Notes: generated from the letters alone by a model not told the origin. Positions 1 through 64,000 are shown, counted from the stretch's first letter. The stretch: DNA of 64,000 nucleotides from an uncultured SAR86 cluster bacterium (GCA_902566955.1 CACFKX010000003.1:485-64484), one strand, 5' to 3'. Translations and numbers: made by a program.

Positions 1-37
1 TGCTGTACTACTTAAAAAAGTATGCTCAAAAGCAAAT

Positions 38-1297
38 TTATTTTGATTTCGGTACAAGCAATAAAACAATCAGTCCAGGTATAAATAGAGCAAGAAGACT
101 GAAAATTCCATTTCTTGGGTCTCCGGTCAAGTAAGCAACCCATCCAACCAAGGCAGGTCCGAAAACAACAGCACTTTTTCCTACGAAATTGTAAAAACCA
201 AAAAACTCTGCAACTTTATCAGGTGGAACCATTTTGCTGAATATTGCCCTACTAACAGACTGAACTCCGCCCTGAACTAAACCAATTGCGACTGCTAAAG
301 TATAAAAATCTCTAGCTGTTTCCATAAAGTAAGAATTGATAGTGATCAATATGTAGGCAACAATGCCAACAGCCAGAAATAAAAATTGTCCGTAACGTTC
401 TGCAAGATATCCATAAATTATTGCAGAAGGGAAAGCAATAAATTGAACTACTATTAGGGCAGTAATCATTGTTGAAGCTTCTAAACCAATATCTGATCCG
501 TAAGCAACAGACATTCGAGTAATCGTATCTACTCCGTCAATATACAACCAGTAAGCGATTAGAAAAATTGTAATATTTTTATACTTTGAAATATTGGAAA
601 TTGTATTGACGAGTTCCTTAAAAGAAGAGGTTATTAAATGATCCGGTTTGATAGATGGTTTTTGTTCTTGAACATTAGTAAAAAGAGGTATTGTAAAAAT
701 AAACCACCATATAGATACGGTAAGGAAACTTACCAATATTGCTTGAACTTCATTTTCAAATCCAAACCAAGAAGGATACAAATAAAATAAAACATTAAAT
801 ACAAAGAGTATTCCTCCGCCTAAGTAACCTAAGCCATAACCAAAACCTGAAACAATGTTTCTATTATTCTCGTCGCTTACGTCAACAATCAGTGAATCAT
901 AAAAAATATTAGATCCTGATGCTCCTAGCAGTGAAATTCCAAATAAAATTGAAGCAACAATCCAATAACCACTTGGTATGAAGAAGAAAGAACCTGTTGC
1001 AATTATTCCCAAGAGAGCAAAGAAAACTAGAAAGTTTTTTTTTGCCCCTGCCTTATCTGCAATTGTTCCTAGAATTGGAGCCATCAAAACGATACAAAAT
1101 CCTGCAATTGAATTCGTACTTCCTAGGACTGCTGAGCTTGAAGGTCCATCAAGTTCTGATGCCCAATATGATTTAAAAAAAATCGGAAAGAAACCTGCTA
1201 CAACTGTTGTCCAGAAAGCGCTATTAGCCCAATCATATAATGCCCATGAAAATCTTTCTTTATTTAATAAGTATCTCAACATAAAATGGGCTTTCAA
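38..1297 (-). CDS. MFS transporter, UMF1/Atg22-like family
   Basis: 419-aa ORF, about 12 hydrophobic spans. N-terminal SWALYDWANSAF motif typical of UMF1-type MFS (recollection). Confidence 0.7.
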   Translation of the reverse strand: MKAHFMLRYLLNKERFSWALYDWANSAFWTTVVAGFFPIFFKSYWASELDGPSSSAVLGSTNSIAGFCIVLMAPILGTIADKAGAKKNFLVFFALLGIIATGSFFFIPSGYWIVASILFGISLLGASGSNIFYDSLIVDVSDENNRNIVSGFGYGLGYLGGGILFVFNVLFYLYPSWFGFENEVQAILVSFLTVSIWWFIFTIPLFTNVQEQKPSIKPDHLITSSFKELVNTISNISKYKNITIFLIAYWLYIDGVDTITRMSVAYGSDIGLEASTMITALIVVQFIAFPSAIIYGYLAERYGQFLFLAVGIVAYILITINSYFMETARDFYTLAVAIGLVQGGVQSVSRAIFSKMVPPDKVAEFFGFYNFVGKSAVVFGPALVGWVAYLTGDPRNGIFSLLALFIPGLIVLLLVPKSK

Positions 1298-1317
1298 AAA
1301 ATCTGTCGAGAATTAGT

Positions 1318-1485
1318 ATGTCACAAAATATGAAAGACTCTGAAATAGTAAGAAATTTAGTTGTTTTCTTTGGTTTAATTGCCATCTTGGGAATCCTTTC
1401 AGGGATACTTGGTCTCTATATTCAAAATTCTGAATTCAGGGAAAATGTTGAAGCAGAATATCGAGAGAATTTAGATAAAAAATAA
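1318..1485 (+). CDS. small hypothetical membrane protein (55 aa)
   Basis: Not in ORF track (<60 aa). ATG 1318, TAA 1483-1485. MSQNMKDSEIVRNLVVFFGLIAILGILSGILGLYIQNSEF... has one clear TM span and fills an otherwise empty 190-nt gap. Confidence 0.3.
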   Translation: MSQNMKDSEIVRNLVVFFGLIAILGILSGILGLYIQNSEFRENVEAEYRENLDKK

Positions 1486-2826
1486 TTATTTGTTAAAAAC
1501 TAACCTCTCGCTAGATCTTCTTTCTGGATGAAGCTCTCCATCTTCAAGCAAAACATTACCATTCACTATAGTTGAGTGAACTTTTGAACTTAATTCCCAA
1601 CCTTCAAAAGGAGTCCATCCACATTTAGATTTTTGTTCTTCATTTGTAACTGTATGTTTTATTCCAGTTTCAAAAACGACCAAATCTGCAAAATATCCTT
1701 CCCTTACATACCCTCTATCGATAATTTTAAATCTATCGGCTGTGTTATGAGATGCAAATTTAATTACCTCTTCAATTGTAAAAATACCTTTATTAGCTAA
1801 TTCCAGCATTAGTTGAAAACTATGTTGAATTAAGGGAATTCCAGCAGGAGCTTCTGAATAAGGTAAAGATTTTTCATCTCTGGTGTGTGGTGCATGATCT
1901 GTTGCAATAATATCAATTTGATTATTCTTTAATGCCTGTCTCAATGCTTCTCTGTTGTTAGGAGCCTTAATTGAAGGATTACATTTGATGAAATTTCCCC
2001 ATTCTTCATAATCATCAGAAGTAAAAATAAGATGATGAATACAAGCTTCTGTCGTAATCTTTTTATCTTTGGTTGGTTTAGCTTCAAAGAGTTCAATCTC
2101 TCTCTCAGTAGTCAGATGAAGGACGTGTAAATCCGCTGAGTATTTTTTAGCCAAACTTGTTGCTTTTTCAGAGGATATATAACAAGCCAACTCATCTCTG
2201 ATAAGAGCATGATCTGGAGGAGATAATTTACCCTTACGCTGAGCTGATATTTTTTCTAGATTATTTTCTATCGTTTTATTATCCTCACAATGAGTGACAA
2301 TCAATATAGGTGACTCTTTGAAAATTAAATCTAGCGCATCATCATCGTTAACTAATAAATCACCTGTTGATGACCCCATAAAAATTTTTAGTCCACAAAT
2401 ATCTTTTGGGTTAGCTTTTTTTATTTCATCAATGTTATCCGGTGTAGCTCCTAGATAAAAAGAGTAATTTGTCCAACTTTTTTCTTTAGCTAATTGAAAC
2501 CTTTCCTCTAATAAATCTAAAGTAGTGCTTGCTGGAGATACATTTGGCATATCCATGGTCGAAGTGATACCACCGTAAAGCGCTGCTAATGATTCAGTTT
2601 TAATTTCACCTTTTTGAGTTAATCCTGGCTCTCTAAAATGTACTTGGTCGTCAATTACTCCGGGCGCAACATTTTTCCCATTAATATCAATTTCTTTTTT
2701 AGCTTTTTCGGTAATCGAGGAAGAAATTTTTTCTATTCTTTTATCTTTAATAGCAATATCAACTTGTGATATTGAATTCTCATTAATTAAGTTACAGTTT
2801 CTAAGGACTAGGTCAAAGTTAGGCAT
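1486..2826 (-). CDS. pyrC: dihydroorotase-like cyclic amidohydrolase (type I DHOase)
   Basis: 446 aa. Motifs DDQVHFREPG, GLKIFMG, VTHCED, LHVLHLTT and ATDHAPH match the amidohydrolase metal-site pattern of type I dihydroorotases. The first His of the HxH is Gln. Confidence 0.75.
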   Translation of the reverse strand: MPNFDLVLRNCNLINENSISQVDIAIKDKRIEKISSSITEKAKKEIDINGKNVAPGVIDDQVHFREPGLTQKGEIKTESLAALYGGITSTMDMPNVSPASTTLDLLEERFQLAKEKSWTNYSFYLGATPDNIDEIKKANPKDICGLKIFMGSSTGDLLVNDDDALDLIFKESPILIVTHCEDNKTIENNLEKISAQRKGKLSPPDHALIRDELACYISSEKATSLAKKYSADLHVLHLTTEREIELFEAKPTKDKKITTEACIHHLIFTSDDYEEWGNFIKCNPSIKAPNNREALRQALKNNQIDIIATDHAPHTRDEKSLPYSEAPAGIPLIQHSFQLMLELANKGIFTIEEVIKFASHNTADRFKIIDRGYVREGYFADLVVFETGIKHTVTNEEQKSKCGWTPFEGWELSSKVHSTIVNGNVLLEDGELHPERRSSERLVFNK

Positions 2827-2828
2827 GG

Positions 2829-3053
2829 TTAGATTTTACGAACAATAATACAACCATAGTTTATCCCAGAACCTACCTCAAAAGTACAATCTATATCTTC
2901 AAGAACATCTTTTACTATGGATATCATCTTTTGGCTGTTACCACAGATTATTAGGATGGGCATATTCTCTTGGTTAAGATATAAAAAATTTTCAACCTTT
3001 AAAGGAACTTCATGGTGACGAAACCCATGCAGATCTAATTTTAGATTAGTCAT
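2829..3053 (-). CDS. small Smr-domain-like protein
   Basis: 74 aa. LDLHG near the N-terminus and overall size resemble a minimal Smr domain. Start overlaps the upstream gene by 8 nt, 2 nt from pyrC. Confidence 0.45.
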   Translation of the reverse strand: MTNLKLDLHGFRHHEVPLKVENFLYLNQENMPILIICGNSQKMISIVKDVLEDIDCTFEVGSGINYGCIIVRKI

Positions 3054-3765
3054 CTTTTTTAAATATTGAAATCTCTATTCCGTCTGGCTGAGTCTTTGAA
3101 TATTCTCTCTTTGTAGGTACAAATTTACTCTTAAAAACTGATGAATCTCTTACATAAGATAAATAATCTTCCATATTGAATAAAACAACATTGTCGGCAA
3201 ATATTACAGCCTCATCATTAAGCAATTCCAAGCATTGTAACGCTCTTAAGTCGGATAAATATTCATCCTTCCAATGATCTAAAAATACAAAATCGTATTT
3301 TTCTTTTAAGAGAGGAATAACATTTTTTGCCTTGCCCTTTAATGGTTTCCATTGATCGCTGAGGCCAGAATGAGAAACAATTTCTTGAGATATTTCATAG
3401 TATTTATTACTAGCCTCTATCGAAGTTAGCATCGAGTTTTCTTTAAGATTTCTTAAAATCCTGATAGACGAATATCCTAAGTAGACTCCCAGTTCCAAAC
3501 AATTGTTAGGTTTTTTTTCTTTAATTGCATTTTCAAGTAGAAGACCCTTTTCATCACCAATATTCATCAAAAAAGCTCTATTCCATCCAAAATGATCTAT
3601 CGTATCTAAAATAGCTTGCGGATTATTTTTATTATCTTTAACTAAAACAAGGTCTTTAACGGTATCAACCTTGAATTTTTTTACACCAAAATATGAAACT
3701 AGATAATCAAAGATTTCATTCAATACAATTTTAGCTAGATCAAGTAATCGATTTAGATTTTTCAT
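3046..3765 (-). CDS. catechol O-methyltransferase-like class I SAM-dependent methyltransferase
   Basis: 239 aa. LELGVYLGYSS (SAM motif I) and DFVFLDHWKDEY closely resemble animal COMT (LELGAYCGYS, DMVFLDHWKDRY; recollection). Confidence 0.8.
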   Translation of the reverse strand: MKNLNRLLDLAKIVLNEIFDYLVSYFGVKKFKVDTVKDLVLVKDNKNNPQAILDTIDHFGWNRAFLMNIGDEKGLLLENAIKEKKPNNCLELGVYLGYSSIRILRNLKENSMLTSIEASNKYYEISQEIVSHSGLSDQWKPLKGKAKNVIPLLKEKYDFVFLDHWKDEYLSDLRALQCLELLNDEAVIFADNVVLFNMEDYLSYVRDSSVFKSKFVPTKREYSKTQPDGIEISIFKKDD

Positions 3766-3828
3766 GGAATAAAGATTTAATTAAAAATTATAGTTAGTGA
3801 GTCTATAATAGCCAGCCTGTTGGTGTTT

Positions 3829-6321
3829 ATGAAGATTAAAATTTTACTAGTTTTTTTGAGTCTACTTTTGTCCTTTGAGATCATTGCAGATGAATCAGAA
3901 GATGGTTCAAATGAAGAGGAAGCTAAAGAAGAGTCAAAAAAAGACGACAGAGAACTCATCTCAGAATTTGTTGAAGAGTTTATTTTTTATGAAGGCTTGC
4001 TAAAAAGCTATCAAGACCCAGAAAATGGAAATACTTACTTAGAATTGAGTGATGAAGATATCTCAAAAGAATTTATTTATTTTGCTCATATTATCAATGG
4101 GACTGTCGAAGCAGGACTGTTCAAAGGGAGTCATATAGATCAAGCAGTTATTAAATTTGAAAAGCAATTTAATAGCTTAAATCTTATAAGAGTGAATACG
4201 GGATTTTATTTTGATCCTAATTCAGAACTTAGTAGGCAATCTCAATCTAATATAAGCGATTCAGTTATTGAAAATTTTGAGATTACTCACAAAAATGATG
4301 ATGAAACTACTTATCTTATTGATATCACTAAATTATTGAAAAGTGATAATTTAACCAAGTTAAAATCTGAACCCAGAGATTATGATTCAGATAGCTTTCA
4401 GGTTGGATCCTTGTCAAGATCTAAGACCGCTATTTCCAAAATTTACAATTATCCAAAAAATACCGATTTTGAAGTTGATTATGTTTTTTCAAATCCTGCA
4501 AGCTATGAATCATTAAGAAATACATCGGTGAAATTAAGATATACATTTCTTGAAATGCCACAAGATAATGGGTTTGAAATTCGTTTCGAGGATCCGAGAA
4601 TAGGTTATTTTACAGACAGAGTAACAGATTTAAGTTCCACAGAAATTACTCCTTATAGAGACTTGGTTCAGAAATGGAACCTTCAAAAACAAAATCCTGA
4701 TTCTGCTAAATCAAAACCAATCAAACCTATAAAATTTTGGTTGGAAAATACCACTCCTAATGAATTAAGACCTCTGATAAAAAAAGCTGTACTCGCGTGG
4801 AACATAGCTTTTGAAAAAGCTGGTTTTATTGATGCAATCGAAGTTGATATTCAACCAGATGATGCTGATTGGGATGCAGGTGATATCAGATATAACGTAT
4901 TAAGGTGGACTTCATCTCCCAACCCACCGTTTGGGGGTTACGGTCCTAGTTTTTCTAATCCTAGAACTGGAGAAATTTTATCTGCGGATATTATGTTGGA
5001 ATGGATTTTTCTAACCAATAGAATGAGATACGAAGATATATTTCTATCTTCTGAAATTTCATCTGAGCGATGTAATTTCTCATCCATGAGAAACGAACAA
5101 AGAATTTTTGGTAATTTGGTTGCTAATTCAATGAACTTCTCACTTGAAGATACCGATAAGTTATTTGAAGAAGAATTAACTATGTTAATACTTCATGAGG
5201 TTGGCCATACTCTCGGACTTAACCATAATATGGGAGCAACGACTCTGCACAACAATGAAGATGTTCATAATCCAAAAATAACTTATGAAGAAGGACTATC
5301 TGCCTCAGTTATGGATTATCATGCAATCAACATTGCACCTCCAGGCATCGAACAAGGACAGTTTTCTGATGTAAAACCTGGTCTTTACGACCAATGGGCA
5401 ATCGAGTTTGCTTATACCCCAAATTTATCCGAAGAAGAAATACAGAACATATTAAATAGGTCGCAAGAGAAAGGTCATTTTTTTGGCAATGATGCTGACG
5501 ATATGAGATCACCTGGCAGAGGAATTGATCCAAGAGTAAATATAGGTGATATGAGTGATGATCCAGTTGAATATGCTATCGGTAGGTACAAGCTTGTTCA
5601 GGAAATAATGCCAGGAATAGTAGAAAAAATTAAATCCAAATCAGATACTTGGGAATCTGTATATCAATCTTATTTTATATTGATGAGACAAATTATTACC
5701 AGTATGGATGTCGTATCTAGGCAGATCGGGGGTGTCTATGTCACTCGTTATCCTTCGAATACAAAATCGGCAAAAAAACCTTATGAAGCCGTTCCTTACA
5801 AAATACAAAAAAAAGCTATGGATACATTGAATAAATATGCTTTTAACAGTGAAGGATTAAAGCCTCTTGAGTCAGTCGCAGCTTACATGCAACGAGAAAG
5901 AAGAGGATTTGATTTTTATGATGAGAACGAAGATCCTAAATTTCATGATTACATTCTTTCCGGTCACAAAAGAATTCTAAATCATTTAACCAATAAAGAT
6001 GTATTGAGAAGAATTACGGATTCTTCTTTTTATGGAAATGACTATAACGTTTCTGAGATGATGAGCGACTTAACAAAAGGAATCTTTCCAAGAGAAAAGA
6101 TGAAAGAAATAGATACTATTACTCAGAATCTTCAAGCAACTTATGTTAGTAAACTCATATCCATCACTAACCTTAAAAAATACGATGAAGTTGCTCAATC
6201 TGCAGCATTTGGTGAGCTATTAAAAATTCAAAAGCTGCTCAGAAGGCAATCGTCTAACGATGAGACTCGAAATCACAAAAATAGACTTAGCCTCCAAATA
6301 GATAAAAAACTAACAGCTTAA
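3829..6321 (+). CDS. secreted zinc metalloprotease (HEXXH met-zincin, DUF4953/DUF5117-like)
   Basis: Long ORF with an N-terminal signal peptide (MKIKILLVFLSLLLSF) and LILHEVGHTLGLNHNM zinc site. ATG at 3829 preferred over the TTG at 3820. Confidence 0.8.
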   Translation: MKIKILLVFLSLLLSFEIIADESEDGSNEEEAKEESKKDDRELISEFVEEFIFYEGLLKSYQDPENGNTYLELSDEDISKEFIYFAHIINGTVEAGLFKGSHIDQAVIKFEKQFNSLNLIRVNTGFYFDPNSELSRQSQSNISDSVIENFEITHKNDDETTYLIDITKLLKSDNLTKLKSEPRDYDSDSFQVGSLSRSKTAISKIYNYPKNTDFEVDYVFSNPASYESLRNTSVKLRYTFLEMPQDNGFEIRFEDPRIGYFTDRVTDLSSTEITPYRDLVQKWNLQKQNPDSAKSKPIKPIKFWLENTTPNELRPLIKKAVLAWNIAFEKAGFIDAIEVDIQPDDADWDAGDIRYNVLRWTSSPNPPFGGYGPSFSNPRTGEILSADIMLEWIFLTNRMRYEDIFLSSEISSERCNFSSMRNEQRIFGNLVANSMNFSLEDTDKLFEEELTMLILHEVGHTLGLNHNMGATTLHNNEDVHNPKITYEEGLSASVMDYHAINIAPPGIEQGQFSDVKPGLYDQWAIEFAYTPNLSEEEIQNILNRSQEKGHFFGNDADDMRSPGRGIDPRVNIGDMSDDPVEYAIGRYKLVQEIMPGIVEKIKSKSDTWESVYQSYFILMRQIITSMDVVSRQIGGVYVTRYPSNTKSAKKPYEAVPYKIQKKAMDTLNKYAFNSEGLKPLESVAAYMQRERRGFDFYDENEDPKFHDYILSGHKRILNHLTNKDVLRRITDSSFYGNDYNVSEMMSDLTKGIFPREKMKEIDTITQNLQATYVSKLISITNLKKYDEVAQSAAFGELLKIQKLLRRQSSNDETRNHKNRLSLQIDKKLTA

Positions 6322-6323
6322 AC

Positions 6324-7355
6324 TTATAAACTCTTCAAGAACTTTTCGAAGTTTTCATTGACTGTGTCAGGTGCTTCTTGTTGTGTCCAATGCCCCACAC
6401 CATCGATAAATTTAACGATTCGTAGATCTTCATATAAATCACTTCTCTTCTCTAGCATTTCTTTGGTCATTGATTCAGCTGTTGGACCATGAAATGCCCC
6501 TTTCCCTGCCCCATCTTGAATTGAATTTTTTAAGAAAAATGCAACGGGATCTAAAGTTCCAGAAATAAAACAAGAAGGTTGAGATATTTTTGCAGTTTCT
6601 AACTCAACTAATTCTTCATAATCAATAGTTTGAGCACGATATCTATTGAGAGGACCTCTCATTCCAGAGTTTTCAAATTCTTTTACAAAGAACATTAATT
6701 CTTCTTTGTTTATCCAATCTGGATAATCGTCAAATACAGGCAGACAATCCAAAAATTTTGAATTAACATTTTTTTGATATTTAGGATTATCAGCATTTTC
6801 AGCTAAAAAAGACATTCCTCTTCCGTCGCTTGAAAAATATGTAAGCTCTAAAGCATTTTTTAAATCCTTTTCAAATTCTTCCTCGGCAACGCCTTCTTCT
6901 TGAAAATATAGTTGATAGAAGAATTTTCCTTTATACAGCATTTTCCATAAATCTATGGAAGACATTGGTCCTCTACCTGTGTAAGGAACTGATAATGCGC
7001 CAACACCAGAAATTTTTTCAGGGAAAAGAGCCGCAGTATTCCAGACTATAGGCGCACCCCAATCATGTCCGAATAGTATTGCATCAGAGTATCCAAGATC
7101 TTCAATTACTGAAATAACATCCGAAGTTAAATTTTTCATCGAATATTCAGCAATTTCATAAGGCTTATCAGATTGGCCATATCCTCTGACATCGATTGCG
7201 GCAACTTTATAACCTAGCGATGCTAGAAAAGGTATTTGATGTCTCCAGCTATACCAACTTTCAGGCCATCCGTGAACCAAAACAATTAAAGGACCCTCAC
7301 CTTCAATTGCTGCACCAATTTTTAAACCATTTCCATTAAGATGTTTATATTCCAT
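6324..7355 (-). CDS. epoxide hydrolase-like alpha/beta hydrolase
   Basis: 343 aa. HGWPESWYSWRHQ and the GHDWG nucleophile elbow are typical of soluble-epoxide-hydrolase-type alpha/beta hydrolases. Confidence 0.8.
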   Translation of the reverse strand: MEYKHLNGNGLKIGAAIEGEGPLIVLVHGWPESWYSWRHQIPFLASLGYKVAAIDVRGYGQSDKPYEIAEYSMKNLTSDVISVIEDLGYSDAILFGHDWGAPIVWNTAALFPEKISGVGALSVPYTGRGPMSSIDLWKMLYKGKFFYQLYFQEEGVAEEEFEKDLKNALELTYFSSDGRGMSFLAENADNPKYQKNVNSKFLDCLPVFDDYPDWINKEELMFFVKEFENSGMRGPLNRYRAQTIDYEELVELETAKISQPSCFISGTLDPVAFFLKNSIQDGAGKGAFHGPTAESMTKEMLEKRSDLYEDLRIVKFIDGVGHWTQQEAPDTVNENFEKFLKSL

Positions 7356-7370
7356 ATGTATAATTAGATC

Positions 7371-8027
7371 ATGGAAAACCTAAAAGTAGCAATTATCCCT
7401 GTCACTCCACTGATGCAAAACAGTTGTGTTATTTGGAATGAAAATACTAAAAATGCAGCAGTCACAGATCCCGGTGGTGATCTGGATAAAATCAATGATT
7501 TTTTATCAAAGAATAATTTGAAACTAGTAAAGATCTTTCTTACTCATGGGCATTTAGATCATGCTGGGGGTGCTTTTAATTTATCTCAAGAACACGATGT
7601 AAAAATTGAAGGCCCTCATCCTGATGATGAATTCTTAATTATGGGTTTAGAAGATCAAGGCAGAATGTATGGTGTACCTGGAACAAAAAATTTCCTTCCC
7701 GATAGGTGGTTAGATGATGGAGACAAAATTGAATTAGATGGAATTTCTTTTGATGTATATCACTGTCCAGGTCATACTCCTGGCCACGTTGTATTTCACC
7801 AAGCTGATGCAAAAATTGCTATCGTCGGTGATGTATTGTTTCAAGGTTCAATAGGACGAACTGATCTACCAAGAGGCAATACTCAGAGTCTTATAGACTC
7901 TATTAGAAATAAACTTTGGAAATTAGATGACGATACTACCTTTGTACCAGGGCATGGTCCTTTATCTACATTTGGTCAAGAAAAGAAAACTAACCCCTAT
8001 GTTGCTGATCAGTTATTCAAAGAATAA
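7371..8027 (+). CDS. MBL-fold metallo-hydrolase (YcbL/glyoxalase II-like)
   Basis: 218 aa. THGHLDHAGG (HxHxDH), CPGHTPGH, and a C-terminal GH. Confidence 0.8.
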   Translation: MENLKVAIIPVTPLMQNSCVIWNENTKNAAVTDPGGDLDKINDFLSKNNLKLVKIFLTHGHLDHAGGAFNLSQEHDVKIEGPHPDDEFLIMGLEDQGRMYGVPGTKNFLPDRWLDDGDKIELDGISFDVYHCPGHTPGHVVFHQADAKIAIVGDVLFQGSIGRTDLPRGNTQSLIDSIRNKLWKLDDDTTFVPGHGPLSTFGQEKKTNPYVADQLFKE

Positions 8028-9164
8028 TTACATCTCTTCATAAACAGCCTTTTCCATTACTGCCAGCAAACCTTTGCACTTTTCGTCGTAATGCGGTGAT
8101 AATTGCATCATTACAGTGCCTGCAATTTTTGATTGTGGATCAATCCAGAAATAAGTATTGAAAATACCTGACCATGATAAAGATCCTTTTTTTCTTCTCT
8201 CAGGTATATCCTCTTCGTTGATCAAAAAGCCGTATCCCCATTTTTTCTTTATTTCCGGAAACCATTCGTTTCCATGAATCAAAACAGGATTAAAAGTAGG
8301 TTGATAAGAATAATTTAAATCGCCGATTTGATTTGTGGTCATGAGAGAGGTAAGTGAATCAGATAAAAGTGGATTTGTATCTGAAAGGAAAATTCTCATA
8401 AATTTACAATAATCTGATGGATTAGAAAGGACCCCACCGCCACCGCTAAAAAATGACTGAACAGAGTCATCAAAAAGACCAGTTGAATGAATAAAATTTC
8501 CATTATCCATAAGGTGCATTTCTGCCAATCTATCCTTTCCTAAAAAGTCAGGATCGAAGGAGGTATCGTTCATCCCGAGAGGATCAAAAACAAATTCCCT
8601 GCAAATCTCTTCTAAATTTTTATTCAATAATTTTTCTAAAATGACTCCAACCCAATCAAGACCGACACCATATTCCCATCTAGAATCAGGATGGTATGAA
8701 AGCGGAACATTTATAAATTTTCCTTCTTTATCTGTGAGAGGAGCAATCTTTTCTTCTAAGATGAGGTGGGCAAGCAAAGGATCATGAAAATCATATGCAA
8801 ATCCTGAAGTATGCGCTAGCAAATGATGAAGTGTGATGTCCTTATTGGCTCTTTCATAAATTACTTTTCCATCTTGAAGTTTTCCTACCTCTAAATCTTT
8901 TAGATCTGAATGAAAATTATGAACAGGTTTATCTAAATCAATAAGTCCTTGTTCAACACACTTAAGTGCTGCAAAAGTAACAATAGGCTTTGTCATCGAA
9001 GCAATTCTATAAAGAGTACTGTTCGAGGGTGGTTTATCTTCTCCTTCTAGTTGGTTGCCATAGTGCTCTAGAAACACTGTTTCGTGTTCATTAGTAACCG
9101 CAAAGGATGCAAAAGGAATGTTCTCTTGATCTATTTTTTCTTTTATTTTATTTTGAATATTCAT
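8028..9164 (-). CDS. serine hydrolase, beta-lactamase/esterase (class C-like) family
   Basis: SMTKP (SxxK) motif, about 378 aa. ORF-track start at 9203 runs into tRNA-Gly, so ATG at 9164 (MNIQNKIKEK) is preferred. Confidence 0.8.
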   Translation of the reverse strand: MNIQNKIKEKIDQENIPFASFAVTNEHETVFLEHYGNQLEGEDKPPSNSTLYRIASMTKPIVTFAALKCVEQGLIDLDKPVHNFHSDLKDLEVGKLQDGKVIYERANKDITLHHLLAHTSGFAYDFHDPLLAHLILEEKIAPLTDKEGKFINVPLSYHPDSRWEYGVGLDWVGVILEKLLNKNLEEICREFVFDPLGMNDTSFDPDFLGKDRLAEMHLMDNGNFIHSTGLFDDSVQSFFSGGGGVLSNPSDYCKFMRIFLSDTNPLLSDSLTSLMTTNQIGDLNYSYQPTFNPVLIHGNEWFPEIKKKWGYGFLINEEDIPERRKKGSLSWSGIFNTYFWIDPQSKIAGTVMMQLSPHYDEKCKGLLAVMEKAVYEEM

Positions 9165-9173
9165 ATTAATTCG

Positions 9174-9248
<75 letters not shown>

Positions 9249-9344
9249 TTTGTGTGAAATTTGATTATACACTTTCTATAAAAACTATAATTGAACTTCT
9301 CAATACTAAAAAAAAAGGTTTAAATATGAAACAAAAGGAGAATT

Positions 9345-9956
9345 ATGAAATATTTAGCGTTAATGTTTTTCGTTTTTGTGCTCTCTTGTTCTAAGTCTGT
9401 AAGTGATGAGCCTAATGCTCCACATAATTCTGCAGAATGGCAAATTTGGGCTTATTCCACTGCTGCTCCAAGTTATATTGGAGACTATGCAACGATCATT
9501 GGTGGTGATGGCTCTATTTTAAGAGAAGGATCAAACGGTTGGACTTGTATGCCAGGAAATCCAAGGCCTTTTCCTTCAGTTGGTTGGGATAATCCGCATC
9601 AAGCGATGCCTACCTGTTCTGATACTGAGGCAATGAAATGGATGGCAGCCTTTATGAATAACGTTGACCCTATTATGGATAGAGATGGCTATATGTGGAT
9701 GCTTCACGGAGACGTTGGTGAAGACAATTTAGTTCCAGGAGTTCTTTCGAAAAGTGATTCTACGCCAGGACAATTTATTGAATCTGGTCCACACTTTATG
9801 GTTGTACCAAAGGATCCTGATACTTTAAAGAACTTCACTTCTGATTTTACCCGAGGCGAACCTTACGTTATGTTTCCTGATTCAAAATGGGCTCATTTAA
9901 TGGTACCTGTAGGAGATTACTATAAGTATCAGCCTGAATCGTCTCCTTCGAATTAA
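9345..9956 (+). CDS. hypothetical lipoprotein, paralog A (unknown family)
   Basis: 203 aa. Signal peptide with lipobox-like VLSCS, AAGGAG RBS upstream, clear paralog of the next gene. Confidence 0.75.
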   Translation: MKYLALMFFVFVLSCSKSVSDEPNAPHNSAEWQIWAYSTAAPSYIGDYATIIGGDGSILREGSNGWTCMPGNPRPFPSVGWDNPHQAMPTCSDTEAMKWMAAFMNNVDPIMDRDGYMWMLHGDVGEDNLVPGVLSKSDSTPGQFIESGPHFMVVPKDPDTLKNFTSDFTRGEPYVMFPDSKWAHLMVPVGDYYKYQPESSPSN

Positions 9957-9971
9957 ATTAACGGAGTAATT

Positions 9972-10586
9972 ATGAAATATTTATTAAGCATACTTTTTAT
10001 AGTTCTTATTTCTTGTTCAAGTTCAACATCTGATGAGCCTAACGTGTCTCATGATTCTGATGAGTGGCAAATTTGGGCTTACAGTAAGGCCGCACCTGAT
10101 TTTATAGGGGAATTTGCAACAATTGTTGGAGGAGACGGTAAAGTGATTCGAGAAGGATCTAATGGATGGACCTGCACCGCTACATTAGAAATGCCTGAAG
10201 GCGGATTTGAAACTCCTCAACACGGAAATACCCTTTGTGCCGATGAAGAAGGCTTCAAATGGGCTGAAGCTTATATGACTGGCGGTAAACCTAATATGGA
10301 AAGAGATGCTTATATTTGGATGCTAAATGGTGATATGGGAGAAGATAATATGAATTCAAGCTTCTATGGAGGTGATCACGATAAAGCTAAGATGATGGGA
10401 CACTTTATCGAGTCAGGGCCTCACTTAATGTTGATGCCGAAAGACACAAAAACTATAGAAAATTTCCCTACAGATTTCACAACAGGAGCACCTTACCAAA
10501 TGTTTAAAGGTACTCCTTATGCTCACTTAATGATACCTGTTGACGGTTACTATGAGTTTCAGCCAGATTCTAATCCATTAAACTAA
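9972..10586 (+). CDS. hypothetical lipoprotein, paralog B (unknown family)
   Basis: 204 aa. Signal peptide with LISCS. Shares blocks EWQIWAYS, REGSNGWTC, FIESGPH, AHLM.PV..YY..QP.S.P.N with paralog A. Confidence 0.75.
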   Translation: MKYLLSILFIVLISCSSSTSDEPNVSHDSDEWQIWAYSKAAPDFIGEFATIVGGDGKVIREGSNGWTCTATLEMPEGGFETPQHGNTLCADEEGFKWAEAYMTGGKPNMERDAYIWMLNGDMGEDNMNSSFYGGDHDKAKMMGHFIESGPHLMLMPKDTKTIENFPTDFTTGAPYQMFKGTPYAHLMIPVDGYYEFQPDSNPLN

Positions 10587-10598
10587 ATAAAAGTGTTT

Positions 10599-10629
10599 AA
10601 AAAAAGGAGATTTTTAAATCTCCTTTTTT
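10599..10629. terminator. bidirectional rho-independent terminator
   Basis: AAAAAAAGGAGATTTTTAAATCTCCTTTTTT: GC-poor perfect hairpin flanked by an A-run and a T-run, between convergent genes. Confidence 0.75.
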
Positions 10630-11584
10630 ATACAATAAATAAATTTACAGTTCTTCCAATAAACCAATAACAACTAATGCCTCCTATCGCAAAAGCAGAT
10701 ATTGTTTTAAATTCATTTTTTAAATTAACTTTTGTAAAGAGAAAAATTAAAAAGAAAATTATTGGTAACAAACTCAACTGGGCTAATTCAATACCTACAT
10801 TAAACAGCAATAAAGTTTGAAATAAACTTTGCCCTGAAAATCCTATTTCCATTAAAGCTCCTGCAAATCCAAATCCATGAATCAAACCGAATCCAAAAGG
10901 AATATGCCAAGGAATTTTTCTTAAATCTTTTTTATCTAAAATTTCGTAGGCTAAATATATTATTGTTAAAGCAATCACAGCTTCGGTTGCAGTTTGAGGT
11001 AATTTAACTACACCCAAGGATGACAACGCCAATGTAATGCTATGAGCAATCGTAAAGGATGTAATTGTTTTTATTAAATTAAACCAACCGTTAATTAGAA
11101 AAACTAAGCCAAAAACAAATAAGATATGATCATACCCTCCCAGCAGATGTTCAAAACCCATAAATAAATATGAAAAGTTAGAGTATTCAACTTCGTTCGG
11201 TACGACTAAATCTATATTTTCTGAAGTAATATAGTCTTGAAAGACTTCATCGTTAATAAATCTAATTGTTACCATCACATCAGTCATAAATGACATATTG
11301 GTGACATTTAAAGTGGATCCTTTAAGCGATTGTGTACAATTTAATTCAATTATTTCTAATAGGTATTTTCCACTTCTTTTTGGGAATAAATCATCTTCAA
11401 ACGAGCAAAATTCAGGAAAATTTATCCTTGATTTAGTAGATTGATTTAATGGAAATTTCCAGTTAACTAGATAGTCAGATTCTGAAATTTGAGTAATTTC
11501 AAGTTGTGCGGGTGTAAATTCATGTGAACTAACCTCAAAGCTTGCAACAACTATTAATAAAAAATAAAGAACTAATTTACTCAA
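10628..11584 (-). CDS. HupE/UreJ-family membrane protein with N-terminal periplasmic domain
   Basis: 318 aa. Signal peptide ending ..VSSHEF (His near the predicted mature N-terminus), about 140-aa soluble domain, then GGYDHILFVFGL and IHGFGFAGAL TM motifs typical of HupE/UreJ_2. Confidence 0.7.
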   Translation of the reverse strand: MSKLVLYFLLIVVASFEVSSHEFTPAQLEITQISESDYLVNWKFPLNQSTKSRINFPEFCSFEDDLFPKRSGKYLLEIIELNCTQSLKGSTLNVTNMSFMTDVMVTIRFINDEVFQDYITSENIDLVVPNEVEYSNFSYLFMGFEHLLGGYDHILFVFGLVFLINGWFNLIKTITSFTIAHSITLALSSLGVVKLPQTATEAVIALTIIYLAYEILDKKDLRKIPWHIPFGFGLIHGFGFAGALMEIGFSGQSLFQTLLLFNVGIELAQLSLLPIIFFLIFLFTKVNLKNEFKTISAFAIGGISCYWFIGRTVNLFIV

Positions 11585-12362
11585 AACTGTATTTTTTACT
11601 TAACGATACGTCGTAGGACTTTATTAATTCCTCTGTATACTTTTTTAAGACTTCATCCTTTTTTACTAATAAGTAGGTATCTAAAAGTTTATCTCTGATG
11701 GAATTAAATTCAGGTAAATATGAATTTTTAATATTAGATACATTTACTATGTGCCAACCATAAATAGATTCAATTATTAAATCGTTTTTAAGAATTGTTA
11801 ATTCATCTAATGAAGCAGCAAATTTATCTCCAAAATCTCTCCGTATTTGTCTTATTGTTTTATCAGAAAAATTTCTTCCTAATAAAAATGGATCACTCTT
11901 TATATTTTTATTAACTAGATATTGTCTTACTTCCTCTAATGAGCGAGATTCTTTTGAGAAAAAGATATGATTAAAACTTAATCTCTTAGGAATCCTAAAC
12001 TCAACTTTATTCTCATTAAAATATTCTTTTAACTCCTTATCATTTGGAATTTTTACTCCTTCTTCTTGTTTTAAAAAACCTAATTTTTGAACTAGTCTTC
12101 TTTTAACAATGATATCTCCTCTGTCTAAATTCAGCTTCAAAGCTTCTCGATATAAAACTTCGTTTTGTATAAAGTTTTCTATGATGGTCTTAAGTTCTTC
12201 TTCATTCGGAAGTCTTTGCATTTGATCGTTCCAAGTCGATACCAAAAAATCTATGTCATTATCACTAACGTAAATCATATTTTCGTCATCATTATTTAAA
12301 AACCAATCAAATAGATACAAAAAAATAGCAATCGATAAGAAAATTAATATTTTTTTTGGCAT
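11577..12362 (-). CDS. membrane-anchored parvulin-type peptidyl-prolyl isomerase-like protein
   Basis: 261 aa. N-terminal TM anchor, SurA-N-like helical region, C-terminal YGWHIVNV parvulin-like signature. Overlaps the downstream gene by 8 nt. Confidence 0.55.
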   Translation of the reverse strand: MPKKILIFLSIAIFLYLFDWFLNNDDENMIYVSDNDIDFLVSTWNDQMQRLPNEEELKTIIENFIQNEVLYREALKLNLDRGDIIVKRRLVQKLGFLKQEEGVKIPNDKELKEYFNENKVEFRIPKRLSFNHIFFSKESRSLEEVRQYLVNKNIKSDPFLLGRNFSDKTIRQIRRDFGDKFAASLDELTILKNDLIIESIYGWHIVNVSNIKNSYLPEFNSIRDKLLDTYLLVKKDEVLKKYTEELIKSYDVSLSKKYSFE

Positions 12363-12363
12363 T

Positions 12364-13647
12364 TTATTTTGGTACTAATTCTAGATCGCTTCTAATATGC
12401 TTTGCAGCTATAAAATAATGAGTGGCAGACCATATTGTTGAAATAGGAATTACTATAAGTAATGCATATCGTATCGACTCTATTCCGTAAGATGGATTAA
12501 TCATATCGCTAACAAATCCAATAACCATAGGACCAAATCCTAAACCAATGAAATTAAGAATAAAGAATAATATCGCAGAGGACATTGCTCTCATTCTTAA
12601 TCCAACCAATGAGTGAGTTATTGCTAAATTTGGTGCTAAATAAGCATTGAATAACATACCTGTGATGAAAGTGGTCATCAAAGCTAAATAAGTTTGGTCT
12701 GTTAAATATATAAATAAAGTAAAGGGAAGATAGATAAGTGTAGTTATAGCAGGTACCCATTGATACCACCTAGGATCTTGCTTGCCTAATTTATCGGAGA
12801 GATACCCTCCCATGAAGGTTCCAACTCCACCTGCAACCGAGCTTAATGCTAACCAAGTTCCCAACTCTCCTGTCTCAATATCATGCAATCTTAAAAATAA
12901 TGAGGGAAGGAAATTACCTGCCCCATAGGAAACAAAAGCATGAATCCCGCATGCTATAGATAGGTGTCTGAATGATTTTCGTGACCACAGATGCTTTAGA
13001 GTCTCTTTAAGCTTTGGAGCACTTCCATCGTCAACTTTTTCTTCAGCCATTCCTCTATTGGGCTCAGCTACAGCTAATTTCAAGAAAATAGCTAGAGCTA
13101 TCCCGGGAAGTCCAACAACAAGGAATGCTGTTCGCCATCCATAAAATTCATTTATCCAGCCACCTAATAGAAAACCAAATAATATTCCAATGTTAATACC
13201 GGTTGAATAAATCGCTAAAGCTGTTGCTCTTTGCTCCTGATTAAAAATATCAGAGACCATAGCATGTGCTGGAGGGCTACCTCCAGCTTCTCCAATAGCA
13301 ACACCAATTCTTGCTAGCAATAGATGTATAAAATTTTGAGCAAATCCACTAACAGCAGTCATCGAACTCCAAACAGTTAAAGAAATGGCTATGACATCTC
13401 TCCTTATCCAAGTATCAGCTAATTTTGCTAACGGGATACCGAAGGAAACATAAAATATTGCAAAAGAGAAACCAGATAACAGTCCAAGCTGAGTATCAGA
13501 TAAACCCATTTCTGCCTTGATAGATTCTTGGAGAATCACTAGAAGCTGTCTATCGATGAAGTTAAAACTATAAACAGTTGTTAAAACCCCTAGGACAAAG
13601 TAACCGTATGATTTATTCTCATACAGCTTAGACGATAGGTAATTCAT
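12364..13647 (-). CDS. MFS transporter (spinster-like MFS_1)
   Basis: 427 aa, 12 predicted TM spans. DRQLLVILQESIK..GLSDTQLGLL N-terminal pattern typical of this MFS subgroup. Confidence 0.75.
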   Translation of the reverse strand: MNYLSSKLYENKSYGYFVLGVLTTVYSFNFIDRQLLVILQESIKAEMGLSDTQLGLLSGFSFAIFYVSFGIPLAKLADTWIRRDVIAISLTVWSSMTAVSGFAQNFIHLLLARIGVAIGEAGGSPPAHAMVSDIFNQEQRATALAIYSTGINIGILFGFLLGGWINEFYGWRTAFLVVGLPGIALAIFLKLAVAEPNRGMAEEKVDDGSAPKLKETLKHLWSRKSFRHLSIACGIHAFVSYGAGNFLPSLFLRLHDIETGELGTWLALSSVAGGVGTFMGGYLSDKLGKQDPRWYQWVPAITTLIYLPFTLFIYLTDQTYLALMTTFITGMLFNAYLAPNLAITHSLVGLRMRAMSSAILFFILNFIGLGFGPMVIGFVSDMINPSYGIESIRYALLIVIPISTIWSATHYFIAAKHIRSDLELVPK

Positions 13648-14651
13648 AAATTATTTTTGATAACTACTTTTCCAACTAATTTTCTTTCAGATAAATATAC
13701 CAAGGCATCTTTTGCATCAGTTAGATTAAATTCTCTACATATGTGTGGCTTTAAATTTCCTGTCTCCGCAAGTTCATGGATAATTTTTTTCGTTTCTGCT
13801 CCCTTTTCAGGATCTCGAATACCGTATTCACCAGCTCTGACGCCAATTACCGAAAAACCTTTTATAAGGGCTATATTTACTGGCAGGCTAGGCAATCTCC
13901 CGCTTGTGAAACCAACAATTAATAATCTTCCATTCCAATTTATACAACGAATGGACTCATCAAAAACATCTCCTCCTACTGGATCATAGATAACATCAGC
14001 TCCTTTACCATCAGTTAGATCTTTAACTTCTTCTCTAAAGGCAGTAATGCCATCTTTCAAAGTATTCAAGACATGATCTGCCCCCCATGATTTAACAATT
14101 TGGAGTTTCTCATCAGATGTTCCCGTTGCAATCACCCTATTACCAAACATTTTTGCAAGTTGAACAGCAGCCATACCAACTCCACCTGAAGAACCATGAA
14201 TAAGAACTACATCATCGAGTTTCATCTCCCCTCTCCTAATCAATGAGACATATGCAGTAGTGTAAGCAGTGGCAAAAGCAGCTGCTTCTGCCATGTTTAA
14301 AGCACTAGGTTTCTTTGTTATTTTAGATGCAGGTAAAACAATATAGTTGGCTATTGCTCCATGACCCCAACCCCCAAACATTACTTCATCACCAATTTGA
14401 AACTCTTTTGCATCCGGACCAATAGATTCAATAATTCCAGAGCCTTCCATACCTAAGAAAAATGGTAGTTCTGGTTTTCTTTGATATTTTCCTTGGGACA
14501 TCAACCAATCTGGAAAATTTAATGAAGCGTGAGATATTTTTATTTTTACTAAATCCTTTTCGATTTCTGGTAGCTCCAAAGTTCCTAAATTTATGCCAGA
14601 CATATCCTCGGATAAATATTGACAGAGAAGTCCTTGAGCTTGAGAAGACAC
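13644..14651 (-). CDS. NADPH:quinone oxidoreductase / zinc-type alcohol dehydrogenase-like (MDR family)
   Basis: 335 aa. GSSGGVGMAAVQLAK nucleotide-binding motif and an N-terminal GroES-like region. 4-nt overlap with the downstream MFS. Confidence 0.85.
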   Translation of the reverse strand: MSSQAQGLLCQYLSEDMSGINLGTLELPEIEKDLVKIKISHASLNFPDWLMSQGKYQRKPELPFFLGMEGSGIIESIGPDAKEFQIGDEVMFGGWGHGAIANYIVLPASKITKKPSALNMAEAAAFATAYTTAYVSLIRRGEMKLDDVVLIHGSSGGVGMAAVQLAKMFGNRVIATGTSDEKLQIVKSWGADHVLNTLKDGITAFREEVKDLTDGKGADVIYDPVGGDVFDESIRCINWNGRLLIVGFTSGRLPSLPVNIALIKGFSVIGVRAGEYGIRDPEKGAETKKIIHELAETGNLKPHICREFNLTDAKDALVYLSERKLVGKVVIKNNL

Positions 14652-14653
14652 TG

Positions 14654-15052
14654 CTAGAATCTACCTATTATTTGCCTGCTTCTTTTTAAATCAGCCATTC
14701 TGAGAGCAAAAGCTGTGGCGATTGTTATTAGAAAGGAGACTACTTGAGTTATTGAAATTCCAATAATGAAAAAAGATATAAATTGGGTAATTGCAAATGA
14801 AGTTATCACAATGTAAATAGGCCAAAGAGTTGAGGTTGGATTTTTTCCTGCAAAAAATCTGTAAATGAAATAACAAATTGTAAGATAAAGCGAAGGAATG
14901 ATTGTTCGTAATCTCCACTCGTACATTTCCTGCTCGGTAAAACCCGCACCGGGAAAAATGCTAATCAAATTAGGATCAGTAATAAAAAAAAGGGAAAGTG
15001 TTGCAAAAAACACAAATAAGACAATCAAAATAAATTTTGTTGTTAAATCCAT
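14654..15052 (-). CDS. hypothetical membrane protein (4 TM)
   Basis: 132 aa, strongly hydrophobic. No recognisable motif. Confidence 0.5.
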   Translation of the reverse strand: MDLTTKFILIVLFVFFATLSLFFITDPNLISIFPGAGFTEQEMYEWRLRTIIPSLYLTICYFIYRFFAGKNPTSTLWPIYIVITSFAITQFISFFIIGISITQVVSFLITIATAFALRMADLKRSRQIIGRF

Positions 15053-15098
15053 TTCTCCCTCCGAATGTTAAAATTATAACAATTAACTTACTAAAATT

Positions 15099-15272
15099 AT
15101 GAATCCTTTTACTATTGCAAAAGACATCAAAAATATAGAAAAAATCCTAAAACCTGCTTTAGAAAAATATATTCAAGGCGCTGGTTTTGCTAAAAGTGAT
15201 GAAATCAATGAGATTCTCAAGAAGATCTCTGAACTAGAAAAGAGAATAGACAAAATAGAAGAAAAACTATAA
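15099..15272 (+). CDS. small coiled-coil protein, possibly UbiK/BMFP-like
   Basis: Not in ORF track (57 aa). MNPFTIAKDIKNIEKILKPALEKYIQGAGFAKSDEINEILKKISELEKRIDKIEEKL. The C-terminal heptad pattern resembles the YqiC/UbiK C-terminus (weak recollection). Confidence 0.3.
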   Translation: MNPFTIAKDIKNIEKILKPALEKYIQGAGFAKSDEINEILKKISELEKRIDKIEEKL

Positions 15273-16013
15273 AAGTTTAGGAATTACAGCTTTTCTATCT
15301 TTAGGATAATCTTCAAAGTTATCTTTGTACCATTTGTGGTTGGCAACAGCTCTTGGAAGTAAATTAGCTACTGTCCAGAAAAAAAATACAAAACCGGCTG
15401 TGCTAAATGTCATTATTGCCCACCCTAACCATTCTATAAACTCACCAAAATAATTCGGACAAGATACATATTTATACATGAACCCTTTTGGCACTTGATA
15501 TCCCTCATTTTTCTTTCTTAAAGAGAATAAAATTTCATCTGATTTGATGTTTATAAACATTCCAATAAAAAAAAGACTAAGACCCAAGAAAAATGGAACA
15601 GAATAAAAATGGCTAGTTGCATAGTCTGATATATAAAACAGCCAAGTTCCTTGGATATAAACATTAACAAAATTAAATAAAAAAGCAGATAAAGCTATAG
15701 TCACTGGCATGCTCTTATTTTTTATTCTTGCTCTAATTGGCCAAATGAAACTTCGGTTAAAGTAATGAATCATAAATAAGATAGCAGCAAAAATTGAAAA
15801 ATTTGAACTATTTGAAAAATTCAAAATCAAGAAAATTAACATTAAATAGAAAGCTGGAGATTCCATAAGGATCCAGCCCCATCGAGAACTTATTTCAAAG
15901 CCCCACCCTTTTTCTTGATGTCTTCCGTAAGGTGCTGCTTGATAAAATAAATAAATAAATACTGACAGGCCTACCAAGCTCCAAACCAGCATTACTAATT
16001 GATGGGTCGTCAT
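15267..16013 (-). CDS. steroid 5-alpha-reductase family protein (3-oxo-5-alpha-steroid 4-dehydrogenase-like)
   Basis: 248 aa polytopic membrane protein. CPNYFGEFIEWLGW and the C-terminal NHKWYKDNFEDYPKDRKAVIPKLL match the SRD5A C-terminal signature (HEWYLRKFEEYPKFRKIIIPFLF in the human enzyme; recollection). Confidence 0.8.
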   Translation of the reverse strand: MTTHQLVMLVWSLVGLSVFIYLFYQAAPYGRHQEKGWGFEISSRWGWILMESPAFYLMLIFLILNFSNSSNFSIFAAILFMIHYFNRSFIWPIRARIKNKSMPVTIALSAFLFNFVNVYIQGTWLFYISDYATSHFYSVPFFLGLSLFFIGMFINIKSDEILFSLRKKNEGYQVPKGFMYKYVSCPNYFGEFIEWLGWAIMTFSTAGFVFFFWTVANLLPRAVANHKWYKDNFEDYPKDRKAVIPKLL

Positions 16014-16885
16014 TTTTTGCTTGGAAAAAGCATTAAAGAGGAAGTTTTTTTCATATAATCTGCATAATCATGTCTATTTTCTAGGCTTCTATTATCCATC
16101 ATTGGAATAGATGCAAACATAAACATCAATAACATGGCTATAGGGCAAATCAAAAGAAAAACAGAACCATTTGTACCGATTAACCCAAAACCACATAATC
16201 CAAACCAAAAACCTACTTCGCCAAGGTAGTTTGGATGACGAGAATATTTCCATAAACCCTCATTCATGGTCTTCCCTTTATTCTCATTATTCGCTTTAAA
16301 AATATGCATTTGTTCATCGGATATCTGTTCAAGTAAAACCATAGAGAGAGTAAACAAACATATTAAATAATCAAATGAACTTACATCTGCTGAGTTTTCA
16401 ATAAAATAAAAATATAAAGGGAACAAACACAAATTTACAATCAAAGTAGGAAAAAGATGAATCCCAAAAAGATTTATGAACCATTTGAAAGATCCAAAAG
16501 TTTCATACAGATTCACATATCTAAAATCTTCTTTGGATAAACCTGGCCAAGTGCGCAACCAATTATGAGTCAATCTGAATGCCCAGTAACTAATAGGAAT
16601 ACCTACCAGAAAAATACGTTCTAGGTTAATCCCGCTTTCATCAGATAAAGCAATGAAAAAGTAAATAGGAACTGGCGCTACAGACCAGTAAGGATCATAC
16701 AAGCTAGAATTAGAATAGAAGGTACTGAATAGAAAAATTACTAAAGTGCTAACAACATGCGCAATGACAATATCAACCCATAAATGCAATCCAAATGAAT
16801 CGGTTGCATTAAGACTAACTGCTGCTGCTGCAAGGCTAAGCGAATAACAAAACAAACATAAAATATGATGAGATTTCATAATCAA
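16010..16885 (-). CDS. DUF1295-family membrane protein (steroid reductase/isoprenylcysteine methyltransferase-like superfamily)
   Basis: 291 aa polytopic. YSRHPNYLGEVGFWFG motif. 4-nt overlap with the downstream SRD5A-like gene. Confidence 0.7.
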   Translation of the reverse strand: MIMKSHHILCLFCYSLSLAAAAVSLNATDSFGLHLWVDIVIAHVVSTLVIFLFSTFYSNSSLYDPYWSVAPVPIYFFIALSDESGINLERIFLVGIPISYWAFRLTHNWLRTWPGLSKEDFRYVNLYETFGSFKWFINLFGIHLFPTLIVNLCLFPLYFYFIENSADVSSFDYLICLFTLSMVLLEQISDEQMHIFKANNENKGKTMNEGLWKYSRHPNYLGEVGFWFGLCGFGLIGTNGSVFLLICPIAMLLMFMFASIPMMDNRSLENRHDYADYMKKTSSLMLFPSKK

Positions 16886-16888
16886 GGA

Positions 16889-18265
16889 CTATTTTTCTGG
16901 ATTAAACTTAACCGGGACGTCTTGGATGGCGTTAACAAAATTATTCGGGGTTAAGATCATTTCTCCATCCTGTTCCATTTCAGGAAACCTTGAGAATATT
17001 TTTTCATAGACAACTTCTAACTGCATGTTAGCCGTATGTTTACCTAGGCATAAGTGTCGTCCGTAACCAAAGGCAAGATGTTTTTTTGCATTCTCTCTAG
17101 TTACATCAAATTTATCGGGATTAGTAAATATTTCTGGATCTCTATTAGCGGCACCGTACCATAGTGAAACCTTTTCATTTGGTCCCATCTCTTGATCTCC
17201 AATTTGAGTATCGCATTTGGTGGTTCTTCTCATATACCTTACAGGAGAAACCATTCTTATTGATTCATGAACCATATTTGGTAAAAGACTTTTATCATTT
17301 AAAACTAAGTTTTTTTGGTCAGGATTCTCAGACAATAAATTCATCGTTCCGCTGATAGAATTTCTTGTCGTATCATTTCCTGCAAAAATTATTAACAACC
17401 AGGAACCATCTAGATACTCATTAGGTAGTTTTTCTCCTTCAACTTCAATGTTTGCAATCACAGATAAAAGATCATCTTTAGGATCCTTTCTCCTAGATTC
17501 TAGAATTGTCCTACCATAATCAAACATCTCAGCGACCATATTAGTAAACATTTCTACTAGAGCAGGATCAGGAGCTGCTTGAGTGTGCTCTTCTGAAAAT
17601 TCAATATCACCTTTTTCTGCAGCTTGAGTAGCAGCAATAAGTTGAGCCATTTCAAGAAATTTCATCCATTCGATGATTTTAGGTCTGTCTTCTTCAGGGA
17701 CTCCTAACATTTCACACAAAGTGAACATTGGGACCTCTGCTGAAACAGTCTCAACAAGATTACATCTTCCCAAAGGTGCAATTTGATCCAATAGCTGATC
17801 AACTTTAAGCTCTACTTTTTTTCTTAAATTAGATACGTACTTCGGATTAAAAAAGGCCATGTGTGGGTTTCGCATACTCAAATGCAACATACCATCTAGA
17901 CTGAGCATATGATCCATGGTTGATCTATACAACGGTAAATCATCTTGTTGTTCAAAACCATGGGTGAGTGCAGTTCCGCCAGCCAGCTGAGATGAAAAAA
18001 TTTCCTGATTTTTTGATACAAATTCAATATCTTTATATTTTGTTAAAACCCAGAATCCAGGTTCAGAATCTTCTGGACCAGTTTCATGAAAATATACCGG
18101 TGCGTTATTTCGTAGGTTTGCAAAATGCTGATATGGTTCATCGCCCTTAGTAAAAAGCATAAGATCCGTCAAATCAAAATTTCTTTCGAAAGGAAATTTA
18201 AGATTATATTTTGGGGAATTAATCTTTACGAAGGGTTGCTTACTGCTATTCAGTTCTAATGCCAT
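16889..18265 (-). CDS. cytochrome P450
   Basis: 458 aa. Heme-binding loop FGYGRHLCLGKHTA, I-helix AGNDTT, ExxR (HESIRM). Confidence 0.92.
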   Translation of the reverse strand: MALELNSSKQPFVKINSPKYNLKFPFERNFDLTDLMLFTKGDEPYQHFANLRNNAPVYFHETGPEDSEPGFWVLTKYKDIEFVSKNQEIFSSQLAGGTALTHGFEQQDDLPLYRSTMDHMLSLDGMLHLSMRNPHMAFFNPKYVSNLRKKVELKVDQLLDQIAPLGRCNLVETVSAEVPMFTLCEMLGVPEEDRPKIIEWMKFLEMAQLIAATQAAEKGDIEFSEEHTQAAPDPALVEMFTNMVAEMFDYGRTILESRRKDPKDDLLSVIANIEVEGEKLPNEYLDGSWLLIIFAGNDTTRNSISGTMNLLSENPDQKNLVLNDKSLLPNMVHESIRMVSPVRYMRRTTKCDTQIGDQEMGPNEKVSLWYGAANRDPEIFTNPDKFDVTRENAKKHLAFGYGRHLCLGKHTANMQLEVVYEKIFSRFPEMEQDGEMILTPNNFVNAIQDVPVKFNPEK

Positions 18266-18287
18266 GACTTATTTTACTATAAAAAAA

Positions 18288-18364
18288 TGGCACGCCCGGA
18301 AGGATTCGAACCTCCGACACCCAAGTTCGTAGCCTGGTGCTCTATCCAACTGAGCTACGGGCGC
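18288..18364 (-). tRNA. tRNA-Arg (anticodon ACG)
   Basis: Reverse complement is GCGCCCGTAGCTCAGTTGGATAGAGCACCAGGCTACGAACTTGGGTGTCGGAGGTTCGAATCCTTCCGGGCGTGCCA. CTACGAA anticodon loop, encoded CCA. Confidence 0.95.
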
Positions 18365-18396
18365 CCGTTAAAAATCTAAGTATAAAGTAGAAAGGG

Positions 18397-18561
18397 TTAA
18401 GTAGTCTTCTCTAAAGAGACTATCTCTTCTCGATGGACAGGAACTTGATTTGGTGCAGTAATTCCTAATCTGACTTGGCTGCCCTTAATTTCAAGAACAG
18501 TGATGGTTACATTTTCACCGATCAATAACTTTTGATCTTTTTTTCTGCTTAAAACTAACAT
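18397..18561 (-). CDS. csrA: carbon storage regulator CsrA
   Basis: Not in ORF track (54 aa). Translation [54 protein letters not shown] matches the CsrA family end to end. G-rich SD (GGGGGGAG) immediately upstream. Confidence 0.95.
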
Positions 18562-18587
18562 CTCCCCCCAGAAATATTAATAAGCCC

Positions 18588-18616
18588 AATTTATTAGGAA
18601 AACTAATATTTTTCAA
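18588..18616 (-). promoter_or_regulatory. candidate sigma-70 promoter for csrA
   Basis: On the minus strand, TTGAAA (18616-18611), a 17-nt spacer, then TAAATT (18593-18588), about 25 nt upstream of the csrA SD. Pattern match only. Confidence 0.25.
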
Positions 18617-18646
18617 GATATTTATAATTCTATTAATTAGAAATTT

Positions 18647-19501
18647 TTATAACTCCATGCCAATGGGAGGATCTGGAGGTAAATTGGGGTCTAAAGAATA
18701 AGTTAAAGTTCTTAAACTTTTTACCAGATCTTGATTTGATATGTTTTCCTCAAAATCTTTCAGTTTCAATGGTTTACCAATAGTCACGGGAACTTCGGTA
18801 CCCATTCTTCTTCTTACTTCCCTGAATAGTAGTGCAGATCTCAACATCAATCCAAAACGACTAGCTAAATGAAATAACTCAGAATTTTGTCCTTGAAAAT
18901 AAATAGGAACTATAGTTGCATCAGTTTGTTTAATAAGCCTAGAAGTAAATACTTTCCACTCGCAATCAAAAGCAATTTTTTCGCTCATTTTCATCTTAGT
19001 CGACACACATCCACTTGGAAAAATAACAATTGATCCTCCGTTCGAGAGAAATTCTCTAGAAAGTTTTCTAGTTTCTAAATTTGTCTTAACTGCTTCTTTC
19101 GTTAATGCAAAATCAACTGGCAGGAGATATCCCTTAGTCTCAGGCGCTCTAAGTAATAAGGAATGAGTTAGAACTTTAAAATCATCTCTTACTAGGCTCA
19201 TTAACCAACAGATAACCAACCCATCCAACACACCAAAGGGATGATTTGCAACAACTACAAGCGGGCCTTCTTTGGGTATCTGTTTTAAAGCTTCTTCAGA
19301 AAAATTGACATTCAAATTCAACTTCTTAACGCTTCCTTCCCAAAAATTTCTATATAACTCAGGAGATCTTTGATATTCGTTATAAAGTTTATAGAGCTCA
19401 GGTTGACCTGAAAGACTTTCAATGGTTCTTATGATTAACCTTTTTAGATAAGGATCATCAGGATCAGCGTAACTAAAATATTTTGAATCTATATATTCCA
19501 T
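18647..19501 (-). CDS. lysophospholipid/glycerolipid acyltransferase family protein (PlsC-like)
   Basis: 284 aa. NHPFGVLDG is the H(x4)D acyltransferase motif. FPSG block downstream. Confidence 0.7.
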   Translation of the reverse strand: MEYIDSKYFSYADPDDPYLKRLIIRTIESLSGQPELYKLYNEYQRSPELYRNFWEGSVKKLNLNVNFSEEALKQIPKEGPLVVVANHPFGVLDGLVICWLMSLVRDDFKVLTHSLLLRAPETKGYLLPVDFALTKEAVKTNLETRKLSREFLSNGGSIVIFPSGCVSTKMKMSEKIAFDCEWKVFTSRLIKQTDATIVPIYFQGQNSELFHLASRFGLMLRSALLFREVRRRMGTEVPVTIGKPLKLKDFEENISNQDLVKSLRTLTYSLDPNLPPDPPIGMEL

Positions 19502-19509
19502 TTTAATAA

Positions 19510-19599
19510 TGGCGGAGAGAAAGGGATTCGAACCCTTGAAGGAGTTTCCCCCTTACCCGCTTTCCAAGCGAGCGCATTCGACCACTCTGCCATCTCTCC
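19510..19599 (-). tRNA. tRNA-Ser (anticodon GGA)
   Basis: Reverse complement is GGAGAGATGGCAGAGTGGTCGAATGCGCTCGCTTGGAAAGCGGGTAAGGGGGAAACTCCTTCAAGGGTTCGAATCCCTTTCTCTCCGCCA. Long variable arm, TTGGAAA anticodon loop, encoded CCA. Confidence 0.93.
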
Positions 19600-19601
19600 A
19601 T

Positions 19602-20645
19602 TTATTTCAATTCGAAGTTGGCTATTCTATCTCCATGAAATGATCCAAGCCAAATCTTATTTTCATAAGGAAGCGCAACAGTAGCGGCTCCCATTTGCCC
19701 TTTGGAAAAGCTATAAACACCAAGCACGTCTAAATTTTCCAAAGCTAAATGATGTATCGTGAACGGTAAAGGACATTGAATTATTGAGTAATCGCATTGT
19801 AAGCTCTCCAAACCAGAATAATCATGAGCAGCAACCCACAGTCCTGAGTCTGTAACCAATAAGTTATCTTTACCACCGCCTAAATGCTCAAATTCCGCAG
19901 ATAAGCTTTTTAAATTAAATTTTACTGTTTTTCCTGAAAACCAATAATTTATATATAAATTTTCTTCATTCACGTCTAAATCAATGCCATTTGGAAAAGA
20001 ACCTTTTGTATTTGGTACTGATGCAAAGCCCTGTTCAAGGTTCCAAAAATATACCTCTCCAGTGGTATTTTTAATCATACTAGCGAATGCAATTGCCCAC
20101 TGAGATGAATCAAAGTCATACATATGAGTAATATAAAAAGATCCATCTGTCTTTAGCGCCACATCATTAAAATATTTATTTTCAGGTGCATCTATGCAAC
20201 CTCTCCAAATTAATTCAATAGAGTCATTTTCAACTAACTCAAAGAGCTCAATAGATTCACTTGGTAGATGATTCACCACTGCAAGCATATACCTGCCATC
20301 ATCTCTTTGAATCAAATCAATTCCATGAGGCGATAATAGTCTGCTTTTTAATTCACACTTTGGGTCTCCCCAAGTATTTTCTTCGTAAAGAAAATTTGGA
20401 ATTCCTTTTGATTCGGTAACTAAATCATAGAATGATATTTTTCCGTATTTTGTATTAGGAGCTAAAGAACCAAATTCTGAAATAATTATTTTATTTTGTG
20501 ATGGAGATAAATATAAATCTTCAGGGTTTTGAAATCCACAAACAATAGAAAATGAATCATCATTGTCACAGCTTTTTATTTCTGTAAATTCACTGAAGCT
20601 AAAAGATGAAAAGAAAAATAATATACCAATAAATAAATCAAACAT
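19602..20645 (-). CDS. secreted six-bladed beta-propeller, paraoxonase/arylesterase (SGL)-like
   Basis: 347 aa. Signal peptide. Spaced motifs NPEDL, SPHGIDL, FNDV, FPNGID resemble PON/SMP-30/strictosidine-synthase-like propellers (recollection). Confidence 0.5.
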   Translation of the reverse strand: MFDLFIGILFFFSSFSFSEFTEIKSCDNDDSFSIVCGFQNPEDLYLSPSQNKIIISEFGSLAPNTKYGKISFYDLVTESKGIPNFLYEENTWGDPKCELKSRLLSPHGIDLIQRDDGRYMLAVVNHLPSESIELFELVENDSIELIWRGCIDAPENKYFNDVALKTDGSFYITHMYDFDSSQWAIAFASMIKNTTGEVYFWNLEQGFASVPNTKGSFPNGIDLDVNEENLYINYWFSGKTVKFNLKSLSAEFEHLGGGKDNLLVTDSGLWVAAHDYSGLESLQCDYSIIQCPLPFTIHHLALENLDVLGVYSFSKGQMGAATVALPYENKIWLGSFHGDRIANFELK

Positions 20646-20646
20646 T

Positions 20647-21420
20647 TTATGTTCTGATCCCTATTCCTCTTTTTAAAAGAACATAAACAAATATGGAAAA
20701 AATTAAAATAAATAAACAAATCATTAAAATGGCATAGTCAACACTGATATCTGATATTCCAATCATCCCGTAACGGAAGGAATTTACCATATACAAGATT
20801 GGATTGATTTTAGAAACTCCTTGCCAAAATTCTGAAAGAAGTTCGATAGAATAAAAAACTCCCCCTAAATAAATTAATGGAGTAAGGACAAAGGTTGGAA
20901 CGATACTTATATCATCAAAACTGTTCGCAAAAATTGCATTAATCATTCCAGCTAGAGAAAATAAAGTTGCAGTAAGAATTACTATCAAAAGAGTTAAAGG
21001 AATATTCTGAACTTCAAGTTTGGTAAAAAAGAGAGCTGTTATCATCACTAGAAGACCAACTATTATTCCTCTTGCCACTCCACCAACAACAAATCCAATA
21101 ATAATTAAATATATAGGCATTGGAGATACAAGAAGTTCCTCTATGCTTTTTTGAAATTTAACTCCAAAAAAAGAAGCGACTACATTTGAATAAGAATTTG
21201 TAATAACTGACAACATTACTAACCCGGGAGCCATAAATTGCATGTAATCTACCCCACCCATATCTCCTATTCTTTTTCCTATTAAAGAGCCAAAGATTAC
21301 AAAATATAAAACTGAGGTAGCTACAGGAGGAATTAAACTTTGCGTCCAAATTCTGAAAAACCTGTGCAATTCTTTTTTTATAAGGCTAAGTAGAGCATTA
21401 ATTTGTTCTGTGTAATTCAT
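20647..21420 (-). CDS. ABC-2 type transporter permease (YadH-like)
   Basis: 257 aa, 6 TM spans. Immediately follows, with a 4-nt overlap, an ABC ATPase. Confidence 0.8.
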   Translation of the reverse strand: MNYTEQINALLSLIKKELHRFFRIWTQSLIPPVATSVLYFVIFGSLIGKRIGDMGGVDYMQFMAPGLVMLSVITNSYSNVVASFFGVKFQKSIEELLVSPMPIYLIIIGFVVGGVARGIIVGLLVMITALFFTKLEVQNIPLTLLIVILTATLFSLAGMINAIFANSFDDISIVPTFVLTPLIYLGGVFYSIELLSEFWQGVSKINPILYMVNSFRYGMIGISDISVDYAILMICLFILIFSIFVYVLLKRGIGIRT

Positions 21421-22334
21421 TTTTCTGTTAAGTCCAAAAATAGTTCTTCTAACCTATTGGTTTCATTTCGCATACTTAGAATATTCAGATTATTTTCATT
21501 CAAATATCCAAAAATTTCATTCAAACTTTGTGATTTATTTATCTCAACTGAAATTTGATATGTGTCCAATATCTTAATTTCAAAGGGACTGTTTGAAATT
21601 GTTTTAGAATCAATTTCATCCTTTAAATCAAATATAAATATCTCTGTATCTAACTCTCTTAGCAATGACTGCATTGATGAAGTTTTTACTATCTCTCCCT
21701 TATCAATTATGGAAATATTTTTGCATAGCTTTTCTGCTTCCTCTAGATAATGAGTGGTTAAAATGATGGTTGTTCCGTTGTTATTAATTTCAATTAAAAA
21801 ATCCCAAAGTGATCTCCTTAGTTCAATATCAACACCCGCAGTTGGTTCATCTAAAATTAAAAGATCTGGATTATTTATCAAGGCTTTTGCGACCATCAAT
21901 CTTCGTTTCATTCCACCGGAAAGATTTCTTCCCTGTTCTTTCCTTTTATCCCAGAGGCCTAGATTTCTTAAGTAATACTCAGATCTTTCTTTGATTATTT
22001 TTCTGGGCAAGCCAAAGTAACCAGCTTGTTGCTCGAGAATTTGCAAAACAGTTTCAAACTGATTGAAATTAACTTCCTGACCAACAACGCCAAGATTTTT
22101 TTTAGCCTTGCTATGATTTACATCAATATCAATGCCCATCAACTCTACTAAACCAGATGTTTTAGTTACTAGTGAACTAATAATGCCAATTGTGGTTGAT
22201 TTTCCCGCTCCGTTTGGACCAAGCAATGCATAAAAATCCCCTTTTTTAACTTCTAAAGAAATATTATTTAGGGCAACAAGATCTCCAGGATAGACCTTGG
22301 AAAGATTTTCTATTTTTAGAGCGTTCTCAAACAA
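21417..22334 (-). CDS. ABC transporter ATP-binding protein (YadG-like)
   Basis: 305 aa. Walker A GPNGAGKST, signature LSGGMKRR, Walker B LLILDEPT. Confidence 0.9.
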   Translation of the reverse strand: MFENALKIENLSKVYPGDLVALNNISLEVKKGDFYALLGPNGAGKSTTIGIISSLVTKTSGLVELMGIDIDVNHSKAKKNLGVVGQEVNFNQFETVLQILEQQAGYFGLPRKIIKERSEYYLRNLGLWDKRKEQGRNLSGGMKRRLMVAKALINNPDLLILDEPTAGVDIELRRSLWDFLIEINNNGTTIILTTHYLEEAEKLCKNISIIDKGEIVKTSSMQSLLRELDTEIFIFDLKDEIDSKTISNSPFEIKILDTYQISVEINKSQSLNEIFGYLNENNLNILSMRNETNRLEELFLDLTEK

Positions 22335-22336
22335 AT

Positions 22337-23512
22337 TTATTTAGATAAATAAGACATACTATCTTCAAGACCTTTTAACGTGAGACCATACATTCGATCT
22401 TCGATTAGAGTTCTAGTTATGTCTATGGATGCAGAATAATCCCAATGTTCAGACGGCACAGGATTGAGCCATGCAACCTTATCGTAAATTGTAGTAATTT
22501 TTTTCATCCATAAGGAACCAGCCTCTTCATTCCAGTGTTCGATGCTACCTCCAGGATTAGTGATCTCATAAGGAGCCATTGTTGCATCGCCGACAAAGAT
22601 AACTTTGTAATCGGATCCATACTTATGGAGAATATCGTCTGTTTTAATTCTTTCATTATGTCTGCGTTTATTATCCTTCCAAACAGATTCATATATAAAA
22701 TTATGAAAATAAAAATATTCAAGATGCTTAAATTCGGTTTTAACTGCTGAGAAGAGTTCTTCACATACTTTAATATGAGGATCCATAGAACCACCAACAT
22801 CAAAGAAAACAAGCACCTTCACGGCATTTTGTTTTTCGGCAATCATTTTAATATCTAATAGCCCGGCATTTTTTGCAGTGTGCTTAATAGTGCCATCTAA
22901 ATCAAATTCCTCCTCGATTCCTTGACGAGCAAATTTTCTCAATCTTCTAAGAGCCATTTTTATATTTCTCGTTCCTAGTTCTATAGAATCATCCAGGTTT
23001 TTGTAATCTCTCTGTTGCCAAACTTTAACTGCTTTATTTTGCTTTCCTTCACCATCAACTCTTATGCCTTCTGGGTTAGAACCGGCATTACCGTAAGGAG
23101 ATGTTCCTCCAGTACCCACCCATTTATCACCTTTTTCGTGTCTTTCTTTCTGTTCTTCTAGTCTTTTCTTAAATTCTTCTAAAAGTTTTTCTAGGCCACC
23201 AAGGGATTTTATTTTTTTTAATTCATCCTCAGATAAAAATTTCTCGAACTCTTTACGCAACCAATCTTCTGGAACTAGAGCTTCGATAATGTCATCAAGA
23301 GTTTCTAGACCCTTAAAATAAATATCAAAAGCTCTATCAAACTTGTCGTAGTGTTTCTCATCTTTTACTAGTGTTGCCCTCGATAAGTAATAAAAGTCTT
23401 CAGAGTTAGCAAAAACTAGTTGTTTCTCTAATCCAGCTAATAAGTCTAAAAATTCCCTGAGAGTACAGGGAACTCCAGTATTTCTAAGCGTGCCAAATAG
23501 GTTTAAAAGCAT
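22337..23512 (-). CDS. VWA domain protein, CoxE-like
   Basis: 391 aa. C-terminal VLVFFDVGGSMD (MIDAS DxSxS-like) and an N-terminal region typical of CoxE-type vWA proteins. 1-nt overlap with the upstream MoxR ATPase. Confidence 0.7.
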   Translation of the reverse strand: MLLNLFGTLRNTGVPCTLREFLDLLAGLEKQLVFANSEDFYYLSRATLVKDEKHYDKFDRAFDIYFKGLETLDDIIEALVPEDWLRKEFEKFLSEDELKKIKSLGGLEKLLEEFKKRLEEQKERHEKGDKWVGTGGTSPYGNAGSNPEGIRVDGEGKQNKAVKVWQQRDYKNLDDSIELGTRNIKMALRRLRKFARQGIEEEFDLDGTIKHTAKNAGLLDIKMIAEKQNAVKVLVFFDVGGSMDPHIKVCEELFSAVKTEFKHLEYFYFHNFIYESVWKDNKRRHNERIKTDDILHKYGSDYKVIFVGDATMAPYEITNPGGSIEHWNEEAGSLWMKKITTIYDKVAWLNPVPSEHWDYSASIDITRTLIEDRMYGLTLKGLEDSMSYLSK

Positions 23513-24366
23513 TATTGTTGGTTTCCAGATTCTCTCCTTGCCATAAATGCAAGTCTTTCAAGTAATTGAACGTCCTGTTCATTTTTAATTAATGCTCCGT
23601 ATAGAGGTGGAATCGCTTTAGTAGCATCTCTATTTTTTAGTATTTCATCTGGAAGATCATCTGACATCAGAAGTTTTAACCAATCAACTAATTCAGAGGT
23701 CGACGGTTTCTTTTTTAACCCTGGAACTTTCCTAACATCAAAAAAAATATCCAAAGCTTCTTTAACTAATTTTTGTTTTATTTTCGGATGATGGACTTTA
23801 ACAATCTCTTGCATGGTTTCTCTATCAGGAAAAGAAATGTAATGAAAGAAACATCTCCTCAAGAAAGCATCCGGCAATTCTTTTTCGTTGTTACTCGTAA
23901 TAATAACAATTGGTCTATGAATAGCTTTAACTGTTTCCTTTGTCTCATAAACATAAAATTCCATTCGGTCTATTTCTTGCAAAAGGTCATTTGGGAACTC
24001 AATATCAGCTTTATCTATTTCATCTATGAGTAAGACTGCTCTTTCCTCTGAAACGAAAGCTTCCCATAATTTTCCTTTCTCTATGTAATTAGAGATATCT
24101 TTTACCCTTTCATCTCCTAGTTGAGAATCCCTTAATCTTGTCACTGCATCGTATTCATATAACCCTTGTTGAGCTTTAGTAGTAGATTTAATATTCCATT
24201 CATACAAGGGTAACCCCAGTGATTCAGCTACCTCAAGAGCAAGCATAGTTTTACCTGTGCCCGGTTCTCCTTTTATTAGCAAAGGTCTTTCTAAGTTAAT
24301 TGCAGCATTTACCGCCATACTAAGATCTTCTGTTGAGATATAAGATTTAGTTCCTTCAAATTTCAT
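23512..24366 (-). CDS. MoxR/CbbQ-type AAA+ ATPase
   Basis: 284 aa. Walker A GEPGTGKT, Walker B LLIDEIDKA. Size and layout of AAA_5/MoxR family. Confidence 0.85.
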   Translation of the reverse strand: MKFEGTKSYISTEDLSMAVNAAINLERPLLIKGEPGTGKTMLALEVAESLGLPLYEWNIKSTTKAQQGLYEYDAVTRLRDSQLGDERVKDISNYIEKGKLWEAFVSEERAVLLIDEIDKADIEFPNDLLQEIDRMEFYVYETKETVKAIHRPIVIITSNNEKELPDAFLRRCFFHYISFPDRETMQEIVKVHHPKIKQKLVKEALDIFFDVRKVPGLKKKPSTSELVDWLKLLMSDDLPDEILKNRDATKAIPPLYGALIKNEQDVQLLERLAFMARRESGNQQ

Positions 24367-24408
24367 AATAAATTCCTTTTGTAGCCTCTATCCTAAAAAA
24401 TTCGAGAC

Positions 24409-25215
24409 TTATTTTTTTATTCTTAGTTTAGCCATTTGTTTAGACTGGCCAACTAACTTACCTGAACTATCCCAAATTTCTCTATCTTCTTCCATAAAGC
24501 CACCCGTAACAAATTCAGTCTTGGCTATTACTTTAAGAGGTCCTTCGGAAGGAAGACCTCTTACATGAGAAGCCAAAGATATGGTTGGAACCCAACCAAC
24601 AGTCCCTAGTTTATTATAAATTGGCGGAGTAGTCGCATCTAAGAACAGCACTAAATCAAATAAGTCAATATTATCCTTTTCAGGCCAAGACATATAAAGA
24701 TTCAACGTTGATGACGAATTTTCTTTAACTTTTTTCCACCACAAAGAATCTTGAGAATAAGCTTTTTCAATATTTTTATCTAACTTAGGGTTAAATCCTT
24801 CTTTGTATGGAATAACCTCACATGATTCATAATCAGGGAAGCTAGGAACATCCCTTTCATAAATATTCATATCATTTTTAAAAGAAAAGTCTGTAAATGT
24901 GCCAACAAATATTATTTTTAATTTGTTATTTTGAATCAATTCTACTCTGGCTGTAGATAAGCTCTTGCTGCTACTGAGATGAGTTACATGAAGTTCTGTA
25001 GCTCCAAAATCAACTCTATCAAGATAATGTGCAGATATACTCAAAGGATCTTTATGTTCTAAGAATTCCGACATAGCTTTAGCCGCAAGAGTCATTGAAT
25101 AACCTCCATTTGCTGTGTTACCAATGCTCCAATTATCAGAAACTTCTGCTGTGAATAAATTATCTGATTTCTTAATTACAGTTGTGTCTCTCACAAATAA
25201 TTCTTTAGAATTCAT
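24409..25215 (-). CDS. thioesterase-like superfamily protein (TesB-like double hotdog)
   Basis: 268 aa. N-terminal NGGY motif and length consistent with acyl-CoA thioesterase-II-like proteins. Confidence 0.5.
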   Translation of the reverse strand: MNSKELFVRDTTVIKKSDNLFTAEVSDNWSIGNTANGGYSMTLAAKAMSEFLEHKDPLSISAHYLDRVDFGATELHVTHLSSSKSLSTARVELIQNNKLKIIFVGTFTDFSFKNDMNIYERDVPSFPDYESCEVIPYKEGFNPKLDKNIEKAYSQDSLWWKKVKENSSSTLNLYMSWPEKDNIDLFDLVLFLDATTPPIYNKLGTVGWVPTISLASHVRGLPSEGPLKVIAKTEFVTGGFMEEDREIWDSSGKLVGQSKQMAKLRIKK

Positions 25216-25262
25216 GTTTTTATATTAAAGGTATGAGCTAATTAATAAAGTTAAAATTGATT

Positions 25263-26027
25263 ATGTTTGATATTGGAGCAAATTTAACAAGCAGTCATTT
25301 TTCAAAAGACCTTGATGTCGTTCTTAATGACTCCCTCACAGCTGGTGTAGAAAAGATTTGCATTACTTCATCCAATCTAGATGATGTTAAAAATGCAAAG
25401 AAAATTTCCGAGAAATATAAAAACCTCTACTATTCCGTTGGCTTTCATCCACACAATGCAAAAGATTTTAAAATTGAATTTTTAAAAGATATGTCAGTCT
25501 ATTTAAACGATCCCAAAGCAATATGTCTTGGTGAGATGGGTCTTGATTTTAATCGTAATTTTTCATCTAAAGAGGAGCAAATTTTATGCTTTGAGTCTCA
25601 ATTAAGTTTAGCTAGTTCAATAAGTAAACCACTGTTTCTTCATCAAAGAGATGCGCATGAAGAATTCTTAAGCGTTCTGGATAATCATAAATTTAATCAA
25701 AAATTAATTGTTCATTGCTTTACTGGGAACTTATCTGAATTAGAAGACTATTTAAAAAGAGATTTTTATATTGGAATTACAGGGTGGGTTTGCGATCTCA
25801 AAAGAGGTAAAGAGTTAAGAAAATGTATTGACCAAATTCCAGAGGATAAGCTTCTGATTGAAACTGACTCTCCTTATTTAAGCCCAAGGAAAAAAATAAG
25901 GCGGAATGAACCAAAATTTTTAATTGATGTTGCAGAGGAAGTAGCAACATTAAGAAATGAGACAAAAGAAAGTATTATTAATTCTTCTTACGAAAACTCT
26001 TTAAATTTTTTCAATCTCCACCGATAA
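25263..26027 (+). CDS. tatD: TatD-family metal-dependent DNase/hydrolase
   Basis: MFDIGANLTSSHFSKD.. aligns with the E. coli TatD N-terminus. HPH, EMGLD, HCF, ETDSPY motifs. ATG 25263 preferred over TTG 25257. Confidence 0.88.
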   Translation: MFDIGANLTSSHFSKDLDVVLNDSLTAGVEKICITSSNLDDVKNAKKISEKYKNLYYSVGFHPHNAKDFKIEFLKDMSVYLNDPKAICLGEMGLDFNRNFSSKEEQILCFESQLSLASSISKPLFLHQRDAHEEFLSVLDNHKFNQKLIVHCFTGNLSELEDYLKRDFYIGITGWVCDLKRGKELRKCIDQIPEDKLLIETDSPYLSPRKKIRRNEPKFLIDVAEEVATLRNETKESIINSSYENSLNFFNLHR

Positions 26028-27144
26028 CGTTTGATGATATAAGGTCATCTATTTGCTCAGTCCATCCTATTGAATCTAATATTTCCTTTGTATCTTCTCC
26101 AATAGGATTCTGAAGGTGCTTGATTTTAGAGGGCGTTTCTGAAAATAAAGGAGCTGGTGAAGGTTGAATAACTTCATCTATAGTGCTGAAAGCATTTCTT
26201 TCCTTATTGTGGGGATGATTGATTGCTTCATCCATAGAAAGCACGGGTGCAAAACAAATATCTGTCCCTTCCATGATTTCACACCATTCATCGCGAGTTT
26301 TAGAAAGAAAAACTTTTTTAAATTTAGCTTTATATTCATTCCATTTCTCTCTATTCATTTGCTCTGAGAATTCATTGCTATCTAATTCCATCTTATCTAA
26401 AAGAATTGAGTAAAATTGAGGTTCAATTGATCCGAGTGAAACAAATTTACCGTCTTTGCATTCATAGCTATCATAAAAATGTGTCGCACCATCAAGAAGA
26501 TTGCTTTGCTGTTGATCAGTCCAAAATCCAGATGCTTTCATTCCATAAATCATAGACATTAACTGAGCAGTACCTTCAGTCATTGCGGCATCTATAACTT
26601 GTCCTTTCCCACCATTTTTGACGTTAACTAATGCAGCACATATTCCAAGAGCTAATAACATTCCACCTCCTCCAAAGTCTCCAATTAGATTTAAAGGTGG
26701 AGCAGGAGGTTGCCCATTCCTTCCAGTAGAGCCGAGAGCTCCAGCAAGCGATATGTAATTGATATCGTGTCCGGCTGCGTTTGCTAAGGGGCCTGTTTGA
26801 CCCCAGCCTGTCATTCTACCGAATATTAGATTTTCATTTTTTTGCAAACAAAGTTCTGGACCTAAGCCTAATCTTTCCATCACCCCTGGTCTAAATCCTT
26901 CTATCAAGGCATCGGCAGATTCTACTAACTTTAAAACAAGCTCTATTCCCTTTTCGGACTTTAAATCTACAGCTATGGATTTTTTTCCTCGACCGGATAC
27001 TTCAAATTTAGAACCTTTGCCATAATTTTGTTTACGGTCTACTAAAATTACCTCAGCTCCCATATCAGCTAACAACATTCCTGCAAAGGGAGCAGGACCA
27101 ATTCCAGCGATTTCAATAATTTTTGTTCCTTTTAATGTGCTCAT
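26011..27144 (-). CDS. family III CoA-transferase (CaiB/BaiF; alpha-methylacyl-CoA racemase-like)
   Basis: 377 aa. N-terminus LKGTKIIEIAGIGPAPFAGMLLADMGAEVILVDR resembles the AMACR/CaiB N-terminus. 17-nt convergent overlap with tatD. Confidence 0.85.
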   Translation of the reverse strand: MSTLKGTKIIEIAGIGPAPFAGMLLADMGAEVILVDRKQNYGKGSKFEVSGRGKKSIAVDLKSEKGIELVLKLVESADALIEGFRPGVMERLGLGPELCLQKNENLIFGRMTGWGQTGPLANAAGHDINYISLAGALGSTGRNGQPPAPPLNLIGDFGGGGMLLALGICAALVNVKNGGKGQVIDAAMTEGTAQLMSMIYGMKASGFWTDQQQSNLLDGATHFYDSYECKDGKFVSLGSIEPQFYSILLDKMELDSNEFSEQMNREKWNEYKAKFKKVFLSKTRDEWCEIMEGTDICFAPVLSMDEAINHPHNKERNAFSTIDEVIQPSPAPLFSETPSKIKHLQNPIGEDTKEILDSIGWTEQIDDLISSNVIGGD

Positions 27145-27146
27145 AA

Positions 27147-29591
27147 TTACTTTAATGGTTTTAGATAATATAAAAGAGTTGGCAATAAAAGCAACGAACC
27201 TAAGATTGCCATGATCATGGCTAATGAAGTGAAAATTCCAAAGAATACAGAAGGATTAAAATTTGACGACAACAAGATTAAAAATCCAATAACTATTGTA
27301 GATGATGTATAAAACATCGCTCTTCCTATGGTTGTGTGACTATTCTTGAGGCATTCTTCGTAGTCTTTTGATATATCAAATTCTCTTTTAAACCTATGCA
27401 AGTAATGAATCGTATTATCAACACCAATCCCGATGCTGATCGCAGCAACGGTAACGGTCATAATATCCAATGGAACGCCAGAAAATCCTATAGAACCCAT
27501 GACAAAACCAGCTGCAAGAAAATTAGGAACCATGCCAATCAAAGCTAGGCTGACGGACCTAAAAAGAAATAAAAACATAACAAAGATTGCGATAAAAACT
27601 ATTCCCACGCTGCCAATCAAAGATGAAAAAAGACTCTGAAGTAAATTATTATAAATAACTGATATTCCTGTAAGTCTAAACTGTTGATTATCAAGACCAA
27701 ATTTATTTTCTAAATCATAATTTATTTCATCGATGAGATTCTTTCTGTTCAATCCATCTAGGGATTCTTTCACTCTTGCTTGAAGCCTTACTTGATTATC
27801 ATCATCAGAGATATACGAATTAAGTAAACTTTCTTTAATATCCTCTGGTAACAGCTCTCTCATGAAAGCTAATTCAAGATCATTAAGTTTTTTTCCGTTT
27901 GCTATTTCAGCAAGTTTTATTCCGCTTGATACAGATAAAACTTTTCCTATTTCAGTTCTTGATTCTAAATAGTCGTGAATTTCTTCTAGCCTATCTAAAT
28001 TTTGACTTGTAAACCAATACCCGCTGGCTGAGTCATCCATACCAAAAGGATCATCAAAATCTTCAAAATCATCATCTATCTGTTCTGTTACGGGAGCGTT
28101 TATTACCAAATCAAGGGGTGCCGTTCCCCCCAGCTTTTCATCAATTAAAGACAGTCCTTTATATATTTCTGTATCAGACTTGAAGTAGTCTATGAATTTA
28201 TTCTCAACAGATAGCATGGATATTCCAAGAACAGATAATCCAAAAACTATTAATGAAAAGAAAATAATTTTAATTCTGGAATTCTTAAAGATTTGGAATA
28301 TAAATAATGTTATTCCAGAGGACTGATCTTCTACATAATCTTTCTCTTTTTTGGGTAACTTAGAAATAACTGCGGGAAAAAAGGAAAAAGTCACCAAAAA
28401 AGCGATGACAATACTGGTAGCCATCAATAAACCAAAATCTGTAATAGGTTTTATATCGCTGACAATCAATGAGAGAAATGCGACTATTGTAGTTAGGGCA
28501 GTATAAAGACACGGCACAAACATTTGTGTCGAAGCCATTAACACTATCTCCTTTTGACTTAGCTCAGAGTTTTTAGATAGCAATTCCTGATATCTGACGA
28601 CTAAATGCATTGTCAAAGATATTGCAATGATCATCAGAAGAGCAATGTAGTTAGCAGAAACAACTGTTACTTTTAGTCCTGCAAAGCTTATTAAGCCGGT
28701 GACCAAAATTGCAGAGATAAAAGCGCTTATCAAAGGAAGTAAAATCCATCGAATTTGACGAAAAATAAAACCCAGTACAGTTATAAATAGTAGACCCACA
28801 GCAAAACCAAAAAAAACTATATCATTTAGAATAAATTGTATTGTGTCTGTGGATATCATTGGGCCGCCGCCAAGATAGATTTCAGCGTCATTTTTATATT
28901 TAGAGATTATTGCTCTTGTATCAGCAACCAACTTCTTTCTTGCGGCGACATTTTCATTCTGCAGGACATCGATTTCTTGAGAAAGTAAATCAAGTTGTAA
29001 TTGTCTCTCAGTTTCACTTAGAGAAGAATCTTCATTAATTCGATACCTTTCTTGTATCTTGGAATCATATTGAGTGGCAGGTTTGAGAATAGCTTGTAAG
29101 GCTACAGTATCTAATTGTTCACTTACCAAAAGGCCTCTATAGACTGGATTACGAGAGAATTCTTTTTTTGCTAAAGATAAATCAACGTTCTTTTTTCTTA
29201 GAGATATTGGATTACTTGCAATTTCAGATATTGATTGTCTTGGACTTTCTAGTAAAGGAACGTCGAGAAAGTTTAAAACAGAATCAATTTCTTCAAGTCC
29301 TTCTAACTCATCAGATAATTCTTCTATTTTTGTTAGGGTTTCTTGCGTGAATAATTCATCAAAAGGGGAATAAGTGACTACTAAAAAGTCACTCCCTCCT
29401 CCAAAAGTTTTATTTGTATCTCTGTAGAACTTAAGATCATCATCATCTTCTAGCAATAAGGTATCCGAAGAAGCATCTAGCTGAAAATATTGAACTCCAA
29501 AAGCTAGACCGAAGGTTATCAGTAAAACAAGCCCTAAAGTGATTGAAGATCTATAGACAACAAAATGTAAAATTTTTTGTACAAATGCCAT
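27147..29591 (-). CDS. RND/MMPL-superfamily exporter (two 6-TM bundles, two periplasmic loops)
   Basis: 814 aa. Duplicated topology (TM1, large loop, 5 TM; repeated). Typical predicted-exporter RND with sterol-sensing-domain-like bundles. Confidence 0.75.
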   Translation of the reverse strand: MAFVQKILHFVVYRSSITLGLVLLITFGLAFGVQYFQLDASSDTLLLEDDDDLKFYRDTNKTFGGGSDFLVVTYSPFDELFTQETLTKIEELSDELEGLEEIDSVLNFLDVPLLESPRQSISEIASNPISLRKKNVDLSLAKKEFSRNPVYRGLLVSEQLDTVALQAILKPATQYDSKIQERYRINEDSSLSETERQLQLDLLSQEIDVLQNENVAARKKLVADTRAIISKYKNDAEIYLGGGPMISTDTIQFILNDIVFFGFAVGLLFITVLGFIFRQIRWILLPLISAFISAILVTGLISFAGLKVTVVSANYIALLMIIAISLTMHLVVRYQELLSKNSELSQKEIVLMASTQMFVPCLYTALTTIVAFLSLIVSDIKPITDFGLLMATSIVIAFLVTFSFFPAVISKLPKKEKDYVEDQSSGITLFIFQIFKNSRIKIIFFSLIVFGLSVLGISMLSVENKFIDYFKSDTEIYKGLSLIDEKLGGTAPLDLVINAPVTEQIDDDFEDFDDPFGMDDSASGYWFTSQNLDRLEEIHDYLESRTEIGKVLSVSSGIKLAEIANGKKLNDLELAFMRELLPEDIKESLLNSYISDDDNQVRLQARVKESLDGLNRKNLIDEINYDLENKFGLDNQQFRLTGISVIYNNLLQSLFSSLIGSVGIVFIAIFVMFLFLFRSVSLALIGMVPNFLAAGFVMGSIGFSGVPLDIMTVTVAAISIGIGVDNTIHYLHRFKREFDISKDYEECLKNSHTTIGRAMFYTSSTIVIGFLILLSSNFNPSVFFGIFTSLAMIMAILGSLLLLPTLLYYLKPLK

Positions 29592-29597
29592 TGTTAA

Positions 29598-30464
29598 TTA
29601 GTTGCTTTTTTTAATTATCTGCTTGTGTCGCTCGAGATATCTTAATCTGTCTTGTTCAGATTTTTCATTTATGCATTGATGACATGAGACTCCTGCAGAA
29701 TAATGAATTGACTCTAAATCTTTCTCTGAAAGCGGTCTTCTGCAAGCAAAGCATTGATAAAAAGAACCTTTGTTTAAATCTTTATCAACTGTAACTCTCT
29801 CATCAAAAACAAAACACTCCCCTTCCCATAATTTTTTGTCTTTACTGTTTGCTAAATAGCTTAGAATTCCACCCTTAAGTTGATGTACATCATTAATATC
29901 CTCCGACTTAAAAATAGAAGATGCTTTTTCACAACGAATACCTCCAGTACAAAAAATACCAATTTTTTTTCCTTCAAAAATTTTCTTATTTTCTTTTACA
30001 AAGTGTTTAAATTCTCTGAAATTTCTCGTGTCGGGATTCAATGCGCCTTTAAAAGTACCAACTGAGGTTTCATAATTATTTCTCACATCAATTAAGATAG
30101 TATTTTTATTTTCTGAAAACTCGTTCCAAAGTTCTGGGGTTATGTGTGATGTAGCATAATCTGTTGGTTTTAAATTTGTTCCTGAGGGAACGAGTTCTTG
30201 CCTCTCCTTAATTTTAAATTTCTTAAAAGGTTTTTTTTCTGTGCAGGAGCGTCCAACGTCAATTGAAGGGAAATATTTGGCAATGTATGTCTCGAAAGAA
30301 TAAAGATTTTCTAAATTAGAACAGGCTATAGTTGAATTTATACCCTCGGGAGTCAAAATTATTGTTCCTACAATAGAGAGTTCATCGGCTTTATTCGATA
30401 AACTTTGCTTTAAAAAGGAATAATCTCTCTCGCAACAATCATAAAAAGTTGAAATATGAAACAT
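29598..30464 (-). CDS. trhO: rhodanese-domain protein UPF0176 (tRNA U34 hydroxylase TrhO/YceA)
   Basis: 288 aa. FCTGGIRCEK active-site loop and a C-terminal Cys-rich tail (CFACRRP..CHQC). Confidence 0.82.
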   Translation of the reverse strand: MFHISTFYDCCERDYSFLKQSLSNKADELSIVGTIILTPEGINSTIACSNLENLYSFETYIAKYFPSIDVGRSCTEKKPFKKFKIKERQELVPSGTNLKPTDYATSHITPELWNEFSENKNTILIDVRNNYETSVGTFKGALNPDTRNFREFKHFVKENKKIFEGKKIGIFCTGGIRCEKASSIFKSEDINDVHQLKGGILSYLANSKDKKLWEGECFVFDERVTVDKDLNKGSFYQCFACRRPLSEKDLESIHYSAGVSCHQCINEKSEQDRLRYLERHKQIIKKSN

Positions 30465-30473
30465 TGTTGTATA

Positions 30474-30779
30474 TTAATTTTCTCCGCCTAAACAGTTAGG
30501 TGAATTCAAATCCTGACCAGTTTTTTCCTGCCATTCGTCCTTTGTGAAAGCATGGATAGCGATAGCATGAATTTTAGTCATTTGCTCTTTAAGAATTCTA
30601 TAAATCATTTGATGTCGTTGAACTAATCTTTTTTCTATAAATTCATCTGAAACAACCACAACCTTAAAGTGAGACTCAGATCCTGGTTCAACATTATGAT
30701 TCGGGCTTTCATTCTCAACTTCTAAATGTAGCAAGTCCATTCCATCGGTTAGATTATTTTCAATTTCTGTTTGAATCAT
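30474..30779 (-). CDS. BolA family protein
   Basis: 101 aa. HFKVVVVSDEF...RHQMIY...IHAIAIHAFTKDEW matches the BolA signature. Confidence 0.85.
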   Translation of the reverse strand: MIQTEIENNLTDGMDLLHLEVENESPNHNVEPGSESHFKVVVVSDEFIEKRLVQRHQMIYRILKEQMTKIHAIAIHAFTKDEWQEKTGQDLNSPNCLGGEN

Positions 30780-30780
30780 C

Positions 30781-32223
30781 TCAGTCTTCTATGTAATTTA
30801 ATTCACTCAGTTTTTCTTGATGGCTTTCTTTGGTGGTCGTTACCAAGGAGATTGTAAACAAAGAAATGGACCAAAGAATTATTGAAGCAGTAATAGCTGT
30901 AAATCCGAAATTAAATAATATAGTTTCATCAACTTGACCAGGTACAGCATTTTTTGGCCATGCTGAGTAAGTCAGAATTAGACCAGCTGCAAAAGCTCCT
31001 GCGCCGCTCATACATTTAGCTGCAAAGGATCTTGCAGCAAGTAATGTTCCTTCCATTCGTCTTCCTGTTTTGATTTCAACTTCCTCGACTGTATCCCATA
31101 CCATCGAGTTTAATGTTGTGAAGGAAATCACTGATGTCGCCACACCGACAAAATGGAACAGAAGGACAGCCCCTAGAACAATTGGAGAGCCATTATCGGG
31201 TAATAAACCCAGCAACCTAAGAGCGATGACACCGTTTTCAACCGTTAATGATGTTGCAAAAAGAATTATTGCTCCGTTCCGCTTACCAAATTTATTCGCC
31301 AATAAAGGTGAGACAACGAGCCCAACAAGTGGAGCTAGAAATAAACTCAATCCAATTGTTAATATATTTAATGGGGTAAACTCCCAGAAAAAACTATAAA
31401 AGTACAATGTTAAATTAGTAGCTATCCCGCCTGCTACACCCATCATAATCATGGCAATAAAAAGGATTATATAGTTTTTACTCACTGTCATCGTTTCGTA
31501 AAGTTCAGAGAAAATAACTTTTGGTGTTTTTCTTTGTATTTCAGGAGAATGTAAATCTTTTATGTGTCTGTGGGTTCCTAGTGCGGTAACGACAATGGCT
31601 AAAAACATAATTGGACTGCACACCAATCCGTAAGTCATCCATGTATCCGCAACAAATCTTGCATCTTGAGTCCCGGTATAGGTGCTATAAACTACAAAAA
31701 TCCATAAGGAATTCCACACAGCTAATCCACCCCACCAACCAAACCAATATCGATAAGAAAGCAATGAACTTCTTTCTACGTAATCTTTTGAAAGCTCAGG
31801 ACCTAAAGCATTACTTGGAATCTCATAGATAGTAATTGCAGTTCTTATGAGTGCGCCAATAATTAATAAAAACCAAAATAATTGAGATTGAGTTAAGTTA
31901 TCGGGAGGATCCCAAATCAAAAAAAATGAGATTGCAACGGGGACTGCTGAGAAATACATGAAAGGATGCCTTCTTCCCCATCTTGATTTCATGTTATCTG
32001 AATAATAGCCAATAAGAGGATCTGATATAGCATCAATCACCAGCATTAGAAGAATTGCTAATCCTGCCAAATCTGGAGATAGACCAAACACCTGAACATA
32101 GACAAACAATAGAAAATAATTGAAAGCATTATCCTTTATTCCATATGCTAAAGAACCAAACCCATAAAAGAATTTCGTCAGAAAAGGAAGTTTATGCGGA
32201 TTATTTAATTTATCTGTTTCCAT
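30781..32223 (-). CDS. GPH-family (MFS_2) cation symporter, paralog 2
   Basis: 480 aa, 12 TM spans. GYYSDNMKSRWGRRHPFM loop motif typical of glycoside-pentoside-hexuronide symporters. Paralog of 35317-36768. Confidence 0.75.
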   Translation of the reverse strand: METDKLNNPHKLPFLTKFFYGFGSLAYGIKDNAFNYFLLFVYVQVFGLSPDLAGLAILLMLVIDAISDPLIGYYSDNMKSRWGRRHPFMYFSAVPVAISFFLIWDPPDNLTQSQLFWFLLIIGALIRTAITIYEIPSNALGPELSKDYVERSSLLSYRYWFGWWGGLAVWNSLWIFVVYSTYTGTQDARFVADTWMTYGLVCSPIMFLAIVVTALGTHRHIKDLHSPEIQRKTPKVIFSELYETMTVSKNYIILFIAMIMMGVAGGIATNLTLYFYSFFWEFTPLNILTIGLSLFLAPLVGLVVSPLLANKFGKRNGAIILFATSLTVENGVIALRLLGLLPDNGSPIVLGAVLLFHFVGVATSVISFTTLNSMVWDTVEEVEIKTGRRMEGTLLAARSFAAKCMSGAGAFAAGLILTYSAWPKNAVPGQVDETILFNFGFTAITASIILWSISLFTISLVTTTKESHQEKLSELNYIED

Positions 32224-32306
32224 CTATCTCCTACGATTGAAGTATCTCATAAAATACAGATAATTGAAGTAAATGGTTAAATCAAGTACAGATATCGAGA
32301 AGCTTA

Positions 32307-34550
32307 TTAATCAAGCTTTGAAACAGCTAAGTTAGGTTGTTTTAAGGGACTTAGATAAATTGGTGATGACCAAGCTCTTTCTTCTGACATTGAAATACAG
32401 TTATCTTCTATGTCTGTCTTATACCCACCATAACAAAAATTTGTTTCAATACAGTTTCCTTCATCGTCATAGGTACACCTGAGATTTTTGCCATTTATTC
32501 GCTTAGTTGGTTCTTGTATAGCTCGAACATAAAAAGTTGCATCTCGATTATCTGAAACAAAATCTTCGTCTTGAAATCTAATTTTGCAAGAAGCCTTATT
32601 TTCTTCACATTCAAATATTTTCCAAGGATCCATAATCAATTCTTCTGGTTTTTCTGATGCATTGATTTCAGGCAAAACCTTTATAATTTCTATTCTTGAT
32701 ATTGAGTATCTTTCTGAACCAGGATTAAAACATTCATTCATACAGAGATTTTTAATATCCTCTGCTGATCTTTTGCCTAGACTATAATCTGGACAACCAG
32801 GTTTTTGTTTAAAGGAACCAACAGCTTTAACTTGAAAAGTTGGATTCTCATCTAAATAAATTTCAGAACCCATTGGAATCAATCCATTTTCTGTAATTAG
32901 ATCAAACCAAAGCAAAATTCTTGGTCCGCTCGTTCCGTAAGTTTCTCTTCTTTTAAATGCTTCCCAAACTCCTTCTCTGCTTCTTGAATCAACATGAACT
33001 GCAGCCAAACCGCCAGTGGTAAAAAAAGTTTCCTGTCTTTCTGACTCCCAGTAAGCCAATGGATTAGGTATGAACCTTTCCTCAATTTTGAATTCTACTG
33101 GTGTATCACTGATTTCATCTAAAGGATAAGAGAGTCTTTCAAAAGCAGGATTCTTTATGCCGTTTGATTCAGTAGTCAGTAACCTATCAACGGCTTTGTA
33201 TCCAGTACCTGGCCGAGCTCTGTGATTATCACTAGATGCTATAACACCAAAAATAAATTTCTCGTTATTTCTGCCTTTTTGGGTCAAAGCATATTGAAAA
33301 GAACCCTTAGGTCGATAATTAAAACTTGGGATAAAACAATCCTTGCACTGCCCCGAATCAAGCCATGATTCAGGCGTTGCTCCTGGAACGACAAAATGTC
33401 CGGACTGACCTGCCTGTAAATAGAAAATCTCAGCTTGCGAAGCGTCTTGTCTGCATTCATTTTCCCTCTTCCCATTTTCTATGCATCTTTCATAAATAAT
33501 TTTTCCAGCCTGCTTGCAAGAAGGAAGATAATTATCAGACTCTTCAGGGCAAATTAAATTATCACCATCAAAAATAACCTCGTTCCAACTTCTATATTCC
33601 TCTGAATTTCCATGTCCGGACATGATTTCGAAAGAAATTTGTCTATCCGGATCGTGAACATCATCTAGTTTGTCGTCCCAGGAAGTTCCTAAAGGACTGT
33701 AAAATCCCCATGTGTTGCCATGTGGGATTACTATCGAGTCGGTTTTTAAGGCATTTAATTTTGTGAAAAGCTCTTTAGGAGTATCAGCCGAGATAAGACA
33801 ATCCTCATTATCATTTGCGCTACCGGAACATACTGGAGAATCAGAAATATCTGTGTTGTAGGCAATGAAATCATAATATCTTTGCCTGTTGCTAAGATCA
33901 CTATATGCTTGGACCATCATATTTACACGAGCTTCGGTCACTCTAGTAGGATCTCTAAAATTATTAAGGCTGTCACCACCAGCAGCGATTGGTGATTTAG
34001 GCAAATATTCTGAGTCAATCTCTTTCAAAATAACATTTTTATGTCCATAGTGCTCTTCTCGGTTATCTCCAATTTGGGTCCATTCAAAACCCAAAAAGGT
34101 AATCATATCTGGATTTTCAGGATCAGTACTTTTATTACAGCTTTGAACTTGTTCTATTGTATTGTTCCAATTATGGGGAGTGCTGGCCTCAGCATGATCA
34201 GAGATAACCCAAAAATCTAGAGCCGAACAAAATCTTGCGTAATCACAAGCATCTGAAACTGGATGAGGACCTCTTCCGTTATACATTGGCAGGCTCCATA
34301 AAAACGCATCAGTAGAATATGTTGTATGTACATGGGTATCACCAAAAAGAATCTGTTTTGAGGAACTGGAGTGCTTGAGTTGACTTCTAATTTTTGAATT
34401 TAAAATTTTTTTTGGTAATTCAGCATTTATAGATTTTCCTCCGGGTTCCAAAGATCCAAAATAGCCATAAAAAGCAAATAAACTATAAGTAAGAACAATA
34501 ACAAGCGTTGTAAAAAGTAAATAAAAAAATGATTTAAAAAATATTCGCAT
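32307..34550 (-). CDS. DUF3604 protein (PHP-like metal-dependent hydrolase), N-terminally membrane-anchored, Cys-rich
   Basis: 747 aa. One N-terminal TM span. GDTHVHTTYSTDAF and ISDHAE motifs characteristic of DUF3604/PHP fold. More than 20 Cys suggest a periplasmic location. Confidence 0.75.
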   Translation of the reverse strand: MRIFFKSFFYLLFTTLVIVLTYSLFAFYGYFGSLEPGGKSINAELPKKILNSKIRSQLKHSSSSKQILFGDTHVHTTYSTDAFLWSLPMYNGRGPHPVSDACDYARFCSALDFWVISDHAEASTPHNWNNTIEQVQSCNKSTDPENPDMITFLGFEWTQIGDNREEHYGHKNVILKEIDSEYLPKSPIAAGGDSLNNFRDPTRVTEARVNMMVQAYSDLSNRQRYYDFIAYNTDISDSPVCSGSANDNEDCLISADTPKELFTKLNALKTDSIVIPHGNTWGFYSPLGTSWDDKLDDVHDPDRQISFEIMSGHGNSEEYRSWNEVIFDGDNLICPEESDNYLPSCKQAGKIIYERCIENGKRENECRQDASQAEIFYLQAGQSGHFVVPGATPESWLDSGQCKDCFIPSFNYRPKGSFQYALTQKGRNNEKFIFGVIASSDNHRARPGTGYKAVDRLLTTESNGIKNPAFERLSYPLDEISDTPVEFKIEERFIPNPLAYWESERQETFFTTGGLAAVHVDSRSREGVWEAFKRRETYGTSGPRILLWFDLITENGLIPMGSEIYLDENPTFQVKAVGSFKQKPGCPDYSLGKRSAEDIKNLCMNECFNPGSERYSISRIEIIKVLPEINASEKPEELIMDPWKIFECEENKASCKIRFQDEDFVSDNRDATFYVRAIQEPTKRINGKNLRCTYDDEGNCIETNFCYGGYKTDIEDNCISMSEERAWSSPIYLSPLKQPNLAVSKLD

Positions 34551-34554
34551 CAGG

Positions 34555-35316
34555 CTATTTTCGATATTTATCTTCAGACTTATTTATAAAATCTTTAAGA
34601 AAGTCTCTTGGATTTTCATCTCTAAAGTTCATATTAGCGTTTTGCCAAGGCCTTGAATGGGGAGTATCAAATAATTTTACGTCCTTCTTTTTGAAAAAAG
34701 GCACAAGAACCATTCCGGCAATAAACCCACCGATATGAGCTAAGTAAGCAACCCCTCCTTCATCTTGTAATGAACTTGGTAGGCTAAAAAACTGACCTAA
34801 AATCCAAAAACCTAAGACAATAAAGGCAGGAATTCTTATAACTTGTATAAAAATAATTAAAAAAACAAAACAACTTACGTTTGCTCTTGGATGTAACATT
34901 AAATAGGCGCCTAAAACGCCTGCAATTGCTCCGCTTGCACCTACCATCGGTATATTTGAATCAGGATTAACCAAAGCTTGAGATAACGCAGCGATAAGAC
35001 CACAAGTTATATAAAACAGTACGAACCGTATCCTTCCCATGGATTCTTCAACGTTGTCGCCAAAAATCCAAAGATAAACCATATTCCCCACTATATGGGC
35101 AATACCGCCATGAAGAAACATAGAAGAGATAATTGTTAAATCAAAAAAAGAATTGGAAAAAAATCTATCTGGAATAAAACCAAAATCTAAGAATATTTGT
35201 CCAGGCATCCCAGCAAGAAATTGAAAAACAAAAACAATCGTACAAGCGACAACAATAAATTGCGTTACGTACGGCCTTATGGATGTTGGATTATCGTCAT
35301 ATAAAGGAAAAAACAT
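34555..35316 (-). CDS. rhomboid-family intramembrane serine protease
   Basis: 253 aa. GASGAIAGVLGAY (catalytic Ser), AHIGGFIAG (catalytic His), and the HxxxN region (HIVGNM). Confidence 0.88.
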   Translation of the reverse strand: MFFPLYDDNPTSIRPYVTQFIVVACTIVFVFQFLAGMPGQIFLDFGFIPDRFFSNSFFDLTIISSMFLHGGIAHIVGNMVYLWIFGDNVEESMGRIRFVLFYITCGLIAALSQALVNPDSNIPMVGASGAIAGVLGAYLMLHPRANVSCFVFLIIFIQVIRIPAFIVLGFWILGQFFSLPSSLQDEGGVAYLAHIGGFIAGMVLVPFFKKKDVKLFDTPHSRPWQNANMNFRDENPRDFLKDFINKSEDKYRK

Positions 35317-36768
35317 TTATGTCTTATAGCCTAACTCGTCAACTGCGGAAGTATGTGAATCTCTAGTTATAGAGTAAAAGTAAATGAATCCTAATCCAGC
35401 AAAATTTAGTATTGGCCCACTGATGCATACAAAAATGACTAAGTTGTTAATGGGTTCTTGCATCTGCTCAACGTTTGATTGAGAGTTATCGAATCCTAGA
35501 AACTGCAATACAAAACCTATTATAAAAACACCAAGGCCTGAAAATATTTTTTGGAATAATCCTGGGCCGGACAAGAAGAGTCCTTCGTCTCTTCTCCCGG
35601 TTCTCATTTGACTATCCTCAACAACATCAAACATCATTGAAATCATTACTACCCAACCCATAACAGAGAAGATGTCAGTTATACAAAGATGCATTAACAT
35701 CACCCACCAGAGAGTATCGGATCCGTTAACAGGAAAAGTCTGCACTTCAAAATAAGGATCAACTAATCTTAGAATGTATGGGATATATGAAATTGCAATT
35801 GTTCCAGTAAAAGCTAAAAGTGCAATAATTCTTTTTTCTCTGCCTTTAGAAATTGCGACTGCGATAACTGCTCCAATAATTGCAGAGATTCCTCCTGCTA
35901 AAGGAAAAATGGATATATCTGACGGAGTCCACTGCCAAAAATAAACACTGATGTAATTAGCAATACCATTATTTAACCCCAAAAAAAGAGCATACAGACA
36001 CCCAGCTAAAAAGATCATCAACCATGATCTATTAGAAAGTGCCTCTATGACTTCTGCTAATACATTTTTTAACTTAATTGGTCCTGATGGTTCAACAACA
36101 TGAAGATCCTTAATATGTTTATGAGTACTGGATGCAGCTGTTACTCCTAAAATTATCACGAGAAAAGCAGCAAAATAAGCAAGCTTTTCGTATCCTTCTG
36201 GGTTTAAGAAAGCCGTTGAGCCCTGAAATTGCTCTGTTTCAGGTAAAAAATATTCAAGCATCACGAACCCAATGACTATTGCTCCAACGTATCCAAAGAA
36301 AATACCCATCCCATTAAGTAAATTTCTTCTATCGTAATCTTTGGTTAATTCTGGACCTAAAGCAGCTCTAGGTGTTTCGAAAAAAGTGATAGCTAACCTA
36401 ATGAGTATCGTTAAAACGAGCAATTTAACAAACAAGTAACTCTGGTCGTAAGAATTAGGCGGCGTGAATAATAACCAAACGCATATTGCTAAGGGAATGA
36501 TGCTGGCATAAATAAAAGGATGTCTCCTACCTAGCCTAGATCTAATACGATCTGACCAAACTCCAACTAGAGGATCCGATATGGCATCGAAAAAAAGAGA
36601 GATACCAATCGCAATTGAAGCTAAATATGGCTGCAAACCTAAAACTTGGTTGTAATACAAAAGAACCCAAGCACCAAAAATAACATTTTTAATCCCTACA
36701 ACGCCTGATCCTGCTGAATGTAGAAAAAGTGTAAGGTTTGAAACTTTAAATTCTTTTACTTCTGACAT
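35317..36768 (-). CDS. GPH-family (MFS_2) cation symporter, paralog 1
   Basis: 483 aa, 12 TM spans. GVWSDRIRSRLGRRHPFI loop motif. Its stop codon abuts the rhomboid start codon with no spacer. Confidence 0.75.
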   Translation of the reverse strand: MSEVKEFKVSNLTLFLHSAGSGVVGIKNVIFGAWVLLYYNQVLGLQPYLASIAIGISLFFDAISDPLVGVWSDRIRSRLGRRHPFIYASIIPLAICVWLLFTPPNSYDQSYLFVKLLVLTILIRLAITFFETPRAALGPELTKDYDRRNLLNGMGIFFGYVGAIVIGFVMLEYFLPETEQFQGSTAFLNPEGYEKLAYFAAFLVIILGVTAASSTHKHIKDLHVVEPSGPIKLKNVLAEVIEALSNRSWLMIFLAGCLYALFLGLNNGIANYISVYFWQWTPSDISIFPLAGGISAIIGAVIAVAISKGREKRIIALLAFTGTIAISYIPYILRLVDPYFEVQTFPVNGSDTLWWVMLMHLCITDIFSVMGWVVMISMMFDVVEDSQMRTGRRDEGLFLSGPGLFQKIFSGLGVFIIGFVLQFLGFDNSQSNVEQMQEPINNLVIFVCISGPILNFAGLGFIYFYSITRDSHTSAVDELGYKT

Positions 36769-36836
36769 TTATTTGATTAAAAAAAATAATATACTTTAGT
36801 GATAAACATAATGCATTAAATTAATAGGGAGAAATC

Positions 36837-37745
36837 ATGGGAAGATTAAATGGCAAGATTGCTGTAGTAACTGGAGCTGGCCGCGGTATCGGCAAAGAAA
36901 CTGCACTTTTTTTAGCTAGTGAGGGTGCCAAGGTCGTTGTCAATGATTTGGGCGGCAATACAGATGGTACAGGCGGCACTCAAATAGCAGATGAAGTAGT
37001 AGAAGAAATTAAATCCGCTGGCGGAGATGCAGTAGCAAATTACGATAGCGTTTCCGAATTTGCTGGAGGGCAAAATATTTTTCAAACAGCCATAGATGCA
37101 TTTGGTGGAATGGATATCCTGATCAATAATGCAGGAATCTTAAGAGACAAAACTCTTTTTAATATGGAAGAAAATGATTGGGATCAAGTCATTGCTGTCC
37201 ATCTTAAAGGGCACTTTAATTGCACCAAGCCTTTTGTCTCCTATATAAGAGAAACTAATAGGACGGACTGCAGAATAATCAACATGTCGTCGGTTTCTGG
37301 ATTGTATGGAAATTTTGGACAAACCAATTATGGTGCTGCTAAGGCGGGTATTGCTGGATTTACAAGAAGCCTATCTTTTGAAATGGCTAAATATAAATGT
37401 ACTGTAAATACAATCTCGCCTGGAGCAGCTACCAGAATGACCATTGACTTGATTAAAGCCGCAGGAAGGGATGTTGATGTGAATGATTGGAAACAAGGCC
37501 CACAACAACTAGCTCCTGTCATTACCTGGTTATGCTGTGATGAAGCATCAGATGTAACCAATCAAATCATTCATGTTCAAAACGGAACGGTAGGAATTAT
37601 GCAGCAGCCTGCAGTGATTGAATCTTTCTTATCAGAAGAGCTATGGTCTCTAGATCAATTAGACAGAGTTATTGGAAACCTAGTTGAGACTAAAAAGAAC
37701 CATGATTCTGAGGTTCAAAAAAAGGCAGAACCAAAAAAATCTTAA
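36837..37745 (+). CDS. SDR oxidoreductase, MFE-2/HSD17B4-type (3R)-hydroxyacyl-CoA dehydrogenase-like
   Basis: 302 aa. [38 protein letters not shown]. Strong resemblance to the N-terminal dehydrogenase domain of peroxisomal multifunctional enzyme 2 (recollection). Confidence 0.85.
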
Positions 37746-38314
37746 CTAGCTTTGTAAATAGATTTTTTAGTTTGAGAGAGTACATTCCTTAACATAGGAA
37801 TAAATGTCTCAATAGGCTCTGTATCGTATTCTGGATCAAAAGAATTTTGATCGTATTTTGCACAAAATTCTGCACAATCTTTCCAATGCGGGTTACCTTT
37901 GAATTTATCTCTCATGTTTTTATCCAATCCTAGGAAATCAAAAAAGTAATAGCCTTGAAAAATTCCGTGATGTTTAAGAATCCAATAGTTTTTTTCGGAA
38001 ATAAATGGTTCAAGCATAGTTGCTGCAAAATCTGCATGATTTGCTGGCGCTAAAGTATCTCCAATATCATGAAGGAGCGCACAAACAATATATTCTTCAT
38101 CTCTACCATCGCGCATTGCCCTGGTTGCAGTTTGCAAACAGTGAGTGTACCTATCTACTGCAAAACCACCGTGATCGCCTTTCAATAACTCTAGGTGTTC
38201 AATCATTCGGTCTGGAAGATTGACGCTGTGCTGCATACTGGCTTCTGCGATTATTTGATAATCCTCAGCTGTGCCTTTGGTCATAGTTGTGAATTTTGCT
38301 AATTTTTCAGCCAT
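37742..38314 (-). CDS. HD-domain protein, PhnZ/TmpB (mixed-valent diiron oxygenase)-like
   Basis: 190 aa. Ligand-like series THCLQ ... LLHDIGD ... NHADF ... KHHGIFQGYYF ... YDQNSFD follows the H/HD/H/H/D pattern of HD-domain oxygenases (recollection). Confidence 0.6.
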   Translation of the reverse strand: MAEKLAKFTTMTKGTAEDYQIIAEASMQHSVNLPDRMIEHLELLKGDHGGFAVDRYTHCLQTATRAMRDGRDEEYIVCALLHDIGDTLAPANHADFAATMLEPFISEKNYWILKHHGIFQGYYFFDFLGLDKNMRDKFKGNPHWKDCAEFCAKYDQNSFDPEYDTEPIETFIPMLRNVLSQTKKSIYKAS

Positions 38315-38346
38315 ATTTGTACCTCTCGATATTATTTTACTAATTT

Positions 38347-38544
38347 TTAGCGATTTTTCATATCTTCTAATGCATCTTTATCTTTTCTAAAATGCAGATA
38401 ATAGATCTCCGGTATTCCTAAGAGATTAAACGCCAACATAAAAATAAACCAATAACCCTCTTTTGCTTGAGCAGCTTTCCAGCATGCTTTTGCTGTCCAA
38501 TATATCTCCCATATGGATAAAAGTATCACTGATGCAATAAACAT
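38347..38544 (-). CDS. small 2-TM membrane protein
   Basis: 65 aa, two hydrophobic helices, basic C-terminal tail. Weak resemblance to PLD-N-terminal-type small membrane proteins. Confidence 0.4.
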   Translation of the reverse strand: MFIASVILLSIWEIYWTAKACWKAAQAKEGYWFIFMLAFNLLGIPEIYYLHFRKDKDALEDMKNR

Positions 38545-38582
38545 AACTATTTCATTTTAATCTATAAACAATCTGAATGTGA

Positions 38583-39317
38583 TTAGGAAATCAGTATCCA
38601 AGTAGCATTTCCGTTTGCAAGTAATTCTTGTTCAGCGCTGTACATAGATATATTGGTAAGTATTTTTCTTCCGCTTTTATCAGAATACTTTGCTGTGATG
38701 ATGCATTTTTCTTCTACTCTTGGAACTCTTATGATCTCTACTGCTAATTTTCCTAAAACAACTAATTGCCCTTCCAATTCATTTCTATGTCTTCCAAAGT
38801 GGGCAGACCATCCGCTTGGACAATCCATGGCACTCCAGAGGTACTCGCTGTTAATATGTTTTCCATCAGAGCTGAGGCCTTTATCAGGAACCCAAGTTGT
38901 TGAAACTAAATCATCCTCAGAAGGATTGGAATCTAAATCTTGAGGACCTGTGAATAGTCTCAATCCATCACCTTCCTTTCTATTTGGGCCGCATACAAAA
39001 CAGTCTGGCAATGCATGAATGGGTTCAAATTTACTTAATCCATTTTTAGAACCAAGAAGAGCATCTGAAAAGCTGACAAATTCACACGGATCATTATCGA
39101 CGGTAGTTGTGTTCGCAATACACACTAAAGTTTCGTCATCATACAATTCATAATTTTCATTACTTTTTTTTAGTAATAACTTTTTCTCAAGCGGTGGTGG
39201 CGCAACTAATTTAACTTCACAGCATTTTCCTATTTCTTTTGCAATCAACCCTGCAACGTACCCTCCATTTCCTGAATTAGGCGGACCATTGAATCTTTTA
39301 TTAATAAATATCTCCAT
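38583..39317 (-). CDS. hotdog-fold thioesterase-like protein
   Basis: 244 aa. N-terminal GPPNSGNGGYVAG and an internal CFVCGPNRKEGDGLRL motif, as in PaaI/TesB-like hotdog proteins. Confidence 0.45.
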   Translation of the reverse strand: MEIFINKRFNGPPNSGNGGYVAGLIAKEIGKCCEVKLVAPPPLEKKLLLKKSNENYELYDDETLVCIANTTTVDNDPCEFVSFSDALLGSKNGLSKFEPIHALPDCFVCGPNRKEGDGLRLFTGPQDLDSNPSEDDLVSTTWVPDKGLSSDGKHINSEYLWSAMDCPSGWSAHFGRHRNELEGQLVVLGKLAVEIIRVPRVEEKCIITAKYSDKSGRKILTNISMYSAEQELLANGNATWILIS

Positions 39318-39715
39318 CAGTCATTCCTCATTTCTTTCCAAAGGTAACGTAATCCAAAAAAGGCTGGTAGATAACACAGCAAGGTAAAAATTATCATTTG
39401 AGCTACCAAAGGAGGTTCTCGGAAAATTTGAAATGCTGGCGCATCGATTATATCTGTAATTAATCTAACTAAAATTAGTATAAAGAGCATAGGTCCATTC
39501 TTAATGTAAATAGCAAAAAGAAAGGCTAATCCGATTGCAAGATTTCTTGCAATAAATAGTGTAGTACCAAGATTAAGTTCAGTTACGCCGATCCCAACAA
39601 AAAATGAAGGATTTACGAATGCGATGAGCGGACCATAAAACATCGGTGAAACTAATAAAAATAAAATTAAAGAAAACCACCAAGGAAAAGAAATTTTTTT
39701 ATTTGATAATTCCAT
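39317..39715 (-). CDS. hypothetical membrane protein (4 TM)
   Basis: ORF-track start (39805) reads through a tRNA fragment, so ATG 39715 (MELSNKKISFPWWF) is preferred. 132 aa, hydrophobic. Confidence 0.5.
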   Translation of the reverse strand: MELSNKKISFPWWFSLILFLLVSPMFYGPLIAFVNPSFFVGIGVTELNLGTTLFIARNLAIGLAFLFAIYIKNGPMLFILILVRLITDIIDAPAFQIFREPPLVAQMIIFTLLCYLPAFFGLRYLWKEMRND

Positions 39716-39727
39716 GATTAGATTATT

Positions 39728-39778
39728 TGGTGGAGCTAGGCAGGATCGAACCGCGGACCTCTCACATGCCATAGCTCT
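39728..39778 (-). pseudogene. truncated tRNA-Ala(GGC) copy (3' half: anticodon loop to CCA)
   Basis: 39728-39772 matches 40958-41002 at 41 of 45 positions (hand alignment). No 5' half or D-arm. The T-stem carries 2 disrupting substitutions. Confidence 0.75.
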
Positions 39779-39873
39779 AGAACCCATTTTAATCACGAAT
39801 AACAAAATTAAGCAAAGCAGTCCTTTTTTGATCCTTTAGGAAATCAAAATCCTTTTGCTTGTATGTTTCTAGC

Positions 39874-40884
39874 TCAATTCTTTTTCTTAAGTAAATAATG
39901 GGATACGAACCATTCTTTCCCATTATTAATTTTAAAAAATTCTTCACAAGTTAAGAAAAATATCCTCCACCTGTAAAACCATATATTTTGTTCATCATAA
40001 TGGTGGTTTAAAATTTGTTTAATAATTCTAGAATTTTTATCCATATTTTTTAACCATGCTTTTGAGGTTTTAGAATAATGTTCTCCATTTATTTGCCACG
40101 ACTTTACGACAGTCAAATCTTCATCAAAAAACTCAAATATATCTTTTGAAGGCATTATGCCCCCCGTAAAGAAGTACTTTGTCATCCAATCCCTTTCATT
40201 CTTTATTTCGTATAGATATGCAGATTGCCTATGACAAAACATGTGAACGAACAATTGACCTTCATCGACCATAAGATTAGATAGTCGTTTTAATAAACTT
40301 TTATAATTTCTCATATGCTCAAACATTTCTATCGAAATAATTCGATCAAAATTATTTCTTAAATTTAACTGATTTATATCTTGCTTTAATACGAAAAGGT
40401 TTGTCATTCCTAATTCTGAAGCCTTGGATTTAATGAAATTAATTTGATCGTCAGAGTTACTGACTGCTGTAAAATTAGAGTTTGGAAATTTTTGTGCAGC
40501 GTAAAGGGAGAAACTACCCCATCCACATCCTAGATCTAAAATTTCTTGCTTTGGTCTAATGTCAGCTCTTTCAATATAAAAATTAAGCATCTCTGTTTCG
40601 GCATCATTTAAACTTTTTTGATTATCGCTAAACAGACTGCAAGAGTATTTGAGCTTACTTCCCAAAACCTTTTCAAAAAAAGCTGGAGGAACTTCATAAT
40701 GTTGTCTATTTGCAGATGGAGTTGATTCAGCTATTGGTCCATCTTTCAAAGAACTTATTACAGTAAGTTTTTCAGAAACTCTGTTTGACTTTTTTATTCT
40801 TGCTTTGCTTATAAACCTTACTGAAATTCTTAACAAAAAATCTGGAATCCAGCCTCTCTCTGCAAGCCAAATTCCTAAAATCAT
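39874..40884 (-). CDS. cyclopropane-fatty-acyl-phospholipid synthase family SAM-dependent methyltransferase
   Basis: 336 aa. ILDLGCGWGSFSLYAA SAM motif and the CMAS-type C-terminal region (IEMFEHM). Confidence 0.85.
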   Translation of the reverse strand: MILGIWLAERGWIPDFLLRISVRFISKARIKKSNRVSEKLTVISSLKDGPIAESTPSANRQHYEVPPAFFEKVLGSKLKYSCSLFSDNQKSLNDAETEMLNFYIERADIRPKQEILDLGCGWGSFSLYAAQKFPNSNFTAVSNSDDQINFIKSKASELGMTNLFVLKQDINQLNLRNNFDRIISIEMFEHMRNYKSLLKRLSNLMVDEGQLFVHMFCHRQSAYLYEIKNERDWMTKYFFTGGIMPSKDIFEFFDEDLTVVKSWQINGEHYSKTSKAWLKNMDKNSRIIKQILNHHYDEQNIWFYRWRIFFLTCEEFFKINNGKEWFVSHYLLKKKN

Positions 40885-40957
40885 TTAATAACAATTAGGT
40901 TTTTCATCGGAAATTAATTGTGGTGACCACGAACATCAAAGGTTTTTAAGCATTAAA

Positions 40958-41033
<76 letters not shown>

Positions 41034-41125
41034 GTTTATATAATTAGTTTAGCTACTTTACTATTTTTGAATATTTTTTGCTTGCGTGTGAATATGATAA
41101 ATTATCTCTGCGAGAGGAAATAAAA

Positions 41126-43012
41126 ATGCAAAATTATTCTTTTGATCCTGATTATCTCAGAGATAAGTACAGACAAGAAAGAGATAAACGTCTTCGTGAA
41201 GATGGGAACGATCAATATCAAGAAGTAAGCGGAGATTTTTCTTACTTTGTTGATGATCCCTATATAAGTGAAGCAATTGAAAGGCAAGCTTTAACTGATT
41301 CTTATGAAATAGTGATCATTGGAGGCGGTTTTGGTGGTGTTCTAGCTGCATCTAGACTCAAAGAAGCTGGGTTTTCTGATTTTAAAATCATTGAAAAAGG
41401 CGGTAACTTTGGAGGAACTTGGTATTGGAACAGATACCCAGGCGCATCGTGCGATATAGAGTCCTATATCTATTTTCCATTACTAGAAGAAACAAAATTT
41501 ATTCCTGGAAAAAAATACACCAACGCACCCGAAACTTTAGAATATTTTGATGTTATCTCAGAAAAATTTGGGTTGAATGAACATGCTATTTTCCAAACTG
41601 AAGTAAACGATGTTAGGTGGAAAGACGACGAAAGACTTTGGGAAATAAATACTAATAAAGGAGATAAGATTAAATGTAATTATGTTGTTCATGCCAATGG
41701 ACCTCTTAATCGTCCTAAATTGCCTGCAATAAATGGAATTAATGATTTCAAGGGACATACTTTTCATACAAGTAGATGGGATTATCAATACACAGGAGGA
41801 TCTTCAAAGGGAAATCTATCTAACCTTAAAGATAAAAGAGTAGCTGTTATTGGCACAGGCGCCACTGCAGTCCAATGCATACCTCACCTAGCAGAGTCTG
41901 CAAAGCAATTGTATGTGTTTCAAAGGACGCCCTCTTCTATCGATGAAAGAAATAACACAGAAACCAACGAAGATTGGTTTCTAAATCAATCACCCGGTTG
42001 GCAGTCTAAAAGAAGAGAAAATTTTGAAGGTTTTTTAACAGGAAACTTTAATGGCAAAGATTTAGTCAACGATGGATGGACAGAGGTTTTTAGAAGAATA
42101 TTGGGCGCCATGTTAAATAACGGCCCTTCCAAATTTAGAATTTTTCTTTGGACTTTGGGTTCTGTATTTTCAAGAAAACTTTATACCGAGGGATTAAGAT
42201 CTTATCTGCAAGGTAAATTCATGTCCCATGTCGGAGTTAAAAATTTAGCTAAGCAAGTTGAGATGGCTGACTTTGAAAAAATGGAACAAATAAGAGCTAG
42301 GGCTGATTCTGTTGTCAACGATCCAGAGACTGCGGAATCGCTTAAACCCTATTATCGACAATTTTGTAAACGTCCTTGTTTTCATGATGAATATTTATCT
42401 GCTTTCAATAACGATAACGTTGAATTAGTGGATACAGACGGTAAAGGTGTGGATACGATCTCTGAAAAAGGAATAATTTTCAATGGCAAAGAGTATGAAG
42501 TTGACTGCATTATATTTGCTACCGGATTTGAGGTTGGCACTGAGTACACCAGAAGATGCGGTTATGAAATTTACGGCAAGAATGGTTTACGCGTTACCGA
42601 AAAGTGGAAAGATGGTTTATCAACACTCCATGGAATGCACGCAAATGGTTTTCCTAACTGTTTTTTCTTTGGACCTCAACAAGGTGCATTCACTGCTAAC
42701 TACACTCACTCCCTTGATGAGCAAAGCATTCATCTGTCTTACATATTGAAAAAAATGAAAGAAGATAAATTAACTTTTGTTGAAGCTTCCAAAGAGGCTG
42801 AAGCAGATTGGGTGGATACAATAATAGCTAAGTCTCGTGACATGCGAGATTTTAGAGAAAGTTGCACTCCTGGTTATTACAACAACGAAGGTAAACCTAA
42901 TCTGGAGCCACAAAATAATCCTTACGGTGGTGGACCATTGGAGTTCTTTTCTATGATGGATAAATGGCGAAAAGAAGGAAAATTAGAAGGTTTAGAATTA
43001 TCTGGAAATTAA
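41126..43012 (+). CDS. Baeyer-Villiger (type I flavin-dependent) monooxygenase
   Basis: IIGGGFGG FAD motif, BVMO fingerprint FKGHTFHTSRWD, second GxGxxA (VIGTGATA). ATG 41126 has a GAGGA RBS and is preferred over the upstream TTG. About 628 aa, so longer than typical CHMO-type enzymes. Confidence 0.88.
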   Translation: MQNYSFDPDYLRDKYRQERDKRLREDGNDQYQEVSGDFSYFVDDPYISEAIERQALTDSYEIVIIGGGFGGVLAASRLKEAGFSDFKIIEKGGNFGGTWYWNRYPGASCDIESYIYFPLLEETKFIPGKKYTNAPETLEYFDVISEKFGLNEHAIFQTEVNDVRWKDDERLWEINTNKGDKIKCNYVVHANGPLNRPKLPAINGINDFKGHTFHTSRWDYQYTGGSSKGNLSNLKDKRVAVIGTGATAVQCIPHLAESAKQLYVFQRTPSSIDERNNTETNEDWFLNQSPGWQSKRRENFEGFLTGNFNGKDLVNDGWTEVFRRILGAMLNNGPSKFRIFLWTLGSVFSRKLYTEGLRSYLQGKFMSHVGVKNLAKQVEMADFEKMEQIRARADSVVNDPETAESLKPYYRQFCKRPCFHDEYLSAFNNDNVELVDTDGKGVDTISEKGIIFNGKEYEVDCIIFATGFEVGTEYTRRCGYEIYGKNGLRVTEKWKDGLSTLHGMHANGFPNCFFFGPQQGAFTANYTHSLDEQSIHLSYILKKMKEDKLTFVEASKEAEADWVDTIIAKSRDMRDFRESCTPGYYNNEGKPNLEPQNNPYGGGPLEFFSMMDKWRKEGKLEGLELSGN

Positions 43013-43842
43013 CCCGCTATGGTAATTCTATGTAAAAGCCTGTCATGGCCGTCATAGCCTCCTTCCGCCATATGCATTACTGAGCGGTTATCCCACATCA
43101 ATAGAGTATCTTCAGACCATTTGTGACGATAAATATATTTATCTTGAAGAATGTGCTCGTATAGAGAAGTTAATAAGTTGAAAGATTCTTCATCGCTCTT
43201 TGACTCTATTCCAATGGTATAGACAGGATTAATAAAAAGAGTATCAAGTTTAGATTCATTATGTTTTTTAATGATCGGATGATTTTGCATAGCTTTGGCT
43301 TTTTTGCTTGTAACTATGTTCATGGATCTATCCTCTAATTCTGTGGCATAAAATCCATCATCAGCGTATGGCAACATCGCGCTATGCACACCAGACAAAT
43401 CTTTAATACTATCTCTGAGGCTAGGCTCTAGATCGATATAAGCATCTTTCGTAGAAGCAAAAAGTGTATCGCCTCCTACAGGCGGTATAATTTTTGAATA
43501 AAGTAGAGTCATGGCGGGAGGATTTTTCATAAAAGACCAATCAGAATGCCAAGTTCCTCCAAAAGGTGAAGTTTTTTCTTTGGCAGATCTTTTGACCTCA
43601 ACAATATGATTATGCTCAGGCATTGCTTTTAGATAAGGATCTTCACCGTAATCTCCAAAATACCTTGCAAATCGAGCAAACTCTTCATTCGAAATTTTTT
43701 GGTTTGGAAAAAAGACTACCTGATTTTCAATCCATGTTTGCCTTATCTCGTTTATTTGTTCTTCTGATAATTCCTTGGATAGGTCTATACCTTCAATTTT
43801 TGCGCCAAAATTATAGGTATCTATGTTTTTAGTGACTTTCAT
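43009..43842 (-). CDS. TauD/TfdA-family Fe(II)/2-oxoglutarate dioxygenase
   Basis: WHSDWSF (HxD facial triad), distal H in NRSVMH, R in RLLHRITI. ATG 43842 preferred over TTG 43869. Confidence 0.85.
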   Translation of the reverse strand: MKVTKNIDTYNFGAKIEGIDLSKELSEEQINEIRQTWIENQVVFFPNQKISNEEFARFARYFGDYGEDPYLKAMPEHNHIVEVKRSAKEKTSPFGGTWHSDWSFMKNPPAMTLLYSKIIPPVGGDTLFASTKDAYIDLEPSLRDSIKDLSGVHSAMLPYADDGFYATELEDRSMNIVTSKKAKAMQNHPIIKKHNESKLDTLFINPVYTIGIESKSDEESFNLLTSLYEHILQDKYIYRHKWSEDTLLMWDNRSVMHMAEGGYDGHDRLLHRITIAG

Positions 43843-43901
43843 AAAGCTAAATAGTAACGTTAAAGACAATATAAATAAAATTAAAAATTATTGGGAGTGA
43901 T

Positions 43902-44921
43902 ATGACAATTTCAAACGAAATCATCAATAAAAAATGGGTTCTTAAAGAAAGGCCTATTGGAATGGCAAAAAAGTCTGATTTTGAATTACAAGAAGAACAG
44001 ATGGATGATATTTCTGAAAATGAAATTATTTTGAAGAATAAATTTATTTCTTTCGATCCTACTCAAAGAGGCTGGCTCAATGATGCTCCTGGGTACCTAC
44101 CTCCAGTTCAGATAGATGAAGTTGTCAGAGCTATGGGTGTCGGTGAGGTAGTTGAGTCGAAGAACGATCAATATCAAGTTGGAGATTTAGTAATTGGTTT
44201 TACAGGCTGGCAAACCTATAACAAAACAGTCCCTTCGGATACAGGTAGATTTCGAAAGCTAAGTGATAAATTTCCCATTCCAACAACATTAAATGTTTTG
44301 GGAGCTACAGGTATAACCGCCTATTACGGAATAGTTGAACTTGGCCAAGTAAAAGAAGGTATGAATGTATTAGTGTCGGGTGCAGCTGGAGCAACCGGAT
44401 CTGTAGCTGCTCAGATTGCGAAACTTAATGGCTGTAATGTTATCGGGATTGCGGGTGGAGAGAGCAAATGCAGCTGGCTGAAAAATGATTGTGGCCTAGA
44501 TGAAGTCATCGATTATAAAAATTCTAATGTTGCTGATGAACTTAAAACAAAAGCTAAAAATGGAATAGATTTATTTTTTGATAACGTTGGAGGAGAAATT
44601 TTAGAGTCAGCTCTCAATCATATAAATCTAAATGCCAAAGTATTATTGTGTGGTGGTATCTCAGGATACAACTCTACCGAACCCTTGCCTGGTCCTAGAA
44701 ATCTTATGAATTTAGTTATTAGAAGAGCAACTATAGAGGGTTTTTTAGTGATGGATTATTTACCAAATTCTAAAAAAGCCCTAGAACAATTGGAGGAATA
44801 TCTCGAAAATAATCAGTTGGAACATCAGGAAGATATATTAAGTGGAATCGAAAATTGCCCGGACGCTTTAAATAGATTATTTACTGGCCAAAATATTGGT
44901 AAACAATTAGTAGAGGTCTAA
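43902..44921 (+). CDS. NADP-dependent alkenal/one oxidoreductase (LTB4 12-HD/PTGR1, YncB-like MDR)
   Basis: 339 aa. VSGAAGATGSVAAQIAK and the N-terminal KKWVLKERP..G pattern typical of this MDR subfamily. Confidence 0.85.
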   Translation: MTISNEIINKKWVLKERPIGMAKKSDFELQEEQMDDISENEIILKNKFISFDPTQRGWLNDAPGYLPPVQIDEVVRAMGVGEVVESKNDQYQVGDLVIGFTGWQTYNKTVPSDTGRFRKLSDKFPIPTTLNVLGATGITAYYGIVELGQVKEGMNVLVSGAAGATGSVAAQIAKLNGCNVIGIAGGESKCSWLKNDCGLDEVIDYKNSNVADELKTKAKNGIDLFFDNVGGEILESALNHINLNAKVLLCGGISGYNSTEPLPGPRNLMNLVIRRATIEGFLVMDYLPNSKKALEQLEEYLENNQLEHQEDILSGIENCPDALNRLFTGQNIGKQLVEV

Positions 44922-46849
44922 TTAAGATTTTCAGCTAGAAATCTCTCAATTTCTCTAAACATAACAAATCTATTGCCCTGCTCATCAAAGTAGTGAGTGG
45001 CCTTTGGTATTTCAAAGTATTCTACAGAATCATTGCTATTTTTTATTTTGTTGTAAAACATTGAGGATTGATTATGAGGAACTTGTGTATCGTAAGTTCC
45101 ATGAATAAGCAAAATAGGTTTTTTAATTTTATCTGTGTAATTAATTGCTGAAACTGAATCTAAATATTCTTTATCTTCAAAAGCATCGCCATGCATAATT
45201 TTATTCATTTTTGCAGAACCCCTAAAAAATGTCTCAGATCTTAACAGCTTAGTAAAATCTGAAATACCAGCAATACTCACAAAACATTTAAATTTATCTT
45301 GAGATTGAAAACTTCCTGTCAATGCTGCGTAACCTCCGTAACTTGCACCAACCATGCATGCTTTTTTACCATTTAGATCGTAATTTTGAACTACGTAATC
45401 AAAACCATCGATCATATCGTTTTGCATCTTCATGCCGGATTCTCTGTAACCAGAGATTTGATAATCTTTACCCCAACCCGCTGAGCCTCTGAACTGTGGT
45501 TGAAAAACCGCATAACCTTGACTGACCATAGCTTGAAGCCAAGGATCAAAATAATCGATTCTATCTCTCGCAGTTGGTCCGCCGTGAGGAAAAAGTATGA
45601 TGGGTGGATTTTTGACTCCTTCTGGAAGAGTTAAAAAACCATACAATTGATAATCATCTCGCGACTTATACTCTATAACTTTAGTAACAGAATTAACTTT
45701 GTTTTCTAACTGAGGATACTGACTCGAGATAAAAAAAGATTTACCGGTTTTTTTATCGAATCCAAAATATTTGCCTGGAGAGTTTGCATTGCGGATAGTT
45801 GCAATGAATCTAGAAAAGTCATTACTATAAGAACTAATGTTAATGTGATGACCTGGAAATGACTTTTTCAAAGATTTTATGATGCCATTTTCTTCAGGAT
45901 CAAAAAAATCGCACTCCCTCGTAAATCTTTCGTAGCAGACCATCTTAATCTCACCATCTTCAACTTCTAAAGATGCAATTTCGTGATCTTTCTTAGAGTA
46001 AATAGGCTTACTTAATTTTCCAGTTTCTAAGTTAAATTTTGAAATATATGAAAAGTTGCTATCAAAATTTGAGTATATGAATAAATTTCCATCATTTTTA
46101 TCGACGCCGCCAACGTAAAAATTATCGGTTGCAAGGTCTTCAGTGTTAGCCCTGTAAATCTCAGTCCAGCTATCATCTTTATTAGGTCGATAGAAGATCT
46201 TAGCTATACCCTCATCAGAATCATAGAAATCTGCAAATTGAATCTTGCCCTCTGAAACGATGAAATTGGTTACTCTGTCACCATCAGAATCAGTGAACGG
46301 TGATTCGATTTTTTTAAATCTATTATTCTTTAAATTAACTTCAAAAATAGCAACGGCTCTTTCTCTTGGATCGTAGTTAGAGACCAATATTTTATTTTCT
46401 TCATCTTCTAAAATATCAACTAAGGAGATGCTTTCGTATTTTGAAATATTTGAATTTTGCTTATCTTTATATATGGATTTATTTTCAATAATTTTAAAAT
46501 TTGAACCATCTGAATCTATTGTGTTCAGATCGTAAACTCTGAACGTTCTTTCTCTTACCTTTTCTGCTTTACTTGTTTGAAAAATAATCTTCTTATTATT
46601 AGCCCACTCTATCCATTCAAGTCGATCGTATTCGTTTTTAAGCGATGCAATGGGATTGAAATTAGTTGAGCCAAATTCTGTCACCACGATATAAGGCATG
46701 CCTTCAATGTTAGCTAAAGCAGCAATTTTTTCTCCGTCAGGAGATATGGTCACGTTGCTAAAAAAAGGGAGCTTTCCAAAATCTTTATAATCAAGAGCAG
46801 CTGAAGTCAGAGAGAATATTATAAAAATTAACAGGAAAGATTTTTTCAT
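44918..46849 (-). CDS. secreted S9-family serine peptidase (prolyl oligopeptidase/DPP-like)
   Basis: 643 aa. Signal peptide, N-terminal propeller-like region, GASYGGY nucleophile elbow, and C-terminal D and H (HGTYDTQVP, ATHYF). Confidence 0.82.
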   Translation of the reverse strand: MKKSFLLIFIIFSLTSAALDYKDFGKLPFFSNVTISPDGEKIAALANIEGMPYIVVTEFGSTNFNPIASLKNEYDRLEWIEWANNKKIIFQTSKAEKVRERTFRVYDLNTIDSDGSNFKIIENKSIYKDKQNSNISKYESISLVDILEDEENKILVSNYDPRERAVAIFEVNLKNNRFKKIESPFTDSDGDRVTNFIVSEGKIQFADFYDSDEGIAKIFYRPNKDDSWTEIYRANTEDLATDNFYVGGVDKNDGNLFIYSNFDSNFSYISKFNLETGKLSKPIYSKKDHEIASLEVEDGEIKMVCYERFTRECDFFDPEENGIIKSLKKSFPGHHINISSYSNDFSRFIATIRNANSPGKYFGFDKKTGKSFFISSQYPQLENKVNSVTKVIEYKSRDDYQLYGFLTLPEGVKNPPIILFPHGGPTARDRIDYFDPWLQAMVSQGYAVFQPQFRGSAGWGKDYQISGYRESGMKMQNDMIDGFDYVVQNYDLNGKKACMVGASYGGYAALTGSFQSQDKFKCFVSIAGISDFTKLLRSETFFRGSAKMNKIMHGDAFEDKEYLDSVSAINYTDKIKKPILLIHGTYDTQVPHNQSSMFYNKIKNSNDSVEYFEIPKATHYFDEQGNRFVMFREIERFLAENLN

Positions 46850-46873
46850 GAGCGAATTCTAACAAATAATTTT

Positions 46874-48097
46874 TTATGTTGAAGCTCTAAGTTTGCCCAA
46901 CTCTTCTCTAGCTACCGTTCTTCTGTGTACCTCATCCGGACCGTCTCCAATTCTTAGATACCTTGTTGATTGGAATAGACTTGCCAGAATAGTATCTTGT
47001 GAGACGCCTTCACCTCCATGAATTTGAATAGCTGCATCAATGATCTTAACTGCCATAGAAGGAACTGAAACTTTGATTTGAGCTATCTCGCTCCTAGCAA
47101 TTTTGTTGCCAACTTCATCCATCATATATGCTGCTCTTAAGGTAGAAAGTCTAGCCATTTCTAAATCTATCCGACAATTCGCAATTACATCGTAATTCCC
47201 TCCAAGTTCGGCTATAGGTTTACCAAATGCCTTTCGGTTAAGAGAGCGTTTACATAATAATTCTAAAGCCCTCTCGGCAAGACCGATAATTCTCATGCAA
47301 TGATGGATTCTTCCTGGGCCGAGTCTCCCTTGAGCTATTTCAAATCCTCTGCCCTCCCCTAAGATAATGTTTTCTTTTGGAACTCTTACGTTTTTAAACT
47401 CAAGATGACCGTGGCCATGAGGTGCATGATCTGCACCGTAAACAGTGAGATATCTTTTGAGTTTTATTCCAGGGGAATCGTACGGAACAATAATCTGTGA
47501 TTGACGCTGATGTTTAGGACTATCAGGGTTGCTAACGCCCATGAAAATTAAAAACTTGCAGTTTGGATGACCAACACCTGAAGCCCACCATTTTTCTCCA
47601 TTGATTACGTAATGATCACCATCCAATTCCATGGTTGAAGAGATATTTGTAGCATCAGATGAAGCTACGTTTGGTTCAGTCATAGCAAAACATGACCTTA
47701 TCTCTCCCTCTAAAAGAGGCTTGAGCCACTTGTCTTTTTGCTCCTCACTGCCATACCTTTCCAATACTTCCATGTTTCCTGTATCTGGAGCAGAACAATT
47801 GAAAACTTCAGAGGACCAACCCACTCTTCCCATAATTTCAGCAAGTGGTGCGTATTCTAGATTAGTTAGACCATAACCGTATTCACTCGTGGGAAGGAAG
47901 AAGTTCCAAAGGTCTTTCTCTTTGGCAATTTTTTTTAGTTCTTCAACAATTGGAACTGCCTGCCAGGGATTTCCTTTTTCTCTAAATTCTGAAACTTGTG
48001 ACACATATGTTGATTCATTTGGGTAAATAAATTCATCCATAAAGGAACTAAGTTTTTCAATGAGTTCCTGAGTTTTTCCTGAGTGATGAAAATACAT
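46874..48097 (-). CDS. acyl-CoA dehydrogenase (ACAD10/11 / FadE2-like)
   Basis: 407 aa. CFAMTEP..ASSDATN, WWASG, and a C-terminal IGDGPDEVH motif typical of this ACAD clade. Confidence 0.85.
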
Positions 48098-48166
48098 TTC
48101 TAGATTCCAACAATTACTTTGATAAGATTATTCCAACAACAAAATTAATTAGATAGGTAGGTTAAT

Positions 48167-49456
48167 ATGGATTTAAAAGAATTAGCAAGTAAAGCGATCA
48201 AGGGAGAATTAGACTTAACTTTCGAACATCATCCTGTGCATTCTTTTGTCGATGGCTCCACAGAAATCCAAGATAATCTTTTAGCTTTTAAAGGGATAGC
48301 TGGTTTCTTTGTTCTAGATACAGGTTCCGGTCTAGTCATGCTTGATGCAGGCCATATTATTGATATTGAACGAGCTTATGAAGAAATTAGAAAATGGCGA
48401 CCTAATGAACCTCTAGTCGCAGCCATATTTACTCATCATCATGTAGATCATATCTTTGCCGTTGAAAAATTTGATGAGGAGGCTTTTTCTGATGGAAACG
48501 ATAGACCAACGGTGTATGCAAACAAATTAATGCCAGAACATTTTGATAGATACTCAAAAACACTTGGTTGGAACACGGCAATTAACAGACGACAGTTTGC
48601 GATTAATGTTCCGCATTTTACCTGGCCAGAAAAATACCGATATCCAGATGTATTGGTAGAAAGTAAAACAAGTTTTACAGTTGGCGATACAGAATTTTTG
48701 CTTAATCCTGCCAGAGGTGAAACTGATGATCATTTATGGGCTTTTATTCCAAAAGAAAAAATATTACTGCCTGGTGATCTATTTATATGGGCTGTACCAA
48801 ACGGAGGTAATCCACAAAAAGTGCAAAGATATATTTCTGATTGGGCTGATGCTCTAAGAGAAATGAGTGAACTAGAAGCTGAGATAATGCTTCCAGGCCA
48901 CGGTTATCCGATGTTTGGCAAAGAAAATATCAAGCAGGCATTAAAGTCTACTGCAGAATTTCTTGATGACATAGAGAATCAAGTCATAAAACTAATGAAT
49001 CAGGGTAAAACTTTAAATTTTATTATTCATAAAGTTGAGTTTAAAAAAAATCTAATGGAGTTACCCTGGTTGAAACCAGTTTATGACGACCCAGAATTTT
49101 TAATTAGAATGATTTGGCGTCGTTATGGAGGTTGGTGGGAAGGTGAATATGATAGATTATTTCCAGCTAAAAGGTCTGTTGAAGCATCTTTATGGATTGA
49201 CCTTGTTGGTTCACTTGATGTTGTGATCACAAAAGCAATCGAATTGAGCAACCAAAACGAACATAGGTTAGCAGCACACTTAATTGAAACTGCATTTTAC
49301 TCTGACCCAAGCAATAGCAGAGTACACGAAGCAAGAGATACTATTTATGCTAATTTTTCAAAAGAACAGACTTCTTCGATGGGAAGAAACATATTGAACC
49401 ATGCATCTTTAGCAAGCAAAGAAGGTTTAAGAGACTTAGCAGAACAGAAGGACTAA
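48167..49456 (+). CDS. MBL-fold alkyl/aryl-sulfatase-like hydrolase (SdsA1/BDS1 family, no SCP2 tail)
   Basis: 429 aa. THHHVDHIF zinc motif, GETDDHLW, and a C-terminal RRYGGWWEG... region resembling the alkyl-sulfatase dimerisation domain. Confidence 0.75.
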   Translation: MDLKELASKAIKGELDLTFEHHPVHSFVDGSTEIQDNLLAFKGIAGFFVLDTGSGLVMLDAGHIIDIERAYEEIRKWRPNEPLVAAIFTHHHVDHIFAVEKFDEEAFSDGNDRPTVYANKLMPEHFDRYSKTLGWNTAINRRQFAINVPHFTWPEKYRYPDVLVESKTSFTVGDTEFLLNPARGETDDHLWAFIPKEKILLPGDLFIWAVPNGGNPQKVQRYISDWADALREMSELEAEIMLPGHGYPMFGKENIKQALKSTAEFLDDIENQVIKLMNQGKTLNFIIHKVEFKKNLMELPWLKPVYDDPEFLIRMIWRRYGGWWEGEYDRLFPAKRSVEASLWIDLVGSLDVVITKAIELSNQNEHRLAAHLIETAFYSDPSNSRVHEARDTIYANFSKEQTSSMGRNILNHASLASKEGLRDLAEQKD

Positions 49457-49619
49457 TTTGACCCTAAATCAATCGTTTCTTTCATGACTATGATTGGTAT
49501 ATCGTTTTTTATAGGGAAAGCGATATTACCTTTTCGGCATATCAGCTTATTTTCTTCAAATAAAGTTCCCCTTTGCATCTAGGACATACGAGAATGTCGA
49601 GTAGTTTTTTCGATACCAT
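49453..49619 (-). pseudogene. ycaR: Trm112/YcaR (UPF0434) zinc-ribbon gene interrupted by a frameshift
   Basis: Hand translation gives MVSKKLLDILVCPRCKGELYLKK, then a stop. The adjacent frame continues KLICRKGNIAFPIKNDIPIIVMKETIDLGSN*. Both halves align with E. coli YcaR (LLEIIACPVCNGKL...[21 protein letters not shown]). The break is at an A-run near 49548-49556. Confidence 0.75.
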
Positions 49620-49700
49620 ATAAATTAAAGCTTTATTTTCTCTTAAAATAAGTTAGATTAATAACTAATATAAGTAACCCTTAATTTTGGAGAAAGATTA

Positions 49701-50105
49701 ATGAAATTATATAAGATTTTAATCGTTGGTATTCTTACTTTTATCTCGTTCAATACTTTAGCTCAGCAAAATTCAACAGTGCCTGCTGAAATATGGATGT
49801 GTGAATTAAATCAAGGATATTCAATGGATGATGTAAGAAAAGTTTCAAGTGATGTTCAAAAATTTGCAAAGCAGAACGATATGAAAAGCGGTCAGTGGAT
49901 TTTTACTACCTTCATGGGTGATATGAATCCTAATGGATTTGCATTAATGACAGCTTGGACTGATTTCTCAACGATGGGAAATGGATTCCAAGATTTTTTT
50001 CTTGGAGGTGAAGGAGATAAAATCTTTTCACAATGGCTAAAAGTAGCTACTTGCAGCGAGAGAAATCTTGTCCTTGTAGAAAATACTTTTAATTCAATGA
50101 ACTAA
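49701..50105 (+). CDS. secreted hypothetical protein, single Cys-pair domain
   Basis: 134 aa. Signal peptide (..NTLAQQ), GGAGA RBS. One roughly 110-aa domain with a Cys near each end. Confidence 0.7.
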   Translation: MKLYKILIVGILTFISFNTLAQQNSTVPAEIWMCELNQGYSMDDVRKVSSDVQKFAKQNDMKSGQWIFTTFMGDMNPNGFALMTAWTDFSTMGNGFQDFFLGGEGDKIFSQWLKVATCSERNLVLVENTFNSMN

Positions 50106-50125
50106 AAATAAATAGGAGATTTATT

Positions 50126-50896
50126 ATGAAAAAAATATTACTAATTGTAGCCTTATTAGGTTCGGGCTATGCCTTTTCACAAAGCATGCCTCCCACTTTT
50201 CCAGTTGAAATGTACTACGGCTGTACTTATGAGAAAGGTAAAGACATAGAAGATATGATGGAAGTGGGTGAAGAATGGAGGGAATGGCAAGAAGAAAATG
50301 ATCCCGTTGGTCGTGAAAATTATAATGCTTGGATATTTACTGCCGACTTTGCCGGTGCTTCTTTGCATGGAAAGTCAATGTGGTTTGGTGTTGCTAATAA
50401 TTGGGAAAACTTTACTAAATCGCATTTTAACTGGGTAAGAAATGGCGCTGACATGTCAAAAAAATTCGAAAAAGTTATGGGTCCTTCTAACTGCATGGGT
50501 CATTTAATGGGAGTTATGTTCCCTACAAAACAGGCTGAAGGATGGGAACCTATTGATGTGAGACCCGTTTTCACATCTCTGTGTACTGCTAAAGAAAATA
50601 CCTCTTTGATGGATTTTAATTCAGCTTATTCAAAAATGAATGCGTTTTTAGATGCTGGAGGTATGTCCAACAAAGTTGCAATGTTCAATATTTTTCCAGT
50701 AGCTGGTCAAACTACAGATTATGATTTTGCGACAATGATGGTTCTTAGAGATGATGATGCGCTTGGGGAGCTTGCAACTTTAATGTCAACTGGTGGGGCT
50801 GCAATGCAAAGTTCATTATTTGAACCTCTGCAAGAGTGTTCTCAAAATTCCATGATGCTATCCTCTCCTCTTCCAGGAAATACAAGTTTCAATTAA
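50126..50896 (+). CDS. secreted hypothetical protein, two tandem Cys-pair domains
   Basis: 256 aa. Signal peptide (..YAFSQS), AGGAGA RBS. Two roughly 110-aa repeats of the same pattern as the upstream gene. Confidence 0.7.
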   Translation: MKKILLIVALLGSGYAFSQSMPPTFPVEMYYGCTYEKGKDIEDMMEVGEEWREWQEENDPVGRENYNAWIFTADFAGASLHGKSMWFGVANNWENFTKSHFNWVRNGADMSKKFEKVMGPSNCMGHLMGVMFPTKQAEGWEPIDVRPVFTSLCTAKENTSLMDFNSAYSKMNAFLDAGGMSNKVAMFNIFPVAGQTTDYDFATMMVLRDDDALGELATLMSTGGAAMQSSLFEPLQECSQNSMMLSSPLPGNTSFN

Positions 50897-50908
50897 TAAT
50901 TGTTGATC

Positions 50909-50940
50909 AAAAAAAGGAGCTCTAAGAGCTCCTTTTTTTT
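50909..50940. terminator. bidirectional rho-independent terminator
   Basis: AAAAAAAGGAGCTCTAAGAGCTCCTTTTTTTT between convergent genes. The T-run overlaps the gltX stop codon. Confidence 0.8.
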
Positions 50941-52300
50941 ATTCAAGATAATCTTCAATTCTTTTCTTCGACTCTTCGTTTCCTAAAAGATAAATCAATT
51001 CACCTATCCCTGGAGCATTAGTTCTCCCAGTTAGAGCATATCTCAAAGGTTTACCTAACTGAGGAAACTTAAGATCATTTGCACTTACATAACCATTTAA
51101 CCTTTGACTAATGGAGTCTAAGTTGTCTTCTTTTGAAAAATCAAAGCTATTCAAGAAGTCTTTAATTATTTTTTTATTATCTTCGCTGGTTAATGAATTC
51201 GAATTATCAATATTGGGTGTTGTAAGAAACATCTCTATGTTTTCATTCATTTCTCTCAAGCTTTTTGCTCCAACTTTTAAAACATCGATTATGCTGTGAA
51301 TATTTTTAACCTTTTCATCAATGTTACTTCCAATTTCGATTAATAGGTTCAGCAGAGAAGAGCTGTCAGATTTTTTAATGTATTCATTGTTATACCAATC
51401 TAATAGTTGCAACGAAAATTTTGATGGCGAAGAGTTAACATCTGATAAATCAAAAAAATCTATAAGCTCTTTCATAGTGAACTTTTCTATTTCATCTTTT
51501 GCCCAACCTAATCTGACAATATAATTCAATAATGCTTGGCTTAAATATCCCTCGGATTTATAGTCCATAATGTCCAATGCACCATCTCTTTTTGATAACC
51601 TCTTTCCTGATTCAGATAAAACCATAGGGAGATGGGCATAACTTGGAATAGTTCCATCAAGAGACTTAATAATATTAAGTTGCTTAATAGTATTAGTTAA
51701 ATGATCGTCCCCTCGAATAACCGTTGTAATTTTCATATCCAAATCATCAACTGCTGCACAAAAATTGTAAGTAGGAGTTCCATCTGCTCTAAGAATAATA
51801 AAATCATCTAGTTCTTTGTTCTCTACGGTTATGTCGCCTAGTATTAAATCTTTGAATGAGGTTGAAGTGTCAGGCATTTTATATCGTAGAACATTTTTTC
51901 CTTCGTATTCTAATTTTTTCTCTCTACTTCTACCGTCATACATAGGTTTTTGTTTGTTCTTCATCTGAGTAGCACGAAGTTGTTCTAACTCTTCTACAGA
52001 GCAATCACAATAATAAGCTGCACCTTTCTCAAATAGAGATAAAGCTAAAGATTTGTGTCTGTCTATGTTTCTGGACTGATGCACAGGCTCTTCGTCTGGA
52101 TTTAGATTGAGCCATTCTAAAGATTTTATGATTGAATCTTTATATACCTCATTAGATCTTTCGATATCAGTGTCTTCAAATCTAAGAAGGAATTTACCGC
52201 CTTTAGATCTTGCAAATAGCCAAGAAAATAAGGCAGTCCTAGCACCGCCAATATGCAAATGACCTGTTGGGCTCGGTGCAAATCTAGTTCTTTCTGTCAT
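50939..52300 (-). CDS. gltX: glutamate--tRNA ligase
   Basis: 453 aa. RFAPSPTGHLHIGGARTALF (HIGH) and KLSKR (KMSKS). Confidence 0.95.
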   Translation of the reverse strand: MTERTRFAPSPTGHLHIGGARTALFSWLFARSKGGKFLLRFEDTDIERSNEVYKDSIIKSLEWLNLNPDEEPVHQSRNIDRHKSLALSLFEKGAAYYCDCSVEELEQLRATQMKNKQKPMYDGRSREKKLEYEGKNVLRYKMPDTSTSFKDLILGDITVENKELDDFIILRADGTPTYNFCAAVDDLDMKITTVIRGDDHLTNTIKQLNIIKSLDGTIPSYAHLPMVLSESGKRLSKRDGALDIMDYKSEGYLSQALLNYIVRLGWAKDEIEKFTMKELIDFFDLSDVNSSPSKFSLQLLDWYNNEYIKKSDSSSLLNLLIEIGSNIDEKVKNIHSIIDVLKVGAKSLREMNENIEMFLTTPNIDNSNSLTSEDNKKIIKDFLNSFDFSKEDNLDSISQRLNGYVSANDLKFPQLGKPLRYALTGRTNAPGIGELIYLLGNEESKKRIEDYLE

Positions 52301-52959
52301 TCTCTAATGGATTTTAAGTAATTTAGATGTTGTATTGATTCTTCCTTAGAAACGCTGACCTTGAAAAAATTCTTTTCTTTGGATTTGCTTATCGATTGAC
52401 CTGGTTGAGAACTTTCTTGGCTAAAACCAATAGTTGTCTGACCTCCGGTCATGGACAAGTAAACCTCTGCAAGGATTTTTGAATCTAATAATGCTCCGTG
52501 ATAGTTTCTATCGTAGCCTTGTATTTGATATCTATCCACCAGAGCATCTAAGCTATTTCTCTGGCCTGGATGCATGGCTCTGGCTAATTGAAGAGTATCA
52601 ACGACATTTGATGAAACCATTTCAATTGTTGGATAGTCAGATTGTAAAATATTTATTTCATTATTAAGAAAGCCTAAATCAAATTCTGCATTATGCATAA
52701 GTACTTCTGCATCCTCTAAAAAAGTTAGCAGATCTTCTGCTATGTCCGAAAAAAAGGGTTTGTCTGATAAAAACTCTTTAGAAAGCCCATGAACTGCTAC
52801 TGCTCCAGGATCTATATCTCTTTCTGGATTTAAGTAAAAATGTAATTCTTTACCCGTAAATTTCCTATCTATGATTTCAGTGCAGCCAATTTCAATCACT
52901 CTATGCCCATTGGAAACATCTAGTCCTGTTGTTTCTGTATCTAAAGTTATCTGTCTCAT
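52297..52959 (-). CDS. dnaQ: DNA polymerase III epsilon subunit (3'-5' exonuclease)
   Basis: 220 aa. ExoI LDTETTG, ExoII HNAEFD, Exo[17 protein letters not shown]. Confidence 0.9.
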
Positions 52960-53384
52960 TTAAGTAATATGCCTTTGTTCGCTAAAAAATCTGCTCTCTC
53001 GTTTTCAGGATGTCCACTATGCGCTTTAACCCAACTCCAATTTACTTTTAGAGTATCTGATAGATCATCCAATCTTTTCCAAAGATCAGAGTTTTTGACA
53101 TTTTTTTTTGAAGCTGTCTTCCAATTATTTAACTTCCAATTTTTGATCCAATTAGTTATACCCTGTTGAAGGTACATAGAATCAGTATAAATGGTTACAT
53201 CTGTTTTTCCTGTAACCGCTTCTAAAGCTTTTATAGCAGCAAGAAGTTCCATTCTATTATTTGTAGTATTTTCTTCATAGCCAAAGATCTCTTCTTCGAT
53301 ATCTGGATAAATAATTAAAGCTCCCCAACCGCCATCTCCTGGGTTACCTTTGCAAGCTCCGTCTGTATAAATTTTGATACTCAA
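52956..53384 (-). CDS. rnhA: ribonuclease HI
   Basis: 142 aa. [26 protein letters not shown], and a C-terminal H..NERAD. Apparent TTG start. Confidence 0.9.
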
Positions 53385-53434
53385 TTCAAATCTAGATAAA
53401 AAATTTTGATTACAAATGGTAAAATCATACTTCT

Positions 53435-54196
53435 ATGAATATCTTACCTCTGCCAGCTTTTACTGATAATTATATATGGCTTATTGAAGAAAATGGAAAA
53501 GCTACTGTAGTTGATCCAGGAGATGCAAAAGTTGTTAATAGTTATTTAAAAGAAAATGGCTTAAAACTAGAGAATATACTAATAACTCATCATCACTATG
53601 ATCATACTGGTGGGGTCGAGCAATTAAAAGAATCATATGAATGCAATGTTTATGGGCCTTATGACTCACCTTTTAAAGGAGTGGAAATAAAATTAAAAGA
53701 AAACGATGAAATTATAATCCATGGCTGTTCCTTTAGGATTATAGAGGTTCCTGGTCACACCCTAGATCACATCGCATACTATTCAAAAGAACAAGCTGTA
53801 TTGTTTTGTGGTGATACTTTATTTTCAGGTGGTTGTGGAAGAATTTTTGAGGGAACTCCAAGTCAAATGTTCGAATCTTTGTCTAAACTTTCTATTCTAG
53901 ATCTAACCACTAAAATCTATTGCACCCATGAATATACCCAAAGTAATTTAAATTTTGCAGTTAAGGTTGAGCCTTATAATAATAATCTCGTTGAATATAA
54001 AAACAAAATAGATGAAAAAAGATTAAAAAATGAGATTTCTCTTCCAACAAATTTAAAGTTAGAAAAGGATATAAATCCATTTTTAAGATCTCATGTATTA
54101 GAGATTAAAGAGAATGTAAAAGATTTTGCTAACATTAATTATCCTACTGATTTAGAAACTTTTACGGCTGTAAGATCACTAAAAGATAATAGTTAA
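53435..54196 (+). CDS. gloB: hydroxyacylglutathione hydrolase (glyoxalase II)
   Basis: 253 aa. LPAFTDNYIWL, THHHYDHTGG, PGHTLDH, CTHEYT. Confidence 0.92.
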   Translation: MNILPLPAFTDNYIWLIEENGKATVVDPGDAKVVNSYLKENGLKLENILITHHHYDHTGGVEQLKESYECNVYGPYDSPFKGVEIKLKENDEIIIHGCSFRIIEVPGHTLDHIAYYSKEQAVLFCGDTLFSGGCGRIFEGTPSQMFESLSKLSILDLTTKIYCTHEYTQSNLNFAVKVEPYNNNLVEYKNKIDEKRLKNEISLPTNLKLEKDINPFLRSHVLEIKENVKDFANINYPTDLETFTAVRSLKDNS

Positions 54197-54202
54197 ATTG
54201 AA

Positions 54203-55606
54203 ATGAAGAAATATATAATCTATATATTCGTATCCTTCTTTATTATACCCATTCATAGCCAAGAAGATTTGTGGGATGTCATAAGGGAAAATTCAAATTT
54301 CCAATATTCTGCAGATAGATCTGAAATTCAAAAAGCTTTAAAAATTTATCAAAATAATCAGTATCTTGTTGATAGACTTTCAAAAAATGGCCAAAGGTAT
54401 CTTTATCATATGGTTGATGAAACCTTGAAAAGAGATATGCCGGTTGAGCTAGCTCTTCTGCCCTTTGTGGAAAGCCAATTTGATCCCTACGCTCAATCTC
54501 CTGCAGGAGCATCAGGAATTTGGCAATTTATTCTTAGCACTGCCAGAGAGCAAGGTTTAAAAAGAAATTGGTGGTACGACGGTAGACGAGACATTATTGC
54601 CTCAACTAATTCAGCTCTTAATTATCTCGATTCAATGCACAGAAAAACTAATGATTGGATGCTTGCTATTGCATCATTTAATGTTGGTCCAGCAAGAATC
54701 CAAAGAGAGGTTAAAAAAAATAAAAATCAAGGAAAACAAACTGATTTTTGGTCTTTAAAGCTCCCAAAAGAGACTAGTAAATATCTGCCCAGGTTGCTAG
54801 CTTTACTTGAAGTTATAAAAAATCCAGAAGACTATAATGTTGATTTTCCTTTTTTGCCTAATCGGCCTTACTTTCGGGTGATAGACATACCATCTCAGGT
54901 AGATTTAATGCAAGTAGCTAATATTTCTGGTCTCAGTATTGAAGCAGTGTATGAGCTTAATCCTGGATTCAATCAATGGGCAACTGATCCAAACGGACCT
55001 TTCTATTTATTACTGCCTATTGGTATTGCAGATCGTTTTGAAATAAAGCTAAATTCTATGAGTGAAGAGGAGCTAGTAAAATGGGATAAATATGTTGTAA
55101 AGAAAGGAGATACATTAACGTCAATATCAAAAAAATATATGATTTCACAAGCTCTTTTAAAAGAGATTAATAATCTTGATGATGATTTAATTTTTGAAAA
55201 TGAAGAGTTAACCGTTCCTAGGGGGCCTGAATGGTTAAAAGATTATCTTAACAAGCCAGATATCTATTTCGTTTCAAAAGGAGATACTCTGTGGTCCATA
55301 GCTAAAAAATATGGTGTTCAAGTATCAGATTTAATCGTTTGGAATGACTTGTCTACAGAGAGATTCCTTCAGATAAATCAGCAAATAAACATTTATCCTA
55401 AATACTTTGTTCCCAAAAAGAAGAAAAAAGTTAATTTAAATGATCTCACTTATCCGGTTAAAAGAGGCGATACTATTTCTAAAATTGCGAAAAAATTTGG
55501 AGTAACCGGTGACATGATAGTCCAATGGAATGAATTAAAAAATCCAGAGATAATCTATCCTGGACAAGTTTTAGACATAAAATTTTCTGATTTAAAATTT
55601 AACTAA
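54203..55606 (+). CDS. mltD: membrane-bound lytic murein transglycosylase D (SLT domain plus 3 LysM)
   Basis: 467 aa. VESQFDPYAQSPAGASGIWQF catalytic region. Three LysM repeats (YVVKKGDTLTSISKKY, YFVSKGDTLWSIAKKYG, YPVKRGDTISKIAKKFG). Confidence 0.9.
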   Translation: MKKYIIYIFVSFFIIPIHSQEDLWDVIRENSNFQYSADRSEIQKALKIYQNNQYLVDRLSKNGQRYLYHMVDETLKRDMPVELALLPFVESQFDPYAQSPAGASGIWQFILSTAREQGLKRNWWYDGRRDIIASTNSALNYLDSMHRKTNDWMLAIASFNVGPARIQREVKKNKNQGKQTDFWSLKLPKETSKYLPRLLALLEVIKNPEDYNVDFPFLPNRPYFRVIDIPSQVDLMQVANISGLSIEAVYELNPGFNQWATDPNGPFYLLLPIGIADRFEIKLNSMSEEELVKWDKYVVKKGDTLTSISKKYMISQALLKEINNLDDDLIFENEELTVPRGPEWLKDYLNKPDIYFVSKGDTLWSIAKKYGVQVSDLIVWNDLSTERFLQINQQINIYPKYFVPKKKKKVNLNDLTYPVKRGDTISKIAKKFGVTGDMIVQWNELKNPEIIYPGQVLDIKFSDLKFN

Positions 55607-56442
55607 CTAAGTTGTTGGGTTTTTCTAGGATCTAGGTAATCACGAAGGCCATCGCCAAGGAAGTTAAGCGAGAATAAAGTTAGAGAAAAAACTATAGATG
55701 GGAATATTAAAAGCCACCAATATTCCTCCATTGTAATAGCCCCTTCCCTAATCAATATTCCCCACGAGCTTTCAGGTGGTTGAACGCCCAGACCCAAAAA
55801 ACTCAGAAAAGCTTCTAATAGCATAAACTGAGGTATTAAAAGAGTTGAATAAACAATGACTGAACTTAGTACATTCGGAATGATATGTTTGAATAAAATT
55901 CTTAAGTTGCTGGCTCCCATACTTTGTGCTGCTAAGACATAGTCCTGACGTCTTAACCCTAGAACTTGTACTCTTACAATCCTTGCCATAGATAACCAGC
56001 CGAAAGCACCTATTGCTAAAAACAATAAAGTCATGCTTCTCCCAATTATTACTAATATTAAAATTAGAAAAATAACAAAGGGCAATCCATCAAGAATATC
56101 AACTATTCTCATCATAATAGAATCAGCTCTGCCTCCTAAATATCCAGCTATGGATCCCCAAAGAACGCCTATGGTAAGAGCTACTAAAGTCGCAAGAAAA
56201 CCAACTAATAGAGAAACTCTGCTTCCGTAGAGCATCCTAGTAAAAAGATCTCTGCCTAGTACGTCAGTTCCTAACATATATTCTGATGAAGGAGGTGCTG
56301 CACCTAAAAGAAGGTTTTGTTCTGAATAACTGTAAGGAGTTATAAATGGAGTAACCATTGCCAGAAAAACTAATCCAAAAATGAAAAAGGAACTAAAAAA
56401 GGCTAACTTATGATTTTTATAAAAATTAGCTAAGAAAATCAT
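55603..56442 (-). CDS. peptide ABC transporter permease (OppC/DppC-like)
   Basis: 279 aa, 6 TM spans, EAA-loop region (AAQSMGASNLRILFKHIIPN). Confidence 0.88.
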   Translation of the reverse strand: MIFLANFYKNHKLAFFSSFFIFGLVFLAMVTPFITPYSYSEQNLLLGAAPPSSEYMLGTDVLGRDLFTRMLYGSRVSLLVGFLATLVALTIGVLWGSIAGYLGGRADSIMMRIVDILDGLPFVIFLILILVIIGRSMTLLFLAIGAFGWLSMARIVRVQVLGLRRQDYVLAAQSMGASNLRILFKHIIPNVLSSVIVYSTLLIPQFMLLEAFLSFLGLGVQPPESSWGILIREGAITMEEYWWLLIFPSIVFSLTLFSLNFLGDGLRDYLDPRKTQQLS

Positions 56443-56444
56443 AA

Positions 56445-57377
56445 TCAGTTCATTCCTCCTTTTTCTCTCAACCTTGGATTGAGGTAAGTAGCTAAAATAT
56501 CTGAAAGTAATACAAATGTTAGTGTAAAAAAGGTTATCAAAATTGAGATGCCTAAAATTAAAGTATAATCTCTGTTGAAAGCGGCTTGGACATAATATCT
56601 ACCAATGCCATTAATTTGAAAAATAGTTTCAACAACAAAAGAGCCAGCAAAAAGTCCTGCAATAGCAGGCCCAAGAAAACCAATAGTTGGCATAATTCCA
56701 CCTCTCAAGGCATGAAAGAAGACAACTCTTGTTTCGTTTAGTCCTTTTGCACGTGCAGTTCTGATAAAATCTTGAGCAAGAATCTCTAGCATTCCGCCTC
56801 TCGTAAGCCTGGCAAAAATAGCTGCATACGCTGAGCCTAAAGTTATTGTAGGTAAAATTTTGTCACCAGAAAATTCACCCCATCCACTTACCGGAAGAAT
56901 TTCTAACCAAATTCCAAAGATTAAAATTAAAATTGGCCCTAAGATAATTGAAGGAACACATATACCTATCATTGAAACGCTCATAGGAAAATGATCAAGA
57001 AATTTACCAGGGTTTAGTGAAGCAATAATCCCGGAAAGTATTCCTAATAATAATGCAAAAAGAACTGAGTAGAATGCAAGTTCTGCAGTTATAGGTAATC
57101 CTGATGCTATTAATTCTGAAACAGTTCTTCCAGGATACTTGTATGAAGGACCAAAATCACCCTGTAGAGCATTTAAAAGATAATTGCCTAGTTGTTTTAT
57201 TAATGGATCGTTTAAATTGTAGGTTTCGTTTAATTGTTTAAGAATCTCTGGGGATGCAACTCTATCATCATCAAATGGCCCTCCTGGAGCAGCATGAACC
57301 ATAAAAAATGTTGCTGAGATGACAACCAACATCACTGGCACGTAGGTAAGAATTCTTTTAAGGATGAAAAAAGTCAA
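56445..57377 (-). CDS. peptide ABC transporter permease (OppB/DppB-like)
   Basis: 310 aa. N-terminal ILKRIL, EAA loop (TARAKGLNETRVVFFHALR). Confidence 0.88.
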   Translation of the reverse strand: MTFFILKRILTYVPVMLVVISATFFMVHAAPGGPFDDDRVASPEILKQLNETYNLNDPLIKQLGNYLLNALQGDFGPSYKYPGRTVSELIASGLPITAELAFYSVLFALLLGILSGIIASLNPGKFLDHFPMSVSMIGICVPSIILGPILILIFGIWLEILPVSGWGEFSGDKILPTITLGSAYAAIFARLTRGGMLEILAQDFIRTARAKGLNETRVVFFHALRGGIMPTIGFLGPAIAGLFAGSFVVETIFQINGIGRYYVQAAFNRDYTLILGISILITFFTLTFVLLSDILATYLNPRLREKGGMN

Positions 57378-58978
57378 TCTTCTAAAGAGATAAACTGATA
57401 AGGATGAGTGTCTAACATGTTAGGAAACCAACCCTTAACTTCCTCTTTCAGCATATAAACCCTAGTATAAGTATAAATAGGAATAATCGGCAATTCATCC
57501 ATTAATATCTTCTCAGCTTCGGTAAAATAGAAAATCCTATCCTCCTCAGACTCAGAAAATGCAGCTTTTGTTAAATAATCATCGTATTGACTGTTAGACC
57601 AACCAGTCATATTGTTTCCTCTATCTGTTACCATCATATCAAGAAAAGAATTTGGGTCGACATAATCACCAATCCATCCAGCTCTTGTAATTTCGAATTC
57701 ACCTTGACTCTGTCTATCAAGGTAAACTTTCCAATCTACGTTTGTAAGAGTGACTTTAATGCCTAATTCTTTCAGCCAAAATTGTTGAATCGCTTGAGCA
57801 ATTTTTTGATGACCCTCATTGGTATTGTATAAAAGTTCAAATTCGGGAAATCCATTTCCATTTGGGAAGCCTGCTTCTGCTAATAATTTCCTTGCTAATG
57901 CAGGATCATGAGGCAAAGAAGTTGGTGGATCATAATAGTTTTTGCTTGGAGGAGTGAAAGAATAAGCAGGTTTTTGTCCCCCTTTTGTCACACGATCAAC
58001 AATAACTTCTCTATCTATTGCAAGGGATAAAGCTTTTCTAACTTTTATATTATTCAACGGGAAAATGTCAGTGTTTATTCTATAGTAATAGGTACCAAAA
58101 TATTTCTCGAGTTTGAATTCTTCGGGAAATTCATCTTGATATTTTGAAATTTTTTCTGTTTGAATGATATTTAAATTATGAGTTTTTCCAGATCTGTAAT
58201 ATCTATCAGCTGTTGATTCATTATCGATAGGAAGAAAATGTATTCCGTTAAGTTTTAAATTATCGCTGTCCCAATATCTTTCATTTTTAGTTACTTTGAT
58301 TACCTTGTTTATTGACCACTCAGTAAGAGTAAATGGACCGTTTGAAATCATATTGGCAGGTCTTGTCCATTGACTGTCTCTGTTTGAAATTCCTCCAAAC
58401 TTTTCTATAGTATTTGGATGAACTGGATATGTAGCATAGTGTGCAAGTTGCTTCAAAAAGAAAGGAGTTTTTGTCCTGAGAGTAACTTTTAAAACTTTTT
58501 TATCAATCGCTTCAACACCAACTTGATCGAAATTTTTTATAAGTCCTTTATTATATTCTTCAGCATTCTTAACTGCATAAAGCATATCTGGGTATTTTGA
58601 ACCAAGAGCGGGTGTGAGAATTCTTCTCCAGGAGTAAACAAAATCTTCCGCCGTTAATGGATCTCCATTTGACCAAACGGCATCATCCCTTATTCTAAAT
58701 AATATTTCCTTACCGTTGCCGGATATATTCCAAGATTCAGCAGCGCCTGGAATTATTCCCTCTCCTTGAGGATTCTGCATTGTTAGTCCTTCAAAAAGAG
58801 CAATAATAATCTTATGCTCAGTCACTCCTGTCACAATATGAGGATCTAGTCCTTGAGGCTCAGTTCCATTATCCAAGAGAAGTATTCCTTGTTTATTTGC
58901 GGATTCAACGTCTAGAGACTCTTGACTAGAACAGCCTAAAATCGTAAAAATTATTAATATGAGACTTATTATTTTCAT
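57374..58978 (-). CDS. peptide/oligopeptide ABC transporter substrate-binding lipoprotein (SBP family 5)
   Basis: 534 aa. Lipobox ILGCSS. Family-5 SBP length and motifs (W.NGDP.TAEDFVYS). Confidence 0.85.
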   Translation of the reverse strand: MKIISLILIIFTILGCSSQESLDVESANKQGILLLDNGTEPQGLDPHIVTGVTEHKIIIALFEGLTMQNPQGEGIIPGAAESWNISGNGKEILFRIRDDAVWSNGDPLTAEDFVYSWRRILTPALGSKYPDMLYAVKNAEEYNKGLIKNFDQVGVEAIDKKVLKVTLRTKTPFFLKQLAHYATYPVHPNTIEKFGGISNRDSQWTRPANMISNGPFTLTEWSINKVIKVTKNERYWDSDNLKLNGIHFLPIDNESTADRYYRSGKTHNLNIIQTEKISKYQDEFPEEFKLEKYFGTYYYRINTDIFPLNNIKVRKALSLAIDREVIVDRVTKGGQKPAYSFTPPSKNYYDPPTSLPHDPALARKLLAEAGFPNGNGFPEFELLYNTNEGHQKIAQAIQQFWLKELGIKVTLTNVDWKVYLDRQSQGEFEITRAGWIGDYVDPNSFLDMMVTDRGNNMTGWSNSQYDDYLTKAAFSESEEDRIFYFTEAEKILMDELPIIPIYTYTRVYMLKEEVKGWFPNMLDTHPYQFISLED

Positions 58979-58990
58979 TTAAACATTATA

Positions 58991-59023
58991 AAAAAAAGGA
59001 ACCTAAAAGGTTCCTTTTTTTTT
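58991..59023 (-). terminator. rho-independent terminator after the TonB-dependent receptor gene
   Basis: AAAAAAAAGGAACCTAAAAGGTTCCTTTTTTTTT, a symmetric hairpin with flanking A and T runs. Confidence 0.78.
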
Positions 59024-59033
59024 GTATAAGCTA

Positions 59034-61991
59034 TTAAAATTTAGCTTCGATACCTAACCTAATAGATCTTGGATACTGATAAGAAGTAGGCAATTGATAA
59101 TATTGGTAAGGGTAAGAGCTTGGTCCACCGCTTTCACCAAATTCATAAGTATCGTCAACTCCATCTTGTCCAAGAATATTGAAAATATCTACTTTGAAAC
59201 TAGATTCCTTTATGACTCCAGCACTTCCTAAATCAAATGCTAGTGAAAAGTCTAATTGGAAGATAGTATCACTTTCATAAATTGATCCTCTAGGTGTCAA
59301 AACTCCACCACAGAACCATGATGCATCTCCATAAGCTTGTGCAAATACATCGGTTGGGTGAGTTCCCTGACAACCGAATTTTCTTGGAGCAGTTAATGAA
59401 GTGTTAAAACCTAGAACTAGATTATCAGTAGCTTGGTATCCGCCGAATACGCTAATTCTGTAGTCTCTGTGGTTAGGCAATAAACCATATGAACCATCAG
59501 TTAATCCAGGTTGGTCAAAGTCCTGGGTAATACCAGCATCATCTTGACCGTTGTCAGACTTAACTGAACCTTCGTAATTACCTTTAGTTGAGCTAACAGT
59601 AACAACACCATCGATGAAGTACATGTCATCCCATTCTTTTGAGAATGTAAAGTCTAAAGCTTGATAAACTCTTTCAACCTCAGGATAGTTTAATTGAGCA
59701 GCAGTTAGTTTAACTTTTTTGTAACCGGTTTCACCTGGCAACTCATTTGTTTCATAAACTAAGTCTGTACCCGGATTTGTAAGAACGTAGTGATGGAATC
59801 CTGACCAATTTTGGGCACAACCAGTTCCATCATCATTGGTAGCAGCATATCCGTTTGCTTCACAGTATTTAAGAATGGCTGCATCGATAGCAACATCCTC
59901 AATTGTTGAAGAAAGTTCTCTGTAAGTTAAAGCAACACCTAAGTTCCAATCGTCTTGGATCCAATCGTAAGTAGCGATAAATTCTGTTGCATACATAGGC
60001 TCGATGGTTTGATCCACTAATTCCTCTTTATCAGGAACTGCACCTGTTGAGTAAGTGTCTTGATAGAACTTAGTAGACTCATCAAATATTGGTCTAAATT
60101 CTCCCTTGGAGTCATCAATACCTTCAAGGATGAAATATTCCTGAATGTATGTTTCCGCTCCTGCCATTCTGATGTTTGTGTTCGCAGCAAACGGGAGGTA
60201 ATAAGTTCCTAGGAATAAACCTAATTTTTCAGAACCATCGCCATTAACGTCGTAAGTAGCACCTATTCTGTAAGCTATTTGGTTGTCAAGTGAAATAAAT
60301 GAAGATCCACCTGCATCTCCGTTATCAAAACTATCTGATCTGATACCTGCGTTAAGTAACCATTGGTCAGTTAGTTTAAAACTACCTTGAGCAAAAAGAG
60401 CGCTGTTATCAATTTTGTATGTTCCACCAGAAATGTACGTTCTCTTTCTAACAATCTCTTCATCCGTGTATCCGGCTGCTGTATAACCTACACCGCCAGT
60501 ACCACCAGTAGTTCTAGGATGATCAGCAATATAATCGTTTTCTATGAGCAAGAAATAAACTCCTCCTGAGTTAGTGGTTTCGTCCACAGCAACGAGAGCT
60601 TCCTGTTCGTAACCGAATTTGATGACGTGCTCATCGAAGCTAACTTCAGCCGTGACTTTTCCAATTTCTCTTTCATCAGAACCTGAACCAATATTCCAGT
60701 TAACCCAACAACCTTTAGGTTGAAAAGAACCACCAGTAATTGAAGTTCTTCTTTCATAAACTGTAGGACATGTGTCTGCAGAACTTTGTGCAGTCCTGTT
60801 AGCTATATTCTTCCCGTAAAGCACGGAAACAGTCCAGTTGTCATCTATATTCGAAGTATAGTTAACGATTGTGTTTTCACCACCAGTAAAATTGTACCCA
60901 GTTCCAATATAGGTGCCTCGAGTGAAAGTGGTGTCATCGTAATTGTAAGTGTCTGTTTCAATTCTAGATGCATCAGAGAAATAAGTTATTTCTAAAATAT
61001 TATTATCATCAAAATATGCATCTATTTTTGTTCCGTAGAAAGTATCGTCATATGAATCTACATACTGTTGATCTGCTAAGTAGCCTGCATAAATATTTTT
61101 TGATTGCCTTGGTTGTGCTAAAACATAATAAAACAGTCTATCAGGAACAATTGCTCCACTAAATGACACGTTGTAAGTGAAATCATCATATTGATCTTGT
61201 TGATTGATTGCAGCAAATGTATCTGGACTATCCCATCTTAGGGCGTCAGGAGAGTAAAAAGCTTTTACTTTGAACTCAAAATCATTAGAACCGGATTTAG
61301 TGGTTGCATAAATTACACCACCGGTAGCTTTACCGAATTCAGCTTGATAACCACCTGTTTTAACATCTACTGAGTCATAGAATTCAAAAGGAACAGTTGA
61401 GTATCCCAAAAAGTTTCTGAAGTTGGTTATATTTAATCCATTAACATAATATTGGTTTTCTGCTGAAGATGAACCGTTAATTGAAGCTAATCCTCCAAAA
61501 GCAGAATCTCCTTCTGTGGTACCTGGGGCAAGAAGTACTATGCTATTTAAGCTATTGAATTGTGGAGTTTTGGAATACAAATCTTCCACGTCTACGTTAA
61601 TTCCAGTTTCTGTTACCTCAAATGCATAAGATTTAACAATTTCACCTCTAACAGTAAGATCTTCTGCATTCACAGATGTCATAGTTATTGATATGGCATT
61701 TGCTCCAGCTAACAGTGTTACTGTAGAAGATACAGCATCAAGAGCAGGCGCTGAAGATGAAACGGTGTAATCCCCTGGAGGAAGAGCTGCGAATCTAACG
61801 GAACCGCCGGTTGATACTGCTGATCTAGATAATCCTGTACCAACGTTTGTAACGGATACTGTCGCATTATTAATGTCTGCACCAGAAGCTGTTTGAACGG
61901 AAGCCGTCAAATCTGCTGTAGTGTCTTGTGAATACGCAATTGACGCAAATCCTATGGCCAATGCGATAAAAAAGTACTTCAAATATTTCAC
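59034..61991 (-). CDS. TonB-dependent receptor, Oar-like, with N-terminal carboxypeptidase-regulatory-like domain
   Basis: 985 aa. Signal peptide, Ig-like N-domain (PPGDYTVSS), plug region, long beta-barrel, C-terminal ..RLGIEAKF (terminal Phe). Confidence 0.85.
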   Translation of the reverse strand: MKYLKYFFIALAIGFASIAYSQDTTADLTASVQTASGADINNATVSVTNVGTGLSRSAVSTGGSVRFAALPPGDYTVSSSAPALDAVSSTVTLLAGANAISITMTSVNAEDLTVRGEIVKSYAFEVTETGINVDVEDLYSKTPQFNSLNSIVLLAPGTTEGDSAFGGLASINGSSSAENQYYVNGLNITNFRNFLGYSTVPFEFYDSVDVKTGGYQAEFGKATGGVIYATTKSGSNDFEFKVKAFYSPDALRWDSPDTFAAINQQDQYDDFTYNVSFSGAIVPDRLFYYVLAQPRQSKNIYAGYLADQQYVDSYDDTFYGTKIDAYFDDNNILEITYFSDASRIETDTYNYDDTTFTRGTYIGTGYNFTGGENTIVNYTSNIDDNWTVSVLYGKNIANRTAQSSADTCPTVYERRTSITGGSFQPKGCWVNWNIGSGSDEREIGKVTAEVSFDEHVIKFGYEQEALVAVDETTNSGGVYFLLIENDYIADHPRTTGGTGGVGYTAAGYTDEEIVRKRTYISGGTYKIDNSALFAQGSFKLTDQWLLNAGIRSDSFDNGDAGGSSFISLDNQIAYRIGATYDVNGDGSEKLGLFLGTYYLPFAANTNIRMAGAETYIQEYFILEGIDDSKGEFRPIFDESTKFYQDTYSTGAVPDKEELVDQTIEPMYATEFIATYDWIQDDWNLGVALTYRELSSTIEDVAIDAAILKYCEANGYAATNDDGTGCAQNWSGFHHYVLTNPGTDLVYETNELPGETGYKKVKLTAAQLNYPEVERVYQALDFTFSKEWDDMYFIDGVVTVSSTKGNYEGSVKSDNGQDDAGITQDFDQPGLTDGSYGLLPNHRDYRISVFGGYQATDNLVLGFNTSLTAPRKFGCQGTHPTDVFAQAYGDASWFCGGVLTPRGSIYESDTIFQLDFSLAFDLGSAGVIKESSFKVDIFNILGQDGVDDTYEFGESGGPSSYPYQYYQLPTSYQYPRSIRLGIEAKF

Positions 61992-62084
61992 TTTTTATAC
62001 CCCAAATGTGATTAAAAGATAAAATTCTACACTTAAATTAAAGAATATGTCACTTATTTGGCAAAAAATATCACTTAAAGACGT

Positions 62085-62117
62085 AAAAAAAGGCGATATA
62101 AATCGCCTTTTTTTTTC
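62085..62117 (-). terminator. rho-independent terminator after the upstream TonB-dependent receptor gene
   Basis: AAAAAAAGGCGATATAAATCGCCTTTTTTTTT hairpin located 12 nt past the stop of the 62129 gene. Confidence 0.78.
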
Positions 62118-62128
62118 TAGTATCCTTT

Positions 62129-64000
62129 TTAAAAGCTCATTGATAATCGTAAATACTTAAATTGACCTGACATATCATAATTTTCAAGTGATGTATTTCC
62201 ATTAAAGGCTGAATCAACAAACGGTGGTTCTGTACCTAGAATATTATTTATTCCAAGCGTTACGAGAAAATTGTTGCCAATGGAGAAGTTAAATTTTACA
62301 TCATGGTAGGTAATGCTATCAACATCCCACAGAGTGCCGCCATAATTTTCTTCTTCTGCTTCACCGATATATCTCAAGTTATACTCGATTGATAGGAAAT
62401 CTTTACTCCATGTCATATAGCCGCTAGCTCTAATTTCAGGAATTAATCCAAACTTATCTTCAACTTGGGTTCCAGCGTATTCAGTAGCTGTTCCTAGAAT
62501 TGTTTCTTCAAATTTATTGGTATAAGCAATTAGATAACCTAGTGAATAATTCCAACCATTAACTAAATCTGGGCTGTCATAATTCATGTAAAAATCTACT
62601 CCGTTATATGACTCTTCTCCTACATTGGTAAGCAAGTTCTTTATCTCAAGGACATGATATTTCAATGATGGAGGAGCTTCATATCTAGTAATAAGATCAC
62701 AGAAAGTTGCAGAGCCTGTTGTAGCACATTGATCTAGAATCACTTGGGAGCCATAAGTTCCGATGGTCTCTTTTATTTCAACTTGATAAAAATCAAGAGT
62801 AATATCTAGACCGTCAACAGGGGTAAAAACAAACCCTAAAGTAGAAGATTCTGCTTTCTCAGGTTGAAGGTTTGGATTACCTCCAATCAAAGCATTTAGC
62901 TGATCTTGGTCGGTAACATAGCCATTACCAACAGTTGAACACCCTGGAAGAGTAGCCAATCTTGTGGCATATTCGGCTTTGGTTTCACCGTCTCCCTTTC
63001 CGAGTTGAGCACAAGGATCGGTAACTTCAGGGAAAGTAGTTGACTGGCCGCCATAAAGCCCTGGAGTAGTTGGCGCACGGAATGCTTCAGAATAAGAACC
63101 TCTCAAAGTAAAAGTATCTGTGGCAAAAATCTCAAAACCAAACTCAGAAGTTGTATTGGATCCAAAAGTAGAATATTCAGAAGTTCGAGTAGCAAATTGC
63201 AATTCAGCTGTGCTATAAATTGGTAAAATAATCTCAGCGTAATATTCTTCAAGAGAATATGAGCCAGATGTATTTAAACCGCTCGGGTCAGTTAGAAGGC
63301 TTTGAAGAATTAAAGAATCATTAATTGTTTCTCCATATTCTGTTCGGGCTTCCGCACCCACAGCCATATAAACTGTCCCCCCTGCATATTCCGCTATAGG
63401 ACCATTAAAGTTTAATGAAAAAACTTCTTGTTCGTTCAGACCGTTAACAAATGCGTTGTAATTACCAGAGCTATACTGAAGCATCTCAGGAGTTATTGAA
63501 TTTACTCCAAAAATATTTAAAGGCACACAAGATGAATCTATAGTCGTGCTTGAATCAGCCCCACATTTTAAGACTCCCGTATCATCTGTGTAAGTTGGAC
63601 CGACTTGTTCGGCAACTTTCGCTAAATTGAAATATCCTTTCAAAAGCTGTGCTGAATCGTTTTTACCAAACGAATATGTCATATCCCAAGACCAACCTGA
63701 ATCTCCTAAATCTCCTTGTAAGCCCAAGAGCACTCTGTAGTTATGAACATCACGATCTTCAAAACGACCCAAGGCTTCAACCACTCTTCTTCTCCAGTCT
63801 GTCAGAGTAACCGTCTCTCCATTTGGATCAAGAGCTCTTGAGATATCATAAGCACCTGTACCGTCAGCATTTTCAACATAGGCACCATTTACAAGGTCGT
63901 AACCACCATCACCATCTGTATTTGAAACATAAGATGTAGAAAATTTTGGACCGTATGTTTGGTTGTAATAATTATCTTTAGAGTAAGGCGCATCTTTTCC
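62129..64000 (-). CDS. TonB-dependent receptor (C-terminal part; gene continues beyond the window edge)
   Basis: Beta-barrel-type sequence ending ..KYLRLSMSF. Hand translation shows the frame stays open from 63784 to 64000 (..GKDAPYSKDNYYNQTYGPKF..AYDISRALDPNGETVTLTDWRRRVVEALGRF..), so the ORF-track start is internal. Confidence 0.85.
   Translation of the reverse strand, partial: GKDAPYSKDNYYNQTYGPKFSTSYVSNTDGDGGYDLVNGAYVENADGTGAYDISRALDPNGETVTLTDWRRRVVEALGRFEDRDVHNYRVLLGLQGDLGDSGWSWDMTYSFGKNDSAQLLKGYFNLAKVAEQVGPTYTDDTGVLKCGADSSTTIDSSCVPLNIFGVNSITPEMLQYSSGNYNAFVNGLNEQEVFSLNFNGPIAEYAGGTVYMAVGAEARTEYGETINDSLILQSLLTDPSGLNTSGSYSLEEYYAEIILPIYSTAELQFATRTSEYSTFGSNTTSEFGFEIFATDTFTLRGSYSEAFRAPTTPGLYGGQSTTFPEVTDPCAQLGKGDGETKAEYATRLATLPGCSTVGNGYVTDQDQLNALIGGNPNLQPEKAESSTLGFVFTPVDGLDITLDFYQVEIKETIGTYGSQVILDQCATTGSATFCDLITRYEAPPSLKYHVLEIKNLLTNVGEESYNGVDFYMNYDSPDLVNGWNYSLGYLIAYTNKFEETILGTATEYAGTQVEDKFGLIPEIRASGYMTWSKDFLSIEYNLRYIGEAEEENYGGTLWDVDSITYHDVKFNFSIGNNFLVTLGINNILGTEPPFVDSAFNGNTSLENYDMSGQFKYLRLSMSF

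Follow-up and report, generated by a model that had tools for sequence, protein, structure and literature searches.

Why does a predicted hydrolase of the DUF3604 family sit between a rhomboid protease and two predicted GPH symporters in a SAR86 genome, and do these four genes form one dedicated system? The block lies within the 64,000-nucleotide stretch of DNA analysed here (the window), and an ORF check confirmed the gene order, strand, sizes and spacers (0, 4 and 83 nt) that an earlier note on this DNA had given:

35317-36768, minus strand: MFS_A, a putative GPH/MFS_2-type cation symporter of 483 aa
34555-35316, minus strand: rhomboid intramembrane serine protease of 253 aa
32307-34550, minus strand: DUF3604, a predicted DUF3604-subfamily PHP-type metallohydrolase of 747 aa
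32224-32306, minus strand: the 83-nt spacer between DUF3604 and MFS_B, with AGGAG just before the MFS_B ATG
30781-32223, minus strand: MFS_B, a second putative GPH/MFS_2-type symporter, of 480 aa

The same four-gene order was found again in related SAR86 contigs, whose DUF3604 proteins are 51-55% identical, and an assembly accident is therefore excluded. The 0- and 4-nt spacers are nothing distinctive in this SAR86 genome, where packing is tight throughout: co-directional genes in the window have a median spacer of 4 nt (10 nt or less in 22 of 37), and coding sequence makes up about 95% of the window. We looked for a terminator-like site in the 83-nt spacer and found none, and a promoter and terminator scan of the whole block gave no useful signal: shuffled sequence contained more promoter-like sites than the block itself.

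The DUF3604 protein scores above the gathering threshold of Pfam DUF3604 (PF12228; E 1e-26, 94 bits, threshold 20.4), with the match split into two to four pieces, the best single stretch of which spans profile positions 321-412 of 591; neither a full-length match nor the typical architecture of ~590-670 aa was seen in this 747-aa protein. By comparison, a canonical DUF3604 copy (L022) reaches 328 bits, and the best E-value in the subfamily is 4.9e-37 vs 1.6e-97 for the canonical copy. Because all 33 aligned members match the profile weakly, the protein is, as judged from sequence, a member of a distinct, divergent ~745-aa subfamily of PF12228. This subfamily counts 1668 representatives at a cut-off of E ≤ 1e-3 and, at E ≤ 1e-30, about 300 clusters; its members come from SAR86, Parvibaculales, Halieaceae, Myxococcota, Binatia and Leptospira, and three loci (L019, L022 and L066) hold the canonical and ~745-aa forms together. 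The protein shares with PF12228 the ligand pattern HxH, DH, E, H, H, DxH and an extracytoplasmic N-terminus, but is longer (~745 aa vs ~600-670 aa in canonical forms), and its AF2 model shows additional inserts rich in Cys as well as a beta-rich domain at the C-terminus. The earlier note's remark that DUF3604 lacks an established function holds, as we found neither a solved structure nor a functional paper, and literature searches on DUF3604/PF12228, on HupE with PHP and PPIase, and on SAR86 with rhomboid/MFS returned no functional information. The features of the protein that bear on its location and chemistry, with the motifs located in the translation, are as follows:

34458-34547, minus strand: N-terminal signal anchor, residues 2-31, RIFFKSFFYLLFTTLVIVLTYSLFAFYGYF, the sole Kyte-Doolittle hydrophobic segment
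34302-34343, minus strand: PHP motif I, GDTHVHTTYSTDAF, residues 70-83 (H73, H75, D81)
34188-34205, minus strand: ISDHAE, residues 116-121 (D118, H119)
33714-33728, minus strand: IPHGN, a further candidate ligand motif
33591-33620, minus strand: SGHGNSEEYR, a further candidate ligand motif
33222-33236, minus strand: SSDNH, a further candidate ligand motif

The first of these features agrees with the single N-terminal transmembrane anchor described earlier, being the one hydrophobic segment (residues ~2-31), and is modelled by AF2 as a helix over residues 2-27. Subfamily homologs carry anchors, signal peptides or lipoboxes in the same place. The anchor, which has Gly residues near its outer end and no proline, would adopt a type II, N-in/C-out topology, and a periplasmic rather than cytoplasmic location of the catalytic domain is well supported. 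PHP motif I and ISDHAE, both named in the earlier note, are present in the protein. Among the 33 family members, H73 is kept in 30, H75 in 31 and D81 in 30, and the full set of candidate ligands (H73, H75, D81, D118, H119, E156, H170, H277, H313, D441 and H443) is kept in 29-33. The cysteines number exactly 20, not more than 20 as had been claimed; each is conserved in at least 23 of the 33 members, and 18 of the 20 in at least 29. These conserved cysteines and metal ligands, the lipoprotein-type N-termini of several homologs and the fold described below bear out the proposal of an extracytoplasmic, disulfide-rich, PHP-like protein.

The AF2 model built from a diverse alignment has a pLDDT of 91.3 and a pTM of 0.92; it replaced an earlier model from SAR86-only sequences that had a pLDDT of 67 and gave weak fold matches. 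Its best PDB match in Foldseek is 3e38 (BVU_3505), a PHP phosphoesterase with a beta-sandwich (probability 1.00, E 9e-4), and Pol III alpha PHP domains follow. The PHP barrel and C-terminal beta-sandwich of 3e38 align over 578 alignment columns with the metal-ligand motifs conserved, but identity is 9-10%, the TM-score is 0.48 on the target, and 3e38 itself is uncharacterised. An HxH motif with downstream His/Asp/Glu ligands on a distorted barrel, the mark of the PHP superfamily, is present in DUF3604, and its best structural kin are the PHP-domain metal-dependent phosphoesterases (3e38, 3e0f and the Pol III alpha PHP domain), from which it differs in its membrane anchor, periplasmic location, richness in disulfides and roughly doubled size. 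Searching PDB sequences with the protein and with the family profile yielded no significant hit, only a non-significant CHCH-like match to the Cys hairpin, and a scan of viral contigs gave no DUF3604 relatives. With these structural kin, the predicted chemistry would be that of a phosphoesterase. The N-terminal HxH region (residues 70-175) also matches the CehA/McbA family (NF038032) weakly, at E 2e-5, but the 24.2 bits lie below the cut-off of 80 and cover only positions 5-78 of the 315-position profile, so the protein is not a member. CehA/McbA relatives, which are likewise large exported hydrolases, act on carbamates such as carbaryl, which weakens the case for phosphoester chemistry.

Whether this enzyme belongs with its neighbours can be judged from other genomes. 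We examined 79 loci outside the core SAR86 clade (the core loci being L001-L005 and L087-L090) for genes within 8 kb of a DUF3604 homolog, using phmmer and a rhomboid HMM. A rhomboid was found at 0 of the 79, and adjoins DUF3604 in core SAR86 only. Any MFS_2 gene at all was found at four, of which three are either weak or encoded on the other strand and one is clear (L015, a Rhodobiaceae, hence alphaproteobacterial, MAG); the last is also the only one of the 79 to carry an MFS_2 gene of the same subfamily, and by a rough estimate the overall frequency is near chance level. Within SAR86 itself the arrangement is broken: the SAR86B copies of DUF3604 (L006/L007) are 65-68% identical to those inside the arrangement and nest among them in an NJ tree (one without bootstrap support values), and they have neither rhomboid nor MFS_2 nearby. 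At two other loci (L036/L037), the DUF3604 gene sits between purA and nusB/rib genes. The linkage of DUF3604, rhomboid and MFS_2 that the earlier note had put up for checking is thus not conserved.

The symporters were assigned from their profiles and from two family motifs located in the translation of MFS_A:

36571-36588, minus strand: DAISDP of MFS_A
36514-36531, minus strand: GRRHPF of MFS_A

Both proteins match Pfam MFS_2 strongly (E 4.4e-74 for MFS_A and 8.1e-76 for MFS_B; 250-256 bits vs a threshold of 27) and, like MelB and Mfsd2a, keep DAxxDP and GRRxP, with the GPH cation-site motif occurring as DAISDP in both. They are 32% identical to each other, which upholds their description as paralogs. 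Against TIGR00792 (gph) they score 145 and 159 bits, respectively, both below the cut-off of 231, and their matches to the MelB and Mfsd2a structures are weak (E 1e-8 to 1e-18), that to Mfsd2a lying mostly in the N-terminal third. The earlier note's first hypothesis joined enzyme and transporters in one pathway, in which DUF3604 frees a product resembling a glycoside or lyso-lipid that both symporters then import; as weighed here, the product might also be an organophosphorus head group, and uptake would be coupled to a cation. Such coupling would suit the four co-directional genes and their tight junctions, kept across core SAR86, as well as the shared DAISDP motif, the weak Mfsd2a and MelB matches and a PhnZ/TmpB-like HD protein encoded two genes away; it would also suit the clear outside case, where an MFS_2 gene 36% identical to MFS_B lies 1.7 kb downstream of the DUF3604 homolog. 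Against it, that case is the single clear one among 79 loci, the SAR86B enzyme manages without nearby symporters, and in two relatives (L087 and L089) an opposite-strand gene of 202 aa parts DUF3604 from MFS_B. The GH3 glycosidase gene upstream of the symporters in L004, L087 and L089 offers a different reason for their presence, although no GH3 was found among the ORFs scanned in the window. On this balance the first hypothesis is left without comparative support, and we regard it as unlikely.

The rhomboid, in turn, carries the following motifs in its translation:

35083-35097, minus strand: HIVGN
34927-34941, minus strand: GASGA, with the catalytic Ser128
34726-34740, minus strand: AHIGG, with the catalytic His194

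It matches Pfam Rhomboid (PF01694) with E 2.7e-35 and 122 bits (threshold 22.6) and has the GxSG serine and the TM6 histidine of the family, sharing a six-TM-type core and the catalytic Ser and His with bacterial rhomboids of known clients; GlpG structures match it at 2.5e-5. Known rhomboid pairs include GlpG/Rhom7 with orphan respiratory subunits, AarA with TatA, and rhombosortase with GlyGly-CTERM proteins. The present protein falls below the equivalog cut-offs for both GlpG (43 bits vs 250) and rhombosortase (34 vs 84), and a rhombosortase/GlyGly-CTERM pairing was rejected on this score and on the DUF3604 protein, which has no C-terminal hydrophobic tail and so differs from rhombosortase clients in lacking the C-terminal transmembrane segment that the GlyGly-CTERM signal needs. 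Orthologs of the rhomboid are 48-58% identical, and in each of the 7 other contexts the genes around them are unrelated; the rhomboid is a generic, widely conserved copy found in housekeeping contexts, and not a dedicated one as had been supposed. The second hypothesis, that this rhomboid cleaves the DUF3604 anchor and thereby releases the ectodomain or controls its turnover, would account for the 4-nt spacer or overlap between the two genes throughout core SAR86, and the catalytic residues are intact and the single-pass anchor has Gly near its outer end. It nevertheless appears very unlikely: no rhomboid accompanies the 79 other loci, yet homologs keep the anchor and a juxtamembrane G-x-x-E-x-x-G pattern, and the pair is broken in SAR86B. 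Moreover, the anchor of the candidate client is N-in and without proline, whereas the single-pass proteins that rhomboids preferentially cleave are N-out (type I/III) and contain a helix-breaking proline (PMC7232013). Bacterial rhomboids also clear orphan subunits of membrane complexes (PMC7232013), and, given how broadly this rhomboid type is conserved, it may be the cell's general quality-control protease for membrane proteins, with a wide range of clients to which orphan DUF3604 or the MFS proteins might belong, and no dedicated tie to either; as an account of the block we give this only a slim chance, and it is compatible with our preferred reading rather than opposed to it.

That preferred reading, which we consider probable, is that the arrangement is specific to one SAR86 lineage and is not a dedicated multi-component system, its core being an anchored periplasmic DUF3604 metallohydrolase of PHP fold. 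Two of the three findings that the earlier note had listed as counting against its own proposal were indeed made, namely a linkage that is not conserved and a generic rhomboid with unrelated neighbours. Two observations run the other way. Across SAR86 lineages the MFS_A-rhomboid-DUF3604 junctions range from overlaps to 17 nt while the proteins are only ~50% identical, as in a real operon, and L015 pairs a DUF3604 homolog with a same-subfamily MFS_2 gene independently. It is conceivable, if very unlikely, that MFS_A-rhomboid-DUF3604(-MFS_B) is a true module in core SAR86, in which an organophosphorus or glycosidic head group would be freed, the rhomboid would shed or turn over the enzyme even though the latter's anchor is of type II, and the symporters would import the product, possibly feeding the PhnZ/TmpB-like HD oxygenase; if so, the four-gene coupling would be confined to one SAR86 lineage.

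The recurrent partners of the DUF3604 subfamily are instead a SurA-like PPIase and a metal-transporter-like HupE/UreJ_2 protein, not rhomboids or symporters. Both lie within 2.5 kb of DUF3604 at 25 of 80 loci, and in 19 of those 25 the genes follow the co-directional order DUF3604, PPIase, HupE2. Homologs of these partner genes, which adjoin DUF3604 homologs in other taxa, are also present in the window:

11577-12362, minus strand: SurA-like PPIC-type PPIase with an N-terminal anchor, 261 aa (Pfam Rotamase_2, 6.7e-12)
10628-11584, minus strand: HupE_UreJ_2 membrane protein, 318 aa (Pfam HupE_UreJ_2, 3.5e-41)

The two genes overlap by 8 nt and lie 20 kb from DUF3604, so the window does not contain the adjacent co-directional triad, a grouping seen in this analysis that is not among the described families. 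They are probable distal partners of DUF3604-type enzymes, but their link to the ~745-aa enzyme is uncertain because their closest resemblance is to 'type 2' pairs, the kind found with canonical DUF3604 genes of ~660 aa.

Under the lineage-specific reading, the DUF3604 protein would most likely enter the membrane by way of the type II anchor at its N-terminus, acquire about ten disulfides on oxidation, and bind a multinuclear metal centre through its conserved His/Asp/Glu set. Its reaction, located outside the cytoplasm, would be ester hydrolysis, with a phosphoester as the most probable target. The PPIase may plausibly serve the folding of the enzyme and HupE/UreJ_2 its metal supply. In core SAR86 the gene would simply stand between a general-purpose rhomboid and two diverged, putatively GPH-type cation symporters, and would probably share a transcript with MFS_A and the rhomboid because genes in a streamlined genome are packed end to end.

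The four-gene composition as posed is thus of little importance, being ordinary synteny in a gene-dense genome. What carries forward is a large, well-delimited subfamily of PHP-type enzymes, periplasmic, rich in disulfides and wholly uncharacterised but now with a high-confidence structural model, for which the recurrent three-gene neighbourhood with PPIase and HupE/UreJ_2 is a better functional handle than the rhomboid or the symporters. Among uncultured marine heterotrophs, SAR86 bacteria rank with the most abundant, and their exported putative hydrolase is therefore of some ecological interest.

The minus-strand block comprises four co-directional open reading frames at the positions and with the Pfam families that the earlier note had assigned, separated by spacers of 0, 4 and 83 nt, and the two symporters at its ends, MFS_A and MFS_B, are indeed paralogous (32% identical):

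35317–36768, minus strand: MFS_A, 483 aa, Pfam MFS_2
34555–35316, minus strand: rhomboid, 253 aa, Pfam Rhomboid
32307–34550, minus strand: DUF3604 protein, 747 aa, Pfam DUF3604
30781–32223, minus strand: MFS_B, 480 aa, Pfam MFS_2

The window has a G+C content of ~35%, and the close homologs are labelled SAR86. Because ~95% of it is coding and the median spacer among co-directional genes is 4 nt, the tight spacers of the block carry no evidential weight; BolA lies just 1 nt beyond MFS_B. The earlier note had proposed that these genes constitute either a hydrolase–importer system or a protease–substrate pair, but the grouping is best read as lineage-specific synteny, with the proposed system unsupported. 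In core SAR86, the four-gene order and tight junctions are kept at ~51–55% identity for DUF3604 and 49% for the rhomboid, and the flanks are equally kept, with an SDR gene on the upstream side and, downstream, genes for BolA, TrhO, an MMPL transporter and a CoA-transferase, so that the arrangement is block synteny rather than a selectively retained quartet. A gene on the opposite strand splits DUF3604 from MFS_B in two of the core loci (L087 and L089). The SAR86B copies of DUF3604 (L006/L007), which are 65–68% identical to copies within the arrangement and nested among them in an NJ tree, are flanked by DUF1330, ADH, TPP enzyme and MBL-fold protein genes, and in a sister lineage (L036/L037) the gene sits between purA and nusB/rib genes.

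We surveyed 80 loci with DUF3604 homologs, one genome per species, searching all ORFs within 8 kb. A rhomboid was found near the homolog solely in the single core-SAR86 locus, and in none of the 79 others (phmmer and a rhomboid HMM from 108 homologs). MFS_2 genes gave one clear and three weak cases, by rough estimate about the chance rate, and with SAR86B lacking both partners, the linkage of DUF3604 with rhomboid and MFS_2 is not conserved. The clear case, a Rhodobiaceae MAG (L015, 10094–13135), is the sole convincing DUF3604/MFS_2 co-location outside SAR86; there, an MFS_2 gene sharing 36% identity with MFS_B comes second after the DUF3604 homolog, behind a 517-aa ORF. Both window symporters keep the GPH motifs DAxxDP and GRRxP, match MelB and Mfsd2a about equally weakly and fall under the NCBIfam gph cut-off. 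A GH3 glycosidase upstream in three related contigs (L004, L087 and L089) offers an alternative reason for the presence of glycoside-type symporters. A link in which the hydrolase feeds these importers within SAR86, where their order is kept, we consider possible but not probable.

The rhomboid is a generic copy. Homologs 48–58% identical occur in Azospirillum, Parvibaculales and other taxa, its scores are far under the GlpG and rhombosortase equivalog cut-offs, and its neighbours outside core SAR86 are unrelated and mostly housekeeping in all 7 contexts examined (for example PriA/rpsU, M16 peptidases and CinA/Map/purB). The unkept linkage and the generic rhomboid with unrelated neighbours elsewhere are thus two of the three outcomes that the earlier note had named as counting against its proposal. 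The single N-terminal hydrophobic segment suggested as the rhomboid's substrate is present in the DUF3604 protein; however, preferred rhomboid clients are N-out (type I/III) single-pass proteins with a helix-breaking proline (PMC7232013), whereas the DUF3604 anchor is N-in and lacks proline, and cleavage of DUF3604 by its neighbour is unlikely.

The DUF3604 protein itself exceeds the Pfam DUF3604 threshold through a piecewise match (94 bits). This behaviour is common to 33/33 diverse full-length relatives aligned, whereas a canonical (shorter, typical) DUF3604 of ~670 aa scores 328 bits on the same profile, which places the protein in a subfamily of its own, of ~745 aa. Among cluster representatives, searched exhaustively, 1668 relatives reached E ≤ 1e-3, and 297 reached E ≤ 1e-30. 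The motifs quoted previously lie at residues 70–83 and 116–121, and the cysteines number 20 rather than more than 20. All 20 are shared by at least 23/33 sequences, and 18 of them by at least 29/33; the candidate PHP-type ligands H73, H75, D81, D118, H119, E156, H170, H277, H313, D441 and H443 are kept in 29–33/33, and every aligned family member starts with an anchor, signal peptide or lipobox. Together these features point to an oxidising, extracytoplasmic location as the only sensible reading, and the original suggestion of a periplasmic enzyme is sound.

A sequence search of solved structures with this protein gave no match, and our literature search found no assigned function. With SAR86 sequences as the only input, the AF2 model was of low quality (pLDDT 67); one from a diverse alignment reached pLDDT 91.3 and pTM 0.92. 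Its top PDB match was 3e38 (probability 1.00, E 9e-4), a two-domain PHP-like phosphoesterase with a beta-sandwich, followed by Pol III alpha PHP domains. From this predicted fold, the inferred chemistry is metal-dependent hydrolysis of an ester, probably a phosphoester. Three full-length members of the family alignment (P0151, P0157 and P0158) have the HxH and several ligands (E156, H170, D441) replaced with the Cys pattern kept, and are probably catalytically inactive paralogs. Residues 334–366 (33453–33551, minus strand) carry C-x10-C-x10-C-x9-C on a predicted helix-turn-helix, likely a disulfide-stapled hairpin; the match to mitochondrial CHCH (twin Cx9C) proteins is weak and non-significant (E 0.33). 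Just past the anchor, an aromatic-G-x-x-E-x-x-G motif (residues ~29–38, window ~34437–34466), seen in many family members regardless of gene neighbours, hints at a conserved membrane-proximal interaction.

In the wider surroundings, a 190-aa HD-domain protein (37742–38314, minus strand), syntenic with the block in L001–L005 and far under NCBIfam cut-offs, has as its sole PDB sequence matches PhnZ (8.5e-5) and TmpB (3e-3), C–P-bond-cleaving HD diiron oxygenases of similar size. Genes at 15267–18265, 27147–29591 and 39874–49456 lean towards lipid or hydrophobic-compound metabolism, and include a P450, a steroid-5-alpha-reductase-like protein, DUF1295, an HAE3/MMPL RND transporter, a CMAS-like methyltransferase, a Baeyer-Villiger-type flavin monooxygenase, a TauD-family protein (43009–43869), an acyl-CoA dehydrogenase and an alkyl-sulfatase-like MBL protein.

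When the neighbours across the loci were clustered de novo, two families recurred: one of SurA-like PPIC-type PPIases carrying an N-terminal anchor, the other of HupE_UreJ_2 membrane proteins (HupE2). Both lie within 2.5 kb of the DUF3604 homolog in 25/80 loci, 19 of them in the co-directional order DUF3604, PPIase, HupE2, and we found no description of this trio, with its 745-aa DUF3604, in the literature searched. It spans Alpha- and Gammaproteobacteria, Myxococcota, Binatia and Leptospira, and sits at ~10.0–12.4 kb of each locus (L010, L012, L021, L028, L031, L034, L038, L044, L052, L062, L064 and others). Five loci (L019, L022, L066, L067 and L073) hold the ~745-aa form and a canonical ~650–700-aa DUF3604 a few kb apart, each sometimes with its own PPIase/HupE2 pair. 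The window has such a pair, whose genes overlap:

11577–12362, minus strand: SurA-like PPIase
10628–11584, minus strand: HupE_UreJ_2 membrane protein

The pair lies 20 kb from DUF3604, behind an MFS_1 gene. It may serve the DUF3604 protein, although it is closest to the 'type 2' pairs beside canonical DUF3604 in L019, L022 and L066; the window contains no canonical DUF3604. PPIase and HupE2 may help to fold a predicted ten-disulfide protein and to supply metal. The more useful lead is the uncharacterised ~745-aa PHP subfamily together with its PPIase/HupE_UreJ_2 neighbourhood.
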